Source of the DNA: an uncultured Acidobacteriota bacterium | Lineage (GTDB): Bacteria > Acidobacteriota > Thermoanaerobaculia > Gp7-AA8 | Assembly (NCBI GenBank): GCA_963822445.1 | Contig: CAWGHO010000003.1 | Span: forward strand, 1,024,001-1,088,000 | DNA: 64,000 bases | Direction of reading: 5' to 3' | Shown here: piece after piece, positions 1 to 64,000 of the stretch | Numbering within the stretch: position 1 is the stretch's first letter | Layout of the letters: the number at the start of each line of letters is the position of its first letter | Made by a program: the position numbers and the translations under genes | The notes under the pieces: generated by a model | The model's database searches: none | Told to the model about the DNA's origin: nothing | Seen by the model: only the letters and a program-made list of their open reading frames with translations

Positions 1-398
1 CGCTCGACCGGAAGGCCGGCGTCAAGCGGATCTGGATTCCGCTCCTCGGCCTCGCGCGGTTTGCCGTGCGCGTCATTCAGCCCGAGGGGGTGAATGATTT
101 TCAGCTCGCGACGTTCACGGGAACCGAGAGCGTCGATCCGCGCGACCTGCAGCAGATGATGCGCGAGAAGCTCGGCCAGGGCTTCCAGCCGCTGGTCCAG
201 GTCTGGTCGCGGAAGTCGGGCAAGAAAGAGTTCAGCTTCATCTACGCCAGGCCGCGTCCGAACCGCGAGGACATCGAGATCGTGATCCTCGCGCACGACG
301 ACGAGGACACCGTGCTCGTGCGCGTCAACGTCGATGCGAACGTGCTCGCGCGGCAACTCAACGAGCCGCGAAGTGTGAGGCGCATGGCGCACCGCTGA
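1..398 (+). CDS. Hypothetical protein, 5'-truncated by window edge
   Basis: Frame of ORF 66..398 stays open back to position 3 (LDRKAGVKRIWIPLLGLARFAV...); typical high-GC codon usage. Confidence 0.7.
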   Translation, partial: LDRKAGVKRIWIPLLGLARFAVRVIQPEGVNDFQLATFTGTESVDPRDLQQMMREKLGQGFQPLVQVWSRKSGKKEFSFIYARPRPNREDIEIVILAHDDEDTVLVRVNVDANVLARQLNEPRSVRRMAHR

Positions 399-443
399 GA
401 CAGCGCCGCGAGGGAGCGGCGGTGTAGAATGCTCGCTCCCCAA

Positions 444-1616
444 ATGGCCCGCTACGAAGCACGAGAAGACTCGCACGATCTCCTCAATCAGTACCTGCAG
501 GAAATCGCCAGAATCCCTCGTCTCACGCCCGAGCGTGAAAAGGAGCTGGGCCGCCGTGTGCAGGAAAACGACAAGGCCGCGCTCGAGGAACTGGTCAAGT
601 CGAATCTACGATTCGTAGTGTCGTACGCGAAGCGGTACCGCAACGCGAACGTTCTCTTCCTCGACCTGATCAACGAAGGCAACATCGGCCTCATCCACGC
701 CGCGAAGAAGTACGACCCCGACAAGAACGTGAAGTTCATCACGTACGCGGTCTGGTGGATCCGGCAGGCCATTCTCCACGCGCTTTCCGAGCAGGCCGGT
801 GCGTTCCGGCTGCCGCCCAAGCGCGCCAACCTGATGTACCGCTTGGAGAAGGCGATCGCCACCGCGATGAGCGAGGGCAATCACATCCCCACCCCTGACG
901 AGCTCGCGCTCAACCTCGGCGTCACGGTCAAGGAAGTGAACACGCTTCTGCAGGCCAACGCCGACAACTTCTCACTCAACGCGGAGCTCGACGACGAGTC
1001 GCACACGGAGCTCGGCGACGTAATCGAGCAGACGACCATCCCTTCGGCCGAGGACGAGATGCAGTCGCAGTCGCGGCGCGAGGAGCTGCTCGCGCACATG
1101 TCCGAGCTCTCGCCGAAAGAGCGGCTCGTCCTCACCCTCCGGCACGGTGTGAGCGACAACGTACCGAAGAGCGTCAGTGAGCTGGCCTCGTTCCTCAACC
1201 GCGATGTCGAGAACGTGAAGTCCATCCTCGAAAGCGCGAAGACGAAGGTCTGCGATCAGTTGCAGATCACCGAAGGGGAGCTCGCGGTGCTGCTGCTGTA
1301 CACGAACCCGAACCCGAAGGCCTGGTTCCGCTTCTGGTACGAGCTCAACGACCGCCGCGACGGCGTGAGCCCGGACGTGCCGAAAGAGCGCCTGCCGTTC
1401 CTCCAGAACCTCAAGCAGCACGGCGCTGTGCAGCAGTCGATCGACGCGCTGTCGCTGGAAGAGAAGACGATCGTCAAGCTGCGCTACGGCGTGCTTCAGG
1501 ACGACGAACTGACCCTGCGCGACATCGGCGAGATCCTCGGCTTGTCCCGCGAGCGCGTGCGGCAGATCGAGTCTCGGGCCGAGGCGAAGTGCCGGCGAAG
1601 CGTTCGGCGGAGTTGA
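444..1616 (+). CDS. Sigma-70 family RNA polymerase sigma factor (RpoD/RpoS-like) with an extra region-4-like insertion
   Basis: Region 1.2 LNQYLQEIARIPRLT; region 2 NLRFVVSYAKRY, DLINEGNIGL, KFITYAVWWIRQAI; region 4.2 TLRDIGEILGLSRERVRQIE. Start is 444 or 429. Confidence 0.92.
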   Translation: MARYEAREDSHDLLNQYLQEIARIPRLTPEREKELGRRVQENDKAALEELVKSNLRFVVSYAKRYRNANVLFLDLINEGNIGLIHAAKKYDPDKNVKFITYAVWWIRQAILHALSEQAGAFRLPPKRANLMYRLEKAIATAMSEGNHIPTPDELALNLGVTVKEVNTLLQANADNFSLNAELDDESHTELGDVIEQTTIPSAEDEMQSQSRREELLAHMSELSPKERLVLTLRHGVSDNVPKSVSELASFLNRDVENVKSILESAKTKVCDQLQITEGELAVLLLYTNPNPKAWFRFWYELNDRRDGVSPDVPKERLPFLQNLKQHGAVQQSIDALSLEEKTIVKLRYGVLQDDELTLRDIGEILGLSRERVRQIESRAEAKCRRSVRRS

Positions 1617-1632
1617 TCTAAACTTCCCCTCG

Positions 1633-1892
1633 ATGTCCGACCCCGCCAACCCACCCATGGGCCGCCTCGACGCCTTCGACGTCGGGCCTCGAAAGCTCAC
1701 CGTGCAGACCGAGTTCTTTCCCCGCCCGTCCTGGCGCATCGAGACCAAGGTCTACCTCGGCGGGGAGCTGAAGAAGGTCTACACCCAGGACGTTTCCGAA
1801 TCGGCCGAGCCGGAGCTGCAGAAGATCACCAACGAGTTTCATCAGGCGAAGATCGACGAGATCATGGAAGGCCTGCGCGCGCGGAAGCAGCA

Positions 1893-1896
<4 letters not shown>
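1633..1896 (+). CDS. Hypothetical protein (87 aa)
   Basis: Fills the gap; ATGA overlap with the next gene. Confidence 0.75.
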
Positions 1897-2776
<880 letters not shown>

Positions 2777-2780
<4 letters not shown>

Positions 2781-3466
2781 GCTGGGTCGTTTACTCCGAG
2801 ACCGTGCGGCGGCATCTGACCAGCACCGCGTACTGGTCGCTGATCGCGCTGACGGCAATCGTAGCCTTCGGGACGGCGCGCTTCGACAGTCCCGGTGCGG
2901 CCTGGCCGCCGCTCATCACGCTGCTGGCGATCATCGCCGGTTGCGCGCCGATCGGACCGGAGTTCTCGTCGGGCACGCTTCAGTTGATTCTCGTCAAGCC
3001 GGTGAATCGCTCCGCGTATCTGCTGTCGCGAGTCGCGGGCGTGGTCACGGCCGTCTGGCTTGCGGGGATCGTCGCCGCCGTCGCGGAGCTCCTCGGCCGC
3101 GCAGTCATGGACAAGCCCATTCACGCGAACATCCTCGGCACGACCCTGCTGAACGTCGCGATCTCCTCGGTGCTGGTCGTCTCGCTGCTGGTCTTCTTCG
3201 GCAGTTTCACCCGCGCTTACTTCAACGTCGCGATCTATGTCGGGATGCAGATCGTTCTCGGGATCGTCATGGCCCTGGTCGCCATGGGGAGGCGCTTTCC
3301 CACCGTGTCACGCGCTCTCCAGCAGGTGATGAACAACTTCTTTCCCGAAGAGCCTCGCGCGCTCGATACGCCGTGGCTGCTGATGGTCCTCTCCAACGCT
3401 GCCGTCGCGCTGGCGTTGGCCTGCTTGATCTTCCGCCGGCGGGAGGTGCCGTATGGCGGCGATTGA
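2777..3466 (+). CDS. ABC-2 transporter permease
   Basis: GTG at 2777 overlaps the upstream TGA; multiple TM segments; EFSSGTLQLILVKPVNRSAYLLSR motif. The ORF-track extension to 2330 overlaps the ATPase. Confidence 0.88.
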
Positions 3467-3935
3467 GCTCTTCGATCGCCGCAGCCAGCGCTCGGTGCCG
3501 ATCGCGATCTTGCTGATCGCCATCGCGTTGCTCATCGCGCGGTTCGCGTACGCGCCGAAACAAAACGGCACGCGCGACCTCGTCCGCTGGGTCAATCCCG
3601 GCGAAGCGGTTGCGCTGGCACGATCGACCGGGAAACCGATCCTCTACGACTTCACCGCCGAGTGGTGCGACCCCTGTCATGTGCTCGATGCCGAAGTTTT
3701 CGGCGATGACGTTGCGGCGCGGGAGATCAACGAGCGATTCATCCCCGTGCGCATCACCGACCGGCAACAGGAAGACGGCCGGAACGCGCCGGAGGTCGAC
3801 GCGCTCGAGAAGCGGTATTTCGTCCGAGGCTTTCCGACGGTTGTCTTCGTCAACGCGAACGGCAGCGAAGTCGGTCGCATGGAAGGCTATAAGGGACGCG
3901 AGGAACTGCTGCGGATCATGGAGCGCGTTCGCTGA
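3453..3935 (+). CDS. Membrane-anchored thioredoxin-family protein
   Basis: N-terminal TM, FTAEWCDPC active site, cis-Pro loop GFPT. Confidence 0.9.
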   Translation: MAAIELFDRRSQRSVPIAILLIAIALLIARFAYAPKQNGTRDLVRWVNPGEAVALARSTGKPILYDFTAEWCDPCHVLDAEVFGDDVAAREINERFIPVRITDRQQEDGRNAPEVDALEKRYFVRGFPTVVFVNANGSEVGRMEGYKGREELLRIMERVR

Positions 3936-4321
3936 TGCGACTCGAGCATCTTTCGATCGATGAAGAGGACCACTGGCGCGGTGAGTTCGCCCAGGAGAAC
4001 TGGATCTTCGGCAGCCTCAGTCTGAGCGTGACCCTGCCCGAATTCGCGGGCGGCACTCCTGCTCTGAGGGAGATGCACTTCGGGTACTACCTCCAGCCGC
4101 TGCACCTGAACGTCGACGATCGCGAAGACCTCCCGCGCAAGCTTCTGTACGTGCTGGCGCGCCGGCGCCCGCCGCTCGATTTTCTCGAGCTCGTCGGCGC
4201 CGGCGTACGCATCCCGCACTGTTTTCCTACAGGCTTCACCCTCGGATCGGTGTTGCGGATTACGTTGCAGGAACTGCGGAAATTGCCGTTGCGTGAAGCA
4301 CTACAATCGCCGTCCGAATGA
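3935..4321 (+). CDS. Hypothetical protein (128 aa)
   Basis: Coupled to both neighbours (TGATG and ATGA overlaps). Confidence 0.6.
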   Translation: MRLEHLSIDEEDHWRGEFAQENWIFGSLSLSVTLPEFAGGTPALREMHFGYYLQPLHLNVDDREDLPRKLLYVLARRRPPLDFLELVGAGVRIPHCFPTGFTLGSVLRITLQELRKLPLREALQSPSE

Positions 4322-6051
4322 CGCCGTTCCGCCGCCTCCTTCATTACTTTGCCCTCTATAAAAAGCGTCTGACCCTGGGCGCGCTTTGCGTCGTCGGCTC
4401 GGCGGGCTTCTCGCTCCTCAAGCCGATGATCATCGGCCGCGCGGTGAACCGGCTGACCACTGAGTTCACGCGCGAGGACCTCGTCCGCTACAGCCTGATG
4501 CTCATCGGCGCGTCGATGGTCGAGGGCCTTTTTCTGTACCTGCAGCGGTCGATCATCATCGGCGCATCGCGCCGCATGGAGTACGACATGCGGAACGACT
4601 TCTACCTGCATCTGCAGCGTCTTCCGCTCAGTTTCTATCAGGAGCAACGCACGGGCGACCTGATGTCGCGTGCAACCAACGACCTCGCTTCCGTGCGCAT
4701 GCTCATCGGTCCGGCGACGATGCATTCGCTATCGTCACTGCTGGTCGTCGTTGGCTCGTTCGTGATGATGCTGCAGATCGACGTGGGCATGGCGCTGATG
4801 GCCCTGGTCGCCGTTCCGATCGTGGCCGGCCTGGTGCAGTTCTTCGGGCAGCGCATTCACAACCGGTTCAAAGCGGTGCAGGACTACTTCGGCGACATCT
4901 CCGCCCGCGTTCAGGAGAACCTTGCCGGCGTTCGCGTCGTGCGCGCGTTCACGCGCGAGCACAACGAGATCGAGACGTTCAAACGCCTCAATCACGAGTA
5001 CGTCGAGAAGAACCGCCGTCTGATTCGTCTCACCGCGACGTTCTATCCGATGCTGCACGCGCTGATCGGCGTGATGTTCGTGATCGTCTTCTATTTCGGC
5101 AGCCACAAGATCGTCGCCGGCACGATGACCCTCGGCGCATTCGTGGCCTTCCAGTTCTACCTCGGCCGCATGATCTGGCCGCTGATCGCGCTCGGCTGGG
5201 TGATCAATCTCATCCAGCGCGGAATGGCCTCGATGAAACGGCTGCACGAGATCTGGGTCGTCGAGCCGAACGTCGACGCGCGTGATTCCGTGGAGATGCA
5301 GCCGAAGGGGAACCTCGAGATTCGCGATCTCACGTTTTCGTACGGCGCGCGCGACGTGCTCCGCAACATCAACCTCGACGTTCGCCACGGCGAGACGATC
5401 GGCATCGTGGGCCGCACTGGAAGCGGGAAATCGACGCTGCTCGCGTTGATCACCCGTTCCTTCGAGCCGCCGCCGGACACGATTTTTCTCGATGGCCGGC
5501 CGATCGAGACCATCCCGCTGAAACAACTGCGCGAATGGATCGGCATGGTGCCGCAGGAAACGTTTCTCTTCTCGGAGTCGATCGCGGAGAACATCCGCTT
5601 CGGCCGTGCCGAGGCCGCGGATGCGGAGGTTGCCGCGTCGGCGGATCAGGCCGGTCTCACCGGCGACGTCACCGTCTTCCCGCAAGGTCTCGAGACAGTC
5701 ATCGGCGAGCGCGGCATCACCCTTTCCGGCGGCCAGAAACAGCGGACGGCGATCGCCCGCGCGCTCGTCCGCGATCCGCTGATCCTCATCCTCGACGACT
5801 CGCTGAGCGCGGTCGACACGCAGACCGAGGATCGGATCCTCGAGGCGCTGCGGAGCATTCGGAAGGGGAGGACAGTGCTGATCGTGTCCCATCGCGCGTC
5901 GTCGGTGAAAGACGCCGACCACATCGTCGTCCTCGAGGAAGGGGCGATCGTCGAGCGCGGATCGCACGAGCAGCTCATCGACCGCGGCGGCTACTACGCC
6001 GATCTGTACCGGCGGCAGACGATCGAAGCGGAGCTGGAGGAGATCGCGTGA
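4318..6051 (+). CDS. ABC exporter half-transporter, MdlA/YheI-like (degenerate site)
   Basis: TM domain plus GRTGSGKST, LSGGQKQR, Walker B ILILDDSLSAVD (Asp in place of catalytic Glu). Confidence 0.93.
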   Translation: MTPFRRLLHYFALYKKRLTLGALCVVGSAGFSLLKPMIIGRAVNRLTTEFTREDLVRYSLMLIGASMVEGLFLYLQRSIIIGASRRMEYDMRNDFYLHLQRLPLSFYQEQRTGDLMSRATNDLASVRMLIGPATMHSLSSLLVVVGSFVMMLQIDVGMALMALVAVPIVAGLVQFFGQRIHNRFKAVQDYFGDISARVQENLAGVRVVRAFTREHNEIETFKRLNHEYVEKNRRLIRLTATFYPMLHALIGVMFVIVFYFGSHKIVAGTMTLGAFVAFQFYLGRMIWPLIALGWVINLIQRGMASMKRLHEIWVVEPNVDARDSVEMQPKGNLEIRDLTFSYGARDVLRNINLDVRHGETIGIVGRTGSGKSTLLALITRSFEPPPDTIFLDGRPIETIPLKQLREWIGMVPQETFLFSESIAENIRFGRAEAADAEVAASADQAGLTGDVTVFPQGLETVIGERGITLSGGQKQRTAIARALVRDPLILILDDSLSAVDTQTEDRILEALRSIRKGRTVLIVSHRASSVKDADHIVVLEEGAIVERGSHEQLIDRGGYYADLYRRQTIEAELEEIA

Positions 6052-6061
6052 GTGTCTTCAG

Positions 6062-6169
6062 TTTATCCCGCGCGAAGACGCGGGATCTCCCGGTGCACGA
6101 ACGACGATCTTCCATCGGAACGGCTCGTCGCGGTGCACGGAGAGATCCCGCGTCTGCGCGCGGGATAAA
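6062..6169. repeat. REP/MITE-like palindromic element with 37-bp inverted arms
   Basis: 6062-6098 tttatcccgcgcgaagacgcgggatctcccggtgcac pairs with 6133-6169 (3 mismatches). Confidence 0.85.
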
Positions 6170-6193
6170 GTCGAAAGGCGCAGGAGAAATCGC

Positions 6194-8050
6194 GTGAGCG
6201 AAGGCGCAATCATCGAAAGACATGAGGACGAAGGCGCGAAAGCCTTCGATCCGCATCTCACCCGGCGCCTGCTCCGTTATCTGAAACCGTATCGCTTCCG
6301 CGCCGGGCTCTCCGTCTTTCTGGTCATTCTCTCGTCGCTGTTCGAGATCGCCGGACCGGCGATCACGGCCATCGCGATCGATCTCTACGTGAAACCGATC
6401 GAAGGATCGACGCCGATCGGCGTGAGCGCGCGAATCGGGGAGTGGCTCGCGGCGAACGGCTTCGTGTTCGACTCGCACACGGGTATCACCATCGCCGCGG
6501 GTCTGTACCTGTTCGCACTCGCCGGTGGATTCGCCGTGCTCTACACGCAGATGGTGCTGATGAATCTGACGGGGCAGTACATCATGTACGACCTCCGCAA
6601 GCAGATCTTCGGTCACCTGCAGAAGCTCGACATTCAGTTCTTCGATCGCAACCCGGTGGGCCGGCTGATGACGCGCGTGACGACGGACGTCGACGCGCTG
6701 AACGATCTCTTCACCGCCGGATTCGTGGCCATCTTCGGCGACATCTTCGTGCTGGTCGGCATCGTCGGCGTGCTGTTCTGGATGAACTGGCGGATGGCGC
6801 TGGTGCTCTTCTCCATCACCCCGTTCATCATCCTGGTGTCGATCTGGTTCCGCCGCGGCGCGCGCAAGACGTATCGGCAGGTCCGCGCGCGCATCGCCGC
6901 GATCAACGCTTTCCTGCAGGAGCACATCTCCGGCATGTCGACGGTCCAGCTCTTCAACCGCGAGGAGAAGGAAGCGGAGAAATTCGAAGGGCTGAACGCC
7001 CGCCACCGCGACGCGAACATCGACTCGATCTTCTACTACGCCGTGTTCTATCCGGCGATCGAGCTGATCGAGACGATCGGCCTAGCGCTCATCGTCTGGT
7101 ACGGCGGCGGGAAGGTCATTCAGGGAACGCTGTCGGTCGGAGCGCTGATCGCCTTCTTCCAGTACTCGCAGCGTTTCTATCAGCCGATCTCCGACCTCTC
7201 CGAAAAGTACAACATCCTCCAGGCGGCCATGGCGGCCAGCGAGCGGATCTTCAAGCTGATCGACACGCCGGTGAAGATTCAGGACGAGGGGACGCTGGAG
7301 GTCGCGCATCTGGAGTCGATCGAGTTCCGCAACGTCTGGTTCGCGTATCACGAGCCCGAATGGGTGCTGAAGGATGTGTCGTTTCGCGTCGAGAACGGCG
7401 AGCGCGTGGCGCTGGTCGGCCATACCGGCGCCGGGAAAACGACGGTGACCTCGCTGCTCCTCCGGTTCTACGAGCCGCAGCGCGGGTCGATCCTCGTGAA
7501 CGGCGTGGAGATCGGCAAGTACCGGATCGAGTCGCTGCGGCGCCTGTTCGCGATCGTGCAGCAGGACTTTTTCCTCTTCACCGGCAACATCGCCGAGAAC
7601 ATCTCCCTCGGCGACCCGGACATCTCCGACGACCGCATCCGCACCGCCGCCGCGCGGGTGCAGGCGGACCGGTTCATCACCCGGCTGCCCGAGGGTTACG
7701 CGGCGCAGGTGCGCGAGCGGGGCGCCGGACTCTCCGTGGGGGAGAAACAGTTGCTTTCCTTCGCGAGAGCGCTCGCCTTCAACCCGCCGGTCCTGATCCT
7801 GGACGAGGCCACCTCGTCGATCGACACGGAGACCGAATTGCTGATCCAGGAGGCCATCCGCACGCTTCTGGAGGGGCGGACGTCGATCGTCATCGCTCAC
7901 CGCCTCTCGACCATCCGCTCGGCGGACACGATTCTCGTCTTCCACCATGGGGAGATCCGGGAGCGGGGGACGCATGACGAACTGATGCAGATCAGCGGGT
8001 TGTACCGGCGGCTGTATGAGATTCAGTACCGGGAGGCGGCGGTGGCGTGA
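6194..8050 (+). CDS. ABC exporter half-transporter, MdlB/YheH-like
   Basis: TM domain plus GHTGAGKTT, LSVGEKQL, LILDEATSSID, IAHRLSTI. Confidence 0.93.
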   Translation: MSEGAIIERHEDEGAKAFDPHLTRRLLRYLKPYRFRAGLSVFLVILSSLFEIAGPAITAIAIDLYVKPIEGSTPIGVSARIGEWLAANGFVFDSHTGITIAAGLYLFALAGGFAVLYTQMVLMNLTGQYIMYDLRKQIFGHLQKLDIQFFDRNPVGRLMTRVTTDVDALNDLFTAGFVAIFGDIFVLVGIVGVLFWMNWRMALVLFSITPFIILVSIWFRRGARKTYRQVRARIAAINAFLQEHISGMSTVQLFNREEKEAEKFEGLNARHRDANIDSIFYYAVFYPAIELIETIGLALIVWYGGGKVIQGTLSVGALIAFFQYSQRFYQPISDLSEKYNILQAAMAASERIFKLIDTPVKIQDEGTLEVAHLESIEFRNVWFAYHEPEWVLKDVSFRVENGERVALVGHTGAGKTTVTSLLLRFYEPQRGSILVNGVEIGKYRIESLRRLFAIVQQDFFLFTGNIAENISLGDPDISDDRIRTAAARVQADRFITRLPEGYAAQVRERGAGLSVGEKQLLSFARALAFNPPVLILDEATSSIDTETELLIQEAIRTLLEGRTSIVIAHRLSTIRSADTILVFHHGEIRERGTHDELMQISGLYRRLYEIQYREAAVA

Positions 8051-8072
8051 ATTGTGACGAAACCCGCGTTAT

Positions 8073-8101
8073 TTGACTTCCGTACGGACTGGGCCTAAGG
8101 T
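8073..8101 (+). promoter_or_regulatory. Putative sigma-70 promoter
   Basis: TTGACT-17 nt-TAAGGT upstream of the 8154 ORF, which has a GGAGG RBS. Confidence 0.5.
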
Positions 8102-8153
8102 TGGCAAATCCAAGATAAGTGATGGATAGAATCCGTGAAGGGAGGGGAGGCGA

Positions 8154-8369
8154 GTGACCGTCAGGTTCTTCCCCGGAAGTCAAAGACACAAAACGAGTTT
8201 GATCGCAGGGTTTCTCAGGCAGTTCCGCGTTGACCACGAGATGGTCCGCCCCGAGGACTACACGAAGCACGTGCACAACCTCGGATCAGATCCAGCAGTA
8301 GAAGTGGATGGCCGCCTGTTCGTCGATCCCAACGTCGACGCGCTGAAAAAAATCCTGAAAGTGAACTAA
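8154..8369 (+). CDS. Small glutaredoxin-like protein lacking CxxC
   Basis: Strong RBS; C-terminal half DPAVEVDGRLFVDPNVDALKKIL resembles the NrdH/glutaredoxin tail; no Cys. Confidence 0.7.
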   Translation: MTVRFFPGSQRHKTSLIAGFLRQFRVDHEMVRPEDYTKHVHNLGSDPAVEVDGRLFVDPNVDALKKILKVN

Positions 8370-8382
8370 GCCCCGGGCGGCG

Positions 8383-8682
8383 CTACGCCGTCCGGAACAT
8401 CTTCTGCGCTTCCTGCTCCACGGTCTGCTTGATCCGCCCCTCGAAGGGCTTGGCGAGCAACGGAAGCTTCCCGTGAATGATCAGCTCGGTATCGGTGACC
8501 TCCACCGTTCCCTCGACCGACAGTCCGCGGGCCTTTCCCCTGAAGCGCAGCGTGTCGCCGTCCCATTCGTGATGGAGATCGTCCGCGTGCTGGCTGAACT
8601 GGCCGAGTAGCTGGCCGAGGCGAAGCTCGATCTGCGAACGGGCCGCTGCTTTCGTGGTGCGGTGGGGAACGGTGATGTGCAT
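8383..8682 (-). CDS. Polyhydroxyalkanoic acid system family protein (PHA_gran_rgn-like)
   Basis: MHITVPH..., WDGDTLRF, GKLPLLAKPFEGRIK pattern; about 100 aa; GGAGG RBS. Confidence 0.8.
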   Translation of the reverse strand: MHITVPHRTTKAAARSQIELRLGQLLGQFSQHADDLHHEWDGDTLRFRGKARGLSVEGTVEVTDTELIIHGKLPLLAKPFEGRIKQTVEQEAQKMFRTA

Positions 8683-8723
8683 TGCTGCCCTCCGCGAATC
8701 GGATTGCGCGTCGCGTGCCGTCC

Positions 8724-9236
8724 CTAGCCGTCATGAACGTCGAGTCTCACCGGGTCGCCGGCACGGCACCCTTTGGTCGTGCAGTCGAGAAGCGGCACCC
8801 AGTAAAACGAAGCGCCCGGTCTGCCGCCGGAGGAGATGCGCACCGCTATGCCGTCGGTCGGGTTCCCGGCAACGCCGCGTTCGAGAATCGGGGAGACTTC
8901 AACAAGGACGCCTTCGACGTACGCTCCATTGCGAGGGGCGGCCACGGCGACGATGGAACATGCGACGTTTTTCGGAACATCGATCTCAGCAGGCTCGAAC
9001 CGCGCTCGCAATCCATCCTCGATCCGGCCGACTTCTTCGACTTCGGCTGCGGTGGCCGGGATGGACTTGTAATGAATCCATAGTGCCGGAATCGGCCAGA
9101 TGGGCTGGGTTTTCGAGACGAGAGAAACAGTCCGTGAATTCCGCAGTTCATCGATCGTGCAGATTTGCCTGAGAACGGCCTCCGCAGGCGATTGGGGAGT
9201 GCTCGCACATCCGAAAAGGAGTGCAGACAACCACAC
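8724..9236 (-). CDS. Putative lipoprotein, orphan (possible immunity protein)
   Basis: Lipobox-like LLFGC; lies downstream of the Rhs/Sel1 genes; start uncertain. Confidence 0.55.
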   Translation of the reverse strand: MWLSALLFGCASTPQSPAEAVLRQICTIDELRNSRTVSLVSKTQPIWPIPALWIHYKSIPATAAEVEEVGRIEDGLRARFEPAEIDVPKNVACSIVAVAAPRNGAYVEGVLVEVSPILERGVAGNPTDGIAVRISSGGRPGASFYWVPLLDCTTKGCRAGDPVRLDVHDG

Positions 9237-9283
9237 GGCGGAAACCGATATGCCTCGCAGGACGGACGCTCTGACAGCTGACG

Positions 9284-9934
9284 CTACCGCACCCTCTGTT
9301 CATTCAGAATGCCCTGGATGAGCTTACGTTGCTTCTGAAGTTGAGAAGCGAAGTAGGACTTCGGATGGACCGACGCCAGGGCCCGGTCCTGAAGCACGGT
9401 GCATTCTCGGCACTGCTGGATGTCGCGCTCGGCCGCGGCCCTGTCGCACAACCAGAGGATTGCGTCGACATCGCCTCCATGCGCCCCCTTGCGGAACCAG
9501 GATTCGGCGGTTTCCAGGTTTCTGGTGACGCCGGCGCCGTCGCGGTACAGCTTGCCCAGGGTCGACTGGGCGGTCGACGAGCCATGCTCCGCCGAGCGGT
9601 GCAGGTAGCCCATGGCCATTCGTTTTTGTTCGGGGTCGTCACTCCCATTCAACCTGTCGAACATGTGGAACTCGGCTCTCGCATCGCCCGCGTCCGCCGC
9701 CCGCCGCAGCCATGCCACGGCTTTCTCGGGTTGTTCTCCCTCGTCGAAGTAGATGTAGAGGCGCATCATCGCGGGCACGTTGCCATTGGCCGCGGCTCGC
9801 TCCAGCTCCCGGATCTGCTCATCGCCGAGATGCTCACCACAGCAGGTCTTCCTGATCATGAAGTAGGAAGCCGCTGCGATCAGCAAAGCCGCCGCGAAGA
9901 GCAGGCTAATCCCACGGAAGTGGACGTATCTCAT
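9284..9934 (-). CDS. Sel1-repeat protein with N-terminal TM (candidate Rhs immunity protein)
   Basis: KAVAWLRRAADAGDARA, AQSTLGKLYRDGAGVTRNLETAESWFRKGAHGG; overlaps the Rhs 3' end by 29 bp. Confidence 0.85.
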   Translation of the reverse strand: MRYVHFRGISLLFAAALLIAAASYFMIRKTCCGEHLGDEQIRELERAAANGNVPAMMRLYIYFDEGEQPEKAVAWLRRAADAGDARAEFHMFDRLNGSDDPEQKRMAMGYLHRSAEHGSSTAQSTLGKLYRDGAGVTRNLETAESWFRKGAHGGDVDAILWLCDRAAAERDIQQCRECTVLQDRALASVHPKSYFASQLQKQRKLIQGILNEQRVR

Positions 9935-11483
9935 CTTTTTCCTGTTGTCGAACGCCGTTGACGAACGTTACCTGATTCCCACGCGTCGTGAAATCCGGCC
10001 AACCCTCGCGCTTCTGTCCACCGTTTGCCCCCCACGTCCCCCACGTACCCAGATCGACCCCGAAGGTCCAGGTTGGCTGGTCGTTACCAGTCACGGACGT
10101 CTGCATGATCTTCGACAGCTCTTCCGCAATGGAATCGTCACCTCGCGCCGAGTTACAGGAGTTGAGGATGATTGCCGTGCCGGGACGCCATATCTGGGAG
10201 TCTGCCCGGATTTTGTCGGCCAGCTCCTGCGCAGTCATTCCATTCACTTTCGAGCTGGTTCCGTGAGAATTGATGAGGATCGTGTTGTCCGGCACGGAGT
10301 TCAGCCATGCTGCCATTCGATTGCTGTATTCGCGCTTGCCGAAGAACGTCATCTTTTCGCCTTCAGCGCTCTGCTCGGTTTCAGCCGTGGCCGTGGAGCT
10401 CTTCTTTGGCTCAGGCTCCTCTCCGCACGGTTTGTCGCCACGTTTCTCGAAACACGGCGGCCCCTTGTCCGCCAATCCGAACGGGTCAGTCCGGCTCATC
10501 GGATTGTTACGCGTATACGCATAGCGGTTCCAGGATTGCGGATCGCGCTGATCACCAAGCACCGGATCAATGGACAGGAAGCGGCCCAGAGCCGGCGAGT
10601 AATACCGCGCGTGCATGTAGTCGAGGGTGTCGGGTCCGTCGGTCAGCCACTTATCGCGCTCGTGGCCGGTGTACTGCAGGGGAGTGGCCGCCGGTTCCGT
10701 CAACCCGCCGCTGACCTCCGGGCCGAATGCGTAGTAGTCGTGAAACCCGATGATGCGATTGTTCTGATTGGTCACGCGCCGCGGCGTGCCGAGGTGGTCG
10801 AGGTGATAGTGCTCCCTAGCGGCGCCGATCCCGGTGCGACGCACGGACGCGAGCAGGAGCCCGTCGCGATAGACATAATCGCGAGTCCAGGTGAAGGCGC
10901 CCTGTGCATTGCTGGCGAATTCGCGCAGGACTTTCCCGTTCACATCGCGAATGGTCCAGGTCCACGACGAGCCGACCAGGTGGGTCGCAATACGCTCGTC
11001 GTCCGCCGTATAGACGAATTCCTTGGCCATCCCCCCGCCGCTGTCATCGCGGACGGGCATGTTCAGGATGTCGTACGTGTACGTGTGTCCCTGGTACGTA
11101 CGGATGTTGCCGGCGTCGTCATAGTTCAGGTTCTCGACGCGATTCGTCGTGGAATCGATGGACTGGCCGAACTGGCAATCGCTCACTTCCGTGGTTTCGG
11201 GCGCGTGCGTGCAGCCGGTGCGGTTACCGAAGGCGTCGTACGTGTACACGCGCGTGACGCCGTTGACATCGGCCTGCACCAACCGGCCAGCCTTGTCGTA
11301 AACGAACCTGTCCTTGTCGATCTGGCGCACGTTGCCCGAGCCGTCGTAGGTGTACTGAAGGCCGTTGTTCCAGTTCACCTTCTCGGCCGGGGCAGGGCCG
11401 GCAGCAGGAGCGATCCGCGCATCCGCCAGAAGCGGAGCCGCGGCCAGAATGGAAGCGAGAGAGACGATCGTGAGTCGAATCAT
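9906..11483 (-). CDS. Rhs repeat-associated core protein with signal peptide and caspase-like C-terminal domain
   Basis: Signal MIRLTIVSLASILAAAPLLADA; YD repeats; HYHLDHLGTPR, YTGHERD, YMHARYYSPALGRFLSIDP, NRYAYTRNNPMSRTDPFGL; C-terminus has SHG and LNSCNS. Confidence 0.92.
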   Translation of the reverse strand: MIRLTIVSLASILAAAPLLADARIAPAAGPAPAEKVNWNNGLQYTYDGSGNVRQIDKDRFVYDKAGRLVQADVNGVTRVYTYDAFGNRTGCTHAPETTEVSDCQFGQSIDSTTNRVENLNYDDAGNIRTYQGHTYTYDILNMPVRDDSGGGMAKEFVYTADDERIATHLVGSSWTWTIRDVNGKVLREFASNAQGAFTWTRDYVYRDGLLLASVRRTGIGAAREHYHLDHLGTPRRVTNQNNRIIGFHDYYAFGPEVSGGLTEPAATPLQYTGHERDKWLTDGPDTLDYMHARYYSPALGRFLSIDPVLGDQRDPQSWNRYAYTRNNPMSRTDPFGLADKGPPCFEKRGDKPCGEEPEPKKSSTATAETEQSAEGEKMTFFGKREYSNRMAAWLNSVPDNTILINSHGTSSKVNGMTAQELADKIRADSQIWRPGTAIILNSCNSARGDDSIAEELSKIMQTSVTGNDQPTWTFGVDLGTWGTWGANGGQKREGWPDFTTRGNQVTFVNGVRQQEKDEIRPLPWD

Positions 11484-11485
11484 GG

Positions 11486-14400
11486 CTATTTCTTCCCAAC
11501 CACCTGGACGTTGCCCTGGCCCACCCGTTGTTCGACGGCTCGCAGGCCGTCCCAACCGGTGGCGAGCCAGATGCCGCCGTCACGTTTGAGCAGGACCACG
11601 CTGACGGCGTCGTTGACGGAGGGCTCACCGGCGTCGGTCGCGGTCACGACGAGCGGCGCGCCGTCGACGATGACGGCCGGTGCCGTCGAATCCGTGACGT
11701 CGCGCAGCGTGGCCGTGCCGACTATCGTGGCCAGACCACCCGCGGCGGTCCGGCGGATGGACATCGAGACGGGAGCCGCGGTCAGCTCGTACGAACGAGC
11801 GACTTCGCCTTCCGTGCGCGTGAACGCGAACGTGAGCTTGCCTTTCAGGACGGCGTCTTTGTCGTATTGCAGGTTGACGTTGAAGCGCAGCGACGTTGCT
11901 GTCTGTGGTGCGTACGGACCGGCCGCCGAGGCCACGCCGGCGCTGCCACCGCCGTTGAGCGAATCCTCGGTCGGCGTGGCGATGGTCATCGCCAGATCCT
12001 CCGCCGCAGCGTCACGGGTGTAATGGCCGCCGACGCGCGCGCCGACGGTCAGCAATGCCGGGAGCGTCGTGCCGAAGTCGCGCGTGAACGTGCACGTGGC
12101 TACGCCGGTCCGCTCGTCCGTGGCGACGAGCAGCCCGATCGGAGCGGTGCAGAGAACGGTGTCCGTGGAACGATCGACGAAGGTGAGCGTGGCCGTGCGG
12201 ATGTCACCCGCATCGACGTCACCGTTTGCCTCGGCGGTGACGCTGATGTCGCGAACCGTGGCCGCGAGGGTCACGCTCGTCAGTCCGCTGCGCGCGCCGC
12301 CGATGAAGGCCGGCGAGGTGATCAGCACCCGCGCATCCTCGGCAGTCACAGTGAACGTCGAGCCGACGTACGTGATCGCGTAATTGCTCGAGGTCAGGCC
12401 GCCGATGGTGATCGGGTACGTACCCGGCGGGGAGAGGCGCTCGGCCGTGGTCTGGATCGACAGAACGCCGGTGAGCACCGCCGGAGTCTCGCCGAGGACG
12501 AAGCCGGTGAACGTGGCCGTCAGTTGCGGCAGGGGATCGCTGTACTGCTTCGAAGCCGGATTCGCGGCGATGGTCAGCGGCGCGGGAAGAACCGTCAGTG
12601 TCGACGGCGTGATGGTCACGTCGTAGTTGACCAGACGGTTGTTGGGATCGACGAGCGTCGCCGTGATCGGATACGTGCCGGTCACGCTCTCGTGCGTGGC
12701 CGTGGTGGCGTACGACGGCGCGATCGGATCGTTGTTGACGACGCCGGTGAGGACGCCTGTCAGCGCCGGAACCGGCGCGCCGTAGAGCTTCGACTTGGCG
12801 TCGACGACGAGCGACAGCGGCGCGCGGAGCACGTCGAGCGTGACCGACGCCGACGCGGGGAGGTAGTTCGGCGTTTCGGCAACGGCGACGGAGAGAACTT
12901 GTCCCCCGGCGTCGAGCACGGTCCCGGCCGGTGGCGTATACGTCAAAGCGCCGTGCGCCGCGGGTCCGACCACCTGTACGGCGGCGTTGAGCTGCGTCGC
13001 CGACAGCGCCGTTCCGTAGACGATCGGCACGGGTGCTGTCCAGACGATGGTCTGCGGGGCTTTGGCCACGTCGATCGTGGTGGCGATGTCGCCCTCGTTG
13101 TAGTTGCGCGTGTCGGACGGCGTGAAGTGTGCGGACAGCGTGTGACCCGTACCCGCGTCGAGAATCGTTCCCGCGGCGGGCGTGTAGTCGAACGTGCCCG
13201 GCACGTCAGCCGTGGCGTTGAGTTGCGTGGACGAAAGGGCCGTGCCGTAGACGATCTCCGCCGGCTTCGACCAGGCGAGAACGGGATCGGCCTTCTGCAC
13301 TTCGAGCGTCGTGGTGGTGCTGGCGTCGTTGTAGTTGCCCGTGTCGGTGGGCGTGAAACTCGCGGTGAGCGTATGCAGACCGGCTTCGAGCAACGTGCCG
13401 GCCGGCGGCGTGTAGATGAGCGTGCCCGGCACGTTGGCGGTGGCGTTGAGCTGTGTCGCGCCGAGGAGAGCCTTGTAGACGATCGGCGCGGGCTGCGGCC
13501 AGGTCAGGACCGGCGTCGCCTTGAGGACGTCGAGCGTCACCGTCTTGCCGGCGGCGTTGTAGTTCGGTGTTGCCGCGACAGAGACGGAGAGGGCCTGTCC
13601 CGCGCCGGCCTGGAGAACCGTGCCGGCGGCAGGGGAGTACGTCACCGCACCGGCGGGCGAGGGACCGACCACGGTGACCGTGGCAGCGAGCTGCGTCGAT
13701 GACAGCGGCGTGCCGTAGACGATCGGCGCCGGCTGCGGCCAGGTGATGATCTGCTCCGCTTTGGCCACGTCGAGGAAGACCTTCAGCGTGACGGATTCGT
13801 AGTTGCGCACGTCGCCGGGGATGAGCTTCGCTGTCAGCTCGTGACGTCCCGCGTCGAGAACGCTGCCGAGCTTCGGCGTGTAGGCGAACTGGCCGGGGAT
13901 GCTGGTCGTGGCATTGAGCTGCGTCGCGGAGAGCGGCGAGCCGTAGACGATCGGCGCCGGAGCGCTCCACGTCGCCACCGGCGTGGCTTTGGTGATCTCG
14001 ATCGTGACGAACGCCGTCGCCGGCTGGTACCGGCTGTCGGCAGGCGTGAAGACGACAGCGAGTCGCTCCGTGCCGGCGCTCAGGATCGTGCCCGCCGGTG
14101 GCGTGTATGCGAACGTCCCCGGCACATTCGTCGTGGCGTTGAGCTGCGTCGACGACAGCGGCGTGCCGTAGACGATCGGAGCGGGGTTGTTCCAGGTAAC
14201 GAGCGCCGAGGAACGCGCGACCACGACGTCCACGGTGGCCGTGGCGGAGTTGTAGTGATCCGTCCCGGCCGCGCTGACTTTCAACTCGTGGGTGCCTTCA
14301 GGCAGCAGGGTGCCGGCGGGCGGCGTGTAGGTCAGCGCGCCGGCCGGCGCGGGACCGGAGGTGATGACCGCGGCATTGAGCTGGGCCGCGGTGAGAGCAT

Positions 14401-17400
14401 CACCGAATGGCATCGTCGCCGGATCGGACCAGCGGATGATCTGCTCGCCCTTCCCGACATCGATGGTGGTCGTGGCCGTGGAGAGGCTGTGGTTCGGGCT
14501 CTCGGGCTCGAACGTCACCCGCAACGTCTGCGCGTTGCCCACGGCCAGGAGCGTGCCCGGCTCCGGATCGTAGGTGAATTCACCGGCCAGGTTGGAGGTG
14601 GCGTTGAGCTGTGCGCTGCCGAGCGGCGCGCCGTACTTGATCGCTTCCGGGCTGGCCCAGGTCACTGACGAAAGAGCCTTCTGGACGATGAGCAGCGCGT
14701 TCTTCGTGATCGGCGCGAGCGTCGCGTCGGCCGGCGTGAAGGTCACGCCGAGGGTCTGATAGCCGGCATTGAGAATCGTGCCCGCGGGCGGTGTGTAGAC
14801 GAACGTGCCGGGTACATCGGCGGTGGCATTGAGCTGCGCCGCGGAGAGCGGCGTGCCGTAGCCGATGGGTGCCGGGTCGGTCCACGTTACGGTTGCCGGC
14901 GCGGCCGTGACGACCAGGTTTGTAGTCGAGGACGACGCGTTGTGCGTCGTGTCGCCGTCGAAGCGGACCGTGATCGCGTTCGGATACGTTCCTGCCGCGA
15001 TTCCGGCCACGCTCTTCGCGGCCTGGACCAGGCCGGTTGCGTCGGTTCGCAGACGAGCGAACTCGCTGCCATTGAGAGCGAAGACGAGCTCCCTCTGCGC
15101 GAGCGGGGTGCTGCCGGCAGCGAGCGTCGCGGTCACGGCCACGGCCGTACCGACGGTGGGCGGATCGGCGACCACGGCGATGGAGGTCGCCGTACGCGGA
15201 TCGGTGCCGGTGCCGGAGGGGCCGGCGACAGTGCTGCCGCCGCCGCCGATCTGCCAGTTCAGATCCTCGCGTTTGTCGATTGTGACGGCCTTCTCGGGGT
15301 CGGGATCGATATAGAGACCGCTCATGACCCAGACCTTGTGCTCGCCGGTTACGACGTTGCGCCAGACGATGTCCGGTCTGCCCAGCGAGTCGCCGTCGAA
15401 GTTGCCGATCACGGCCGGCATCCAGTTGGGATCGAGCGTCGTGGCCAGCGGCTTGATGGCGGCTTCGAGCCTGCGCAGCGGAGAGCGGCCCATCTTGTCG
15501 CCCTGAGGCGTGATCTGCGGGCCCTGCTTCGCGTCATTCATGACCCAGATCGAGTTCTCACCGGTATTGCGGTTGTGGAAGAAGAGGTCCGGCCTACCGT
15601 CGCCGCTGAAGTCATCGGCGCCGTGGAGACCCCAGCCCTGACCCGAGTTCGCCGGCAGGGCCCAGGTGCCTTCGCGGTCGGCTCCGTCCATGAACCAGAT
15701 CTCGTTTTCACCCGTGGCTTCGTTGTGCCAGACGATGTCGTCGTTGTAGTCGTCGTCGAGATCGGCCACGCCGCCGATCGTCCAGGGGCCGTCTTTGCGC
15801 AGCTCGATCGGTTGCGGAGGCTGGATCGGAGTCGTTCCGCTCATCCTCCAGACCTCGTTCGCGCCGGTCTCGGGATCGCGCCAGACCAGGTCCGGACGCT
15901 CGCTGTCGTCGATGTCGCCCACGCTCTGCAACCGCATGCCGGGCTTGGTGTTCACCGGCAGGCCGAACGTCTGGAGCCGGTTGCCCTTGGCATCGAGCGT
16001 CCAGATTTCATTCGCACCGGTGACCGTGTTGTGCCAGACCAGGTCCGCGACCACGTCGCCGTTGAACGATTTGGAGACCGAGCGCCGCCGCTGGCGCGGC
16101 TGCTGGTAGAAGAAGGCGGCCGCCGTGCGGCTGATCTGTGAGCCGCAGGAGTTGGTGACCTTGGCCCAGTAGAAGGTCATCCCGTGCGGCCGGACGGTGG
16201 CGGTGTCGGTGTTTCCGCCGTCCGCGGCAGAAATGGGGTCGCTCTCGTCGCCGGCTTTGCCGCGGTACCACTGCCAGGTTCCCGACGCGTTCGCCCACAG
16301 CTTGATCTCGCTGGAATGGCCGAAGATGAGATGGTCGCCGGGCGCCTGATTCAGGCCCCAGGGGAAGGAGTTGGTGATCAGCGGCACGCTGCAGCTGCTG
16401 CCGGCGTTGCGGAAGGTGACCGACTTGCTGACCACCCCTTCGCACCACTCGTTGTCGACGGTCGCGACGTAGGTCACGGTTTCGCCGTCGTCGGGATAGC
16501 CTGCGTCGCCGGGCGCGAGCGTCAGCGCGGAACAGTCGTCATTCGGACAATCACGGATCTTCCGGCCGTTCGCGTACCACCTGTAATTGAGATACGTGCC
16601 TTCCACGTGGATGCGCAGGGAGACGTTCTGTCCGTTCCGGACGGTGCCGCCGTCCTCGAGGTCGCTGACCATGGTCGGGCAGACGACCGGCGGCGGCGCT
16701 TCCTGGTTCACCCGGGCCGTCTCGACGCCGCCGTTGATGGAGAGCGTCGCCATGCGCTGCTTGCCGTTGTTGACGTCGGCGCGGAAGGAAACGATGCCGT
16801 TGCCCTTGCCGCTCCAGGAAATGAGATCGAGCCAGTCCTGGTCATCCGTGACGGTCCACTCGCATTCGGCCGGGGCGATGACGTTGACGCTGCCGTCGAA
16901 CGCGAACTTGTACGGGATGAAAACGGGCGAGGTCGAGAAGCGGAACGTGCAGTCGCTGCCTTGCTCGACAGGGATGTTCTTGGTGTTGTAGTCGAAATCG
17001 ACCCAGACGTTGTCGGAGCGCTGGCCGGAGCCGCCGAGCGCCGGCACATCGACGTTGAACTCGCCGTATCCCTGCTTCTTCACGATCGGTCCGACGCGAT
17101 TCGACAGGAACCCCGATGGGTTCATCGGCTCCCACGAGCACCTGTTCGATGTGTTGACGGCGACCGCGAAGATCCCGCCCGCCGCGCCGACATTCATGAA
17201 ACTCGGAACGACGGTGTACGACATGAAGTCGCAGATGATGGTGATGTCCGCGGTATCGGTTTCCGCCGGGAACAGCCCGCCGGCGTAGCTGACGGTCACG
17301 CCGTCCTTGTGGGTAGCCTGAGCGAGGTCGAGCGTGTACTCGAGCACGGCTTCGCCGGTCGGACCGGTCTTCGCCGTACCGATCGGTGTGCCGAGGACGC

Positions 17401-20400
17401 TGAAGGTCAGGTCTTCGTCGACGAGGGGACCGTTGGCCGAGGAGAGCTTCGCGGAGAAGCGCGCCTTCCGGCCGATCGATGCCCACACGTTCGCGGCGAC
17501 GAGCTGCGTATCGCCGTCGCACGACTCGAATTTGAACGGCTTGCCGACCAGCTCCTCGGTCAGACCGCGCTGGCATACACCCATTCCGCCTTCGACCTCA
17601 GGCCCTTCGGCAACGACCGTGTAGGTGTACGTGTTGCCTTTGACGGCGGTGGTGTCGAGGAACTTCGTGCCGGTGATGCAGCTCGATCCGGAGATGTTCA
17701 CGCCGTCGCGGAGGACGCGGTACTTGATCGTGCTCGCGGCGCCGCAAAGCATGGCCGCGGGCCAGGAGACCTCGATGCCGCACGCCGTCGGATTGACCTT
17801 CGCGCGCACGAAGCCGGCGTCGAAGTACGGATCCGTGTTCGTGCAGCCGGTGAACGTGATCTTGCTCGGGCGGGGGATTCCGTTCCGGGCGCTGTAGGTG
17901 TCGGTGGGGTCGTCGAGGGCCTGATGCTGGACCTTTTCGACCATGCCGGAGGGGTGGTAGGTGAGCGTCGCGAATCCTTCGACTTCGGTCAGACGGCCCG
18001 CGGTGCGGTTGTTCGTGACAGAAAACAGGCCGTCGTCGACTGCACAGACCGAATAGGTGCAGCGCGGCATGCGGATCGTGTCCGGCAACAGGTTCTCGTC
18101 GTAAGTGACGCCGTAGTCGAACTCCTGGATGGTGGTCGCGGTGCGGTTGTTCTGCCCGTCGTAGGCCGCGCGCTCGACCAGCGTCTTCCGCGTGTCGACC
18201 TTGCCGGTGGCGCCGTAAATGTAGCTCTCGGTGACCTCGATGTTGCCGTTCCCGGGCGAGGAAAGCCTGTTGTACCGGATCGCTTTCCTGAGCTTTCCAT
18301 CGTCCGCGCCGTCGACTTCGAACACGAATTTCTTGAGCGGACCGCTCGGGCCGGCCACTTCGACGAGACGCTCGGCGGAGTCGAAGGTGTAATCGGTCGT
18401 CACTCCGCCGATGGTGCGTTTCCAGGCGTGACCGCGCGCGTCGTAGTCCTCGTACGTGGTGTATTCGATGCCCGCCTGGTCGGGATCCTGGGTCTCGGGA
18501 TGCGATTCCTTTTCGAGGAAGCCGCGCTCGTCGTACGTGAAGGTACGCGTTTGGGTCACGTCTTCAGAGGCGCTCGCCACCTCAGCGGTGGTCGACACCT
18601 CGATCAGTCTGTCGTCGATGTTGTACGTGTAATCCGTGGTGACGGGACTCCCGCCGGGACCGGACCGTTGGATGACCGATTCGAGGCGGCCTTGTGCGTC
18701 GTAAAACTCGGTGACGACGACGTTCTCGCTTCCGCCGAGCGAGGTAGCCACGCCCTGCGCGCGGGTTTTCCTGCGGATGCCGGAGTATTCGAAAGTCGTC
18801 GTGGTGAGGTCGGGAGCGCGGACGGTTTTCTGGCGGTTGAAGGCGTCGTAGGTGACGTCCGTCGCGTCGCCGGAGACGTCGGAGAATGGATGCTGGGCGA
18901 GCTCGATCGGCTGGGTGACCGAAGCGGCTCGTCCGAGCGCGTCGTAATCGTTCTGCACCACCGCGACCTTGCCGTTCGGCAGGGTCTTGCTGGAGCGTTT
19001 CACGCGCCCGAGGCCGTCGTACTCATAGGTGTTCGTGGCGATGACGCCCGACGGGCCGGTGACCGTTTCGATCACGTGCGCATTCCGGCTGGCGGTGGAG
19101 TTCTCATACTCGTAGCTGGCCGTCGCACCGCCGGCGGGCTTCACCGATTTGAGGCGGACGGGCTTCGCTTCGTAGTCGTATGTGGTGGTGACCCCGGCGG
19201 TGTCTTTTTTCTTGACCACGACGCCGGTGAAGACGTCGACCCAGAGGTCGAGGCTTTTGAACGCGAGCTCCGTACCGTCCTCACGCTTGTAATACTTCGA
19301 CCAGACGGGGAAGCCGCCCGTGTAAAACTCCGTGCTGCTTCCCTCCACCGGCGTCAGGTAATGCGTCTCGACCTGGTACCAGGGCTGGCCGAGGGATGTG
19401 ATGCCGGTGCTGCAGTCGTGCGTCTCCGGCAGCGTGTTCTGCTTGTCACCGCCGAAGTTCTTCACGAACTCGATGTCGCCGAGGGTGGAGGGCTCGTAGA
19501 CAGTGAGCAGGTCGTTCTTGCTCGGTTTGGTCGAATCGACGAGCAGGCGGGTGCGCTCGAGGAAGCCGGTGGTCGCGTTGAAGCAGGCCAACTGGCGGCG
19601 TGTCTCGGTACCCTTCGAGACGTTGCGCTCGGTGAATAGTCCGGTGATCCAGACCTTGCTCTTGATGAACAGGTCGTCGTGCTCCCACTTGTCGTACTTG
19701 GTGATGGTGGTCTTCGATTCGGCGTCCGGGAAGTTGCTGCTCTGGACGACTTTCCCGTAAACGCCCGCGCCGTTGTCATCGAAGTGGTCGGTGGCGATGT
19801 AGCAGTCGCCATCGCAACCCGCGTCGTCCTGTTCGTGAAAGACGGTCTTGGATGACTGGAGCTGCTGCGCTCGATCCGTCCCATAGACGAGCGGATAGGC
19901 CGACCTGTCGACGCTCAGCGGATGGTTCTCGTATTTGGTGTGGGTCGAGCGTTCGAGCTTGCCGTTCGTGCAATCGCCGGCTGTCGTGCAACCCGAGTAG
20001 ACCTCGGTGGTCAGACGCCGTCCGTCGGCATCAGCGGCGTATTCGGCGTCGCCGAGGACCCTCGGTCCGAGAGGTCCCTTTCGAACGGCTGGTGATGACG
20101 TGACGATCGTTCCCGGATACCCGAACGCCATCCGTCCCTCGACCGCCCACGGATCGACGGGCCGCGGCTCATCGCCCGGGAACGGGACTCTGGGAGGACA
20201 CTCGCCGAAGCTCGTGTCGAAGTAGAAATCGAACGAATACGTGTCGAAGTAGTGATCGCTGCGTGTCCGGAACTTTGCACTGCCAACCCCTTCCTCCGGC
20301 GAGAGAACGGAGGTCCGAAACCAGTAATGGGGCAGGGCACTGCTCGCGCCGATCGGCGACACCAGACTGCAACAGTAGTTGGCCAGGGGGTCGGGAAAGG

Positions 20401-21577
20401 TGACGGGTGCGGCGTGACCGCCGTCGTGTACGTAGTCCCATCGGCGCTTGGTCAGCGGGTTTCCATCCGAGATGGTGCGGCTCTTGATCCCGGGGTCGGA
20501 CGTCCAGTCGGCGCAGGTCAGTTTTCCGGGGTGCACATATTCCTGATACTCGTAAACGGTGCTGCCACCGGTCGGCAGCACCATGCTGGCCATCGCGCCG
20601 AGCCGCGCCGGATTGGCGCCGGTCGGATCCGGATCGCTGTAGTAATTGAATTGAAAGCTGGAGCCATCCGGTTGCGCGACACTCGTCAGCATCGGCAGCG
20701 AAACGCGATCCTCTCCCAGCATGAGCCGCACCGACATGGTCGTATACGAGAAGTCGTACAGAGTCTTGGCGCCGCCGAAACCCATGTAGTCGATGTAGTC
20801 GACGATCGACCCGCGATCGACGCCCTCGTTGAGGTCCTCGTCGACTGCGTAGTGAATGACGTGCTCGGTAGCGGTCGAGTCGAGAATCGTCTGTTTCAGG
20901 ACACGGCGGTCGTCGTTCGCTTCGTCGTACTCGTAAGTGAATGTCACCCAGCTCCCGAAGCGATCGGAGATCTTCTTCAGACGATAGGCGTTGCGCTCCC
21001 ACTCGAAGCGGTGCCTTTCTCCTGAGGGAAACTCGACGTCATAGCTGGCTTTGGGACTGGCCGGAACCTTGACCAGCCGCAGTGCGGACGCATCCATCGA
21101 GACCATCACGTCTTCGGTGCCGTAAAAGCCATGCTCGTCGCCTGCGGCGCTCTCGTATACGAAGGCCTCGCGAGTCGATGTCGTCCTGGGAATGATGGTC
21201 GGGTCCGACGGCGGAAGGAGGCGACCGAACGTGAGGCGCCAACCCAGACCGGCGTTCGATCGGCGATTCGGCAACGACTCCGTGCAATACGGAACTCCCC
21301 ACGGCGCTGGAACGCAGCCTTCGACCGCTTCGTGATCCCACACCTTGCCGTTGTAGATGACCTGCATCTGGTACGACAGCGTCTTGCTGACCTGCTTCCG
21401 TGGCCCGATCGGCACGGTGAGCATCAGGTTTCCGTTGAACAGATTGACGGAGTCGATCTCCGAGTAGTCGTAGAGCTTTCCGGGCTGGAATCCGAGCTCC
21501 AGGTCCGGCCCTTTCTGTGCGACGGCCGGAACGGCCAGAGCGAGGATCAGTGCGGCGAGGGCGATCCGCTTTTTCAC
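11486..21577 (-). CDS. Giant secreted protein (3363 aa): YD/Rhs shell + FN3/Ig/BACON + FG-GAP + MBG-like repeats
   Basis: Signal peptide; SVNLFNGNL, GLGWRL and many YD repeats to about aa 1240; BACON-like CEWTVTDDQDWL; five DxxxDxxxDLVW blades; nine W..PAPI.YG..LS..QLNA repeats; two MBG_2-like domains. Confidence 0.93.
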   Translation of the reverse strand: MKKRIALAALILALAVPAVAQKGPDLELGFQPGKLYDYSEIDSVNLFNGNLMLTVPIGPRKQVSKTLSYQMQVIYNGKVWDHEAVEGCVPAPWGVPYCTESLPNRRSNAGLGWRLTFGRLLPPSDPTIIPRTTSTREAFVYESAAGDEHGFYGTEDVMVSMDASALRLVKVPASPKASYDVEFPSGERHRFEWERNAYRLKKISDRFGSWVTFTYEYDEANDDRRVLKQTILDSTATEHVIHYAVDEDLNEGVDRGSIVDYIDYMGFGGAKTLYDFSYTTMSVRLMLGEDRVSLPMLTSVAQPDGSSFQFNYYSDPDPTGANPARLGAMASMVLPTGGSTVYEYQEYVHPGKLTCADWTSDPGIKSRTISDGNPLTKRRWDYVHDGGHAAPVTFPDPLANYCCSLVSPIGASSALPHYWFRTSVLSPEEGVGSAKFRTRSDHYFDTYSFDFYFDTSFGECPPRVPFPGDEPRPVDPWAVEGRMAFGYPGTIVTSSPAVRKGPLGPRVLGDAEYAADADGRRLTTEVYSGCTTAGDCTNGKLERSTHTKYENHPLSVDRSAYPLVYGTDRAQQLQSSKTVFHEQDDAGCDGDCYIATDHFDDNGAGVYGKVVQSSNFPDAESKTTITKYDKWEHDDLFIKSKVWITGLFTERNVSKGTETRRQLACFNATTGFLERTRLLVDSTKPSKNDLLTVYEPSTLGDIEFVKNFGGDKQNTLPETHDCSTGITSLGQPWYQVETHYLTPVEGSSTEFYTGGFPVWSKYYKREDGTELAFKSLDLWVDVFTGVVVKKKDTAGVTTTYDYEAKPVRLKSVKPAGGATASYEYENSTASRNAHVIETVTGPSGVIATNTYEYDGLGRVKRSSKTLPNGKVAVVQNDYDALGRAASVTQPIELAQHPFSDVSGDATDVTYDAFNRQKTVRAPDLTTTTFEYSGIRRKTRAQGVATSLGGSENVVVTEFYDAQGRLESVIQRSGPGGSPVTTDYTYNIDDRLIEVSTTAEVASASEDVTQTRTFTYDERGFLEKESHPETQDPDQAGIEYTTYEDYDARGHAWKRTIGGVTTDYTFDSAERLVEVAGPSGPLKKFVFEVDGADDGKLRKAIRYNRLSSPGNGNIEVTESYIYGATGKVDTRKTLVERAAYDGQNNRTATTIQEFDYGVTYDENLLPDTIRMPRCTYSVCAVDDGLFSVTNNRTAGRLTEVEGFATLTYHPSGMVEKVQHQALDDPTDTYSARNGIPRPSKITFTGCTNTDPYFDAGFVRAKVNPTACGIEVSWPAAMLCGAASTIKYRVLRDGVNISGSSCITGTKFLDTTAVKGNTYTYTVVAEGPEVEGGMGVCQRGLTEELVGKPFKFESCDGDTQLVAANVWASIGRKARFSAKLSSANGPLVDEDLTFSVLGTPIGTAKTGPTGEAVLEYTLDLAQATHKDGVTVSYAGGLFPAETDTADITIICDFMSYTVVPSFMNVGAAGGIFAVAVNTSNRCSWEPMNPSGFLSNRVGPIVKKQGYGEFNVDVPALGGSGQRSDNVWVDFDYNTKNIPVEQGSDCTFRFSTSPVFIPYKFAFDGSVNVIAPAECEWTVTDDQDWLDLISWSGKGNGIVSFRADVNNGKQRMATLSINGGVETARVNQEAPPPVVCPTMVSDLEDGGTVRNGQNVSLRIHVEGTYLNYRWYANGRKIRDCPNDDCSALTLAPGDAGYPDDGETVTYVATVDNEWCEGVVSKSVTFRNAGSSCSVPLITNSFPWGLNQAPGDHLIFGHSSEIKLWANASGTWQWYRGKAGDESDPISAADGGNTDTATVRPHGMTFYWAKVTNSCGSQISRTAAAFFYQQPRQRRRSVSKSFNGDVVADLVWHNTVTGANEIWTLDAKGNRLQTFGLPVNTKPGMRLQSVGDIDDSERPDLVWRDPETGANEVWRMSGTTPIQPPQPIELRKDGPWTIGGVADLDDDYNDDIVWHNEATGENEIWFMDGADREGTWALPANSGQGWGLHGADDFSGDGRPDLFFHNRNTGENSIWVMNDAKQGPQITPQGDKMGRSPLRRLEAAIKPLATTLDPNWMPAVIGNFDGDSLGRPDIVWRNVVTGEHKVWVMSGLYIDPDPEKAVTIDKREDLNWQIGGGGSTVAGPSGTGTDPRTATSIAVVADPPTVGTAVAVTATLAAGSTPLAQRELVFALNGSEFARLRTDATGLVQAAKSVAGIAAGTYPNAITVRFDGDTTHNASSSTTNLVVTAAPATVTWTDPAPIGYGTPLSAAQLNATADVPGTFVYTPPAGTILNAGYQTLGVTFTPADATLAPITKNALLIVQKALSSVTWASPEAIKYGAPLGSAQLNATSNLAGEFTYDPEPGTLLAVGNAQTLRVTFEPESPNHSLSTATTTIDVGKGEQIIRWSDPATMPFGDALTAAQLNAAVITSGPAPAGALTYTPPAGTLLPEGTHELKVSAAGTDHYNSATATVDVVVARSSALVTWNNPAPIVYGTPLSSTQLNATTNVPGTFAYTPPAGTILSAGTERLAVVFTPADSRYQPATAFVTIEITKATPVATWSAPAPIVYGSPLSATQLNATTSIPGQFAYTPKLGSVLDAGRHELTAKLIPGDVRNYESVTLKVFLDVAKAEQIITWPQPAPIVYGTPLSSTQLAATVTVVGPSPAGAVTYSPAAGTVLQAGAGQALSVSVAATPNYNAAGKTVTLDVLKATPVLTWPQPAPIVYKALLGATQLNATANVPGTLIYTPPAGTLLEAGLHTLTASFTPTDTGNYNDASTTTTLEVQKADPVLAWSKPAEIVYGTALSSTQLNATADVPGTFDYTPAAGTILDAGTGHTLSAHFTPSDTRNYNEGDIATTIDVAKAPQTIVWTAPVPIVYGTALSATQLNAAVQVVGPAAHGALTYTPPAGTVLDAGGQVLSVAVAETPNYLPASASVTLDVLRAPLSLVVDAKSKLYGAPVPALTGVLTGVVNNDPIAPSYATTATHESVTGTYPITATLVDPNNRLVNYDVTITPSTLTVLPAPLTIAANPASKQYSDPLPQLTATFTGFVLGETPAVLTGVLSIQTTAERLSPPGTYPITIGGLTSSNYAITYVGSTFTVTAEDARVLITSPAFIGGARSGLTSVTLAATVRDISVTAEANGDVDAGDIRTATLTFVDRSTDTVLCTAPIGLLVATDERTGVATCTFTRDFGTTLPALLTVGARVGGHYTRDAAAEDLAMTIATPTEDSLNGGGSAGVASAAGPYAPQTATSLRFNVNLQYDKDAVLKGKLTFAFTRTEGEVARSYELTAAPVSMSIRRTAAGGLATIVGTATLRDVTDSTAPAVIVDGAPLVVTATDAGEPSVNDAVSVVLLKRDGGIWLATGWDGLRAVEQRVGQGNVQVVGKK
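12830..14900 (-). repeat. Nine tandem 75-85 aa MBG-like coding repeats in (A-A-B)x3 order
   Basis: Recurring gagctgcgtcg/ccgtagacgatcggc motifs; every third unit begins QIIxW or QTIVW and has a GPxxxGA insertion; boundaries approximate. Confidence 0.85.
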
Positions 21578-22215
21578 TTGCCCACCTCGCCCAGGAAGAC
21601 GTCGAGATGTCCGAGATCGACGGCTACGACCACGTCGCCGGCCTTGAGATGCTTCGGCGCCTTTTCCTTCCCTTCCTCGAGCGGCTTGGCGTCCTCGAAG
21701 GCCATCGAAAGGCGGCCGTTGGCCTCCTTGTCGCGATCGGCGCTTCCTCCTTCACGTCCCCGAAGAGTCCACGCTCCTTTTTCCGGACGAACGACGAGGA
21801 GCATCAGGCGGAGGATCCGCTTCTCCAGCGTCGCGATCTGGTCGTCGGCGTCCTTGCGGAGCATTGGTGCGAGCGGCGCGACGTAAAGCGGAAAGCCCTC
21901 CCGCGCGCCCGTGGCCACGGCTCCGGTCTTGTAGTCGACCGCGATCCATACCGAGACGTACGGCACCGGGCCGGGCAAAGAGACCACGCCGTCGCCGTCG
22001 TCGTCGCGGAGAAGCCGCGGCCGCGAGTCGTTCACGCCCTGCCCGTTGCGCACGTATTTGGCGTACGAGAAGAGCACAACGTCACCACCGGGTGTGAGGT
22101 TGGAGACCCGCACGCTGTCTTCGCCGACTTGCAGCGCCAGAGGTGCGCTCTGGGCGAGTGCCGCAGGAGCGAGTGCAATGAGGACGAGGAGGGAGAAGAA
22201 GGACAGAGTCCGCAT
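21574..22215 (-). CDS. Secreted hypothetical protein coupled to the giant Rhs gene
   Basis: Signal peptide (...APAALAQ); DDDGDG acidic loop; GTGA overlap with the giant gene start. Confidence 0.85.
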   Translation of the reverse strand: MRTLSFFSLLVLIALAPAALAQSAPLALQVGEDSVRVSNLTPGGDVVLFSYAKYVRNGQGVNDSRPRLLRDDDGDGVVSLPGPVPYVSVWIAVDYKTGAVATGAREGFPLYVAPLAPMLRKDADDQIATLEKRILRLMLLVVRPEKGAWTLRGREGGSADRDKEANGRLSMAFEDAKPLEEGKEKAPKHLKAGDVVVAVDLGHLDVFLGEVGK

Positions 22216-22495
22216 AGATCGATTCTCGAATCGTGAAGAGATGGCAATTGCGGAGCTGAGCGCGCGCCGGAACGGCGGGCGAGGATCAGCGACACGAACG
22301 GCCGCGCTCTGATTTAGTTGTTGCCTGCTGACGGAAGGACCGGCGCGGAGGAAATCATGCGTGACTGTTAGCGGTCAAGAATTATTACCGGACCGGCCGG
22401 TCAGTATTGGCAGGGCTGTCGAGCGTCTTCTTCCTTGTGTGCATCGTGTGTCCGAGGTAGCCTCGGCGCGGGACTTCCGCTGGGTCGTCAACACC

Positions 22496-24013
22496 ATGCT
22501 TTCCAAAGTATGGAGCGCGGCCACCCTCGGAATTGAAGCAGTACGGATCGTCATCGAAGTCGACGCGCGGGTTGCCCAGCAGCCCGGATTCACGCTGGTC
22601 GGCTTACCGGACCCGGTCGTGCGCGAGTCGTACTCGCGCGTGCGTTCGGCGCTCGCCAATTGCGGGCTGTATGTCCCGTGTCGGTTCATCACCGTCAACC
22701 TCTCGCCGGCCGACGTGCGCAAGGAGGGTTCTGGTTTCGACCTGCCCATCGCCATCGGCATCCTGCACGCGCTGGAAGTGCTGCGGGACGAGCACGTCGC
22801 TGACCGCGTGTTCGTCGGCGAGCTGTCGCTCGATGGAACGCTGACTCCCGTTCGCGGAACGCTGTCGATTTCCGCGGCGCTCGCAGGCGATCGGGGAACG
22901 CGCGAGTTGATCGTGCCCGCGCCGAATGCGAATGAAGCGGCGGCCGTGCAGAAGATGTGCGTCATCGGTGCGCCGCATCTGCTAGCGCTTCTGCAACATT
23001 TGCGCGGTGAGGTCGCGATCGAGCCGGCGATCTCGACATCGAATGGCGGACCGGCGGTGGAAGGGGCGGACTTCTCTGAAGTTCGCGGCCAGGCTCAGGC
23101 CAAGCGCGCGCTGGAAGTCGCGGCGGCCGGCGGGCACAACGTGATGATGATCGGCCCGCCGGGCTCGGGAAAGACGATGCTGGCCAAGCGGCTCTCGACG
23201 ATTCTGCCGCGGCTCACGCTGGAGGAAGCGATCGTCACGACGAAGATCCACTCCGTTGCCGGCGTGCTTCCGCGCGAGAGCGGGCTGCTCGTCCGGCGAC
23301 CGTTTCGCGCGCCGCATCACACGATCTCCACGGCAGGACTGGCGGGAGGAGGCACGCCGGTGCGACCGGGCGAGGTGAGTCTCGCGCATCACGGCGTGTT
23401 GTTCCTCGACGAGTTGCCGGAGTTTCGCCGCGAGACGCTCGAAGTGATGCGCCAGCCAATGGAGGACGGCGCGGTAACGATTGCCCGCGCCGCGCGAACG
23501 GTGACGTTCCCGGCGCGCTTCACGCTCGCCGGCGCGTTGAATCCATGCCCGTGTGGATTTTTCAACGACGGCCGCCGCGAATGCATCTGTTCGCAACAGC
23601 AGATCTCGCGTTACCTGGCGAAGATCTCCGGCCCGCTCCTCGATCGGATCGATCTGCAGGTGGAAGTCGCGGCGTTGACGAGCGAAGAGATCGCGTCCGT
23701 CGAGCCGGGCGAGCCATCCGCGGCGATCCGCGAGCGCGTCGAAGCCGCGCGACAGATTCAGCGCGCGCGCTTCCGCCGCTGCAACGCGGACATGACTTCG
23801 CGCGATCTGCGCAAGTACTGCGAGCTCGATCCACGATCGAGAAAGTTGCTGATTTCCGCTATCGATCGGCTGGGCCTTTCGGCCCGCGCGTACGACCGGA
23901 TCCTGAAAGTGTCGCGAACAATTGCTGATCTTTCCGGGGTGGAGCGGATCGAGTCCGGCCATGTGGCTGAGGCCGTTCAGTACCGGGCGCTGGATCGCGC
24001 GTACTTTCGTTAG
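22496..24013 (+). CDS. comM: YifB/ComM family Mg-chelatase-like AAA+ ATPase
   Basis: VGLPD..VRES, NLSPADVRKEGSGFDLPIA, GPPGSGKT, FRAPHHTIS, GVLFLDELPEF, NPCPCG, ISGPLLDRID. Confidence 0.95.
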   Translation: MLSKVWSAATLGIEAVRIVIEVDARVAQQPGFTLVGLPDPVVRESYSRVRSALANCGLYVPCRFITVNLSPADVRKEGSGFDLPIAIGILHALEVLRDEHVADRVFVGELSLDGTLTPVRGTLSISAALAGDRGTRELIVPAPNANEAAAVQKMCVIGAPHLLALLQHLRGEVAIEPAISTSNGGPAVEGADFSEVRGQAQAKRALEVAAAGGHNVMMIGPPGSGKTMLAKRLSTILPRLTLEEAIVTTKIHSVAGVLPRESGLLVRRPFRAPHHTISTAGLAGGGTPVRPGEVSLAHHGVLFLDELPEFRRETLEVMRQPMEDGAVTIARAARTVTFPARFTLAGALNPCPCGFFNDGRRECICSQQQISRYLAKISGPLLDRIDLQVEVAALTSEEIASVEPGEPSAAIRERVEAARQIQRARFRRCNADMTSRDLRKYCELDPRSRKLLISAIDRLGLSARAYDRILKVSRTIADLSGVERIESGHVAEAVQYRALDRAYFR

Positions 24014-24149
24014 TAGCAATGATTTCAACAACTTAGGAGGAATCAGCACGCGTCTTGCGACGGGCCATTCGGGCGGCGATTTCAAGTTACTTGGAGAATA
24101 CAGACGCCGTTCGTGACGTTTTCCGAACGCGAAACAGTGCAATTAATGG

Positions 24150-24177
24150 TTGACAAAAAGGTTCCGGATTTTATGAT
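24150..24177 (+). promoter_or_regulatory. Near-consensus sigma-70 promoter
   Basis: TTGACA-16 nt-TATGAT in an AT-rich intergenic region upstream of 24225. Confidence 0.7.
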
Positions 24178-24224
24178 CGTGTCCTGTACACCTGGTGGGT
24201 CCGTGAAGGGTGAGGAGTCGGTCT

Positions 24225-24605
24225 ATGGCTTTTGAGAAGTGGGAGCCGCAACCCGAGTTCGAGCGATTTCCTGCTTCAGCGACGATCGTTCAGTCGCGCT
24301 TGATTCGACTTCCATCGCCCGTGGCCAACATGCTCAGGCTTCGGGGCAAGGTCAGCGCGAACCTCTACTACGACAAGAAACGCAAGGTCATCGGCATCAA
24401 GCCCCTCGACCGCAAGGAAGAAGGGGCGGCCAAGATCAGGCAGTCCGACAAGTCGACGTCCATCCACGTGCCTGCGTTCTTCCGCACGTACGACATCGAG
24501 GTTCCGGGCATCAAGCGCTTCCACTGCTGGTACGACGAGAAGGAGCGCATGGCCATGATCGACATTTCCCGGCCGTCGCCCCGCGGACGTCCGGCCGGGA
24601 CCTGA
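24225..24605 (+). CDS. Basic hypothetical protein, possibly AbrB-like DNA-binding, with AT-hook-like tail
   Basis: GAGGAG RBS; IRLPSPVANMLRL..LYYD..VIGIKP pattern; C-terminal PRGRP. Confidence 0.8.
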   Translation: MAFEKWEPQPEFERFPASATIVQSRLIRLPSPVANMLRLRGKVSANLYYDKKRKVIGIKPLDRKEEGAAKIRQSDKSTSIHVPAFFRTYDIEVPGIKRFHCWYDEKERMAMIDISRPSPRGRPAGT

Positions 24606-24614
24606 GCCCGCGCG

Positions 24615-25163
24615 CTACGCGGGCGCCGCGGCCGGTGTTCCGTCCTCCGGCTTCTTCCGCAGAATCCCCGCCGAGATCAGGGTCACGAGCAACCCGAGCG
24701 GGAACACCTCCAGGAACGTGATCCCCACGTTCAGGAACGGGTTTTTGTACCACTGCTTGAAGGACTCCATCTGCTTCTCGGTCGCGGCGATCTTCTCCGG
24801 AGGCGCGCCTTCCTTGCGCATCCGATCGAGCGTGAGCGCGGCGTACTTGTCCCCGAAGTCGGGGATGAAGCCCCAGTACACGATCTCCCAGCCGATCACG
24901 TAGACCGCGCAGGTGACGAGGGTGATCAGGATGCCCACCTTGAACGCGCGTCCGAAGGTGATGGCGCCGCCGGTCTTCTCGCGGTAGTGGCGGATGCCCA
25001 GGAACACGGCCAGGAACGACAGGAACATCGCCGAGTAGCCGATCCACTCGCTGTTCGAGAAATCGATCGTGCCGTTGAAGCACAGCGGCAGCAGGATCGC
25101 CGTCAGCGCGGCGAGGATCCCCCCCGAAATCAGTCCAAAGGTCAGTACGGTTCGTTTCAACAT
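24615..25163 (-). CDS. DUF4199-family membrane protein
   Basis: GIRHYREKTGGAITFGRAFKVG, FIPDFGDKY; four TM segments. Confidence 0.85.
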   Translation of the reverse strand: MLKRTVLTFGLISGGILAALTAILLPLCFNGTIDFSNSEWIGYSAMFLSFLAVFLGIRHYREKTGGAITFGRAFKVGILITLVTCAVYVIGWEIVYWGFIPDFGDKYAALTLDRMRKEGAPPEKIAATEKQMESFKQWYKNPFLNVGITFLEVFPLGLLVTLISAGILRKKPEDGTPAAAPA

Positions 25164-25254
25164 TTCTTTCCTCCGTTTCTGGCCGCAAGGTAGAGCCGCG
25201 GGTGGCCCGTCGTCGGCCTACTTTCGGGTGATTTCGGGTCAACGAAAGTATGAA

Positions 25255-25698
25255 TCAGGGGATGAGGCCCAGTTCCTTGCCCTTTTGAATGGCCTGGAAC
25301 CGGCGATTCACGCTCATCTTCTCGAACAGCCTCGAGGAATGGGTCTTGACGGTGTTCTCCGACACGAACAGCCGCTCGCCGATCTCCCGGTTGCTCAGCC
25401 CTTCGGCGATCAGGCCGAGGATCTCGTGCTCGCGCGGGGTGATGCCGAGCTCCTTCAGCTTTTCGGCGTTCAGCGAAAACGGACCGCTGTCCGAAACCCG
25501 CACTTCCTTCACCACCGTGATTTCCTTCGGCCGGGTGAGCTTCAGGCCGACGTAGATGCCGACCGCGGTGAAGATCAGCGCGACCAGGCCGCCGTAGATC
25601 TCGGTGGTGTAGGCCCGCACGAAATACTGGTACTCGATGAACTTGAGCACCGCGATGCCAATGCCGCCGATCGCGCCGTAGAGGAGTGCCCGTTTCAA
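25255..25698 (-). CDS. LuxR-type HTH regulator with N-terminal TM helices
   Basis: ITPREHEILGLIAEGLSNREIGERLFVSENTVKTH; TTG start inferred. Confidence 0.9.
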   Translation of the reverse strand: MKRALLYGAIGGIGIAVLKFIEYQYFVRAYTTEIYGGLVALIFTAVGIYVGLKLTRPKEITVVKEVRVSDSGPFSLNAEKLKELGITPREHEILGLIAEGLSNREIGERLFVSENTVKTHSSRLFEKMSVNRRFQAIQKGKELGLIP

Positions 25699-25723
25699 GT
25701 GGGGGTCAGTGTAGTGGGGATGC

Positions 25724-25747
25724 GGGGCGGGCGGAGGCCCGCCCCAC
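25724..25747 (-). repeat. REP-like hairpin
   Basis: GTGGGGCGGGC-CTCC-GCCCGCCCC just after the GDSL stop codon. Confidence 0.6.
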
Positions 25748-25752
25748 ATTCA

Positions 25753-27177
25753 TCAATGCCGGCGAATCTTGCTGACGTTCGGCTTCGTGGCCCACATCGA
25801 CAGAATCTGCTTCGCCGCGGCATCGGTCAGGACGAAGTTGTCGGTGTTGATGACCAGCTGTCCGTCCATGGTCTCCGGGAAGAACGCGCCGTTGTTCGCG
25901 AAGAGCTGCGTGATCGACGCGAGCGGGATCTCCGTGTCGTATCCGGCGTTGATCGCCTTGATGTACTCGTTCGCGAAGAGCAGGTAGCCGAGATCGGTGA
26001 GATGGAAGCCGTCGAGGCTGAAGAAGCCGCCGCTGATGTACGAGCTGGTCACGCGGATCGGTCCGAGCTGCATGCCGCCGGCGCCGGTCAGCGGATTGAC
26101 GAAGACGCGATCGAACAAACCCTTGATATCCGCGACCGGGATGTTCCGAGCCGTCGCCGCTTCGGTGATGTGCCTGTTGTAATCGGTGACGCGCGTGACG
26201 ACGGCCGCCAGCTCGCTCGGCGTCAGCACGACTGACGCGGGAAGCGGCTTGCCGGAGTTCGGAAGAGCGCTGAACGGCGGCACCGGCGGGAATCCATATC
26301 CTGACTGAAGAAGACCTTGCGCGGTCAGCAGGACAGCGCTTCCAGGCGGAAGCTGCCCGACGCCCGTCCCGGTGTCGTACAGGTAGTAGATCGGCTGGCC
26401 GCTGACGAGAATGGGCTGACGCGTTGCCGGATCGACGATGAACGGCGGAATGGTCCCGACCAGCGGTGCGACGAACGGATTTGTCGGAAGCGTTCCGACG
26501 ACCATGCCCGCGGCGGGCGCCCCCGCGATCAGCTTGTCGAGGATCATCTCGTAGCGCGCTCGGAAATCCGTAGCGGAGGTCATCCCCTGATCGGTGCCGG
26601 AGAGCACGGAGCCGAGGAAGTCGTTGCCGCCGATCCACATGGCGATGAACGTCGGCCGCTGCGCCACTGCCTGATCGAGAGCGGTGCCGCCGAGGTTGCG
26701 CAGGATGAAGCGGCCGAAGCTGACCGGCGTCGGCTCGTTCGCGGCCTGCGGCTCACCGCCGGTGATCGTGAGCAACGCGCCGAGGGTCGCGCCGGGGATG
26801 CCGAGATTGTTGTAGGGGCGGCCGAAGGTCAGCATCAGCGGCTGGCCGCTTCCGGATGCGTTGCTGATCGTCGGGGCGAGGCTGGTCAACACCATCTCCG
26901 GTCCGATGCCGGGATACGAAACGAGCGGCTGTGCGAAGCAGGGATCGGTGATGACCGCGTTCGCGGGGCAGAGGTTGAGGCCGACCTGTTTGGCCAGAAT
27001 CGCCGACCAGCTCCAGACCTGATGGCGCTCGTTGAGCGAGTTGCTGTGGACGCCCGCGGCGTAGCTGTCGCCGAGGGTGACCAGCTTCGAAAAGTCCGCG
27101 TTACCGCGCGCGGCGAACACCGGAACTGCGACGAGGACTGCGATCAGTACTGCCGCTGCGAATTTGAGGTTCTTCAT
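25753..27177 (-). CDS. Secreted SGNH/GDSL hydrolase
   Basis: Signal peptide; LGDSYAAG, NNLGIPGA, WIGGNDFL, FFSLDGFHL. Confidence 0.9.
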   Translation of the reverse strand: MKNLKFAAAVLIAVLVAVPVFAARGNADFSKLVTLGDSYAAGVHSNSLNERHQVWSWSAILAKQVGLNLCPANAVITDPCFAQPLVSYPGIGPEMVLTSLAPTISNASGSGQPLMLTFGRPYNNLGIPGATLGALLTITGGEPQAANEPTPVSFGRFILRNLGGTALDQAVAQRPTFIAMWIGGNDFLGSVLSGTDQGMTSATDFRARYEMILDKLIAGAPAAGMVVGTLPTNPFVAPLVGTIPPFIVDPATRQPILVSGQPIYYLYDTGTGVGQLPPGSAVLLTAQGLLQSGYGFPPVPPFSALPNSGKPLPASVVLTPSELAAVVTRVTDYNRHITEAATARNIPVADIKGLFDRVFVNPLTGAGGMQLGPIRVTSSYISGGFFSLDGFHLTDLGYLLFANEYIKAINAGYDTEIPLASITQLFANNGAFFPETMDGQLVINTDNFVLTDAAAKQILSMWATKPNVSKIRRH

Positions 27178-27188
27178 GGCGGGTCTCC

Positions 27189-28469
27189 TTAGAACCGGTA
27201 GCCGAGGTTGACGGACCAGAGCACGGCGTCCGTTTCGTAAACGCCGTCGAATCCTTCGTCGTTCGTTCCTTCCGTGTCGCGATCCTTGAAGTGAAGGATG
27301 AACGCGGCGCCGTCGATGGTCCACGGGCCGTGATGGAAGCCGGCGCCGAACGTCGCGCCGACGCGATCCGAATCGGGCAGCAGCGGGCTGACCGCTTCGA
27401 CCGGCTGCGGGTTCTGGTCATACAGCACGCCGAGACGAACGTCGAAGTGCTCCGTTGCGTTGTGGTTCACGCCGAAGCGGAACGCCGACGAGTCTTCCCA
27501 GTTCTGCACGCGGGTGAAGCTCGCCGCGGGCGTGGTCTCGAAGTCCACCGACAGCGCTTCGAACTTGCTCCAGGTCATGTGGGTGACGTCGAACTCGAGG
27601 TCCCAGTTTTCATTCGGGCTTAAGGCGATGCCGATCGAGGCGACGGCGGGGAAGGGGAAGATCGTGTTGATGGCCTGATTCGGCGGGAGCTGGCTGCGGA
27701 CGACGGCGTCGAACTGCGCGTTGCCGCTCGGAATCGGGCTGATCTCGGCTTGTCCTTCCAGCTCGATGTCCATGTCCGTGCGGTACGTCGCGCCGAAGCG
27801 GAGACGGGGCGTGGCCTTGAAGAGGATGCCGACGTTCCAGCCGATGTCGCTGCCGTAATCGGAAGCGAGGCGCGTATTCGCGACGTCGGCGATCCGTCCG
27901 CTGAACGGATTCAGGGCCATGCGGTTCGCATTGAGGAACACGCGCGCCCGGCGATATTCGAGGCCGCCGCCGAGGGCGAAGCGGCCGTCTGAAGTCTGCC
28001 AGGCGATGGTGGGATTGAACGAGACCGTTTTCAGGTCCGCGTCTTCGGAGATGTAGCGCCCGGCCCAGGGCTCGGCCCAGTCGGTGCGCAGGCCCCACGC
28101 GGCGTAGGTGCCGAAGCCGACGGTGATGTTCTCGCCGATGGGCATGATCGCGTACATGTTGGGCGGGACGAAGGTGTGGCGGTTGTACTTGCCGTCGACG
28201 CCGGACGTGATCGGGCTGTTCGGGTCGCCGGTGAATTCGTTGCTGAAGTTGATGAACGTCGCGCCGGCGTAAGCGGCGAGGCGGCGCTGCTGGGCGATGC
28301 CGGCGGGGTTGTAGAAGATCGCGCTCGGGTCATCGGCCGTTGCGGCGAACGCGCCGGCCATGCCGCTCGCTTTCGCGCCCTGCTCGAAGATCGAGAAGCC
28401 GGCGCCGAATGCCGGCGCGGAAATCGACAACGCGAGCAAGGTCACAAGGGTTGTTCGAAAGGATCGCAA
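27189..28469 (-). CDS. fadL: OmpP1/FadL family outer-membrane transporter
   Basis: AGFSIFEQGAKASGMAGAFAATADDPSAIFYNPAG; LPDSDR; C-terminal YRF. Confidence 0.92.
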   Translation of the reverse strand: MRSFRTTLVTLLALSISAPAFGAGFSIFEQGAKASGMAGAFAATADDPSAIFYNPAGIAQQRRLAAYAGATFINFSNEFTGDPNSPITSGVDGKYNRHTFVPPNMYAIMPIGENITVGFGTYAAWGLRTDWAEPWAGRYISEDADLKTVSFNPTIAWQTSDGRFALGGGLEYRRARVFLNANRMALNPFSGRIADVANTRLASDYGSDIGWNVGILFKATPRLRFGATYRTDMDIELEGQAEISPIPSGNAQFDAVVRSQLPPNQAINTIFPFPAVASIGIALSPNENWDLEFDVTHMTWSKFEALSVDFETTPAASFTRVQNWEDSSAFRFGVNHNATEHFDVRLGVLYDQNPQPVEAVSPLLPDSDRVGATFGAGFHHGPWTIDGAAFILHFKDRDTEGTNDEGFDGVYETDAVLWSVNLGYRF

Positions 28470-28549
28470 GGTGCCTCCTAAGGCTGTGTTTCAGAAGGAA
28501 TTACGGCGGACCAAAACGGCGCGGATCATAGCACCGGCAATTGCGGCGA

Positions 28550-29923
<1,374 letters not shown>

Positions 29924-29945
29924 GAGGCGCGCGATTGTACGCGGG

Positions 29946-32063
29946 TCAGTCGATGGTGAGGCTGAGCGAGCCGCCACGGGCGAGAACGCCCTCGCGGCAG
30001 ACACGGCCTTCCGTCTTGTCCGCGCAGAAGCGGTAGGGACCGGGGGCCATGGCGGGGATCTCGAGATCCGTCGAGCCGATCATGGTTTTGCCGTGCGCTC
30101 GGAGCCAGTTCGAGAGATCAGGCGGCGGAATGTCGGTTCCGTTGTAGATGAGTAGTGGCCGCTTTGCGTCCTTCGGCCAAGTCACGCGAACCGTGCCGCC
30201 GACGGCCGCGAGCTCGAGCTTGATCGGGCTGTCCTTGGGCGAAAGGGTGTAGGCCTGAAGTGTTCGTCCGGGCGATGCAGCGATCAGGAGGATGCTGTTC
30301 GCATCGCCGGGAACGGAGAGTTCGAACTCCCCTTGAAGACCAGTGACGGCCTGGAGCTTCTTGGCGAGTCCGCCGGTGAAACCGTAGGCCGTGATGAGCG
30401 CGCCAGCGATCGGGTGGCCCACGGATACGAGGGAGCCGCGGAATGTGCCGATGGCCTGCAATTCGATCTGCACGTTCTGCGTGCGCGTTCCTTCCTCGAC
30501 GGCGATTTCGGTGACCCGGCTGAATTCGCCGGTCTTCATGTTGCGGGCATCGATCTTCACCCTGCCCGGTGCGACGCCGCGAATTCGAAAGCTGCCGCTC
30601 GCATCCGTATCACGGTCCAGCCATCCAGCCGGGGTAATGACGTTCACATGCGCTGCGGCGACTCGGCCGCCGTCCGGTCCAATCACCCACCCAGCGATCT
30701 CGGTATCGGGTAGCTCGATCTCGACCGGAGCCTCGGGTTTGACCAGTACATTGACTGCTGCTCTGATTCCGTCCAGATCTTCGCGAACGTCCACGTTCCA
30801 TTGGCCAGCGCGCGGAAGAAAGACTTCGAACTCGCCGTCGGCATTTGCTTTGGTGCTGATCCGCTCCTCCCCGCTGCCGCCGAAGCGCAGGTTCGCAGCG
30901 ACTGGCTTGTCGGCCATCGTCACTCTTCCGGCCGCGCGAAGGTTCGCAAGGCCAATGTTGAAGAATGCCTCCGTTTCGGATCGAACGGGGAACTCGCGGA
31001 GGACGACTCGATTGTCACGAGAGTCTCTTACGTTGACGGAGTACTTCCCGGGCGCTTGTCCTTCTGCCGTGAACGCGCCTCCGTCGTCGACGGTGCCTTC
31101 GCCCGCCAAGGACGCCTGAATTCCGAGCTCCGCCGACCGCGACAGCGTCACCTTCCAGGGCTTGTCCCACGGATCTCTCGGCGGATTGACGCTGATGCGG
31201 ATCGACAGCGGCGGATCGAGCCGGATCACATGCCGCAACGTGCTTTCCTTGCCTTCGTAAACCTCGATGTAAGGGACCGTCGCCGGTGCGAATCCCGGTG
31301 CGTTGACCACGAGTGAGAAGCTGCCCGCGGGTAGGGGAGCCAATTGCACGATTCCGCGGTCGTTGAACTCCCCTTCGGCGACCGGCTCGTTGAGCTTCAC
31401 CGACACCACCGACGGTGCGGCCATGGCCATCCGCACGAGTTTCACCCGCGCCGGGCCCTTCAATTGTTTGAGCGTGTCTCGATCGAGAAAGGCCACTACG
31501 GAAGCGCCGCGACGCAGCGCAACGGTCCCGAAGTTTTTCGGCGCGCCGGGCTTAAGCTCGATGTCCCATCGGTACTCGGGCGTGAACCCTTTGACGCGAA
31601 AGGTGAGATCGAGCGGGACAGCCGGAACGGCACACATCCACGAGCCGTCGGCCGCGATCGGGCAGTCCACCGCTGTCGAAATCGCTTGCGTCCCGAAGGT
31701 CGATTGCGCGGAGATCTCGAACGATTTCGGCATCTCCGCCTTCGCGGGCGGTTTGAACTTTCCCGCGAGCCGCGTCGTGCGCCAGACCTCGAGGCTAGCC
31801 GTCTTTGGCAACGGCTGGCGCGGCATCCAGAAGCCGTCGGCGGCGAGCTCGATCTCCCATTCTTTGACGGCATCCGCGAGCGTCACGGTCGCCACCCCGG
31901 TTGCGATCGGTCGGACGATTTCCGGTTGGCCGGCCGCACGTAACGTCAACGTGCCGTTGACGTTGCAGTCGGCGGAATTGACGCAGACAGCGCGGAAGAT
32001 GAGGGGGCGCTCCCCGGCTGCCGCGGTCGCCAGCATCAAAAGCGAAAGAAGGGCAGGGGTCAC
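29946..32063 (-). CDS. Secreted multi-beta-sandwich protein (carboxypeptidase-regulatory-like repeats)
   Basis: Signal peptide; repeated GxVxxxxGxxVxxAxV...TDxxGxF modules. Confidence 0.8.
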
Positions 32064-32070
32064 GGAGGGC

Positions 32071-32331
32071 TCAGCCGCTGACGACGATCGTCATGCAGTA
32101 AACGGGAGGCCCATCCTGGTAGCAATAGCAGAATCCGTAGCCGCAATCGATAGTGCAATCGAACCCGCCCATTTCACCATCGCTCGCTCGGGCGCAAAAA
32201 ACTTCCGCTGTGTAAGTGTTCGGATCGTAGTACCCACCGCACGCCTCGCAAGACTCGCCACCAAACGTTGGCGCGGCGCTCACCATGAGCAATACCACCA
32301 GGAAAAGGACACGCAAGCCGGCTTTTTTCAT
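32071..32331 (-). CDS. Small secreted Cys-rich protein (86 aa, 8 Cys)
   Basis: GGAGGAG RBS; signal MKKAGLRVLFLVVLLMVSAAPTFG; mature part CxxC..C..CxxxC..CxC..C. Confidence 0.78.
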   Translation of the reverse strand: MKKAGLRVLFLVVLLMVSAAPTFGGESCEACGGYYDPNTYTAEVFCARASDGEMGGFDCTIDCGYGFCYCYQDGPPVYCMTIVVSG

Positions 32332-32424
32332 TCGAACTCTCCTCCCTCTTCTTTGTGGAAGTAAGAAGGGTACGTCGCTCGAGTGATCCGCGTCCATTTT
32401 GAGACGTACAATTCCCCCATCCCC

Positions 32425-34707
32425 ATGCCCCGCTCATCTCTTTTTGGCTGGTGGAAAGTCGCCGTCGTCGCGCTGACGATCGTGCTGCTTGCCGCGACAG
32501 TGGTCGTCCGGCCAGTGACCGAGCTGAAGACGGCGCTTTTCTTTGCGGCGCTGGTGCTGATCGCGACCTTCCTCCGCATCGAAGGCGGCGACGCCTCGGT
32601 CGGATTCGAAGCGGCGGTCGTGTTCGGCGCGCTGATCATCTTTCACAGCCCCTTCGTCGCATTGCTCGCCGTCTTCCTCGGATGCGCAGCGCATGGCGTC
32701 TATCTCGCGGTCAAAGAAAAACGCCTCTCCATCGACCCGTTCTACAACGCCTCGCAGCTCGCGCTGTCGTACGCGATCGTCGGCCTGCTGTATTCAGTCG
32801 CGGTTGCGGAAGACGCGAAACCGGCGGCGAAGATGGCCGGCTTCGTCCTGCTGCTCATCGGATACCTGGTCACGCATCTTCTATTCGTGTCGATCCGCCG
32901 TTACTTCGAAGAAGACACGGCGCCGCTCGATTTCCGCCGCGTCCTGACCGTGCACGGCAAGACGCTGGTGCTGATCACGCCCGTGGTCGCGATCGAAGTC
33001 ATGTTGTACGCGACCTACGGTCCGGCCGGATTCGCGATCGCGTTTCTGCCGGTGCTCATCGTCGCATACACGATGCGCAGCGAGGTCGAGGCCGCGCAGC
33101 ACAACGTCGAACTGGTCCGGCGCAACAAAGACCTGGCCATCCTCACGGAGAGCTCGACGCAGATTCTCTCCGCCGAAACCGATCACGAGACGTTGCGGCG
33201 ATTGATGTCGCTCCTTTCCAAGCTCGCGCAGATGAAGGCGTGCGCGGTGGTCACGTGGGAAGCGAATCCCGAAGCGCCGGGAACGGTGTATCGCTTCGGC
33301 GAGTGCCTGCCCACCGATCAGGAAGTGTTGCGCTGGGTGGAGTCAGCCGGTTTCGCGCAGTCCGCGCCGAGCCGCGCCTTCGTGTTTCAGAGCGACATGC
33401 GCAAGTTCCCGCTCTCGGGCGGACGCGCCATTCAGGTGCTGATCGGCATTCAGACGCCCGAGGTCATTTACGGGATTCTGATTTTCGAGACGGAAGATCT
33501 TTCGATTCTCAAGGCGGGGAGTCTCAATCTGCTGACGCTTCTCGTGAACCAGACCGCGCTCTCGCTGCAGGATCAATTGCTGCGCCGCGAAATGCGGGAG
33601 AAGACGATCCAGCTCGAGAGTCACGCCGCGACGATGACCACGATTCTAGACGTGTCGAACAGCCTGATCGGCCAGTTCGACGTCGACGCGGCGCTCACGC
33701 GCATCGCCCAGGCCATCCGCAAGGCCCTTGGATTCGAAGCCGTGGTCTTCGCTCTGTACGAACCGCGTCGCGATGAATACGTCCGCCGCGCGCACGCCGG
33801 TCTCGATGACGTGTGGGAAGACGTGCGGCGCAAGCATGTGCCGACGTCGGAGATCACGGCGTTCTTCAATCCCGAGTTCCGCGCGTCGAACTCCTACTTT
33901 GTCTCGCACACATCGCTGCGCAAGAGCGAGCACGATTTCTTCGTGCGGCCGGATGAAGACGACAGCTTCCTGAAGCCCGACGAATGGCATGAGAATGACA
34001 TGCTGCTCGTTCCGCTGACGAGTCCTTTGTCCGGCAACGACCAGATGCTCGGCTATCTCTCCGTTCGCGATCCGCACGACCGCCGAATTCCGACGCTGGA
34101 GAAGGTGCAGACCCTGGAGATCTTTGCGACGCAGGCGGTCACCGCGCTGCAATCGGCGCGGCAGTACGAGGAGATCAAGCGGCTGACGTTCATCGACGCG
34201 CTGACGCCCGCGTACAACCACCGCTACTTCCAGGAAGCGCTGAACAAAGAGATCCATCGCCACTCGCGCACCGGCCACGAACTGGCGCTGGCGATGCTGG
34301 ACATCGACAACTTCAAGAAGATCAATGACACGTTCGGGCATCCCGTAGGCGACGAGATTCTGAAAGGTCTCGTCGAGGAGCTGATGCGCAACGCGCGCGA
34401 CAGCGATGTCGTCGCGAGATACGGCGGCGAGGAGTTCGCGATCATCTTCCCCGACACGGCGACCGCTTCCGCGCGCGATGCAGCGAACCGCATGCGCGAG
34501 ATCGTGGAGAAGCGCGAGTTCCCCATTCCCGGCGTGAATCGCACGCTGTTCATCACGGTGAGCATCGGCGTCGCCGTCTTTCCGCGCGAGGGAACGACCG
34601 CGGCGGACCTCATCTCCCGCGCCGACGCCGCGCTGTATCACGCGAAGAAGAACGGCAAGAATCAGGTGGCCATGGCCCACGAGATCACCGAAGCGGAAGC
34701 CATGTGA
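32425..34707 (+). CDS. Membrane sensor diguanylate cyclase (TM + GAF + GGDEF)
   Basis: Multi-TM N-terminus; DIDNFKKINDTFGHPVGD; RDSD I-site; RYGGEEF. Confidence 0.93.
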   Translation: MPRSSLFGWWKVAVVALTIVLLAATVVVRPVTELKTALFFAALVLIATFLRIEGGDASVGFEAAVVFGALIIFHSPFVALLAVFLGCAAHGVYLAVKEKRLSIDPFYNASQLALSYAIVGLLYSVAVAEDAKPAAKMAGFVLLLIGYLVTHLLFVSIRRYFEEDTAPLDFRRVLTVHGKTLVLITPVVAIEVMLYATYGPAGFAIAFLPVLIVAYTMRSEVEAAQHNVELVRRNKDLAILTESSTQILSAETDHETLRRLMSLLSKLAQMKACAVVTWEANPEAPGTVYRFGECLPTDQEVLRWVESAGFAQSAPSRAFVFQSDMRKFPLSGGRAIQVLIGIQTPEVIYGILIFETEDLSILKAGSLNLLTLLVNQTALSLQDQLLRREMREKTIQLESHAATMTTILDVSNSLIGQFDVDAALTRIAQAIRKALGFEAVVFALYEPRRDEYVRRAHAGLDDVWEDVRRKHVPTSEITAFFNPEFRASNSYFVSHTSLRKSEHDFFVRPDEDDSFLKPDEWHENDMLLVPLTSPLSGNDQMLGYLSVRDPHDRRIPTLEKVQTLEIFATQAVTALQSARQYEEIKRLTFIDALTPAYNHRYFQEALNKEIHRHSRTGHELALAMLDIDNFKKINDTFGHPVGDEILKGLVEELMRNARDSDVVARYGGEEFAIIFPDTATASARDAANRMREIVEKREFPIPGVNRTLFITVSIGVAVFPREGTTAADLISRADAALYHAKKNGKNQVAMAHEITEAEAM

Positions 34708-34733
34708 CGTAGAGCAATGTAGAGTTGCCGCTC

Positions 34734-36017
34734 ATGACGCGCGCACTCATCGTCCTGCTCATCGCCGTCCCCGCTTTCGCTCAGACCCTCGAACAGCGCG
34801 TGCAGTCCGCACTGCCTTCGCTCGTCGAGACCTATCAGGGCCTGCACGCCGCGCCCGAGCTTTCGATGCAGGAGGTGAAGTCCTCCGCCTTCGTCGCCGG
34901 CCGCCTGCGCGACCTCGGCTACGAGGTGACTCACCCGTTCGGCAAGTACAACGATCCAGCGGTCACGTGCTACGGCGTCGTCGCGATCATGCGCAACGGC
35001 GCAGGGCCGACGGTTCTCGTGCGGAGCGACCTCGATGGATTGCCGGTGCCGGAACAGACCGGATTGCCTTACACGAGCAAGAACGCCGGAGTGATGCACG
35101 CCTGCGGGCACGACTTGCACATGACCATGCTCCTCGGCACGGCGAAGATGCTGGCCGATCTGAAATCGCAGTGGCGCGGAACGGTCATGCTCATCGGCCA
35201 GCCCGCCGAAGAAGTCGGGCAGGGCGCCGATGCCATGCTCGCCGGCGGGCTCTACGAGAAGATCGCCCGCCCCGATTTCGGCATCGCTCTGCATGACTGG
35301 GCGGCGCTCGAAACCGGGAAGATCGGGTATCGCCCCGGCCCGTTCATGGCCGCGGTCGACTCGATCAACCTCACCATTCGCGGCGTCGGCGGACATGGTG
35401 CCGCGCCGCACACGACAAAAGATCCGGTGGTCATGGCCGCGGAGACGATTCTCGCGCTGCAGACCGTGGTCAGCCGCGAGCGTTCACCGCTCGATCCAGT
35501 CGTGCTGACCGTGGGCAGAATCGACGGCGGCACGAAGCGCAACATCATTCCTGACGACGTGCGTCTCTATCTGACGGTGCGCACGTTCAGCCCCGAGGTG
35601 CGCAGTCGCGTGCTCGAGTCCATTCAGCGCGTGCCGAAAGGAATCGCGCTCGTGGCCGGTGTGCCCGAGGATCGCGGTCCGGTTTACGAGCATCTCGTCG
35701 CGGAGTCGGGCGCGGCTACGGTCAACGATCCCGCGCTCACCGAGCGCCTGTCGAAATCGATCGGGCGTGAGATCGGCGCGGCGAACGTAAAACACATCGA
35801 TCCGGCGATGGTCAGTGAGGACTTCGGACGATTCGGATTGAACGGTGCGATTCCGACGGTGCTTCTCGCGGTCGGCGCGGCCGACCCGGCGAAGCTGGCG
35901 GCGGGGACGCAGCCCGGGCTGCACTCGAGCAAGTACGCGCCGTTTCAGCCGGATGTGGCGATGGCGACGGGTGTGCGGGCGGCGACGGCGGCGGTGTTGG
36001 ACCTACTGAAGCGTTAG
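34734..36017 (+). CDS. M20 family amidohydrolase with signal peptide
   Basis: PELSMQE, RSDLDGLP, MHACGHD, QPAEE, SEDF. Confidence 0.93.
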   Translation: MTRALIVLLIAVPAFAQTLEQRVQSALPSLVETYQGLHAAPELSMQEVKSSAFVAGRLRDLGYEVTHPFGKYNDPAVTCYGVVAIMRNGAGPTVLVRSDLDGLPVPEQTGLPYTSKNAGVMHACGHDLHMTMLLGTAKMLADLKSQWRGTVMLIGQPAEEVGQGADAMLAGGLYEKIARPDFGIALHDWAALETGKIGYRPGPFMAAVDSINLTIRGVGGHGAAPHTTKDPVVMAAETILALQTVVSRERSPLDPVVLTVGRIDGGTKRNIIPDDVRLYLTVRTFSPEVRSRVLESIQRVPKGIALVAGVPEDRGPVYEHLVAESGAATVNDPALTERLSKSIGREIGAANVKHIDPAMVSEDFGRFGLNGAIPTVLLAVGAADPAKLAAGTQPGLHSSKYAPFQPDVAMATGVRAATAAVLDLLKR

Positions 36018-36018
36018 C

Positions 36019-36106
36019 TCTGGACTGCGGTGGCAAAGCCACCGCTCTCCACGCGGCGGCATCGCCGCCGCGAGCCAGAGCGGCAGCTCTGCTGCCGCAG
36101 TCCAGA
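36019..36106. repeat. REP-like element (three GC hairpins inside TCTGGACTGCGG...CCGCAGTCCAGA)
   Basis: Perfect 12-bp terminal inverted repeat between convergent genes. Confidence 0.85.
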
Positions 36107-36112
36107 AGCTAA

Positions 36113-36814
36113 TTACAACGTCCGCGTCGCCCCACCATCGACATCGAGAACCGCGCCCTGCGTGTAGCCCGGCGACGCGAGGAACGCGACCGCTCGCGCG
36201 ATCTCCTCCGGCTCCCCGAATCGCGCCACGCGGAACGCGGTGGGATCGAGATTTCCCCGCTTCTTCAGCCGTTCCGTGGCGATCGTCCCGGGATTGATGG
36301 CGTTTACGCGCACGCCATCCTGCACGCCGCGATCGGCCAGGACCTTGGTGAGATTCATCAGCGCCGCGTTCACCGCGCCTCCGATCGCGAACTCCGCGCT
36401 CCCGGTGCGCCCACCCACGCCGACGATGTTCACAATCGCGCCGCTCGAGGCGACGAGATGCGGCCAGGCCGCGCGGCAGCAACGCATGGCGCCGAAGAAC
36501 TTCAGCGCGAATCCGTCGGTCCAGGTCTCGTCGCTCAACGTCAGAAAGTCGCCGCGTTGCGTCGCGCCGGCGTTGTTCACCAGCAGATCGATGCGGCCGA
36601 AATGTTCCATCGCCCGCGCGATGAGCGACGCCGGTGCATCGGGCTCACGCAGATCCGTGGTGACGGCGATGGAATCGGGGAGCTCCGGACACGCCGATCG
36701 CGCGGCCAGCACCAGCTTCATCCCCTCGGCCGACAGCGTCTCCGCGATGGCCCGGCCGATGCCGCGGCTCGCGCCGGTGACGATCGCCACTTTTCCGGCG
36801 AGCTGCAGATCCAT
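36113..36814 (-). CDS. SDR family oxidoreductase
   Basis: IVTGASRGIG, LVNNAG, VRVNAINPG; catalytic YxxxK appears replaced (GGAVN), so atypical. Confidence 0.92.
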   Translation of the reverse strand: MDLQLAGKVAIVTGASRGIGRAIAETLSAEGMKLVLAARSACPELPDSIAVTTDLREPDAPASLIARAMEHFGRIDLLVNNAGATQRGDFLTLSDETWTDGFALKFFGAMRCCRAAWPHLVASSGAIVNIVGVGGRTGSAEFAIGGAVNAALMNLTKVLADRGVQDGVRVNAINPGTIATERLKKRGNLDPTAFRVARFGEPEEIARAVAFLASPGYTQGAVLDVDGGATRTL

Positions 36815-37269
36815 CAGCGACCTTCCAGCTCGCCGAGGAGCGTTTTGATCTCGGCCGCATGCGAGCGATCGTGCTCGACCATCATCTCCGCCACGTCGTG
36901 CAGCGAGACGTCGCCGACGCCGCGATGCGTTCCGCGCTTCTGCCAATCGTCCTGACTCGCCGCGCGCAGACGCGCCAGATTCGTATCGCGCGCTTCGACA
37001 AAACGTTGGAAGGCCGCGTCCGGATCCTGTTCGAGATAGTTGCGGGCGATTGCGATCGCCGCGCCGTCGAAGTCATCCCACGACGGTTGATCGTCGCCGA
37101 GGATGCGCTCGATGCGCTGGCCGTAACCCTCGCTCTCGAGATCGGCGAGATGGCAGAGATGCTCGACGATCGCGAACCCGCCGTCGCTGCCGCGAACGCG
37201 AAGCCGCGCGCCCGCCGCGGCAACCGCCTCCTTCAATGTCGATGGGAACGCCGCCAGGTCATCGATCAT
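36814..37269 (-). CDS. DinB family protein
   Basis: EHLCHLADLE and EHDRSH His motifs; about 150 aa. Confidence 0.88.
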   Translation of the reverse strand: MIDDLAAFPSTLKEAVAAAGARLRVRGSDGGFAIVEHLCHLADLESEGYGQRIERILGDDQPSWDDFDGAAIAIARNYLEQDPDAAFQRFVEARDTNLARLRAASQDDWQKRGTHRGVGDVSLHDVAEMMVEHDRSHAAEIKTLLGELEGR

Positions 37270-37886
37270 GTCAGCCTCCAGAAATCACCGGTCAGTCCCA
37301 GGGATGCGAACAGCTCGCGAATTTCGTCGGGCGTCCGTCGCCGCCATTCCGGCAACCGGCGGTCGACGCCGAACCACGCCTGCGCCAGCTTCCATGCCGT
37401 GTCGAGTGACAGAGTTGCGCCGCGCGGTCCGTTCCATCGATCGAGATGCTCCTCCGACCGGAAGAGCAGCATGGCGCGTCATGTGAAAACGATGTCGGTC
37501 CACCACTCTCTTGCCGGCACGGAGAAATGCACGATGCCTTCGCCGGTCAGCGCGCCGTCGCGAATGCGCAGCTCGAGCGGCTCATCGCAGTCGGGGCACG
37601 ACGTCGCGATGGTGCTGTCGACTTTCAACATCGGCGAGATGCCCAGCGCATCCCAGATGCAGTTGGCGAAATACGAACGCTCGCCGGCACGCACGACGAA
37701 CGGCGTCGGCACGGCGGAAAACGGCGCGGCCATGAGGATCTCGCCATTCGCGTCGAGAACGATGATTCGCTGTTCCGCAAGGCGGCGGATGGCGTCGCGG
37801 TCCGCTGTCAGATCTGCGACGGCGGGAACGCGACCATTGCGAATCGTGAGGTCGTAGAGCTCGCGGCGGACGTCCGCGTCAGTCAT
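37266..37886 (-). CDS. MerB (organomercurial lyase)-like protein with in-frame UGA, probable selenoprotein (206 aa)
   Basis: ORFs 37479-37886 and 37266-37472 share a frame, separated by TGA plus two codons; PFS..PT, ANCIWDAL, CPDC, WWTDIVFT-U-RAMLLFRSEEH. Confidence 0.85.
37448..37467 (-). promoter_or_regulatory. Putative bacterial SECIS hairpin
   Basis: GCUCUUCC-GGUC-GGAGGAGC; G-initiated loop begins 19 nt after the UGA. Confidence 0.72.
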
Positions 37887-37889
37887 CCC

Positions 37890-39842
37890 TCAACGATACG
37901 ACAGGGCCCGCGTGCAGCGCAGCACTTCCGCGACGCTCCACGCCTGCGCCGCGCACCCTCGGGCCGTGAAAGGCTCCTCGGCATCGAACACCTCGCTGAT
38001 CGTGCCGATGCAGGCCTGGCCGAGGTGGGGCTCGAAGCCGGCCAGGAAGTGGCGGGCGCCTTCGAGATGATTCGGATGCAGCTTCACCCAGGCGTCGATG
38101 AACGGCCCGATCAGCCAGCCCCAGACCGTGCCCTGGTGATACGCGGCATCGCGCGCTCGCAGATCGCCGTCGTAGGCCGGCTTGTAATCGGGATGATTGC
38201 GAGCCAGCGAGCGCAGGCCGACCGGCGTCACCAGCTCACGTTCCACGGTCTCGATGACTGCGGCCCATCGCGAGCGATCGAGAACCGGATGATCGAGGGC
38301 AATGGAGAAGATCTGGTTCGGACGCAGCGCCGAATCATCGGGATCGAGGACGTCGTAAAGATGTTGACCTTCCTCGTACCAGAACCTGGCGTTGAATGAT
38401 TCGCGCACGCGATCGGCGAGCTCGCCCATCCGTTTCGAGACCGGATCGCCTTCCTCTTTCAGGAACGACTCGAGAATCCTCAGAGCGTTGTAGAAGAGCG
38501 CGTTGATCTCCACCGCCTTTCCGCGCCGTGGCGTGACCACCCAGCCGTCGACTTTCGCGTCCATCCAGGTGAGCTGATATCCGTCCGCCCCTTGCGCGAG
38601 CAGTCCGTCGTTTGGATCGACGTGGATGTTGAAGTGCGTGCCGCGCACGTGATGGTCGATGATCTCGATCATCTTCGGCAGCAGCTCGCGCATCGTGTCG
38701 CGGTCGTTCGTCCAGTCGACGTATCTCTTCACCGCGTGGAAGAACCACATCGTGGCATCGGCGGTGTGATAGAGCCCGCCGTGCTCGCCCTCCGGGAAGA
38801 GATTGGGAATCAGGCCGTCGCGGATGTACGACGCAAACGTGCGCAGGATGCTGCCGGCCTCGCGATGGCGCTTCGTGACCAGGGTCAGCCCCTCGAGGCT
38901 GATCATCGTGTCCCGGCCCCAGTCGGTGAACCAGTGATAGCCGGCGATGACGGTCCTTGGCGAATCGCCCGAGGCGGCGATGCGCGCTTCGTCGGCGGTG
39001 CGCGTGTGTGGGCGGATCAGGAACTGGTCCGCGGCGAGCACCAGCTGCGCGGAAAAATTGTCGTCCGCGGCGGCCACGGCCTTCTGCAGCATCTTCGTTC
39101 TGCGCGCGTGATCGGCCTCCAGCGCTTCGTCCGGGCCGAGGGCGTGAATCACGTCCCACTCCTCGACCGATGCGACGAGCGCCGCGGTTTGCCCGCGCGT
39201 CAGGTTCATGCGGATGATGCCCGGACTCCACAGCGGGCCGGCGTATTCGTAGCCGCGATCGCGCTCCAGGTGGTAGACGACCTGGTCGATGCGGCGGGGA
39301 TCTTCATCGAGCCGCGCGCCGTCGCCGATCAGCGCCAGTCGAAGCGGCGGGAACTGGTTCCGCTCGTCGATCTCGATGTTGGTTTCGTTGATGGTGACGC
39401 TGCAGCCGGGCGTGTCTTCGGTGAGAAGGCCTTCATGCGCGCGGAAGTTCACCGATGGGCGAAGGCTCAAGGGAATCGGCTCGCCGTCGACCAGGCGATA
39501 GAGGATGTAGGTCGAGTTCTGCCCGTACGGCATGATCACCCGCTTCTCGAAGCGCGATCCGCCCGCCGAATACCGCCAGACCGGCACACCGCATTCGAGC
39601 GCGAACTCTTCCAGCGTCAGGTCCTCCCCCTCGACGACCCACTCTTCGAGATGATTGAGCATCATCGTGCGGCCGAGGGGAGCGGGGAGGGCGGCGATGA
39701 GCTTTCCGTGAAAGCGGCGCGTGCATGCACCGCCGATGGTGCCCGACGCGTATCCGCCGAGTCCGTTCGTAACGAGCCATTCGCGCCGCAGCAGTTCCTC
39801 GGCAGGGTCGCCGCGTCGCCAACCAATCTGAATCGGATTCAT
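37890..39842 (-). CDS. Amylo-alpha-1,6-glucosidase / glycogen debranching enzyme
   Basis: EWLVTNGLGGYASGT, IAGYHWFTDWGRDTMISLEG, QLTWMDAK, AYHQGTVW, AQAWSVAE. Confidence 0.95.
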   Translation of the reverse strand: MNPIQIGWRRGDPAEELLRREWLVTNGLGGYASGTIGGACTRRFHGKLIAALPAPLGRTMMLNHLEEWVVEGEDLTLEEFALECGVPVWRYSAGGSRFEKRVIMPYGQNSTYILYRLVDGEPIPLSLRPSVNFRAHEGLLTEDTPGCSVTINETNIEIDERNQFPPLRLALIGDGARLDEDPRRIDQVVYHLERDRGYEYAGPLWSPGIIRMNLTRGQTAALVASVEEWDVIHALGPDEALEADHARRTKMLQKAVAAADDNFSAQLVLAADQFLIRPHTRTADEARIAASGDSPRTVIAGYHWFTDWGRDTMISLEGLTLVTKRHREAGSILRTFASYIRDGLIPNLFPEGEHGGLYHTADATMWFFHAVKRYVDWTNDRDTMRELLPKMIEIIDHHVRGTHFNIHVDPNDGLLAQGADGYQLTWMDAKVDGWVVTPRRGKAVEINALFYNALRILESFLKEEGDPVSKRMGELADRVRESFNARFWYEEGQHLYDVLDPDDSALRPNQIFSIALDHPVLDRSRWAAVIETVERELVTPVGLRSLARNHPDYKPAYDGDLRARDAAYHQGTVWGWLIGPFIDAWVKLHPNHLEGARHFLAGFEPHLGQACIGTISEVFDAEEPFTARGCAAQAWSVAEVLRCTRALSYR

Positions 39843-39930
39843 CGCGCGGGCATTTGTGCGTATCGCGTGCCGTCCATGGCGGGCAGATCCTTCGCGCACG
39901 ATCTGAGAAAGGAAGGCCCGCACGCGGCGA

Positions 39931-40548
39931 TCAAAGGTGCTGTTCGATATCTGGAGTAAAGATCCGCAAGATGTCACCGCGGCGGAGGCCGGCGTTCTTG
40001 TGGCCCATGTCTCTGCGGATCGCAAAGAACAGCTTCTCCATTTCGAAGACAAGCGCGTTCGGTTCACCGTCGTTCATGGAGAACTTCCACTTCGCGTACT
40101 GGAGCAGAACCTCGTCCGAACCCCAGACGATGACGCGCTGGGTGAAGCGGTTGAAGAAGTCGATCCCCTCGGCTTCCGTCGGGACCTTGTGAGGCATCGC
40201 CGCTCTGAACGCGTGGCTAAAAACAAACCGGAGGAGGTCCTCGTAGATCTCCGCCTTATTGCCGCGTTGTGCTTGCTCGATCTCACGCTTGCGGTCGAAA
40301 TACTTGGAGAGCAAAACGGAGACAATCGAAACGATGACTGCGACGAAGCCGGCGATGATCGCGGTAGCGACTTCTCGCTGAAGCGTGGAAAACCAACCGA
40401 GAACGAACCAGCCGGCCAGTATCACCGCACCCGCGATGACGATCAGGCTCGTCAATCCGAGCGCGATACTCCAGCGCACGGGAGTGACCGAGGAGCGGAC
40501 GGATTCAGGTTCTATCGTCACAGTACAGTGGCCGGCCAGTGTACTCAT
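39931..40548 (-). CDS. Hypothetical membrane protein
   Basis: Two TM helices then a helical domain (KAEIYE..., AIRRDMGH); start uncertain. Confidence 0.7.
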   Translation of the reverse strand: MSTLAGHCTVTIEPESVRSSVTPVRWSIALGLTSLIVIAGAVILAGWFVLGWFSTLQREVATAIIAGFVAVIVSIVSVLLSKYFDRKREIEQAQRGNKAEIYEDLLRFVFSHAFRAAMPHKVPTEAEGIDFFNRFTQRVIVWGSDEVLLQYAKWKFSMNDGEPNALVFEMEKLFFAIRRDMGHKNAGLRRGDILRIFTPDIEQHL

Positions 40549-40620
40549 CCAACTTCGAGTGAGGCGTGAAGGCAGGATGCATTGCCGTCGTAATTGCCGT
40601 GGTGGATCGTATCGCGTGCC

Positions 40621-40935
40621 TTACTTCTTCGCCCACCGCTTCATCGCCGTCTGCAGCGTGATTCCGCGCACGAACTCCTGCTTCACGTAGGTCCCTTTGT
40701 CGAAGCGGTAGACCGTTACGCCGGTCGGCTCTTCGACGAAGAATCGCGTGCCCGTGGCGGTCGCTCTGAACGTGACCTGACGCGCTCCGTCGCGGGAAAA
40801 CGAGCGGAGGAAAAGAGCGACGGAGTGGGGGACGACGTCCGGCGCGTTGGGCGGCGGCAAGGCCTTTTTCTTGGGCGATGCGGCGACCATAGTCAGGGCG
40901 AGAAGGATCACGGTGAGACCTGCCAGTCTGCGCAT
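40621..40935 (-). CDS. Secreted hypothetical protein
   Basis: Signal MRRLAGLTVILLALTMVAA; TACAAT 6 nt before the ATG. Confidence 0.75.
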   Translation of the reverse strand: MRRLAGLTVILLALTMVAASPKKKALPPPNAPDVVPHSVALFLRSFSRDGARQVTFRATATGTRFFVEEPTGVTVYRFDKGTYVKQEFVRGITLQTAMKRWAKK

Positions 40936-40979
40936 GCCGCGATTGTATCGATGGCAGCTCATGTGCACCTCCGACCCTC

Positions 40980-41267
40980 ATGCCGAAAGATCAGAAAGAG
41001 CCGCAGAGCTACGGAAGCGGACCCGATTGGGTGACCGGGAAAACCGGGCAGGAGGTCAACGATCAGGACTCTCCCGGTGTGGTGCAGGCCTCCGGCCTGC
41101 CTCCGGAAAACGCAGGCGGGACGCCTGCACCACACCAGGGCGACGAGGAAAGCGTCGCCCACCCCACGATCACCGCAACCGGTTCCCACGCTCCCGTGAC
41201 CGGTGTGACCGCGGCCGAGGGCGGAACGAAGACCGATGGGTACTTCCGGAAGCGCGACTACGAATAG
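40980..41267 (+). CDS. Small hydrophilic hypothetical protein containing an in-frame REP
   Basis: Fills the gap; non-random termini (YGSGPDWVTGKTGQ, GYFRKRDYE). Confidence 0.7.
   Translation: MPKDQKEPQSYGSGPDWVTGKTGQEVNDQDSPGVVQASGLPPENAGGTPAPHQGDEESVAHPTITATGSHAPVTGVTAAEGGTKTDGYFRKRDYE
41076..41136. repeat. REP doublet inside CDS
   Basis: GGTGTGGTGCAGG...CCTGCACCACACC, perfect 13-bp inverted ends with two internal hairpins. Confidence 0.8.
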
Positions 41268-41402
41268 AGACTTATTTGTGATCGCGGCTACACGGCGCCG
41301 CGCTTAAGGCGTTACCATCGTTCCATTCCACCGGACCTCTCGCGCCTCCTGACAGCCACTTACTCAGCGAATGCCCTGTCATTCGCGACGCTGTTCGTCT
41401 CG

Positions 41403-44400
41403 GTGGCCATCCTCCTCCTCGGCCTTGGCGCACTCGTCCGTGGCCGCAAGATCGCGGCGAGCCGGCTCTTCTTCCTCATCACCCTGACCGCCGCCGGTTG
41501 GCTTGCTGCCTTCGCGGCGATGTATGCCGCCGGTGACGCGGCAACCGCGCTCACCCTCGGCCGCCTCGGATTCTTCTTCGGGGCCATGGTCCCCGCGGCC
41601 GTTTTCCACTTTGCGACCGAGGTCGTGGGGCGGCGGCGGCACTACCGGCCTTCGATCGTGCTGTTCTGGCTCGGGTGCGCGGGCGTGGGCATCGTCGGTC
41701 TGACGACAGATGCGGTCATCGGCAACGTGCGCCGCTACGCGTGGGGCTCTTACGTGATGGGCCGACCGTTCGGCGGACTGGTCGTCCTCGGATTCGTGGC
41801 CATCCTCATCGCCAGCGTCCATCTCTTCTGGCGTGCCTATCGGAACGCGGAAGGGAACGCGAGGGAGCGCGCCCTCACGCTGCTGCTGGCGTTCCTTCTC
41901 GGGCTGCTGGCCATGTTCGATTACCTGCCGTCGGTCGGCGTCGATCTGCAGCCGATCGGCTTCGTGGCCGCGCTGGGATTCTTCGTCGTTGCCGCGACCG
42001 CGGTCTGGCGATTCGAGAGTGCCGACATCACGCCCGAATTCGCGGCCGGTCAGATCCTCGAGACGATGAAAGGCGCGGTCATCGTCGCGGACATGTCCGG
42101 CACCATTCGCGTCGTCAATCGCGCCGCGGTGAATCTACTCGGCTATGAACCGGAACAACTCCGCGGCACGCACGTGCGGACCATCCTTCCGCCGGCGCAG
42201 AACCTCACCACCGGCCAGCTTCTGAACAGTCTGGGCGTGCTCGAGCACTCGATGGTCTGGCGCGCCGCCGATGGCTCGAGCGTCGACGTCCTGGCGGCGT
42301 CGTCCTTCCTGCGCGATGACGATGGAGCGGCCGTGGCCGTCGTCTACATCGCCAGCGACTACACCGAGCGCAAACGCGCCGAACAGGCCCTGCGCGAGAG
42401 CGAGCACCGCTATCGCACGCTCTTCGAGATGAACCCGCTGCCGATGTGGGTCTACGACTTCGAAACGCTGCAATTCACGGCGGTCAACGACGCCGCGCTT
42501 CGCCATTACGGCTACACCCGCGACGAGTTCCTGCAGATGAAGATCACCGACATCCGTCCGCAGGAGGACATCCCGCGCGTGATGGAAGCGTTGCGCGACC
42601 TCGGTGAGCGTCGCGGACCGCACCCGTTCCGTCATCGCAAGAAAGACGGAACGATCTTCGACGCCGAGATCACGTCCTTCGAGTTCCTGTCGGGAAGCCG
42701 GCGGGCGCGACTGGTCATCGCCCAGGACGTCACCGAGCGCAATCGCGCCGAAGACGAGTTGCGCCGCAGCGAGGAGCGTTATCGCGAGCTGTTCGAGAAC
42801 GCGAACGACATCGTCTACACGCACGACCTGCACGGGATCGTCACCTCGATGAACGTGGCCGGCGAGCGGATGACCGGCTATTCGCGCGACGAGGTCCTCG
42901 GCCGTCCGATCTCCGATTTCGTCGCGCCGGAGCAACGCGAGCGCGGACGCGACGCGATGGCTCGCAAGGTTCGCGGCGAGGTCACGGCGACGTTTTACGA
43001 GATCGAGATCACCCGCAAGGACGGTCGCCGCATTCCGCTGGAAGTGGGAACGCGGCTGATTTACGAGGACGGCGTTCCGGTCGCGATCCAGGGCATCGGC
43101 CGCGACATCAGCGAACGCAAGGAAAGCGAGGCCCGCTTCCGCCTGCTGTTCGAGCGCAACCTCGCCGGCGTCTATCGAACCACCACCGACGGGCGCATCC
43201 TGGACTGCAACGAAGCGTGTGCACGCATCTTCGGCTACGACTTCCGCGAGGAGTTCCTTGGCCTCGACGCGGCGGACTTCTATTTCGACGATCGCGAGCG
43301 CGACCGGGTCGTGCAGATGCTCAACGACCAGCGCTCGATCAGCAACATGGAGTTGCGCCTCCGGCGGCGCGACGGATCGACGGTGTGGGTCCTCGAGAAC
43401 GTGAACCTCCTCGATCACGGCGTGATGGAGGGGACCATCATCGACATCACCGATCGCAAGCACGCCCAGGAGCAGATGGAGTATCAGGCGTATCACGACG
43501 CGCTGACCTCACTGCCGAACCGGCTGCTGTTCCGCGATCGCATCACCGTCGCGCAGGCACACGCGCGGCGCAATGCCCGCACGATTGCGGTGATGTTCCT
43601 CGACCTCGATCAATTCAAGCTCGTCAACGACACCCTCGGCCACACGGTCGGGGACGGGCTTCTGCAGTCGATCGCCTCACGCCTCGTGAATTGCGTTCGT
43701 GCGGAAGACACGGTCGCACGCATGGGCGGCGACGAGTTCACGATCCTTCTTGCTGACCTGAACGATCGCCGCGGTGCGGCGGCGGTCGCGCAGAAGATCC
43801 TCGATGCCGTGCGTCATCCGGTTCGCGTCGACGAACATGAGCTGTACGTGACCACGTCGATCGGAATCGCGATCTTCCCTGACGATGGTGACGATGCCGA
43901 GACGCTGCTCAAGAACGCGGACCGGGCGATGTATCGCGCGAAAGAGCTCGGCCGCGACAACTATCAATACGCGACCGCGGCGAACCTCGACGGCACCGAC
44001 TCGCGCCTGACGCTGGAGCGCGATCTGCGCCGTGGTCTCGAGCGCAACGAGCTGGTCGTGCATTACCACCCGATGATCGACATCGCCAGCGGCCGCGTCG
44101 TCGGTGCGGAAGCGCTGGTGCGCTGGAACCATCCCGAGCATGGGCTGATGCAGCCGGAAGAGTTCATCCCCATCGCCGAGGAGACTCAGCTCATCGTGCC
44201 GCTCGGCGCGTGGGTGCTGCGCACGGCGTGCAAACAGATGAAGGCGTGGCACGACGCGGGGCACCCCCGGCTACGTGTTGCCGTAAATCTCTCGCCGCGG
44301 CAATTTCAGGATCGCAATCTCGTCGCGACCGTCGAAGGCATTCTCGCGGAGACAGGATTCCCGGCCCCGTTGCTCGATCTGGAGATCACCGAGTCGACGG

Positions 44401-44816
44401 CGATGCAGAACGCGGAGCTTTCACTGGCGATCCTGAACCGGCTCAAGGAGATGGGAATCCGCATCTCCATCGACGACTTCGGCACCGGCTACTCGTCGCT
44501 CAGTTACCTCAAGCGGTTCCCGATCGACACGGTGAAGATCGATCAGGATTTCGTGCGCGACCTCACCAGCGACGACGCGGCGATCATCATCGCCGTCATC
44601 TCCATGGCTCGCGCGCTGAACCTGCGCGTGGTCGCGGAAGGGGTGGAGACGCAGGAACAACTCGACTTCCTGCGGCGCGAAAACTGCGCGGAAATGCAGG
44701 GATTTCTCTACAGCCATCCGCTCTCCGCCGCCGAATTCGAAAAGGATCTGCAGGGCAATCCGAACGGTGTGTCGGGACGTCCAGCACCGCGCCGGTCGAG
44801 GTTGACAGTCGAGTGA
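41403..44816 (+). CDS. 7TM + four PAS + GGDEF + EAL c-di-GMP signalling protein
   Basis: TM N-terminus; four PAS/PAC units (the last three ending DIT/DVTER-like); RMGGDEF; AEALVRW; DDFGTGYSS; true start may be slightly upstream. Confidence 0.95.
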   Translation: MAILLLGLGALVRGRKIAASRLFFLITLTAAGWLAAFAAMYAAGDAATALTLGRLGFFFGAMVPAAVFHFATEVVGRRRHYRPSIVLFWLGCAGVGIVGLTTDAVIGNVRRYAWGSYVMGRPFGGLVVLGFVAILIASVHLFWRAYRNAEGNARERALTLLLAFLLGLLAMFDYLPSVGVDLQPIGFVAALGFFVVAATAVWRFESADITPEFAAGQILETMKGAVIVADMSGTIRVVNRAAVNLLGYEPEQLRGTHVRTILPPAQNLTTGQLLNSLGVLEHSMVWRAADGSSVDVLAASSFLRDDDGAAVAVVYIASDYTERKRAEQALRESEHRYRTLFEMNPLPMWVYDFETLQFTAVNDAALRHYGYTRDEFLQMKITDIRPQEDIPRVMEALRDLGERRGPHPFRHRKKDGTIFDAEITSFEFLSGSRRARLVIAQDVTERNRAEDELRRSEERYRELFENANDIVYTHDLHGIVTSMNVAGERMTGYSRDEVLGRPISDFVAPEQRERGRDAMARKVRGEVTATFYEIEITRKDGRRIPLEVGTRLIYEDGVPVAIQGIGRDISERKESEARFRLLFERNLAGVYRTTTDGRILDCNEACARIFGYDFREEFLGLDAADFYFDDRERDRVVQMLNDQRSISNMELRLRRRDGSTVWVLENVNLLDHGVMEGTIIDITDRKHAQEQMEYQAYHDALTSLPNRLLFRDRITVAQAHARRNARTIAVMFLDLDQFKLVNDTLGHTVGDGLLQSIASRLVNCVRAEDTVARMGGDEFTILLADLNDRRGAAAVAQKILDAVRHPVRVDEHELYVTTSIGIAIFPDDGDDAETLLKNADRAMYRAKELGRDNYQYATAANLDGTDSRLTLERDLRRGLERNELVVHYHPMIDIASGRVVGAEALVRWNHPEHGLMQPEEFIPIAEETQLIVPLGAWVLRTACKQMKAWHDAGHPRLRVAVNLSPRQFQDRNLVATVEGILAETGFPAPLLDLEITESTAMQNAELSLAILNRLKEMGIRISIDDFGTGYSSLSYLKRFPIDTVKIDQDFVRDLTSDDAAIIIAVISMARALNLRVVAEGVETQEQLDFLRRENCAEMQGFLYSHPLSAAEFEKDLQGNPNGVSGRPAPRRSRLTVE

Positions 44817-44858
44817 CCGCGGTGCAGTATCCGCGACTCTGGTAGCGGAACCGAGGAT

Positions 44859-45311
44859 ATGAACGAGCCGCACAGCCGCGTACTGATCGTCGACGACGAC
44901 CCCCAGGTCCGCAGCATCCTCGCCACGGCACTCGCTCAGAAATCGCTGAGCGTCGACCAGGCCACCAACGGCCGCGAGGCCATCGAGATGCTTCACGAGC
45001 ACACCTACGCCGCGGTGCTGCTCGACCTGATGATGCCGCACGTCGACGGCTTCGGCGTGCTCGACGCGATCAAGACCGACCTTCCCGATCCGCCGGTCGT
45101 GCTCATCGTGACCGGTGCGTCGCGCGAGCTCATCGAACGGCTCGATACGCAACGCATTCACGGCGTGGTGCGCAAGCCGTTCGATCCTCTCGAGGTCGCG
45201 TCGATCGTTGCCGCGATCGCCGACGTCCGCGGCCGGAGCTCGTTCGAGACGATGGCAATCGCCACGGTGATGTCGGGTGGGGCGCTGATCACCTGGCTGC
45301 GCGGGTTTTGA
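44859..45311 (+). CDS. Single-domain response regulator with hydrophobic C-terminal tail
   Basis: VLIVDDD, LLDLMMPHVDG, KPF. Confidence 0.9.
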   Translation: MNEPHSRVLIVDDDPQVRSILATALAQKSLSVDQATNGREAIEMLHEHTYAAVLLDLMMPHVDGFGVLDAIKTDLPDPPVVLIVTGASRELIERLDTQRIHGVVRKPFDPLEVASIVAAIADVRGRSSFETMAIATVMSGGALITWLRGF

Positions 45312-45749
45312 TCAAAACAACAGATCCGCGAGCATCAGGATCACGCCGGCGGTGAGAAGTGGTTTCAGCCCGCCGTTGTCTCCCTCACCGGCGCACGCCT
45401 TCACCGCGTTGAGGAGAACCTCCACGTCGAACGGTTTGGCGACGACGCCGCAGATCGGATATGTGCGGACGCGCTGCAGTTGCCGCTCGGTCAGCGAGGC
45501 CGTGACCACGAGGATGCGCTCGAGCATTTCCGGCCGCTGGGCCTGAGCGAAATCGAGCACGTCGTAACCATCGGAGCGGGGCATGAGCAGGTCGAGAAGA
45601 ACGGCCGCATACCGCCGGCTGGTGAGCTTCGCGATTGCTTCGGCGCCGTCGTGCGCGACCTCGACGATGAAGTCATTGCGGAGCAGCGCGATGAGAAGCG
45701 TGCAGGTCGCCTCGTTGTCGTCCGCGATCAGAACGAAAGGTTTTTCCAC
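45312..45749 (-). CDS. Single-domain response regulator with hydrophobic C-terminal tail
   Basis: VLIADDN, LLDLLMPRSDG, KPF. Confidence 0.9.
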   Translation of the reverse strand: MEKPFVLIADDNEATCTLLIALLRNDFIVEVAHDGAEAIAKLTSRRYAAVLLDLLMPRSDGYDVLDFAQAQRPEMLERILVVTASLTERQLQRVRTYPICGVVAKPFDVEVLLNAVKACAGEGDNGGLKPLLTAGVILMLADLLF

Positions 45750-45827
45750 TCTGGCTCGGTCTCCGGTTTGGACGATGGCCGCGATTGTAACCTATACTTT
45801 CGCTCCCTCTGAACGGACCCTCCGCGC

Positions 45828-47006
45828 GTGCCACCTCGCTATCCAAAAGACGAAGAGCACACCTACAAAAGGCACAAGAAGGACCTCGAGAAACGCCTTC
45901 CTCCTGATCAGTTGAAAGAGCGGAAGCGCGCCGGAAAACTGCGCCGCGCCTTCCGCAAAGACGAAGGTGAGGTGCGCGAGCACCGCATCACCGAAGACAA
46001 CTGGGAGTCGCTGCTCGACAAGCATGGCCACAGCCCGAAGCGGCCGCTCTTGTCGACGCTGGTCGAAGAGCTTCGCGTCGGTGAGCCGGTCTTCACCGAT
46101 GAAGACCGCGCCGGCAGCGCCATCGTCATCAGCGTGGCCAGCGGACGATGCCGGGTGTTCCTCGAAGGTCAAGAACTTGACTGCCTGATTCCGAAGGAAC
46201 TGGCCCTGCTCCAGAAAAGCTCGCTGACGGTCGGCGACCGCGTGCGGGTCTTCGACGATGGCGGCATCTGGAAGCTGCAGAACGTGCTGCCGCGGCACAG
46301 CGTGCTCGCGCGTCCCGATCCGCTGCACAAGCACATGCAGCGGCTCATCGCGGCCAACGTCGACGTCGTCATTCACGTCGTTTCCGTGAAAGCGCCGCCG
46401 CTTCGCCCGCGACTGATCGATCGCTTTCTGATCGCCATTCAGCGCGGCGGCGCGCATCCCGTCATCTGCGTCAACAAGGTCGACCTGCTCAGCAGAGAGG
46501 AACGCGACGCCGAAATCATCAAGCTCGCCCCCTACCTCGACCTCGGCGTCCCGGTCATCGGCTGTTCGTCGAAAACGGGCGAGGGACTCGAGCAACTGCG
46601 CGCCGAGGTGGAAGGGAAGATGGCCGCGCTGGTCGGCCACAGCGGCGTCGGCAAGTCGTCGATCCTCAACGCGCTCGATACGACGTTGCAGCTCGCCACG
46701 CGAACCTTGCACAAGCGGGGGACGGGGAGACACACGACCACGGCGTCGACGCTCTACGACTTCGGCGGCGGGACGTACCTGATCGATACGCCCGGCATCC
46801 GCGAGTTCGGTCTCTGGGATCTCGATCGCGACGCGCTGCGCGATTACTTCCCGGAGTTCGAAGAGCCGATGGAGCTCTGCCGCTTCACCGACTGCACGCA
46901 CATCCACGAGCCCGACTGCGAGGTGAAGGATCGTGTCGAGAGCGGGGATCTGAGCGCGGCGCGGTACGAGACGTACGTGCGGCTCTGGCAGGATCTGGAC
47001 TCGTAG
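45828..47006 (+). CDS. rsgA: Ribosome small subunit-dependent GTPase A
   Basis: NKVD, GHSGVGKSS, GRHTTT, DTPG, CRFTDCTHIHEPDC zinc finger. Confidence 0.95.
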   Translation: MPPRYPKDEEHTYKRHKKDLEKRLPPDQLKERKRAGKLRRAFRKDEGEVREHRITEDNWESLLDKHGHSPKRPLLSTLVEELRVGEPVFTDEDRAGSAIVISVASGRCRVFLEGQELDCLIPKELALLQKSSLTVGDRVRVFDDGGIWKLQNVLPRHSVLARPDPLHKHMQRLIAANVDVVIHVVSVKAPPLRPRLIDRFLIAIQRGGAHPVICVNKVDLLSREERDAEIIKLAPYLDLGVPVIGCSSKTGEGLEQLRAEVEGKMAALVGHSGVGKSSILNALDTTLQLATRTLHKRGTGRHTTTASTLYDFGGGTYLIDTPGIREFGLWDLDRDALRDYFPEFEEPMELCRFTDCTHIHEPDCEVKDRVESGDLSAARYETYVRLWQDLDS

Positions 47007-47140
47007 ACGCCCGCTTGTGCAGTTTTCTGCACGACGTTATCTGCGCCAGGGGGTGGCATTCGTGCAGGATCCGTCACACCACCAGATAGAGGGCGCCCTC
47101 CCAACATTCGATCCGGCCGCAGGCCGGACTAGGAGGGCTT

Positions 47141-47329
47141 ATGCGTGGTCTGAGCAGGAGAGTGGGACGCGTTCTGGTCGTGGTGTCGGTGGCCGCTTTG
47201 CTCGCGGTGCCGGCGGAGGCAAGGCCACCGCGGGGTGACGACGGGTGGGTACCGAAGATCGTCGTGAAGATGCTCAAGAAACTGGGCCTCGGCACGCACG
47301 GCGACATGATCACCATCCCGCGACCGTAA
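47141..47329 (+). CDS. Small secreted peptide precursor (62 aa)
   Basis: AGGAGG RBS; signal peptide ending AEA; amphipathic VPKIVVKMLKKLGL; C-terminus DMITIPRP; stop abuts the convergent TPR gene stop. Confidence 0.75.
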   Translation: MRGLSRRVGRVLVVVSVAALLAVPAEARPPRGDDGWVPKIVVKMLKKLGLGTHGDMITIPRP

Positions 47330-48529
47330 TCACGGAAGGACGAACTCTCGCTCCGGATACTTCCGGAGCGAGACGATGTACTCGCGGACGCCGCCCACCA
47401 TCGCCACGGATGCCGTCCGCGCGGCAATCGCCTCCGAGAGGTAGCCGAGCGCGGTGATGGCGCGGGAGTTCAGTCCGGCGTTCGTGAACTCGAGGACGAC
47501 CTGCCGCGCCAGCGATTCCGCTTCGTGCGGTTCGCCGAGGGCCAGGCGGGCGTTGACGATTTCCAGCGCGCAGAGACCGGCTTCCTCGACCAAGCCATGC
47601 TCGAGGAACGTCCTGCGAACGGTCTTGAGGTGCGACACGGCGCGACGATACTCGCCGCGCCGCGAGAACAGAACGCCGCGAGCTCCCTCTGACCTCGCAG
47701 CCTGCACCGGCCAATCGAGCTCGCGGGCAAGCGCGACCGCTCGGTCGAGGTGCGACTCGGCGGCGGAGAAGTCGCTCAACTCAACGCTGATGTAGCCGAT
47801 GTCGTGATGCAGATGCGCCTCGGCCCGCCGATCGTCGAGCTCCTGCGCAACCTCCAGGAGCGCCGTGTACATCTCGCGGGCCTCGCGAAAGCGCTTCATC
47901 CGATGCAGCAGGCATCCTTCGGCGATCCCGCAACGAAGCGATCGCCGCGCGTCGCCATGCGCGCGGAACACGGCGCGGCATTCGGCGAGCAACTGCATCG
48001 ATTCTTCGAAGCGGCCCATCTCCTGTAGCGTCGTCGCGCGGACGAACCGGATGATGGCCAGGTCGTGGGCAAGCGTTCCGAACGAATTGAGGAGCGCGTC
48101 GGCTCGATCGAGCGCTTCCAGTGCTTCGTCGTGACGCGCGAGGTAGCACAGCGCCTGACCGCGATCCTTCCACGCATGAGCTCGAGCCTGCGCGACGACG
48201 ATCGGCGGATAAGTCATTGCCGGAATCGCGGCGGCGATGCTCGTGGCCAGCTCGGCGATGACCAGTGCTTCGCGCGGCTCGCGATCGAGTCGCGCTTCCA
48301 CTTCGCGGGCCAGAGCTTCGAGCGCGCCGACGGTATGGAGCGAGGCGCGCGACGCCAATGACGGCCATTCCTCGCGCGGCGTGTCGTTGAGTACGCGCGC
48401 GATGACGGTCGCGAAAGAATCCCGTTCCTCCTGAAGCCGCCTCGCCATCGTGGCGAACTCGCGCACGCGCACGGGATCGGGCAATCGTCGCGATCGTGAA
48501 AAGGGAACGAGCTTGCTCTCATCGGTCAC
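47330..48529 (-). CDS. Tetratricopeptide-repeat protein (399 aa)
   Basis: Serial TPR-like helices (AWKDRGQALCYLARHDEALEALDRA; LHHDIGYISVELSDFSAAESHLDRA); GTGA overlap with the ECF sigma stop. Confidence 0.88.
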   Translation of the reverse strand: MTDESKLVPFSRSRRLPDPVRVREFATMARRLQEERDSFATVIARVLNDTPREEWPSLASRASLHTVGALEALAREVEARLDREPREALVIAELATSIAAAIPAMTYPPIVVAQARAHAWKDRGQALCYLARHDEALEALDRADALLNSFGTLAHDLAIIRFVRATTLQEMGRFEESMQLLAECRAVFRAHGDARRSLRCGIAEGCLLHRMKRFREAREMYTALLEVAQELDDRRAEAHLHHDIGYISVELSDFSAAESHLDRAVALARELDWPVQAARSEGARGVLFSRRGEYRRAVSHLKTVRRTFLEHGLVEEAGLCALEIVNARLALGEPHEAESLARQVVLEFTNAGLNSRAITALGYLSEAIAARTASVAMVGGVREYIVSLRKYPEREFVLP

Positions 48530-49047
48530 TGCGCGCGTCCCTTCTCGCCGTAAAGCCGTTCGGCGCGGCGGAGACATTTCGTAATCAGCTTCTGCGCGTA
48601 CTTCGAGGTGACGCCGAGGGACTGGGCGATCTCGGGAACCGTGCAACCTTCGAAATAGCGCATGCGCAGCACCTCCTGACATCGCGGCGTCAGACACTCC
48701 AGCGCTTCGCGCGCGGCGAGCTGGTTGGGAAGACTGTCGAGGATGCGCAGCGATGCGGGATCGACTCGTTCGAGCTCGCTGTAATCGTCGGCGTCGATGA
48801 TCCGGCCATTGAGCCGCCAGTAATGCCGGCTGGCGTGACAGATCGCGCCGATGAGCCAGGAGCGGAGCTCGATGACGTCGTTGCTCTTGCGGAGATACGT
48901 GATCAGGACGTCGTGGACCAGCGTCTCCGCTTCCGAATCGGGCACCTGGAACTTGTAGGCCGCGATCTGGACGAGGAGGTCGAAGTACTGCTCGTAGATC
49001 GCCTCGAATTGCTGATCGTCGAGGCGCGGGCTCGTCTGAGGAGTCAT
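48526..49047 (-). CDS. ECF-family RNA polymerase sigma factor
   Basis: FEAIYEQY, EAETLVHDVL, RSWLIG, LTPRCQEVLRMRYFEGCTVPEIAQSLG; 173 aa from ATG 49047. Confidence 0.9.
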   Translation of the reverse strand: MTPQTSPRLDDQQFEAIYEQYFDLLVQIAAYKFQVPDSEAETLVHDVLITYLRKSNDVIELRSWLIGAICHASRHYWRLNGRIIDADDYSELERVDPASLRILDSLPNQLAAREALECLTPRCQEVLRMRYFEGCTVPEIAQSLGVTSKYAQKLITKCLRRAERLYGEKGRAQ

Positions 49048-49203
49048 GGTGACAATCGCTGGATTAATGGTCAACGTACCACAGTAAGGAGGTAGGTAAA
49101 CGTGGATTTCCGCACACTCCTTAATGAGGACACGCGAGTGACGCGCATAGGAGTCGGAAGGGGAGAAAACAGGAACGTTTACGCGCCATCGAAGGTCGTG
49201 CGC

Positions 49204-49440
49204 ATGCCTCGTGGCGACAATTCGATGGTCGCGCAATTCATCCGCTATCACGTCCTGATCCGTGTTTACGACGGTGACGCGGACGCATGGCTGACGCGAC
49301 TAAAGGAGCACGGCGGCGATGAAGGCGATGTGCGTTTCGTGCGCTGGATTCGTTCGCGCGTGCGCAAGGACCCGGCGTTGATGGGCGCGATCAGGAGAAT
49401 GGTGGAGGCGACGCCGTTCTGGAAGGTTGCGGAGGCATGA
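49204..49440 (+). CDS. Hypothetical protein (78 aa)
   Basis: Divergent from the ECF sigma; helical; start could be 49102, 49204 or 49225. Confidence 0.6.
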   Translation: MPRGDNSMVAQFIRYHVLIRVYDGDADAWLTRLKEHGGDEGDVRFVRWIRSRVRKDPALMGAIRRMVEATPFWKVAEA

Positions 49441-49455
49441 GATATTGCGCGGCTC

Positions 49456-50034
49456 ATGGAGTTCACCCTCAACCCCCGCGAGATCGGCTTCGTCCGCCTC
49501 GACTTCGCTGAGCTCTTCGGCAACAGCAATCCGGTGATTCTCGAGATCGGCTCGGGCAAGGGCCGCTTTCTCATCAGCACGGCCACTGAACGCCCGGACC
49601 TGAATCTGCTCGGGATCGAGAAATCGCTGCACTATCACCGCGTCATTCGCGATCGCGTCCTCAAGCGCAATCTGCAGAACATCCGGCTCATCAATCACGA
49701 CGCCTTTCTCGTGCTGCGGGACATGATCCCTGACGCCTCACTGGCCGAGATTCACGTCTACTTTCCCGACCCCTGGCCGCGCAAGAAGGAACAGAAGCGG
49801 CGGATCATCCGCTCGGAGGTGCTCGAGCAGTTCCGGCGCACGCTCGTCGACGGCGGATGGGGGATCTACGTGACCGATCACCGCGAGTACTACGAAGTCG
49901 CCGCGCCGCTGATCGAGCAGCATTTCCGCGCCGAGCGGCGCATCCCCGGCCCCGAAGACGTGCCCCGTACGAATTACGAGGCGAAGTACCGGGCCGAAGG
50001 GCGGGAGATTTATGAGGTCAGGTTTTGGAAGTGA
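49456..50034 (+). CDS. trmB: tRNA (guanine-N7)-methyltransferase
   Basis: LEIGSGKG, YFPDPWPRKK, TDHREY, TNYE. Confidence 0.95.
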   Translation: MEFTLNPREIGFVRLDFAELFGNSNPVILEIGSGKGRFLISTATERPDLNLLGIEKSLHYHRVIRDRVLKRNLQNIRLINHDAFLVLRDMIPDASLAEIHVYFPDPWPRKKEQKRRIIRSEVLEQFRRTLVDGGWGIYVTDHREYYEVAAPLIEQHFRAERRIPGPEDVPRTNYEAKYRAEGREIYEVRFWK

Positions 50035-50049
50035 CGGCATAATCCCTGA

Positions 50050-50550
50050 GTGCGCATTCTTGGAATCGACCCCGGCTCGGTTTCGACCGGCTTCGGCGTC
50101 ATCGACTACGAGCGCGGCCGTCTGACGCTCGTCGATCAGGGCTCGATCAACACGAAGCGCGGCGCGGACCTGGCCGAGCGTCTGGCGCACATTCACGAAG
50201 GGCTGAGCGCCGTCATCGCCCGCACGCAACCGGTCGCGGCCGCGGTTGAAACGCCGTTTGCCGGCCACAACGTGAAGAGCCTCATCCAGCTGTCCCATGC
50301 TCGTGGCGTGATCCTGCTCGCCGCCCGCACCGCCAATCTCGAGGTCTTCGAATACGCGCCGCGCTCGGTGAAGAGCGCGGTGGTCGGATACGGCGGCGCG
50401 GAGAAGGAGCAGGTGGCGAAGATGGTGCGGATGCTGCTCCCGGGATGCGCGACACTGAAGATGTCGGCGGACGCGTCCGATGCGCTGGCGATTGCCATCT
50501 GCCACGCGCACACGGCCGGGACCGCCGCGCGTCTCAAGATACGAGCATGA
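50050..50550 (+). CDS. ruvC: Holliday junction resolvase
   Basis: ILGIDPG, EYAPRSVKSAVVGYGGAEKEQV, DASDALAIAICH. Confidence 0.97.
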   Translation: MRILGIDPGSVSTGFGVIDYERGRLTLVDQGSINTKRGADLAERLAHIHEGLSAVIARTQPVAAAVETPFAGHNVKSLIQLSHARGVILLAARTANLEVFEYAPRSVKSAVVGYGGAEKEQVAKMVRMLLPGCATLKMSADASDALAIAICHAHTAGTAARLKIRA

Positions 50551-51842
50551 GTGCATCGCTGCCCGAGGAAGAAGAGCTAGAGAACCGCGCCCAGATCCCA
50601 ACGCCGCCGCGCGGGCCCATCGCGCGGACCTTCAGCGCACTCCACTACCGCGATTTCCGTCTGCTCTGGATCGGCGCGTTCACGTCGACAACCGGGACCT
50701 GGATGCAGACCGTGGCTCAGGGCTGGGTCGTCCTGACCATGACCAACTCCGCCTTCCTCCTCGGCGTCGACGGCTTTCTGTCGACCGGCCCGATGCTGGT
50801 CTTCTCGCTCTTCGGGGGCGTGGTCGCCGACCGCATCGAGCGCCGCAAGATCATGCTCTTCTCGCAGTACCTGCAGATGACCTTCGCGTTCATCCTCGCG
50901 GCGCTCATCTTTTCCGGCAACGTGAAGGTGTGGCACATCTTCCTGCTCTCGTTTCTGACCGGGAGCGCGCAGTCGTTCAGCGGACCGGCCTACATCTCGC
51001 TGCTGCCGCTGCTCGTCAAACGGGAAGACGTCTCCAACGCGATCGCGATGAACTCCATGCAGTTCAACCTCGCGCGCGTGGTCGGTCCGGTTCTCGCCGG
51101 CATCGCGCTGACCTCCCTCGGCGCCGCGGCCTGCTTCGGATTGAACGGCCTCTCCTTTCTCGCGGTCGTCGTCGCGCTGCTGTTGATCAAATCGCCGGTG
51201 ATGGACCGGCGGAGTGAGAAGCGGGGGATGGTCGAGGAGATGAAGGAAGGGTTCCGCTTCGTCGCCCGCCGGCCGACCCTGCAGCTGCTGACGTTTCTCG
51301 CGTTCGCGGGAACGTTCCTGGGGATGCCCATCATCACGTTCCTTCCCGTCGTGGCGAAGTCGATCTTCGGCCTCGGCGCGAAGGGCTACGCCTGGATGAT
51401 GACCACGTACGGCCTCGGATCGGTAACCGGTGCGCTGGTGATTGCCGCAACCGCGCATCTCCCGCGAAAGGGCGCTGTCGCGCTGAAGCTGCAGCTCGCG
51501 TTCGCCTGTCTGCTCGTGGCGTTCGCCTTCTCGCGTTCGCTGCCGCTCAGCCTCGTCATCTCCTTCTGCGCGGGCATCTGCATCGTCGGGGTGATCTCGC
51601 TGTACAGCTCCCTCGTTCAGCTGACCACGAGCGACGACATGCGCGGCCGGGTCATGTCCATCTTCATGCTCGCCTTCCGCGGCGGCATGCCCCTCGGCAA
51701 CCTGATCGCGGGCTTCGTGGCGGAGAAGTGGTCGATCTCGACCGCGCTCGCGGTAAACGGCGCGATTCTGGCGATGGTGGCCCTCTGGTTCATCGTGCGG
51801 GGGACGAAGCTGGATGCGGCGGCGGGGGGAGCGACGGCGTAG
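50547..51842 (+). CDS. MFS transporter (DHA3/MFS_3-like)
   Basis: DFRLLWIG, GTWMQ, GGVVADRIERRK, MRGRVMS; about 12 TM. Confidence 0.93.
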   Translation: MSASLPEEEELENRAQIPTPPRGPIARTFSALHYRDFRLLWIGAFTSTTGTWMQTVAQGWVVLTMTNSAFLLGVDGFLSTGPMLVFSLFGGVVADRIERRKIMLFSQYLQMTFAFILAALIFSGNVKVWHIFLLSFLTGSAQSFSGPAYISLLPLLVKREDVSNAIAMNSMQFNLARVVGPVLAGIALTSLGAAACFGLNGLSFLAVVVALLLIKSPVMDRRSEKRGMVEEMKEGFRFVARRPTLQLLTFLAFAGTFLGMPIITFLPVVAKSIFGLGAKGYAWMMTTYGLGSVTGALVIAATAHLPRKGAVALKLQLAFACLLVAFAFSRSLPLSLVISFCAGICIVGVISLYSSLVQLTTSDDMRGRVMSIFMLAFRGGMPLGNLIAGFVAEKWSISTALAVNGAILAMVALWFIVRGTKLDAAAGGATA

Positions 51843-51846
51843 GGAT

Positions 51847-51942
51847 GGAGCGCCGGCGTCCGCGCCGGCTGGTCCGCCGGCGTCCCGCCGGCATGAGGCC
51901 CGCGAGACGCGGGCGCAACAGCCGCCGCGACGGCGGCGCTCC
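51847..51942. repeat. REP-like cluster GGAGCGCC...GGCGCTCC with GC hairpins
   Basis: gccggcgtccgcgccggc, gccggcgtcccgccggc, cccgcgagacgcggg, gccgccgcgacggcggc. Confidence 0.75.
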
Positions 51943-52026
51943 TCACCTTCCCGCCTGCCAGTCCCCCGTCCTATACAATCCGCCCCCGCGCGGCCTGCAA
52001 TCTGCATTTCCCCGCGCGTGTCAGGA

Positions 52027-53079
52027 ATGCCAAAAGCCAAGAAAGAAAGCAGTTCCGCTGTCGCTGATCCCGCCTGTGCGCCGGAGTGGACCGATCTCCT
52101 CCGGCAGATGATCTTCATTCGGCGCTTCGAGGAAGCGACCGAAGCCGCGTTCCGGCGGGGCAAGATCGGCGGGTATCTTCACGTCTACATCGGCCAGGAA
52201 GCCATCGCCTCCGGCATCATCAGCGCGCTCAAACCGGGCGACGCCGTCTTCTGCGGCTATCGCGATCACGCCCAGGCCCTGGCCCTCGGATCCGACCCCG
52301 GAAAAGTCATGGCCGAGCTTTACGGCAAAGGCACCGGCGTCTCGAAGGGCAAGGGCGGCTCGATGCACCTCTTCGACGCCGAGCACGGCCTGTACGGCGG
52401 CTACGGCATCGTCGGCGGACATCTGACCCTCGCCGCGGGCGCCGCGTATTCATTGCGCTATCAGGACACCGATCGAATCGCGGTCTGCTACTTCGGCGAC
52501 GGGGCGATGAACATCGGCTCGTTCCACGAGGCCATGAACATGGCCGGTCTGTGGGGACATTCGGGCATGTGCCCGACGCTGTTCATCATCGAGAACAACG
52601 GCTACGCGATGGGCACCTCGATCGAGCGCCATTCCGCGCTCACCGATCTCGCCGCACGCGTTCGCGCCTACGACATTCAGACGGAGAAGGTCGACGGCCA
52701 GGACATCTTCGCGGTGCGCGGCGCGGCCGATCGCATCGTCCGCCAGATTCGCGAGACCGGAAAACCGTACTGCCTCGAGGTGATCACGTATCGCTTCTCG
52801 GGCCACGGCGCGGCGGACATCCTGCAACCCTATCGATCGAAGGAAGAAGTCGAAAAACAGAAGAATCGCGACCCGATCACCATCCTCCGCAACCGTCTCT
52901 CCGAAGTCTGCGGGCTCGGCGAAGACGACGTGAAGGCGATGGAAGACGAGGCCGCGGAGATGGTCGCGGCCGCGGTGAAGTTCGCCGAGGAAAGTCCGGT
53001 GCCGGCGCCTGAAGAGTTGTTTGCCGACGTCGTTGCGGAGCATGGCCCACGGCCGATGAGTGAGAGTGAGCATGAGTGA
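52027..53079 (+). CDS. pdhA: Pyruvate dehydrogenase E1 alpha
   Basis: GYLHVYIGQEA, GKGGSMH, GDGA..N TPP motif, TYRFSGH. Confidence 0.95.
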   Translation: MPKAKKESSSAVADPACAPEWTDLLRQMIFIRRFEEATEAAFRRGKIGGYLHVYIGQEAIASGIISALKPGDAVFCGYRDHAQALALGSDPGKVMAELYGKGTGVSKGKGGSMHLFDAEHGLYGGYGIVGGHLTLAAGAAYSLRYQDTDRIAVCYFGDGAMNIGSFHEAMNMAGLWGHSGMCPTLFIIENNGYAMGTSIERHSALTDLAARVRAYDIQTEKVDGQDIFAVRGAADRIVRQIRETGKPYCLEVITYRFSGHGAADILQPYRSKEEVEKQKNRDPITILRNRLSEVCGLGEDDVKAMEDEAAEMVAAAVKFAEESPVPAPEELFADVVAEHGPRPMSESEHE

Positions 53080-54061
53080 GAAGTCGTACCGCGACGCGAT
53101 TCGCGAAGCGATGATGGAGGAGATGGACCGCGACCCGAACGTCCTGATCATGGGTGAGGACATCGGCGTCTACGAAGGCACCTTCCGCATCACCGCGGGC
53201 ATGTTGAAAAAATACGGACCGAAGCGGGTCATCGACACGCCGATCGCCGAAGCGGGCATGGTCGGCACAGCGGTGGGAATGGCCATGCTCGGACTTCGGC
53301 CGATCGTCGAGATGATGACCGTCAACTTCTCGATCGTCGCCGCCGACCAGATCGTCAATCACGCGGCGAAGATCCGCTACTTCTCCGGCGGGCAGGTCGA
53401 CATCCCCGTCGTCGTCCGCGGACCGCAGGGCGCGGGCGTGCAGTTGTCCGCGCAGCACTCGCAGTCGTTCGAGTCGTTTTACGGACACTTCCCGGGCATT
53501 CACGTCGTCGCGCCGGCAACGCCCGCGGACGCGAAGGGCATGCTCAAGACCGCGATCCGCGGCAAGGATCCGGTGATGTTCCTCGAGAGCGCGGCGCTCT
53601 ACGGGATGAAAGGCGAAGTGCCGGACGATCCCGATTTCACGGTGCCGTTCGGCAAGTCGCGCGTGGCGCGCGAAGGCAGCGACGTCACCATCGTCTCGTA
53701 CAGCCGCATGCTCCAGCTCTCGCTGATCGTCGCTGACAAGCTTTCGAAAGAGGAAGGCATCGAGTGCGAGGTCATCGACCTCCGCTCCCTCCGTCCGCTG
53801 GACATGGATCCGGTTTACGCATCGGTGTCGAAGACGCATCGCGCGGTGGTCGTGCAGGAGCAGTGGAAGCTGTACGGCGCGGCCGCGGAGATCGCGGCGA
53901 GCATCACCGAGGCGATGTTCGACGAGCTCGATGCGCCGGTAGCGCGCGTGACTGGCGAGGATGTGCCGATGCCCTACGCGCGCAATCTGGAGCTGCTGGC
54001 GACGCCGCATGAAGAGCACATCGCGCGAGCGGTCAAGAAAGTGATGTACGCGAATGGCTGA
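53072..54061 (+). CDS. pdhB: Pyruvate dehydrogenase E1 beta
   Basis: MGEDIG, DTPIAE, AQHSQ, IDLRSLRPLD, DVPMPYA. Confidence 0.95.
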   Translation: MSEKSYRDAIREAMMEEMDRDPNVLIMGEDIGVYEGTFRITAGMLKKYGPKRVIDTPIAEAGMVGTAVGMAMLGLRPIVEMMTVNFSIVAADQIVNHAAKIRYFSGGQVDIPVVVRGPQGAGVQLSAQHSQSFESFYGHFPGIHVVAPATPADAKGMLKTAIRGKDPVMFLESAALYGMKGEVPDDPDFTVPFGKSRVAREGSDVTIVSYSRMLQLSLIVADKLSKEEGIECEVIDLRSLRPLDMDPVYASVSKTHRAVVVQEQWKLYGAAAEIAASITEAMFDELDAPVARVTGEDVPMPYARNLELLATPHEEHIARAVKKVMYANG

Positions 54062-55352
54062 AATCATCATGCCGAAGATGGGCGACGCGATGACCGAGGG
54101 GAAGGTCGTCCGCTGGTACAAACAGCCGGGCGATGCGGTCAAGAAAGGGGAGGCCGTCGCGGAGATCGAGACCGACAAGGTAAACCTCGATCTCGAAGCC
54201 GAAGGCTCCGGAACCCTCGGCGAGCACGCCGCCAAAGAAGGGGAAGTCGTGCAGGTCGGCGGCCTCCTGGCGAACATCCTCGCCGAGGGCGAAAAGGATG
54301 CGCCGCGCGAAGAAAAGGCCGCGCCTGCGCCTGCGCCCGAAAAGAAAGAAGAGTCCGCGGCGGACTCGCAGCAGCGACGCTCCACCGACAAGAAAGACAG
54401 CGTCAAGCACACCACCGGCGAGTATCACGAGGCCATCGAACAGAAAGGCCCGCGGCGCGATCGCACCGCACCCGAGCCGGAATCGAACGTCGTCCCCATG
54501 GAGTCCGAAGGCGGACGCCGCCGGTCATCACCGCTCGCGCGAAAGATGGCCAGCGAGATGGGTGTGAGTCTCGACAAGGTCCAGGGCAGCGGACCGCGTG
54601 GCCGGATCGTCGCGGCAGACGTCAAGAACAGCCGCAACGTAGAGCAGACACTCATGTCTGCGCCTTCGGCTGAAACGAAGATCATCCCGCTCACGGCGAT
54701 GCGCCGCACGATCGCCAAGCGCCTCGCCGAGTCAACCGGACCGATCCCGCATTTCTACCTGACCGCCGACTACGACGTGACCAACCTCGTCTCCGCGCGG
54801 CAGCAGGTGATTGACATCAGCGGCTCGAAAGTGAGCCTGAACGATTTTGTGGTGCGCGCGGTCGCGCTGGCGCTGCGTCATCACCCGAACGTCAACGCCT
54901 CGTGGGGTGAAGACGCGATCACGCAGCATGGCGACGTGCATGTCGGCATCGCCGTGGCCACGCCGGACGGCTTGATCACGCCGGTGATCCGCAACGCCGA
55001 TCAGAAATCCGTCGTCGACATCGCCGCGGAGATCCGCGCGCTCGCCGACAAGGCCAAGAACCGCAAGCTCAAGCCGGACGAATACCAGGGCAGCACCTTC
55101 ACCATCTCCAACCTCGGCGCCTGGGGCATCGAGGAATTCACGGCGATCATCAATCCGCCGAACGCGGCGATCCTGGCCATCGGAGCCGCGGAAGCCCGTC
55201 CGGTTGCGGATGCGAACCGGCAGATCGTGATCCGGGACCGGATGAAAGTGACCATGTCCTGCGATCACCGCATCGTCGACGGCGCGGCCGGCGCGGAGTT
55301 TCTCAAAACGTTGCGGCAGTACATCGAGCAGCCGCTGCGGCTGTTGATGTGA
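54054..55352 (+). CDS. pdhC: Dihydrolipoamide acetyltransferase E2
   Basis: Lipoyl ETDKV, E3-binding SPLARK..GSGPRGRI, catalytic DHRIVDG. Confidence 0.95.
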   Translation: MAEIIMPKMGDAMTEGKVVRWYKQPGDAVKKGEAVAEIETDKVNLDLEAEGSGTLGEHAAKEGEVVQVGGLLANILAEGEKDAPREEKAAPAPAPEKKEESAADSQQRRSTDKKDSVKHTTGEYHEAIEQKGPRRDRTAPEPESNVVPMESEGGRRRSSPLARKMASEMGVSLDKVQGSGPRGRIVAADVKNSRNVEQTLMSAPSAETKIIPLTAMRRTIAKRLAESTGPIPHFYLTADYDVTNLVSARQQVIDISGSKVSLNDFVVRAVALALRHHPNVNASWGEDAITQHGDVHVGIAVATPDGLITPVIRNADQKSVVDIAAEIRALADKAKNRKLKPDEYQGSTFTISNLGAWGIEEFTAIINPPNAAILAIGAAEARPVADANRQIVIRDRMKVTMSCDHRIVDGAAGAEFLKTLRQYIEQPLRLLM

Positions 55353-55389
55353 ATTCGGGCATACTGGCCGTCCGAAAGGATTCCCCAAT

Positions 55390-56478
55390 TTGAAACTCGC
55401 GGTCACCATCGCCGCACTCTTCCTCTCCATCCTCCCGGCCCTCCCCGCTGACGCCTACTGCACGCTCAATCTGCGCTACCAGAACGGCTCGCTCGTCTGG
55501 GATCGCGTGGAGGGAACCACGGAGTACTGGGTGCTCGAGGCTTTTGGCGATCCGATCGTCTACCGCCACTACAACGTCCGCGGCACGGCGATGGCTGTCG
55601 CGCATCGATCGAGCGCCGGGACGAACGTGCGTTACACGGTCACAGCGGTGCTGCCGATCGGTGTCCGCGGTCTTGTCGAGGAAGAGCCGCCGCCGCTGAC
55701 CGGAGAAGGAACGGATGCCTGCGCGGCGACGATCACCGTGCCGATGCCCGCGGATCCCGCATTCCGGAAACTCACGCGCCGGGCCATCCTTCCGGTGGTC
55801 GGATCGACGCCGGGCTCGTTCGGCGGAAAGTTCAAGACCTCATTGATCCTCAGGCCGTTCGCGTCGAACCAGCGCGGGCGGCTGATCTTTCATTCCGCGG
55901 GACAGGTCGCGTCGGATTCCGATCCATCGATCCCGTATTCGTTCGATACCGGAGTCGCGCTGGCGTTCGATGACGTCGTCGCGGCGATCGGGCAGAGCGG
56001 CATCGGCTCGCTGGACATCGTCCCCGACGAGGATGCCTCGTCGTTCGTCCCGAGCATCGAAGCCCGTCTCTACAACGACACGTCGATCGGCACGTTCGGC
56101 ACGCTCGCGGCGGCAACGTATCCCTTCGACTATCTCCGGCCGCCGGCGATGGAGGTGGTGATTCCGGAGAACGACCGCTCGCGAGTCAACATCGGCTTCC
56201 GGACGCTGACCGAGACGAAGATGCGGATTTTCGTCTACGCTCCCGACCTCAGGCTGTTGTCATTTCACGACGTGACCTACCCCGCGGGCTGGATGCAGAT
56301 GACCTCCGCGAACGACTTCGCCGGCAAGACGCTGACGAAGGGGCAGGTCGTGCAGGTGCAGTTCACCGGTTCGGTCATTCCTTTCTACACGGTGACCGAG
56401 AACTCGACGAATGATCCGACGCTGATCGTGGTGTCGCCGAGGAGCTCTTCGAAGAATGTCGGCTCGTACGTGGATTAG
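55390..56478 (+). CDS. Secreted hypothetical protein
   Basis: Signal peptide ...PADA; ILPVVGSTPGSFGGKFKTSL, RVNIG, NSTNDP beta-rich modules. Confidence 0.8.
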   Translation: MKLAVTIAALFLSILPALPADAYCTLNLRYQNGSLVWDRVEGTTEYWVLEAFGDPIVYRHYNVRGTAMAVAHRSSAGTNVRYTVTAVLPIGVRGLVEEEPPPLTGEGTDACAATITVPMPADPAFRKLTRRAILPVVGSTPGSFGGKFKTSLILRPFASNQRGRLIFHSAGQVASDSDPSIPYSFDTGVALAFDDVVAAIGQSGIGSLDIVPDEDASSFVPSIEARLYNDTSIGTFGTLAAATYPFDYLRPPAMEVVIPENDRSRVNIGFRTLTETKMRIFVYAPDLRLLSFHDVTYPAGWMQMTSANDFAGKTLTKGQVVQVQFTGSVIPFYTVTENSTNDPTLIVVSPRSSSKNVGSYVD

Positions 56479-56515
56479 TTGGCCGATATCCTTGTTACAC
56501 TAGCCGCATCCCCGA

Positions 56516-56668
56516 ATGCCGAGCACCCACGAGCTCCTCATTCTTCTCGTCGCCATCTTCGCAATCTGGATTGTGCTGAAGCTGGCGCGCATCGCGATCC
56601 GGGTGATTTTCTTCTTCATCACGATCGCGGTCGTATTGGGTGTGCTCTGGTTCGTCTTCGCGAGGTGA
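56516..56668 (+). CDS. 50-aa membrane microprotein (not in the ORF track)
   Basis: MPSTHELLILLVAIFAIWIVLKLARIAIRVIFFFITIAVVLGVLWFVFAR; two hydrophobic helices; GC-rich third positions; TACACT upstream. Confidence 0.75.
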   Translation: MPSTHELLILLVAIFAIWIVLKLARIAIRVIFFFITIAVVLGVLWFVFAR

Positions 56669-56672
56669 CTGG

Positions 56673-57134
56673 TTGAGCGATCGCAAATACAAGCATCAAG
56701 GCTATCAGGACGGCGGCGGGTACTCGAAGTCCGGCGGGCAGTCGCAGCGTCCGATGGGACCGCGTCCCGACCCGAGACCGGAACGGATGGAAGGCGCGCC
56801 GCGCGGCCGTACCGCCGGCGGCTTCGGCCCCGAAGCATTCAAGTGCAACAAGTGCGGGGAGGGTCGGGTCACGCTCGACGCGCTGACGCCGCAGGACGCC
56901 TGCATGAAATGCGGCGCCGATCTCCACACCTGCGGCAACTGCCGCTTCTTCGACACGATGACGCTCTGGGAGTGCCGCGAAAACATCCCCGCCCGCGTGG
57001 TCGGCAAGCACGTCAAAAACGAATGCACGTTCTTCCAGCCCAAGATCGTCCGCGACCTGGCCGCCGACAAAGGCCGGCAGCCGGTGACGCCGGATGACGC
57101 GCGAACGGCGTTTGATGCGCTGTTCAAAAAGTGA
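56673..57134 (+). CDS. Cys-rich zinc-ribbon hypothetical protein
   Basis: CNKC, CMKC, CGNCRFFD, ARTAFDALFKK; TTG start inferred. Confidence 0.8.
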   Translation: MSDRKYKHQGYQDGGGYSKSGGQSQRPMGPRPDPRPERMEGAPRGRTAGGFGPEAFKCNKCGEGRVTLDALTPQDACMKCGADLHTCGNCRFFDTMTLWECRENIPARVVGKHVKNECTFFQPKIVRDLAADKGRQPVTPDDARTAFDALFKK

Positions 57135-57230
57135 GTTACGGGGTTACGAGGTTTCGGGGTTACGAGGTGTCCATCTCGGACCGACTTCTTCTTCCACCCC
57201 GTAACCTCGAAACCTCGTAACCCCCGCAAC
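57133..57230. repeat. Inverted arrays of an 8-bp tandem repeat (RGGTTWCG / CGWAACCY)
   Basis: gagttacg gggttacg aggtttcg gggttacg ... cgtaacct cgaaacct cgtaaccc. Confidence 0.85.
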
Positions 57231-57231
57231 G

Positions 57232-58737
57232 ATGCCCGTCCGCGTTCTCCTCTCAATCACGAGCGGCGCCCTCTTCGCGCTCGCCTTCCCCGACGCCGCA
57301 GTCGGCTGGCTTGCGTTCATTGCGCTGGCGCCGTTGCTCGTTGCGGTGGTGCGCGCGAAGAGTACGCGGGAGTCGTTTCTTCTGGGGTGGGTGACGCAGA
57401 CCACGGCATGGCTGATCATGGTTCCGTGGGTGGTGCGGGTGATGTCGCACTACGGCGGGCTGCCGTACTTTCTCGGGGTCGTGCTGTTCGTGGCCATGGC
57501 CTCGATTCTCGGGCTGTACGGCGGGCTGTTCGCGTTCATCGTCCGCCGGTTGAACCTGGGGATCGCGTTTCTGCCGTGGCTATTCGTTCCGTTGGCCTGG
57601 GCTGCGATCGAGTTTGCGCGCACCTATCTGCTGACCGGATTTCCGTGGAATCTCATCGCCACGTCGATCGTCGACTACACGGCGCTGATCCAGATCGATC
57701 GCTTCGGCGGTCCGTACTTCGTCGGCGCGCTGGTCGTCTTTCCTTCGGTCGTCGTCGCGTGGTGGATCACCCAGAAGCCGGCGCAGATCGCGAAAGTGCT
57801 GGTCGGCGGGTCGCTCGGGATTCTGGCGCTGGTGTGGTGGGGGACCGGGCTGGTCGCGTCGAAGCTGATCGCCCGGCCGAATGCGACGCCGGCCATCACC
57901 GCGGCGCTGCTACAGCCGAACATCTCCCAGGAAATGCGCTGGGACGACGAGAACGTCCTGGCCATCTACCAGAAGATGATCGCCATGACCGAGCGCGCGG
58001 CCGACAACGGCGCGAAGGTCGTGGTCTGGCCGGAATCGACGGTGCCGCTGTCGTACACGCAGACCGCGTTCTACCGAGAGTCGATCGAGCAGCTCTCCCG
58101 CACCCGCAACATCGACATCATCCTCGGATCCGTCGCAACCGATCCCACGCAGCCGAACCGGATCTGGAACTCGGCCTTCCTGGTGAGCAGCGGCATCACC
58201 ATCGGCCACTACGACAAGATCCGCCTCGTTCCCTTCGGCGAGTACGTGCCGTTGCGGCGCGTGCTCTTCTTCGCGGAGAAACTCGTACGCGCCGTGGGTG
58301 AGTTCGAGTTCGGCTCGAACGAAGCGCCGCTCGGCGGATTGCTGAAGTACGGCCCGGCCATCTGCTACGAGATCGTCTATCCCCAGATCACCCGCACGCA
58401 GATCCGCAACGGCGCGGATGTGCTGCTGACGATCACCAACGACGCCTGGTACGACGGCACGTCAGCGCCGGCGCAGCATCTCGCGCAGGCGCGGCTCCGC
58501 GCGGTCGAAGGCGATCGCTATCTGCTTCGCGCGGCCACCACCGGCATCTCCGCGTACATCGATCCCACGGGCCGCGTGCTCGAGTCGATCCCCATGGGAC
58601 GGGACGGGATCATTTACGCGAAGTTCCAGCCGCGCACGGCCATGACGCCGTATGTCCGGTTCGGCGACTGGTTTGCGTGGGTCGCGGTGGTCGTGGTACT
58701 CATCGCCGCCGTTGTACGGCGGCGAAATGCAGAATGA
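57232..58737 (+). CDS. lnt: Apolipoprotein N-acyltransferase
   Basis: TGFPW, VVWPES, YDKIRLVPFGEYVP, ICYEI, TNDAWY. Confidence 0.96.
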   Translation: MPVRVLLSITSGALFALAFPDAAVGWLAFIALAPLLVAVVRAKSTRESFLLGWVTQTTAWLIMVPWVVRVMSHYGGLPYFLGVVLFVAMASILGLYGGLFAFIVRRLNLGIAFLPWLFVPLAWAAIEFARTYLLTGFPWNLIATSIVDYTALIQIDRFGGPYFVGALVVFPSVVVAWWITQKPAQIAKVLVGGSLGILALVWWGTGLVASKLIARPNATPAITAALLQPNISQEMRWDDENVLAIYQKMIAMTERAADNGAKVVVWPESTVPLSYTQTAFYRESIEQLSRTRNIDIILGSVATDPTQPNRIWNSAFLVSSGITIGHYDKIRLVPFGEYVPLRRVLFFAEKLVRAVGEFEFGSNEAPLGGLLKYGPAICYEIVYPQITRTQIRNGADVLLTITNDAWYDGTSAPAQHLAQARLRAVEGDRYLLRAATTGISAYIDPTGRVLESIPMGRDGIIYAKFQPRTAMTPYVRFGDWFAWVAVVVVLIAAVVRRRNAE

Positions 58738-58804
58738 AGAATGCAGAATGCAGAATTGAAGGAGAGGTTTTTTTCTGCATTCTGCATTTTGCATTCTGCA
58801 TTTC
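58725..58804. repeat. Inverted arrays of a 7-bp tandem repeat (AATGCAG / CTGCATT)
   Basis: aatgcag aatgaag aatgcag aatgcag ... ctgcatt ctgcatt ttgcatt ctgcatt; overlaps the lnt stop codon. Confidence 0.88.
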
Positions 58805-58816
58805 TTCGGACTACCT

Positions 58817-59921
58817 ATGAACGACAACACACACGAAAAGATCACCGACCTCCGCAACCGACTCCGCTCCGTCCGGAGCTATCTTTGACCTAGCCTCCGC
58901 GAAACGCGCGCTCGATGAAGTCGAGCGCGAGATGTCGGCGCCGGGCTTCTGGGACCATCCCGAAAACGCGCAGGAAGTGGGCCGCAAGCGCGCCCGCGTG
59001 GAGAAGCGCATCGAGACGGGCACGTCCATCGAATCGAAGTCCGAAGAGCTCGACGTCCTTCTCGACCTGCAGAAGGAAGGGGAGAGCGTCGACGCCGACA
59101 TCGAATCGCTCGTCGATCAGCTGGAGAAGGAGATCAACTCCATCGAGCTGACCATGAAGCTTTCCGGCGAGCACGATCTCCGCGACTGCATCGTCAGCAT
59201 CCATCCCGGCGCGGGCGGGACGGAATCCCAGGACTGGGCGGAGATGCTGCTGCGCATGTACCTCCGCTACTGCGAGCGCAAGGGCTGGTCGGCGGAAGAG
59301 ATCGACTACCAGGCCGGCGAAGAGGCGGGGATCAAGAGCGCGACGATCATGGTCCGCGGCGATTACGCGTACGGCTATCTGAAAGCGGAGACGGGCGTTC
59401 ATCGCCTGGTGCGCATCTCGCCGTACGACGCGGCGAAGCGGCGGCACACGTCGTTCGCATCGGTGCTGGTCTATCCCGACATCGACGACTCGATCGACAT
59501 CGAGATCAACGACAAGGACCTTCGCGTCGATACGTATCGTTCCTCGGGCGCCGGCGGGCAGCACGTCAACGTCACCGATTCGGCGATCCGCATCACCCAC
59601 ATCCCCAGCGGCATCGTGGTGACTTGCCAGAACGAGCGCAGCCAGCACAAGAACCGCGCGACGGCGATGCATCTGCTCAAGGCACGGCTGTATCAACAGG
59701 AGTTGGAGAAGCGGAAAGAGGAGCAGTCGAAGCTGGAAGGGGAGAAGAAGGACATCGGCTTCGGCTCGCAGATCCGCTCGTACGTCCTCCAGCCGTATCA
59801 GCTGATCAAGGACGTGCGCACCGGTTACGAGGTCGGCGACCCGCAGCGTGTGCTCGACGGCGATCTCGACGGATTCATCGAGGCCTACCTCTCCGCGCAG
59901 GCGCGAAAGACGGCGGACTAG
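58817..59921 (+). CDS. prfB: Peptide chain release factor 2 with programmed +1 frameshift
   Basis: ATG 58817 reads to CTT TGA C at 58883-58889, preceded by SD-like GGAG; +1 frame has GGTESQDWA, SPY, GGQHVN. Confidence 0.96.
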
Positions 59922-59925
59922 GCCC

Positions 59926-61287
59926 GTGAAGATTGCCGTCCTCACGCCGCTGCCTCCGACCAAAACAGGGGTGGCGCACTACGCGTCGCTGCTATTGCCG
60001 GAGCTGGCAAAGCAAGTAGAGGTGCAGGCCTTTCCATCGCTCGATGGCTATCGCCGCGCCGACTTCAATCACGTGGTCTATCAGCTCGGCAACAACCCGC
60101 ATCACGAGGCGATGTACGCCGAAGCGATGCGCGAGCCGGGCGTGGTCGTGCTGCACGACCTCGTGCTGCATCACCTGATCGTGGAGATGACTCTGGCCCG
60201 CGGCGACGTCGAGGGCTACGTCGCGGCCCTGGAAGCGAATCACGGCGCGGCCGGCGCGGCCTGGGCGCGAGGACGCGCTGCGGGACTGCACAGCGAAATG
60301 GGCAACTTCCTTCTGCCCGCCTCGGTCGATGTCGCGAATCGCTCCCGCGCGGTGATCGTGCACAACCAGTACGCCGCGGATCGCCTGCGATCGTTCGGGG
60401 TGACGACGCCGATTCGCGTCGTGCCGCATCCGTACGTTCCCGAGACACGAACGTTCGATCGCGACGCGATCCGCGAACGCCTCGGACTGACCGGCCGTCG
60501 CGTGATCGGCTTCTTCGGCTTTCTGACGTCGGCCAAGCGTGCCGAGGTTGTGTTGGAGGCGTTTCGGCGGGCGAAGGATCCGAACCTGGCGCTGCTGATC
60601 GTCGGCGAGCCCGCGCCGAACATCGAACTGCCGCGAGGCGAAGGGATCGTGACGACGGGATATGTCGCGGATGAAGATTTTCCCGCGTACTACGCCGCCG
60701 CCGATCGCCTCGTGAACCTGCGCTATCCCACCGCCGGCGAAACCTCGGGCACGCTGATCCGCGCGCTCGACGCCGGAAAACCGGTGGCCGTGAGCGATTA
60801 CGCGCAGTTCGCCGAGTTGCCGGATGACGTCGCCGTCAGAGTGCCGCTGGGGGCGGGGGAGGTGGAGGCGCTGGTGGAGTTCTTCACTGGCGATCTCGCC
60901 GACACGTCGCGAGCGCAGAGAGCGTGGTTGGAAGCGAACGCGCGGGTGGAGCTGACAGTGGATGGGTATCTCTCCGCGTTGGAGTGCGGTGGCTCTGCCA
61001 CCTCTTTGGAAAGCAGCGGCAGAGCCGCCGCACTCCAACTCTTTCCAAAGCTTCAGTTGGAAGGCACGACCATCCGCAACGTCGGCACGTCCACCATCCG
61101 CACCCGCACCTACGGCCAACCCGAGCTCCGCCTCATCCATCGTTCAGCAAGGGGCGACCAATGGCTCGTGCTCCCATGCGATCTCCATCCCGGCGAAGCC
61201 GCGGAAATCGGCGTAACCGGCAAGGTCTGCATCGCCCTGCAGGGCATTCCTCTCGTCGCGCTCGAAGAGGTTCCGCGTGTTCGATGA
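59926..61287 (+). CDS. GT4-family glycosyltransferase with in-frame REP insertion
   Basis: TPLPP..TGVAHY, YQLGNNPHH, NLRYPTAGETSG, GKPVAVSD. Confidence 0.9.
   Translation: MKIAVLTPLPPTKTGVAHYASLLLPELAKQVEVQAFPSLDGYRRADFNHVVYQLGNNPHHEAMYAEAMREPGVVVLHDLVLHHLIVEMTLARGDVEGYVAALEANHGAAGAAWARGRAAGLHSEMGNFLLPASVDVANRSRAVIVHNQYAADRLRSFGVTTPIRVVPHPYVPETRTFDRDAIRERLGLTGRRVIGFFGFLTSAKRAEVVLEAFRRAKDPNLALLIVGEPAPNIELPRGEGIVTTGYVADEDFPAYYAAADRLVNLRYPTAGETSGTLIRALDAGKPVAVSDYAQFAELPDDVAVRVPLGAGEVEALVEFFTGDLADTSRAQRAWLEANARVELTVDGYLSALECGGSATSLESSGRAAALQLFPKLQLEGTTIRNVGTSTIRTRTYGQPELRLIHRSARGDQWLVLPCDLHPGEAAEIGVTGKVCIALQGIPLVALEEVPRVR
60979..61038. repeat. 60-bp REP doublet in frame inside the glycosyltransferase
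   Basis: TTGGAGTGCGG...CCGCACTCCAA, encoding LECGGSATSLESSGRAAALQ; resembles the intergenic element at 36019. Confidence 0.85.
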
Positions 61288-61849
61288 CGCGGCGCTGGAA
61301 CGGCTCAAAGAGATCCTCGCCCGCCGCCCTGCCATCGAGATCGACGCACCGCAGCATCGCCGCGCCTGCGTACTCATCCCGCTGATCCGCAATGCGGGCG
61401 GCTGGTCGATTCTGTTCACCCGCCGCGCTGAGAACCTTGCCGCGCACGGCGGACAGATCGCCTTTCCGGGCGGCGCGGTCGAGGCGGACGAGCTGCTCGA
61501 GGATGCCGCGTTACGGGAGGCCGAGGAGGAGGTGGGGATACCTCGGCGTCACGTGGAGCTGATCGGGCGCCTGGACGACGTCATCACCCACAGCGGCTTT
61601 CTCGTCGCGCCGTTCGCCGGCGTGATTCACGAGCGGATCGAGTACGTGATGCAGGAGTCGGAGGTCGTGGAGATCTTCGAGGTTCCGATCGAAGCGCTGC
61701 TCGACATCAGGAACCCGGAAGTCCGCTACGTCCCGTTCCGGAACAAGCGCTATCCGGCGTACTTTTATCACCACGGACCGTACGAGATCTGGGGTTTGAC
61801 GGGACGGATGTTGAAGGCGTTTCTCGACCTGGTTTGGACCGCTACTTAA
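61277..61849 (+). CDS. Nudix CoA pyrophosphatase (NudL-like)
   Basis: LFTRRA..LAAHGGQIAFPGG, ALREAEEEVG, IWGLTG. Confidence 0.93.
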   Translation: MFDDAALERLKEILARRPAIEIDAPQHRRACVLIPLIRNAGGWSILFTRRAENLAAHGGQIAFPGGAVEADELLEDAALREAEEEVGIPRRHVELIGRLDDVITHSGFLVAPFAGVIHERIEYVMQESEVVEIFEVPIEALLDIRNPEVRYVPFRNKRYPAYFYHHGPYEIWGLTGRMLKAFLDLVWTAT

Positions 61850-62888
61850 GCAGCTTGTCCACGTACTCGGCCAGCGCCTTGCCGTCCTGCCCCTCATCCA
61901 CGAGCACGCCGTTGACCATATAGGTCGGCGTGCCGCGCACCTCGTTCGACAGCGCGGTGCCGGCGCCTTTCAGGATCTCGTTCTTCAGCGTCTCGGACGC
62001 GAGGTCGGCGTCGTACTTCGCGAGATCGATCTCGTTCTCCGACGCGAAGGCACGGGCCCAATCCCAGAACGAGAAGGCGTTGAGCTTGTCCTGATTGGCG
62101 TAGACCTGCTTCTTGTACTCCCAGAACAGGTCGGGCTTCTGGCGATAAATCGCCCGGCCGGCCAGCGCCGCGCCGAATGCCCAGGGATGACCTTCGAGGG
62201 GCATGTCGAAGCGGATGTAACGAACTTTGCCGTTGTGCCTGGTGAGGATCGGATCGACGAAGCCCGATGCACGCTTGCAGGACGGGCATTCGAAGTCGGA
62301 GAACTCGATGATCGTCACTGCCGCGTCAGCCGCGCCGCGCGTCGGCGATTTGGCGAGCAGGCTCTCGAACGTCTTGAGGCGCAGGGCGCGGAGGTTCTCG
62401 CCGCTGCGGAACTGCCCGAGGAAGAACATCTTCCCTTCGGCATCGAACACGCCGTCGAGGGGCACCTTTCCGTTCTCGGTCACCTGAAGCAGCGTCGCCC
62501 TCCGTAAGCCATCGACCGTCGGTTCAGGCTCGACCACGGCGGTGGCATTCATCTGAAAGTTGCGCCAGACGAAGGCCTTGATCCGTTCCTCGGCCGTCTT
62601 GCCCTCTTCGTTGCTGAGCGTCCAGGGCATGCCCAGGTAGACCGCGCCGGAGGGGGCGAGCACGCCACCCATCTGGCTGTCGCAACGATGGTTCTCGCTC
62701 TCGACCTTCACGATCGCGCCTTTGAAGCGCGGCGGGAGCTTGACCTGCATGTCCTCGAACGTGACCTTGCCGCCCTCGCAGACGGTGAGGGACTCACGCA
62801 GGATGCGATCGAGCTTCGGATCGACCTCGGCCGCAAGTGCAGCAGTCGACGAGACGAGGAGAGCGCAGACGAGCAGGTGGCGTTTCAC
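61842..62888 (-). CDS. Secreted DsbA/thioredoxin-domain protein
   Basis: Signal peptide; IIEFSDFECPSC, VRGTPT. Confidence 0.9.
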   Translation of the reverse strand: MKRHLLVCALLVSSTAALAAEVDPKLDRILRESLTVCEGGKVTFEDMQVKLPPRFKGAIVKVESENHRCDSQMGGVLAPSGAVYLGMPWTLSNEEGKTAEERIKAFVWRNFQMNATAVVEPEPTVDGLRRATLLQVTENGKVPLDGVFDAEGKMFFLGQFRSGENLRALRLKTFESLLAKSPTRGAADAAVTIIEFSDFECPSCKRASGFVDPILTRHNGKVRYIRFDMPLEGHPWAFGAALAGRAIYRQKPDLFWEYKKQVYANQDKLNAFSFWDWARAFASENEIDLAKYDADLASETLKNEILKGAGTALSNEVRGTPTYMVNGVLVDEGQDGKALAEYVDKLLK

Positions 62889-62929
62889 GCGCGGTGAAAC
62901 GGGGGATGGCGGGGGCGGCATTCCGGATT

Positions 62930-62997
62930 GGTAGGCGGTAGGCCGGTTCCCCTGCCTACCGCCTACTGCAGGCGCCAGCGGCGCCGTACCGCCTACT
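62930..62997. repeat. Short inverted heptamer repeats (GGTAGGC / GCCTACC)
   Basis: ggtaggcggtaggc ... gcctaccgcctact ... gtaccgcctact. Confidence 0.6.
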
Positions 62998-63439
62998 AAT
63001 TGTTCGGAGGTGCTTCGGAGATGTTCTCGACAGCCTTGCCGACCCGGCCGTCCTGGCTCGAGTTGGTGGCGATGTCGCCGAGGGAGACGATGCCGACGAG
63101 CTCGTTGTTGCCGTTGACCACCGGCAGACGGCGGATCTCGGCGCTGCCCATCAGATCGAGCACTTCTGTCAGCGGCGTGTCTTCCTTCACGCTGCGGACG
63201 CTCTTGGTCATGATCTCGTTCACCTTCACGCTCGATACGTCCCGCCCCTCGGCGATGCCGCGGACGACGATGTCGCGATCGGTGATCAGACCGATGATCC
63301 TCTTTCCGTCGACGACCGGCACCACGCCGGTGTCCTGTTCCTTCATGATCCGAGCGACGTCACTGATGCTGTCCCGCTCCGAGACGCACTCCGGGTTGGG
63401 CGTCATCACGTCGCGCACATGGCGAGTTTCTTTGGCCAT
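62996..63439 (-). CDS. CBS-domain protein
   Basis: VRDVMT, GLITDRDIVVR, IRRLPVV, GIVSLGDI; GGAGG RBS. Confidence 0.93.
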   Translation of the reverse strand: MAKETRHVRDVMTPNPECVSERDSISDVARIMKEQDTGVVPVVDGKRIIGLITDRDIVVRGIAEGRDVSSVKVNEIMTKSVRSVKEDTPLTEVLDLMGSAEIRRLPVVNGNNELVGIVSLGDIATNSSQDGRVGKAVENISEAPPNN

Positions 63440-63486
63440 TTGTTCCTCCTTCAAACAACAGAAGGAGAGAGCAATGTCCGAGCCCG

Positions 63487-64000
63487 TTAGAAAGCGAGCC
63501 GGAGGCCGCCGGTGAGCGTGAAATACCGCGGTGAGAAGTGGCCGCGGGACATGTGGTACGTCGCTTCCACAATTGCACCGTATTTGCGCGAGATCGGGAA
63601 ATCGGCGTTCACGCCGAACTGAAAACCGTAGTCGCTATCGGACTCGACCTCTTCGTCATCGGCCGAGTGCCGGTAAAAGCCGAGACCGCCAAAGATCGAC
63701 GTGCGGCCGTACGGCTCATCGAAGCGATATTCGATGACTGCCGAGGCATGCTGAACCTCGCCTTCGACGTCGCGGCGGAAGAAACGCGGTCCCGTTTCCT
63801 CGGGCTTCTTGGGATCGAAGGTCGGATTGTCGATCCGGAAGGCGACCGGGCCCTCCAGCCGGCCGACCTTGAACTTGAGGCGCGTGGCCTCTTCGATCTC
63901 CATCGCCCAGTAGAGATCGATGGCGCTGTTGCTCAGCGACAGCTCGTTGTCGAGAAATTCGCGCCTTTCATCGCTGTCCGGGATCGGCTCGCCGAGGCCC
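63487..64000 (-). CDS. Outer-membrane beta-barrel protein, 5'-truncated by window edge
   Basis: Alternating beta strands (FGGLGFY, YGFQFGVNADF), C-terminal LRLAF. Confidence 0.75.
   Translation of the reverse strand, partial: GLGEPIPDSDERREFLDNELSLSNSAIDLYWAMEIEEATRLKFKVGRLEGPVAFRIDNPTFDPKKPEETGPRFFRRDVEGEVQHASAVIEYRFDEPYGRTSIFGGLGFYRHSADDEEVESDSDYGFQFGVNADFPISRKYGAIVEATYHMSRGHFSPRYFTLTGGLRLAF

Follow-up and report, generated by a model that had tools for sequence, protein, structure and literature searches.

Can an Rhs toxin cocoon be built from two separately exported proteins? Known Rhs cocoons are either single chains (T6SS effectors, WapA, teneurins) or a cytoplasmically assembled TcB/TcC pair. 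The question is raised by a locus in the window, the 64,000-nt stretch analysed here, which comes from an uncultured Acidobacteriota bacterium of the class Thermoanaerobaculia (contig CAWGHO010000003.1, assembly GCA_963822445.1). There, YD repeats stop in one gene and resume in the next. As set out below, the locus probably encodes a naturally split Rhs, with a two-chain cocoon that assembles after Sec export.

An Rhs chain divided between two genes

ORF analysis places four tightly packed genes on the minus strand, namely P0003, the giant, the small protein, and a Sel1-repeat protein, with the following features.

21574 to 22215, minus strand: P0003, 213 aa, first gene of the operon
11486 to 21577, minus strand: giant, 3363 aa, GTG start
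21515 to 21577, minus strand: giant aa 1 to 21, signal-peptide-like N-terminus by the hydropathy rule (...AVPAVA, then QKG)
17828 to 21514, minus strand: giant aa 22 to 1250, shell (outer YD/Rhs barrel wall without core)
11489 to 17827, minus strand: giant aa 1251 to 3363, extension of 2113 aa
Giant aa 1264 to 1329: RGI_lyase/FN3-like domain (Pfam)
Giant extension: Big_3_5 (Pfam) and BACON (Pfam, weak, below cut-off)
Giant aa 1888 to 2000: FG-GAP repeats (FG-GAP_3 Pfam match at 1888 to 1950)
Giant about aa 2184 to 2920: about nine Ig-like repeats of about 85 aa, HYDIN/VesB-like (Pfam, motif positions)
Giant aa 2923 to 2995 and 3001 to 3076: two MBG_2 domains (Pfam)
Giant C-terminal 287 aa: without domain assignment
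9906 to 11555, minus strand: small-protein ORF, ATG at 11483, 525 aa from that ATG
11421 to 11483, minus strand: small-protein aa 1 to 21, signal-peptide-like N-terminus (MIRLTIVSLASILAAAPLLA, then DA)
10473 to 11378, minus strand: small-protein aa 36 to 337, shell-completing YD repeats and Rhs-associated core, ending in PMSRTDPFGL
10473 to 10502, minus strand: PMSRTDPFGL, small-protein aa 328 to 337
9909 to 10472, minus strand: small-protein aa 338 to 525, C-terminal putative toxin domain, 188 aa
9284 to 9934, minus strand: Sel1-repeat protein (Pfam Sel1, E 5.9e-12), outside the range of the sequence-only reading

The P0003 stop overlaps the GTG start of the giant by 4 nt, the small-protein ATG lies 2 nt past the giant's TAG (...AAA TAG CC ATG), and the small gene shares its last 29 nt with the Sel1 gene. 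The ORF coordinates and the junction sequence bear out the sequence-only reading, which had described a giant gene followed 2 nt downstream by a core gene. Shell, core, and toxin do not lie on one polypeptide: after the stop and 2 nt of intervening sequence, a second start opens a chain that has a signal-peptide-like N-terminus. By a simple hydropathy rule, hydrophobic export-like N-terminal segments are present on all four products. An uninformative scan found no sigma-70-like promoter and fewer terminator-like sites than in shuffled sequences.

RHS_repeat (PF05593) matches both the giant and the small protein, and PF25023 (TEN_YD-shell) is precomputed on a protein identical to the giant. A profile of giant aa 600 to 1260 matches solved Rhs cocoons and teneurins. 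A profile of aa 22 to 620 found no sequence relatives in the PDB, and the shell as a single-sequence query recovered neither a match in the PDB nor relatives among the genome contigs; aa 1 to 600 gave no Pfam match whatever, hence no NHL or FN-plug family. The YD shell had been read as ending at about aa 1240 without an Rhs core or DPxG motif. Homology to single-chain Rhs relatives indeed stops at aa 1248 to 1250, TIGR03696 (NCBIfam) has no match in the giant, and PxxxxDPxG is absent from it, with one stray DPTGA at aa 317 only. The tail of about 2,100 aa with FN3, Ig, BACON, FG-GAP, and MBG domains that had been described after the shell measures 2113 aa, and these domains are recovered by Pfam, BACON being weak and below cut-off. 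This extension contains a 228-nt tandem repeat (13095 to 13564) and is conserved in two related loci, L079 and L027 (51% identity over 2163 columns in the latter). It may form a stalk with an adhesin or receptor-binding role.

The downstream gene had been said to resume the YD repeats and to bring the core together with PxxxxDPxGL. It carries RHS_repeat and RHS family matches (Pfam), TIGR03696 at aa 250 to 337 (65.9 bits against a cut-off of 32.5, NCBIfam), and PMSRTDPFGL. The small-protein profile aligns with the C-terminal ~300 aa of Rhs, TcC, and teneurin shells of known structure (882 to 1151 of 1152 in the Rhs structure 8h8a, 994 to 1289 in 7q97), and the core residues are invariant in 60 fused and split sequences.

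Break point, predicted interface, and conservation

Over its whole length, the giant shell can be aligned with the N-terminal ~1240 aa of Rhs relatives that are single chains. In the fused relatives L025, L026, L035, and L054 this alignment ends at residues 1242, 1213, 1243, and 1244, and the small-protein YD part starts at 1245, 1217, 1247, and 1246 of the same chains, a gap of 2 to 4 residues. The concatenate of shell and small protein, proposed earlier as a check, thus aligns seamlessly to single-chain homologues, and the short gap indicates that the pair corresponds to one Rhs cut at the transition from outer wall to plug. In L053, ~279 aa (IPT-like plus three SLH-like repeats, judged by eye) are inserted at the same junction within one chain, so that this site tolerates large insertions. 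At the present locus the extra domains are placed at the C-terminus of the shell subunit, an arrangement that forces the split.

A programmed frameshift joining the two genes was ruled out, since the giant does not end in Rhs-like sequence and the two genes are spaced differently from locus to locus. An assembly chimera, or a frameshift that split one ORF, would be the trivial explanation of the layout, and the window is known from assembly sequence alone. However, the same layout is found in 40 loci from independent assemblies, the close relatives L027 and L079 carry the same stalk, and no frameshift could rejoin both genes because the C-terminal 2113 aa of the giant are not Rhs-like. We therefore rejected an artefact, the chance of which appears negligible.

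Co-folding of giant aa 600 to 1260 with small-protein aa 22 to 340, on self-built alignments, gave ipSAE values of 0.91, 0.90, and 0.91 compared to 0.00 for the best control, although a pass may show likeness rather than binding because Rhs, Tc, and teneurin cocoons have already been solved. In calibration, 58 of 80 solved complexes attained the mark applied, as did 2 of 110 mismatched pairs. The runs share at least 84% of contacts, with partner pLDDT of at least 86, and the predicted contact pairs the last shell strand of the giant (aa 1236 to 1246) with the strand that opens the small protein (aa 38 to 51). An interface is hence predicted by the co-folding that the sequence-only reading had suggested. 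According to the accessible text of PMC8765631, the conserved C-terminal region in Rhs proteins spirals into the cocoon and seals it. Modelling of the mature small protein by AF2 without an alignment reached a pLDDT of 33.9, and the model was discarded.

The split architecture, for which a survey of related genomes had been proposed, recurs: wherever a core-less shell gene has 1.5 kb or more of sequence behind it (40 cases), a small gene with YD repeats, core, and toxin comes next on the same strand, although the split loci fetched through genomes all belong to one genus and the counts overstate independent support, the relatives being kin. Seven further core-less shell genes, too close to contig ends, lie outside this count. 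The unpublished genomes G002, G025, and G042 are counted only in the genome tallies (43/61 and 50/61), and none of the loci analysed (L024 to L078) stems from them. The nearest kin of the window are L024 and L027 in the shell tree and the plug tree alike. The split state requires four changes on the shell tree and five on the plug tree, at least two in each being forced by well-supported branches.

By a home-made hydropathy test that takes the best of several candidate starts, a signal-peptide-like start is present in 40/40 small genes that immediately follow a core-less shell, in 12/13 after another small gene, in 13/14 after another ORF, and in neither of the two downstream of a fused Rhs (L053 and L054), which look like classical orphans. 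Under the same rule, none of the 24 windows at fused junctions pass, and random windows do so in 16 of 276 cases. The signal peptide attributed to the core gene is accordingly matched by a positive hydropathy result both here and throughout the 40 split loci.

These counts bear on whether the locus is a decaying classical Rhs, in which the giant would have lost its core and the small gene would be a silent orphan cassette that serves as a reserve for recombination. Such core/toxin orphans behind a complete Rhs gene are a familiar arrangement, as the available text of PMC3482391 describes, and L053 and L054 provide examples in this clade, with small genes after a fused Rhs and a signal peptide on neither. 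Here, in contrast, a cassette would find no main core to displace; the small genes begin with a start and a signal-peptide-like N-terminus of their own in 40/40 cases versus 0/2 true orphans and 0/24 fused junctions; and the split architecture is kept over many species with intact frames. Decay was rejected on these grounds and seems very improbable.

The two proteins might instead act independently, the giant as a teneurin-like adhesin with an empty or open barrel and the small proteins as autonomous mini-Rhs toxins. Four loci (L086, L087, L099, and L116) have signal-peptide-like small genes without a shell gene within ~7.5 kb upstream, which fits payloads of orphan loci and equally small proteins acting alone. 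Teneurin YD shells, moreover, can serve adhesion without toxin delivery (PMC8765631 and PMC13018210, accessible portions). On the other hand, ~300 aa of YD repeats and core amount to the inward plug only and cannot alone enclose a 188-aa toxin. The small gene lies immediately downstream of 40/40 core-less shells, the break point is seamless in single-chain relatives, the giant/small-protein interface is predicted with confidence, and the docking part is kept between neighbouring small genes while the toxins diverge. We consider independent action unlikely. The co-assembly put forward by the sequence-only reading is favoured by the co-folding prediction together with the seamless alignment, the signal-peptide-like starts, and the conserved linkage.

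Payloads and accessory genes

In 14 neighbouring small-gene pairs, identity is 65 to 95% in the docking part and 14 to 22% in the toxin part. Such arrays, in which the docking part stays the same and the toxins are unrelated, support the earlier proposal of an exchangeable payload, and related loci with two or three plug-toxin genes sharing the docking part point to alternative payloads for one shell. BLAST sorts the 63 toxin domains into 53 clusters, and 10 toxin domains of other split loci gave no Pfam match. A hypervariable C-terminus followed by a further gene is thus found here, the next gene encoding the Sel1 protein with its putative immunity role.

The putative toxin of the present locus has no Pfam match above cut-off (DUF4347 at E 0.1). 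It has 48 relatives at E ≤ 1e-3, and shows a near-invariant His (H67, ...INSHG...) and an invariant Cys (C103, ...LNSCNS...). Among 37 aligned relatives, RHS_repeat is present in 13 and DUF4347 in one (8e-4); DUF4347 and Peptidase_C80 (atlas 0.85 and 0.80) are taken as leads only. When the toxin profile was run against the PDB, chains matched solely via Rhs-core columns, leaving the toxin part without a solved relative.

P0003 falls within the range covered by the sequence-only reading, where it went undiscussed. It is modelled as two tandem Ig/FN3-like beta-sandwich domains (AF2, 27-row alignment, pLDDT 93.7) and has no Pfam or NCBIfam match. Structure searches returned generic Ig/FN3 matches only (best Z 7.8; Foldseek TM 0.2 to 0.3), with no link to teneurin FN-plugs among them. 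A homologue lies just upstream of 25/36 split and 13/17 fused relatives, and P0003 is read as a conserved exported partner.

The Sel1 protein, whose hydrophobic N-terminus may be an anchor or a signal, is a putative immunity protein by its position only. The ORF after the toxin gene is export-like for 35/81 small genes versus 10/21 fused genes, a crude count that includes mis-picked ORFs and does not discriminate between the two classes of loci.

Proposed assembly and comparison with known systems

In the split-Rhs reading that we favour, the giant would be exported by Sec and its first ~1230 mature residues would fold as the outer YD barrel. Where a normal Rhs turns inward, the chain would leave the barrel and run on for 2113 aa through a series of beta-sandwich, beta-propeller, and MBG domains, forming a stalk or binding arm. 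The small protein, encoded by the following cistron, would leave the cytoplasm by means of a signal peptide of its own and would supply the conserved C-terminal stretch of ~300 aa that winds into the barrel and closes it in Rhs proteins of known structure, as well as the aspartyl autoprotease core (PxxxxDPxGL) and the 188-aa toxin. After export, its first strand would dock on the last shell strand of the giant, the plug would shut the barrel with the toxin enclosed, and the core would cleave after DPFGL. A membrane- or periplasm-facing Sel1 protein would guard the producer, and one shell could be loaded with alternative plug-toxins, as TcB is with different TcC subunits. We infer the steps of Sec export, post-export assembly, encapsulation, cleavage, immunity, stalk function, outer-membrane crossing, and target reach. 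The genome itself encodes Omp85 and is thus diderm, and no outer-membrane route for the complex was identified in it.

A more elaborate version, which we regard as rather doubtful, envisages a multi-part container of three Sec-exported proteins assembled in the periplasm or on the cell surface independently of T6SS and TcA. P0003 would plug or gate its N-terminal mouth, the payload would be chosen at protein assembly and not by recombination, and the stalk would select the target.

With the outer barrel and the plug-toxin as separate Sec substrates, the favoured reading implies that a cocoon can close round its cargo after membrane translocation, that one shell can take alternative toxins encoded in tandem or elsewhere, and that very large external domains can leave at the barrel seam. 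The locus would then offer a natural, testable system for toxin entry into Rhs shells and a possible scaffold for modular cargo loading. Dozens of related genomes share the layout, which points to a so far uncharacterised antagonism system among the abundant, uncultured Acidobacteriota of soil (Thermoanaerobaculia). Searches of open-access text met no mention of a split or bipartite Rhs, and no paper combining Thermoanaerobaculia with Rhs was found there; the supplements of PMC13018210 and PMC3482391 may bear on novelty.

T6SS Rhs effectors have a PAAR/VgrG-linked N-terminus; the giant instead starts with a signal-peptide-like segment. The absence of T6SS genes, first claimed for the window, extends to the genome itself (94.7% complete), where TssC, TssF, and VgrG were not found and a lone Hcp-family match lies on another contig. 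Classical Rhs proteins share the YD shell, the TIGR03696 core with PxxxxDPxGL, the hypervariable toxin with an immunity gene, and extra downstream modules. They are, however, one chain, whereas the present locus divides it and each module is predicted to be a complete exported protein. Classical orphans have no export signal, and recombination is proposed as their mode of action (PMC3482391, available text).

Bacterial teneurin-like proteins and WapA, as described in the accessible part of PMC13018210, have a Sec signal, a toxin-enclosing YD shell, and adhesion domains but no dedicated injection machine. The N-terminal Sec signal, toxin-enclosing shell, added adhesion domains, and lack of a dedicated injection machine are common to these toxins and the split Rhs as proposed here. 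The teneurin-like proteins are single chains with N-terminal adhesion domains plus FN-plug and NHL, and the phrase "two genes" does not occur in that paper (PMC13018210).

The Tc BC cocoon (TcdB2-TccC3, YenB-YenC) consists of two polypeptides, as is proposed for the present locus, the second combining an aspartyl-protease core with a hypervariable toxin. Several second chains are available per first chain, like the alternative plug-toxins proposed here; in YenTc, the three C components that are packaged are encoded at separate loci (PMC11067744, accessible text). The split point differs, the small protein corresponding to TccC2 315 to 663 and YenC2 333 to 689, the last half of the TcC shell part. 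No SpvB, TcdB-mid, or beta-propeller gate was found by Pfam in the giant's shell part, and VRP1/TcA (PF03538) had zero matches in the genome itself and also in every control genome. Tc subunits are not known to carry signal peptides, unlike the two chains here with their Sec-type signal-like starts. Tc release depends on T10SS-mediated lysis, according to the available text of PMC10847048. The first chain here also carries a long C-terminal stalk that Tc does not have. The locus is best read as a split Rhs cocoon analogous to TcB/TcC but cut elsewhere.

Operon layout and domain content

ORF calling gave four minus-strand genes in the window, arranged head to tail and tightly packed.

Operon genes and unrelated flanking genes (window positions)
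4318-8050, plus strand: ABC exporter pair (flank)
9284-9934, minus strand: Sel1-repeat gene, last in the operon; 29-nt overlap with the end of the small gene
ATG at 11483, minus strand: small Rhs gene, 525 aa
11486-21577, minus strand: giant shell gene (P0001), 3363 aa; GTG start, 4-nt overlap with the P0003 stop
21574-22215, minus strand: P0003, first in the operon, 213 aa
22361-24013, plus strand: ComM/Mg-chelatase-like gene (flank)
25753-27324, minus strand: GDSL lipase (flank)

By a simple hydropathy rule, 4/4 operon proteins carry a hydrophobic, export-like N-terminal segment. Just downstream of the Sel1 gene lies P0025 (8724-9236, minus strand), a 170-aa ORF with a lipoprotein-like N-terminus (…LLFGC…) and no match in a Pfam search, which may be another gene of the immunity type or else unrelated.

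The sequence-only reading had described a Rhs protein divided between two genes, and it was borne out in every particular that could be tested. The giant has Pfam RHS_repeat matches, and an identical database protein is annotated with the teneurin YD-shell family. Family and motif searches of the giant for the Rhs-associated core and the PxxxxDPxG cleavage motif came back empty, as claimed. Both are encoded by the next gene, whose ATG lies 2 nt past the giant's TAG (its longest ORF is 549 aa, from a TTG at 11555). In this small protein the YD repeats resume at aa ~38, and the core, which has two conserved Asp residues, matches TIGR03696 with 65.9 bits (cut-off, 32.5). PMSRTDPFGL occupies aa 328-337, and the 188 aa that come after it make up a C-terminal domain to which Pfam assigned no family. 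The giant's region past aa 1250 is a putative stalk.

Domains of the giant past aa 1250
aa 1264-1329: FN3-like sandwich
past aa 1250: Big_3_5
past aa 1250: BACON (weak match)
aa 1888-2000: FG-GAP repeats
past aa 1250: about nine Ig-like repeats of ~85 aa each
aa 2923-3076: two MBG_2 domains
listed after the MBG_2 domains: 287 unassigned residues

Within the giant gene, a 228-nt unit occurs in two copies with 74% identity at 13095-13564; it belongs to the run of ~85-aa Ig-like repeats (motif …PAPIVYGTPLS..QLNAT…).

Break point and distribution of the split

Alignment to single-chain relatives indicates that the giant and the small gene together equal one Rhs protein with a single, exact break. 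The stretch matched by the giant's shell ends at residue 1242 in L025, 1213 in L026, 1243 in L035, and 1244 in L054, and in the same chains the YD part of the small protein starts at 1245, 1217, 1247, and 1246, respectively. The two parts adjoin in all four, as the earlier reading would have it. The YD+core profile of the small protein maps onto the C-terminal ~300 residues of solved Rhs shells.

Profile matches of the small protein's YD+core part
8h8a: 882-1151 of 1152
7q97: 994-1289
9pt5 (bacterial teneurin-like): 1859-2143
TccC2: 315-663
YenC2: 333-689

According to Günther et al. (PMC8765631), the conserved C-terminal Rhs repeats wind inward and close off the cocoon; the small protein maps to this region, which places the cut where the outer wall turns inward. 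The boundary between TcB and TcC lies ~315 residues less deep, so the fission is an independent one.

L053 (1-5481, plus strand; same sequence as L108) is a revealing intermediate, a single chain in which an insert of ~279 aa sits precisely between shell and plug. Judged by eye, the insert comprises an IPT-like domain and three SLH-like repeats; an orphan downstream retains the last of these repeats but lacks a signal peptide.

Among the 61 genomes searched (the window's own and relatives, including the unpublished G002, G025, and G042), the giant's first 1260 aa had matches in 43 and the YD+core part of the small protein in 50. We compared 55 loci from these genomes plus 78 from named public MAGs, the records of which are labelled Thermoanaerobaculia or Acidobacteriota in almost all cases. 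A signal peptide was scored where ten consecutive residues averaging ≥1.8 on the Kyte-Doolittle scale were preceded by K or R.

Distinct full-length YD+core modules in all loci (number passing the signal-peptide rule)
In one chain with a shell: 24, including one whose junction carries a 279-aa insert (not applicable)
Separate gene, immediately following a core-less shell gene: 40 (40)
Separate gene, following another small gene: 13 (12)
Separate gene, following a fused Rhs: 2 (0)
Separate gene, following an ORF of another kind: 14 (13)
Separate gene, following a large ORF without match: 2 (1)
Separate gene, at the edge of a locus: 17 (13)

The signal peptide proposed for the core gene thus passed the hydropathy rule both here and in all 40 small genes that follow a core-less shell; the controls gave 0/24 for fused junction windows and 16/276 for random windows inside shell ORFs. 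The split itself recurs in related genomes: every core-less shell gene for which ≥1.5 kb downstream was available (40/40, leaving out seven too close to contig ends) is followed by a same-strand small gene. In every split locus the shell gene runs 279-2474 aa past the junction, and the domains there are of the Ig, FN3, or PKD type. L027 (51% identity) and L079 share the 2113-aa stalk of the window's giant, and a protein search returned 20 giants (2001-3641 aa) that have this N-terminal shell in common.

The split loci obtained from the genome set belong to one genus only, and fused forms span other genera of the class too. On the shell-segment tree (43 rows) the split label requires four changes and on the plug-segment tree (60 rows) five, at least two being forced by well-supported branches in each; L024 and L027 are the window's closest kin in both.

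An odd arrangement is present in two copies at L067 (G026:C4:86000-105999, minus strand), where two ORFs (990 and 1129 aa) are similar to the shell over its first ~380 aa only, and an ~800-aa ORF with the YD+core part comes after each. Neither start is convincing as a signal peptide, one failing the rule and the other being marginal (hydropathy, 1.92).

Predicted assembly and proposed exchangeable payload

The two chains had been proposed to co-assemble into a cocoon. Co-folding of giant aa 600-1260 with small-protein aa 22-340, based on alignments of 43 and 60 rows, respectively, did predict an interface, with ipSAE values of 0.91, 0.90, and 0.91 in three runs versus 0.00 for the highest-scoring of three controls. 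Contacts are ≥84% consistent between runs, with partner pLDDT of ≥86. In calibration, the tool's mark was reached by 58/80 solved complexes and 2/110 mismatched pairs, counts that hold here only roughly because we built our own alignments. The lowest-error contacts join giant aa 1236-1246 with small-protein aa 38-51, in the model a predicted strand continuation across the seam. As Rhs, Tc, and teneurin cocoons have already been solved, this result may reflect likeness rather than binding; nonetheless, we consider it probable that the chains really assemble.

Across 14 pairs of adjacent small genes, identity is 65-95% in the docking part versus 14-22% in the toxin part, and 63 toxin domains fell into 53 BLAST clusters. 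Arrays with two small proteins occur, for example, at L046 and L100. In the genome to which the window belongs, a single shell of this clade and a single small gene are present.

Several further features of small Rhs genes were observed. L086, L087, L099, and L116 each carry one with a signal peptide at about 7.5-9.5 kb, in unrelated neighbourhoods with no shell gene within ~7.5 kb upstream. In many, a further domain of 100-125 aa separates the signal peptide from the first YD repeat (e.g. L046:5582-5947, plus strand; L034, L043, L052, L060; motif …PGTGKY(I/V)…), without a Pfam match, and other loci have a second linker type (…PQAVKALEHL…).

A search of 1.84 billion representatives gave 48 relatives of the window's toxin domain at E ≤ 1e-3; 37 were aligned, of which 13 have RHS repeats and one a DUF4347 match (8e-4). 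Two relatives, P0028 and P0029, are themselves small Rhs proteins with a signal peptide. An almost invariant His and an invariant Cys suggest, at the sequence level, a Cys/His hydrolase of no assigned family. The Sel1 protein is a putative immunity protein, solely by its position.

P0003 is predicted to fold into two Ig/FN3-like sandwiches (pLDDT, 93.7), for which structure searches gave generic matches only. Its homologues lie upstream of split (25/36) and fused (13/17) relatives alike, and P0003 is therefore a partner of the Sec-Rhs clade as a whole rather than one specific to split loci. That P0003 acts in trans as a plug, like the teneurin FN-plug, is speculation. A distant paralogue (27% identity over 171 aa) is located at G000:C2:2409176-2409685 (plus strand) in the window's own genome, a long way from the clade's shell genes.

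Cellular setting and comparison with known systems

Omp85-family genes are present in the window's own genome (94.7% complete), and the cell is therefore diderm. No TssC, TssF, or VgrG was found in it; a lone Hcp-family gene (PF05638, 121 bits) is located on another contig (G000:C1:1505557-1505967, minus strand). The TcA search gave no match, with control genomes equally silent. In open-access article text, "split Rhs" and "bipartite Rhs" had 0 full-text occurrences and no paper was found that joined Thermoanaerobaculia with Rhs.

The window system conforms to a Rhs polymorphic toxin in all respects but the single chain. It resembles TcB/TcC in its predicted two-chain cocoon, in a second chain carrying protease and toxin, and in the existence of alternative second chains, but differs in having no TcB domains by Pfam in the shell part, a split point elsewhere, and Sec-type signals on both chains. 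With bacterial teneurin-like proteins, as described in PMC13018210, it has in common predicted Sec export and added adhesion domains, although those proteins, unlike the window system, are single chains.

Follow-up and report, generated by a model that had tools for sequence, protein, structure and literature searches.

Receptors of the PlcR/NprR/Rgg/PrgX/AimR type carry an XRE-type helix-turn-helix (HTH) domain fused to their TPR domain. In type III secretion, TPR chaperones bind a secreted substrate and a transcription activator by turns, as in IpgC-MxiE and SicA-InvF. In the available portions of two accounts, RRNPP is treated as a family that belongs to Firmicutes and the mobile elements they carry (PMC10075063, PMC9765709), and some Rap systems are credited with several pro-peptide genes (PMC9765709). 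Control of ECF sigma factors is usually ascribed, in the available text of the ECF reclassification, to membrane anti-sigma factors, proteolysis and fused domains; that text describes no TPR anti-sigma group like the present one, and TPR appears there only in the C-terminal extension of ECF42 sigma factors and in the FecR-like protein of ECF267 (PMC7826278). In the available account of SigF/NrsF, the small methionine-rich peptide MrpX serves as a sacrificial scavenger and is itself an output of SigF (PMC4436054).

Here we analysed a 64,000-nucleotide stretch of DNA from a soil acidobacterium (the window), in which genes for a small peptide, a TPR protein and an ECF sigma factor lie side by side at 47141-49047. 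The TPR/peptide pairing recurs in dozens of related loci and, judging from sequence, may represent a gene switch under peptide control that has not been described before. No description of the module was found in the literature; the supplements of the ECF classification (PMC7826278) could list such a context.

Architecture of the locus and its genes

Open reading frame coordinates were re-read from the sequence, and the three-gene layout given in the preliminary description was present (Table 1). Its two junctions were also as claimed there. The peptide stop codon TAA (47327-47329) touches the TPR stop codon (47330-47332) stop to stop, with a 0-bp gap into which no terminator of these convergent genes could fit, and the GTGA at 48526-48529 holds both the TPR start codon GTG and the sigma stop codon TGA. 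Overlap or near-abutment of the sigma stop and the TPR start was also found in orthologues. A consensus promoter/terminator scan of the locus returned zero sites, and an Rfam search of 46900-49500 gave nothing relevant. The locus is flanked by rsgA on one side and by trmB and ruvC on the other. Its synteny is kept within the genus, where one flank holds trmB, ruvC and an MFS gene. In a look-up of public sequencing runs, no RNA run was listed and the DNA runs shared at most 0.10 of sampled words.

Table 1 Features of the locus, with positions in the window
Feature	Position	Strand	Remarks
Palindrome TGTGCA-N6-TGCAC, candidate operator	47016..47033	+	Upstream of the peptide promoter-like motif; read from sequence
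Promoter-like motif GGTGGCAT-N12-CGTCACACC	47052..47080	+	Not sigma-70-like; conserved in orthologues
5' leader of the peptide gene	47089..47138	+	Two palindromic elements and Shine-Dalgarno; transcription start guessed
Leader palindrome GAGGGCGCCCTC	47089-47100	+	Read from sequence
Leader hairpin CCGGCC-GCA-GGCCGG	47113-47127	+	Read from sequence
Pre-peptide gene	47141..47329	+	62 aa; signal peptide 1-27 (AEA/R), mature part ~35 aa
TPR protein gene	47330..48529	-	399 aa, GTG start; putative sigma antagonist (anti-sigma-like)
ECF-type sigma gene	48526..49047	-	173 aa; TIGR02937, Sigma70_r4_2
Candidate sigma-70-like promoter of the sigma-TPR operon, TTTACC-N16-TGG-TACGTT (extended -10)	49073..49100	-	By eye, from conserved blocks

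The sigma protein scored 61.5 bits against the NCBIfam model for ECF sigma factors (cut-off 42.9; residues 13-162) and matched its Pfam region-4 model with an E of 1.4e-10; the Pfam region-2 model was not among the matches listed for it. It consists of sigma-70 regions 2 and 4 only, at the ~170-200 aa typical of ECF (group 4) factors. Orthologues from the fetched loci were 70-81% identical over the matched stretches, and the CGTGGTAACGTGAC block was also found upstream of sigma genes in paralogous operons.

The only Pfam matches of the TPR protein were to TPR families (TPR_12, TPR_1, TPR_2). Pfam detected no HTH and no signal peptide was present, in keeping with its earlier description as soluble, with no evident TM or HTH; the top 19-residue hydropathy (1.71, residues 88-106) is borderline, and these residues sit inside the all-helical TPR superhelix of the AlphaFold model (pLDDT 93.6). 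The earlier comparison with peptide-binding TPR proteins held at fold level, where the closest solved structures bind extended peptides in their groove: LGN/Pins matched with a TM of ~0.6, and Rap proteins with Phr peptides with E values of 1e-6 to 1e-5 (4gyo, 3ulq, 4i9c, 3q15 and 4i1a among them; TM 0.45-0.56). Models of the Rap, NprR, PlcR, Rgg, PrgX and AimR families in Pfam and NCBIfam gave zero matches. Neither the zf-HC2 domain nor an N-terminal HxxxCxxC was found by Pfam or in the alignment of this protein and its orthologues, and therefore its putative anti-sigma role derives solely from gene order and coupling. Among TPR paralogues this anti-sigma zinc motif is common: L002 reached 23.2 bits with zf-HC2 (Pfam cut-off 22.2), and HxxxCxxC is visible in L004, L098, L117, L123, L126, L127 and L131. 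Fused forms were sought in two sets: the proteins of 789-2250 aa were generic TPR proteins, and the best 120 matches of similar length (388-411 aa) were all plain TPR proteins. A complex prediction of the TPR protein with the mature peptide (residues 28-62), run without control pairs, gave a score of 0.02 (mark 0.32), a value that speaks neither in favour of binding nor against it.

The peptide ATG is preceded by AGGAGGGCT at 47131-47139, and the strong ribosome-binding site noted earlier corresponds to the Shine-Dalgarno GGAGGGC at 47132-47138. Inspection also bore out the signal peptide (basic n-region, 12-residue hydrophobic core with KD 3.08, AEA before R28), the amphipathic helix (hydrophobic moment 0.69, residues 38-49) and the C-terminal DMITIPRP, in fuller form GDMITIPRP. 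Twin-arginine export was considered and rejected: some peptides have RRxF, yet its second arginine is not conserved, and the signal is therefore read as Sec-type. The mature peptide is amphipathic, with a net charge of +4. All members of the family have a signal peptide and an amphipathic, basic helix and terminate in ...P-x-P; for type-A peptides the consensus of this end is GDGLxDPxP. In the peptide alignment, conservation extends beyond the short C-terminal piece over the entire ~35-aa mature region, amphipathic helix included; the C-terminal G, D, P and P are nearly invariant in orthologues and similar in paralogues, and the residues before P-x-P vary among paralogous peptides. Close pairs of peptide genes had a dN/dS of 0.30-0.36, codon-position entropy followed the order 3>1>2, the start codon, Shine-Dalgarno and reading frame are all conserved, and independent gene callers also predict ORFs of the family. 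By these sequence measures, the small ORF is a real coding gene under purifying selection. Searches with the family profile yielded 107 proteins in one case and 260 clusters at 50% identity in another, and the named members seen are all 'hypothetical', without any Pfam domain.

Upstream of the peptide gene, an alignment of 23 orthologous regions revealed a conserved operator-like consensus, TGtGCA...cTGCACa, which contains the palindrome of Table 1, a candidate operator. The layout of the promoter-like motif, GGT(A/G)G..-N-CGTCAC(A/T)C, recurs ahead of peptide genes in paralogous modules, some of which have HTH or short-sigma partners. GGTAGGG..CGTCAC occurs at 13 sites genome-wide, also before unrelated genes such as a metK-like gene, and therefore the motif does not tie the peptide to the adjacent sigma factor; the strict form of the peptide motif has 2 other genomic sites, both within coding regions. 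Comparison of the conserved upstream blocks disclosed no evident promoter motif common to the sigma operon and the peptide gene. TGGCAT was also considered as part of a sigma-54 promoter and rejected by eye because of the wrong GG-GC spacing. In the leader, GCCCTCC (47095-47101) matches the Shine-Dalgarno as its perfect complement and pairs with it in both the RNAalifold consensus and the minimum-energy fold of the window sequence (-25.5 kcal/mol). The leader is thus predicted to be one that can mask the ribosome-binding site; the paired bases are invariant, and the pairing therefore has no covariation support.

Recurrence of the TPR-peptide pairing

Loci of Thermoanaerobaculia (Acidobacteriota) were fetched by peptide similarity, which gave 100 distinct peptide-family genes. 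A TPR-family gene lay within 400 bp in 86 of them (69 convergent and 17 co-directional pairs), six more stood in tandem arrays beside a TPR-family gene, and only two were clear orphans. The expectation that TPR homologues would be accompanied by a small neighbouring ORF with a signal peptide and a conserved ...xPxP end was therefore borne out. For the covariation expected along with it, the last 9 residues of the peptide were compared with the TPR columns by mutual information, in 72 pairs (effective number 67) and without a null model or model coordinates; this simple scan showed no interpretable pattern, and its top pairs were scattered across the entire TPR protein.

The genome to which the window belongs (6.0 Mb, 94.7% complete) has 6 full-length TPR-family genes, 3 of them with a recognisable peptide neighbour, and all 3 genome-wide matches to the peptide profile with E <= 3e-8 adjoin one of these six. 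The arrangement was also found in many other genomic contexts and in other genera, with up to 9 module copies per genome and with tandem peptide genes of 2-3 copies. The association of peptide and TPR genes is far above chance, and we take the locus to be the chromosomally fixed copy of a multi-copy module family that belongs to a single family of Thermoanaerobaculia.

Just upstream of the TPR gene, and often translationally coupled to it, lies a partner gene that differs among modules and encodes a full ECF sigma factor, a 74-90-aa protein that matches sigma region 2 only, or an XRE-type HTH protein. Pfam HTH_3 was matched in 5 of 5 XRE-type partners tested (L098, L123, L117, L115 and L112), each a separate protein whose gene often overlaps the TPR start by 4 nt. 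Since the partner changes while the peptide stays with the TPR gene, TPR protein and peptide form the invariant core of the module. Beside the modules, no transporter or peptidase family recurred outside orthologous synteny groups. The window's own genome holds 6 genes for OppA-type binding proteins, which are permissive only, and no SbmA/BacA homologue was found in it. A regex screen of this genome for peptides of the DPxG type gave none.

A proposed peptide switch and its alternatives

By analogy with Rap-Phr logic, the TPR protein may antagonise its transcription factor and be switched by the peptide, a reading that we favour tentatively. The TPR protein would hold the upstream-encoded factor inactive, here as an anti-sigma factor; its superhelix would bind the conserved C-terminal part of the peptide, possibly together with the amphipathic helix, and peptide abundance would switch the transcription factor. 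The peptide is assumed to be exported, to lose its signal peptide and to return to the cytoplasm. That the TPR protein binds sigma and the peptide, that the peptide leaves the cell and re-enters it, and which way the switch works are all inferred. Consistent with such a switch are the peptide-TPR linkage and adjacency in the own genome, partner swapping, the zinc motif in paralogues and the kept sigma-TPR overlap, as well as the reality of the peptide gene, the superhelix fold, the tandem peptide genes and the OppA-type genes. Against it, the conserved mature peptide of ~35 aa is long for a substrate of Opp-type import and differs from RRNPP pheromones, whose mature forms are short; zf-HC2 is missing from the window protein and its orthologues, there is neither a linked importer or protease nor SbmA/BacA, a peptide neighbour accompanies only 3 of the 6 TPR paralogues of the own genome, no Rap/NprR/PlcR model matched, and mutual information gave no readable pattern. 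Acidobacteriota are presumably diderm, which would add an outer-membrane barrier to any extracellular loop, and the near-invariance of the C-terminal G, D, P and P would limit how specific a signal can be in cells that hold several modules.

A conserved promoter-like motif precedes the peptide gene itself, and its class also occurs before unrelated genes; the peptide may thus be a regulated output, in addition to being a signal or instead of it. In the latter case it would be a small periplasmic or envelope-active effector encoded beside its regulators, and the TPR protein would sense something else. We regard this as unlikely. A precedent appears in the available account of SigF/NrsF-MrpX, where an ECF sigma/anti-sigma pair controls a small periplasmic peptide (PMC4436054), and an effector would agree with the non-sigma-70-like motif and its strong conservation, the leader capable of masking the ribosome-binding site, a basic amphipathic mature part like that of membrane-active peptides and conserved throughout, and tandem copies that fit effector dosage. 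However, the TPR gene keeps its peptide neighbour also in modules whose partner is an HTH protein or a short protein resembling sigma region 2, the latter hardly able to drive transcription alone; the motif class also precedes the metK-like and other unrelated genes and so does not link the peptide to the neighbouring sigma factor, and so few orphan peptide genes (2/100) would not be expected of a free-standing effector.

Less probable still is a titration coupled to secretion, in which the TPR protein would capture the C-terminus of the unexported pre-peptide in the cytoplasm, Sec export would free it to bind sigma, and a block in export would release sigma, so that the module would report secretion capacity and not cell density. 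A 35-aa peptide would then have to be neither passed across the outer membrane nor imported again, in keeping with the lack of a linked importer; the conservation of the full mature region agrees with it, and the scheme resembles the TPR chaperones of type III secretion and FlgM export. However, Sec substrates are normally exported fast, a dedicated sensor in up to 9 copies per genome is hard to rationalise, and the variable residues before P-x-P among paralogues suggest specific partners and not a general gauge of secretion. That the small ORF has no functional link, being a passenger or annotation artefact kept by synteny, is very improbable and was already disfavoured. The locus is indeed syntenic within the genus, so the ~25 orthologous cases are not independent, but the pairing recurs in many contexts, two orientations and other genera, the gene shows purifying selection with a conserved start and Shine-Dalgarno, and independent gene callers predict such ORFs.

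Were the peptide to switch the TPR protein, signalling through peptides and their receptors would reach into a little-studied diderm phylum of soils, and sigma-factor control would gain a new type of input. We consider it doubtful, at present, that these modules are the first family of peptide signalling through cytoplasmic receptors outside Firmicutes, in which the TPR protein would be a peptide-switched antagonist of the upstream factor (ECF sigma, short sigma-like or XRE HTH protein) and dozens of paralogous pairs per lineage would give soil Acidobacteriota a private language of peptides. For tests of specificity, many natural pairs of paralogous peptides and receptors are available in the family (260 clusters, up to 9 copies per genome). 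Should the peptide be an effector instead, its family would still be one of exported mini-proteins that are widely conserved, lack annotation and have dedicated regulators.

Comparison with described systems

NrsF is not known as a TPR protein. In the available account of Azospira suillum, SigF/NrsF-MrpX resembles the present locus in joining an ECF sigma/anti-sigma pair with a small periplasmic peptide of its regulon (PMC4436054), whereas the present peptide is not rich in methionine. Class I ZAS anti-sigma factors (RsrA, ChrR and RslA, with zf-HC2) are likewise soluble and encoded directly after, and coupled to, an ECF sigma gene, and their HxxxCxxC is present in TPR paralogues here; the window protein differs in having no zf-HC2 and a large C-terminal TPR superhelix. 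To our knowledge, the zinc anti-sigma motif borne by many of these paralogues is found in no known RRNPP receptor.

The HTH-fused RRNPP receptors (PlcR-PapR, NprR-NprX, Rgg-SHP, PrgX and AimR-AimP) share with the module a TPR sensor and an adjacent pro-peptide gene, and the XRE-type HTH recurs as partner in some paralogues. Here, in contrast, the HTH is a separate protein and the window copy has a sigma factor in its place; neither an HTH nor a Rap N-terminal bundle, the fusions by which RRNPP receptors are recognised, is joined to the TPR domain of the 399-aa protein. Rap-Phr of Bacillus resembles the module in its cytoplasmic all-TPR protein without a DNA-binding domain, for which antagonism of a regulator is putative here, in the directly adjacent gene for a small Sec-exported pro-peptide, whose signal peptide here is recognised by inspection, and in the multiple paralogous cassettes per genome. 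It differs in that the sequence families do not match and the similarity in fold is moderate (TM 0.45-0.56), and that the present module belongs to a diderm phylum, has a conserved mature part of ~35 aa versus 5-6 aa, and encodes its target factor, be it an ECF sigma, a short sigma-like or an HTH protein, inside the cassette.

Gene layout and the predicted exported peptide

The preliminary description had read three genes from the sequence, an ECF sigma gene coupled to a soluble TPR protein gene and a small exported-peptide gene convergent with them, and this layout was confirmed by the ORF list, raw sequence, translations, family matches and hydropathy. In the raw sequence the stop codon of the peptide ORF (47327-47329) touches that of the TPR ORF (47330-47332), and GTGA is shared by the GTG start of the 399-aa ORF and the stop of the 173-aa ORF. 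TPR families were the sole Pfam matches of the 399-aa protein. The 173-aa protein matched Pfam sigma-70 region 4 and NCBIfam TIGR02937 (ECF sigma; residues 13-162, 61.5 bits, cut-off 42.9), and the 62-aa product had no family match in Pfam or NCBIfam. A further small gene, divergent from the sigma gene, was kept in 23 of 27 locus rows (3 rows were duplicates). Its N-terminus is longer in many species, the longer 112-aa ORF had no Pfam match, and a paralogue lies near position 722,500 of contig C3 in the window's own genome, downstream of a GGTAGGG...CGTCAC motif. This gene may be a component of the module.

Features of the module and its flanking DNA (window coordinates)
Feature	Position	Strand	Location or basis	Kept in orthologues
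Palindrome TGTGCA-N6-TGCAC	47016-47033		upstream of peptide gene	yes
GGTGGCAT-N12-CGTCACACC	47052-47080		upstream of peptide gene	yes
Palindrome GAGGGCGCCCTC	47089-47100		peptide mRNA leader	yes
GCCCTCC	47095-47101		peptide mRNA leader	
Hairpin	47113-47127		peptide leader	yes
Shine-Dalgarno GGAGGGC	47132-47138		peptide gene	yes
Small ORF, 62 aa, MRGLSRRVGRVLVVVSVAALLAVPAEARPPRGDDGWVPKIVVKMLKKLGLGTHGDMITIPRP	47141-47329	+	ORF list, translation	
TPR ORF, 399 aa, GTG start	47330-48529	-	ORF list, translation	
ECF sigma ORF, 173 aa	48526-49047	-	ORF list, translation	
Block GGAGGTAGGTAAAC-ATG/GTG-GATTTCCGCACACTCC	49090-49125	+	between sigma and divergent gene	strongly conserved
Divergent small gene, MPRGDNSMVAQFIRYHVLIRVYDGD...	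49204-49440	+	divergent from sigma gene	23/27 locus rows

A hydropathy and hydrophobic-moment script supported the proposed signal peptide ending in AEA and basic amphipathic helix. The peptide has a basic N-terminus, a 12-residue hydrophobic core and AEA before R28; its mature part of 35 aa carries a net charge of +4, with an amphipathic helix at residues 38-49 (hydrophobic moment 0.69). The family alignment revealed an M-R/K-rich start, a hydrophobic core and an A/S-x-A site, then a short acidic or basic stretch and a basic amphipathic helix (IVKxIKK-like). Window-type orthologous peptides carry the C-terminal segment G-D-G-L-x-(D/I/V)-P-x-P. A P-x-P end was found in 72 of 85 TPR-peptide pairs, and in these 72, chosen for that end, the residue between the two prolines was mostly K or R; the 4-8 residues preceding the prolines vary among paralogous peptides. 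In one paralogous peptide (L113, 1112-1297) two copies of the C-terminal motif are present (..NGDMMSPPTP ... SGDAMTPPTP). A pattern search of the window's own genome gave no peptides with DPxG-type ends. Close gene pairs gave dN/dS of 0.30-0.36, codon-position entropy was 1.19, 0.96 and 1.41 bits at positions 1, 2 and 3, and the start codon and Shine-Dalgarno sequence were kept across orthologues. In a 5.8-billion set the peptide profile matched 107 proteins, and in a 1.84-billion set it matched 260 clusters at 50% identity; nearly all matches were 55-70 aa, none held a Pfam domain, and all named relatives were called 'hypothetical protein'. Together with the constant layout and the linkage to TPR genes, these results show that the small ORF is a real, unannotated gene family.

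The window genome (6.0 Mb, 3 contigs, 94.7% complete) contains six full-length relatives of the TPR protein, and each of its three peptide-profile matches (E <= 3e-8) adjoins one of these six TPR-family genes. The peptide was searched for in 61 related genomes, and a profile of 27 peptides was then run against 301 genomes of the class. Within the genus, 16 of 17 sampled genomes carried the peptide family; within the taxonomic family the figure was 53 of 72, and outside it matches were weak, mostly partial and over the signal-peptide part. Named relatives were 'Thermoanaerobaculia bacterium' MAGs.

Loci were fetched around peptide matches, not TPR matches, and their genes were then annotated with profiles; removal of identical DNA copies left 100 peptide genes (E < 1e-4). 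The conserved peptide ORF that the preliminary description expected beside TPR homologues was found, as a TPR-family gene lay less than 400 bp from 86 of the 100. Six more belonged to tandem peptide arrays, 400-1000 bp from such a gene, and eight had none within 1 kb. Four of these eight (two in L026, one each in L101 and L128) lay less than 500 bp from a contig end, the L061 gene and one L045 copy adjoin TPR fragments, and L065 and L103 are true orphans. In L045 (2441-5032), three peptide genes are interleaved with TPR-gene fragments, apparently decayed tandem duplicates of the module. Among the 86 linked genes, 69 converge on the TPR gene, at a median of 19 bp between profile envelopes, and the other 17 are co-directional with it (median distance 116 bp). 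Synteny of the window locus within the genus (rsgA; peptide, TPR, sigma; small divergent gene, trmB, ruvC, MFS) means that many of these cases, being its orthologues, are not independent. Forty loci represent further paralogues from different genomic contexts and genera, and the TPR gene was adjacent in 38; a contig end cuts L101, and the TPR gene is absent from L103. The peptide alignment and linkage counts include rows from two unpublished genomes (G002, locus L013; G025, locus L022), and the conclusions are independent of both.

The TPR protein and its changing partner

The AlphaFold model of the TPR protein was a continuous helical superhelix (pLDDT 93.6, pTM 0.86, 32-row alignment), in which an Ala-rich stretch of borderline hydropathy (residues 88-106, 1.71) sits within the helical bundle. 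Foldseek against PDB placed LGN/Pins TPR domains on top (TM about 0.6), whose groove accommodates long peptides in extended form, followed by Rap proteins, either alone or in complex with Phr peptides, ComA or Spo0F (E 1e-6 to 1e-5, TM 0.45-0.56). The predicted fold is thus of the peptide-binding kind, and in the model the similarity to LGN/Pins and Rap is generic TPR likeness, no proof of membership in those families. TPR paralogues with a length of about 450 aa (L002, L004 and others) have HxxxCxxC at the N-terminus; the zinc motif that marks class I anti-sigma factors, Pfam zf-HC2, scored 23.2 bits in L002 (cut-off 22.2). In the window protein and its orthologues, which lack the zinc motif, the sequence sets in some 50 residues further on, with a conserved and apparently disordered KLVPFxRxRRxPDPARV (pLDDT < 50 for residues 1-13); beyond the N-terminus both types align.

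Three kinds of gene stood immediately upstream of the TPR gene in paralogous loci, in many of them overlapping the TPR start. They encode a full ECF sigma, a protein of 74-90 aa whose match to the sigma profile is confined to region 2 (jackhmmer E 1e-13 to 1e-22), or an HTH protein of XRE type, 120-260 aa long (Pfam HTH_3 above cut-off in 5/5 tested). Short partners were found in L093, L094, L096, L102 and L104, and by profile also in L095, L105-L107, L109, L110 and L125; Pfam Sigma70_r2 reached 21.4 bits, below cut-off, in one of four tested, and profile comparison matched nothing of sigma region 4. This conserved 'half sigma' could be a decoy or adaptor. The HTH protein replaces sigma in L098, L112, L115, L117 and L123, and by eye also in L111, L116, L122, L127 and L131. 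Since some TPR proteins with an HTH partner (L098, L123) carry HxxxCxxC, this 'anti-sigma' zinc motif may not be sigma-specific in the TPR family. The partner changes and the TPR-peptide pair stays constant, which we take as the strongest argument that the peptide is tied to the TPR protein rather than to one sigma. The varying partner also suggests a general role for the TPR protein, as antagonist or co-regulator of whichever factor its upstream neighbour encodes.

Conserved DNA elements around the module

The leader elements of the peptide gene were kept in orthologues and paralogous modules. GCCCTCC is the exact complement of the Shine-Dalgarno sequence, and the two were paired in the consensus fold and in the window's predicted minimum-energy fold, although the paired bases never vary and covariation therefore offers no confirmation. 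The GAGGGCGCCCTC palindrome, which holds GCCCTCC, could instead fold on itself. The leader (47089-47138) looks like a translational on/off element.

A GGT(A/G)G...CGTCAC(A/T)C motif, with the palindrome and Shine-Dalgarno sequence, also stands before the peptide gene in modules of the co-directional, HTH and short-sigma types. GGTAGGG-N-CGTCAC occurs at 13 sites of the window's genome, and the fuller form GGTAGGG(A)-N12-13-CGTCAC(T/A)C, then CTA, lies upstream of unrelated genes; genes behind the motif include a metK-like gene and one that encodes a 102-aa relative of the small divergent gene. Given these 13 sites, including the one upstream of the metK-like gene, the motif is, judged from sequence, a promoter class of the organism and not a private mark of the module, and it appears to be a non-sigma-70 class of the lineage. 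A different block, CGTGGTAACGTGAC, is conserved in the sigma-TPR operons, and we read it as an extended -10 of sigma-70 type. In paralogue L004 and its orthologues L097, L114 and L124, the sigma gene start (ATGGGTCT..., MGLKS) lies 3-4 bases past a conserved, extended -10-like TGGTAACGTG block, which suggests a leaderless mRNA. The block between sigma and the divergent gene is followed by a hairpin and reads as Shine-Dalgarno, start and MDFRTL. In L073, though, this frame runs for some 13 codons before it closes, and the block may be a mini-ORF in a leader or an RNA element.

A consensus scan found no terminator between the convergent peptide and TPR genes. With no gap between them either, the peptide and sigma-TPR transcripts probably overlap, and antisense interference is therefore possible. 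Such interference between overlapping transcripts is known from prgQ/prgX of pCF10.

Mechanism and comparison with known systems

Our preferred reading, held tentatively, is a switch like Rap-Phr. To the observed linkage, coding status, fold and partner swapping it adds binding steps and a peptide route that we infer: the TPR protein would sequester the transcription factor it is paired with (in this module the ECF sigma); the peptide would be exported, its signal peptide cleaved and the mature part returned to the cytoplasm, where its conserved C-terminal segment would bind the TPR superhelix and flip the complex. Conservation of the whole 35-aa mature part, importer or protease genes not being linked to the modules, and a presumably diderm envelope speak against an extracellular loop of the classical kind and for one of two rivals. 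The peptide might be an effector, not a signal, for which SigF/NrsF-MrpX offers a precedent (PMC4436054); we consider this rather unlikely. We also think it unlikely that the module is secretion-coupled, the TPR protein capturing the pre-peptide before export.

In the main article texts searched, which took in few subscription journals, we found no account of either a soluble zinc-motif/TPR anti-sigma factor that is paired with an exported peptide or an RRNPP-type system from Acidobacteriota. Neither appeared in the available portions of the ECF reclassification (PMC7826278), the RRNPP_detector paper (PMC10075063) or the RRNPPA evolution paper (PMC9765709). The window module falls outside RRNPP, as its TPR protein has no sequence homology and no fused effector domain, and the window copy falls outside the ZAS anti-sigma factors, the zinc motif being absent. 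It may work like both systems.
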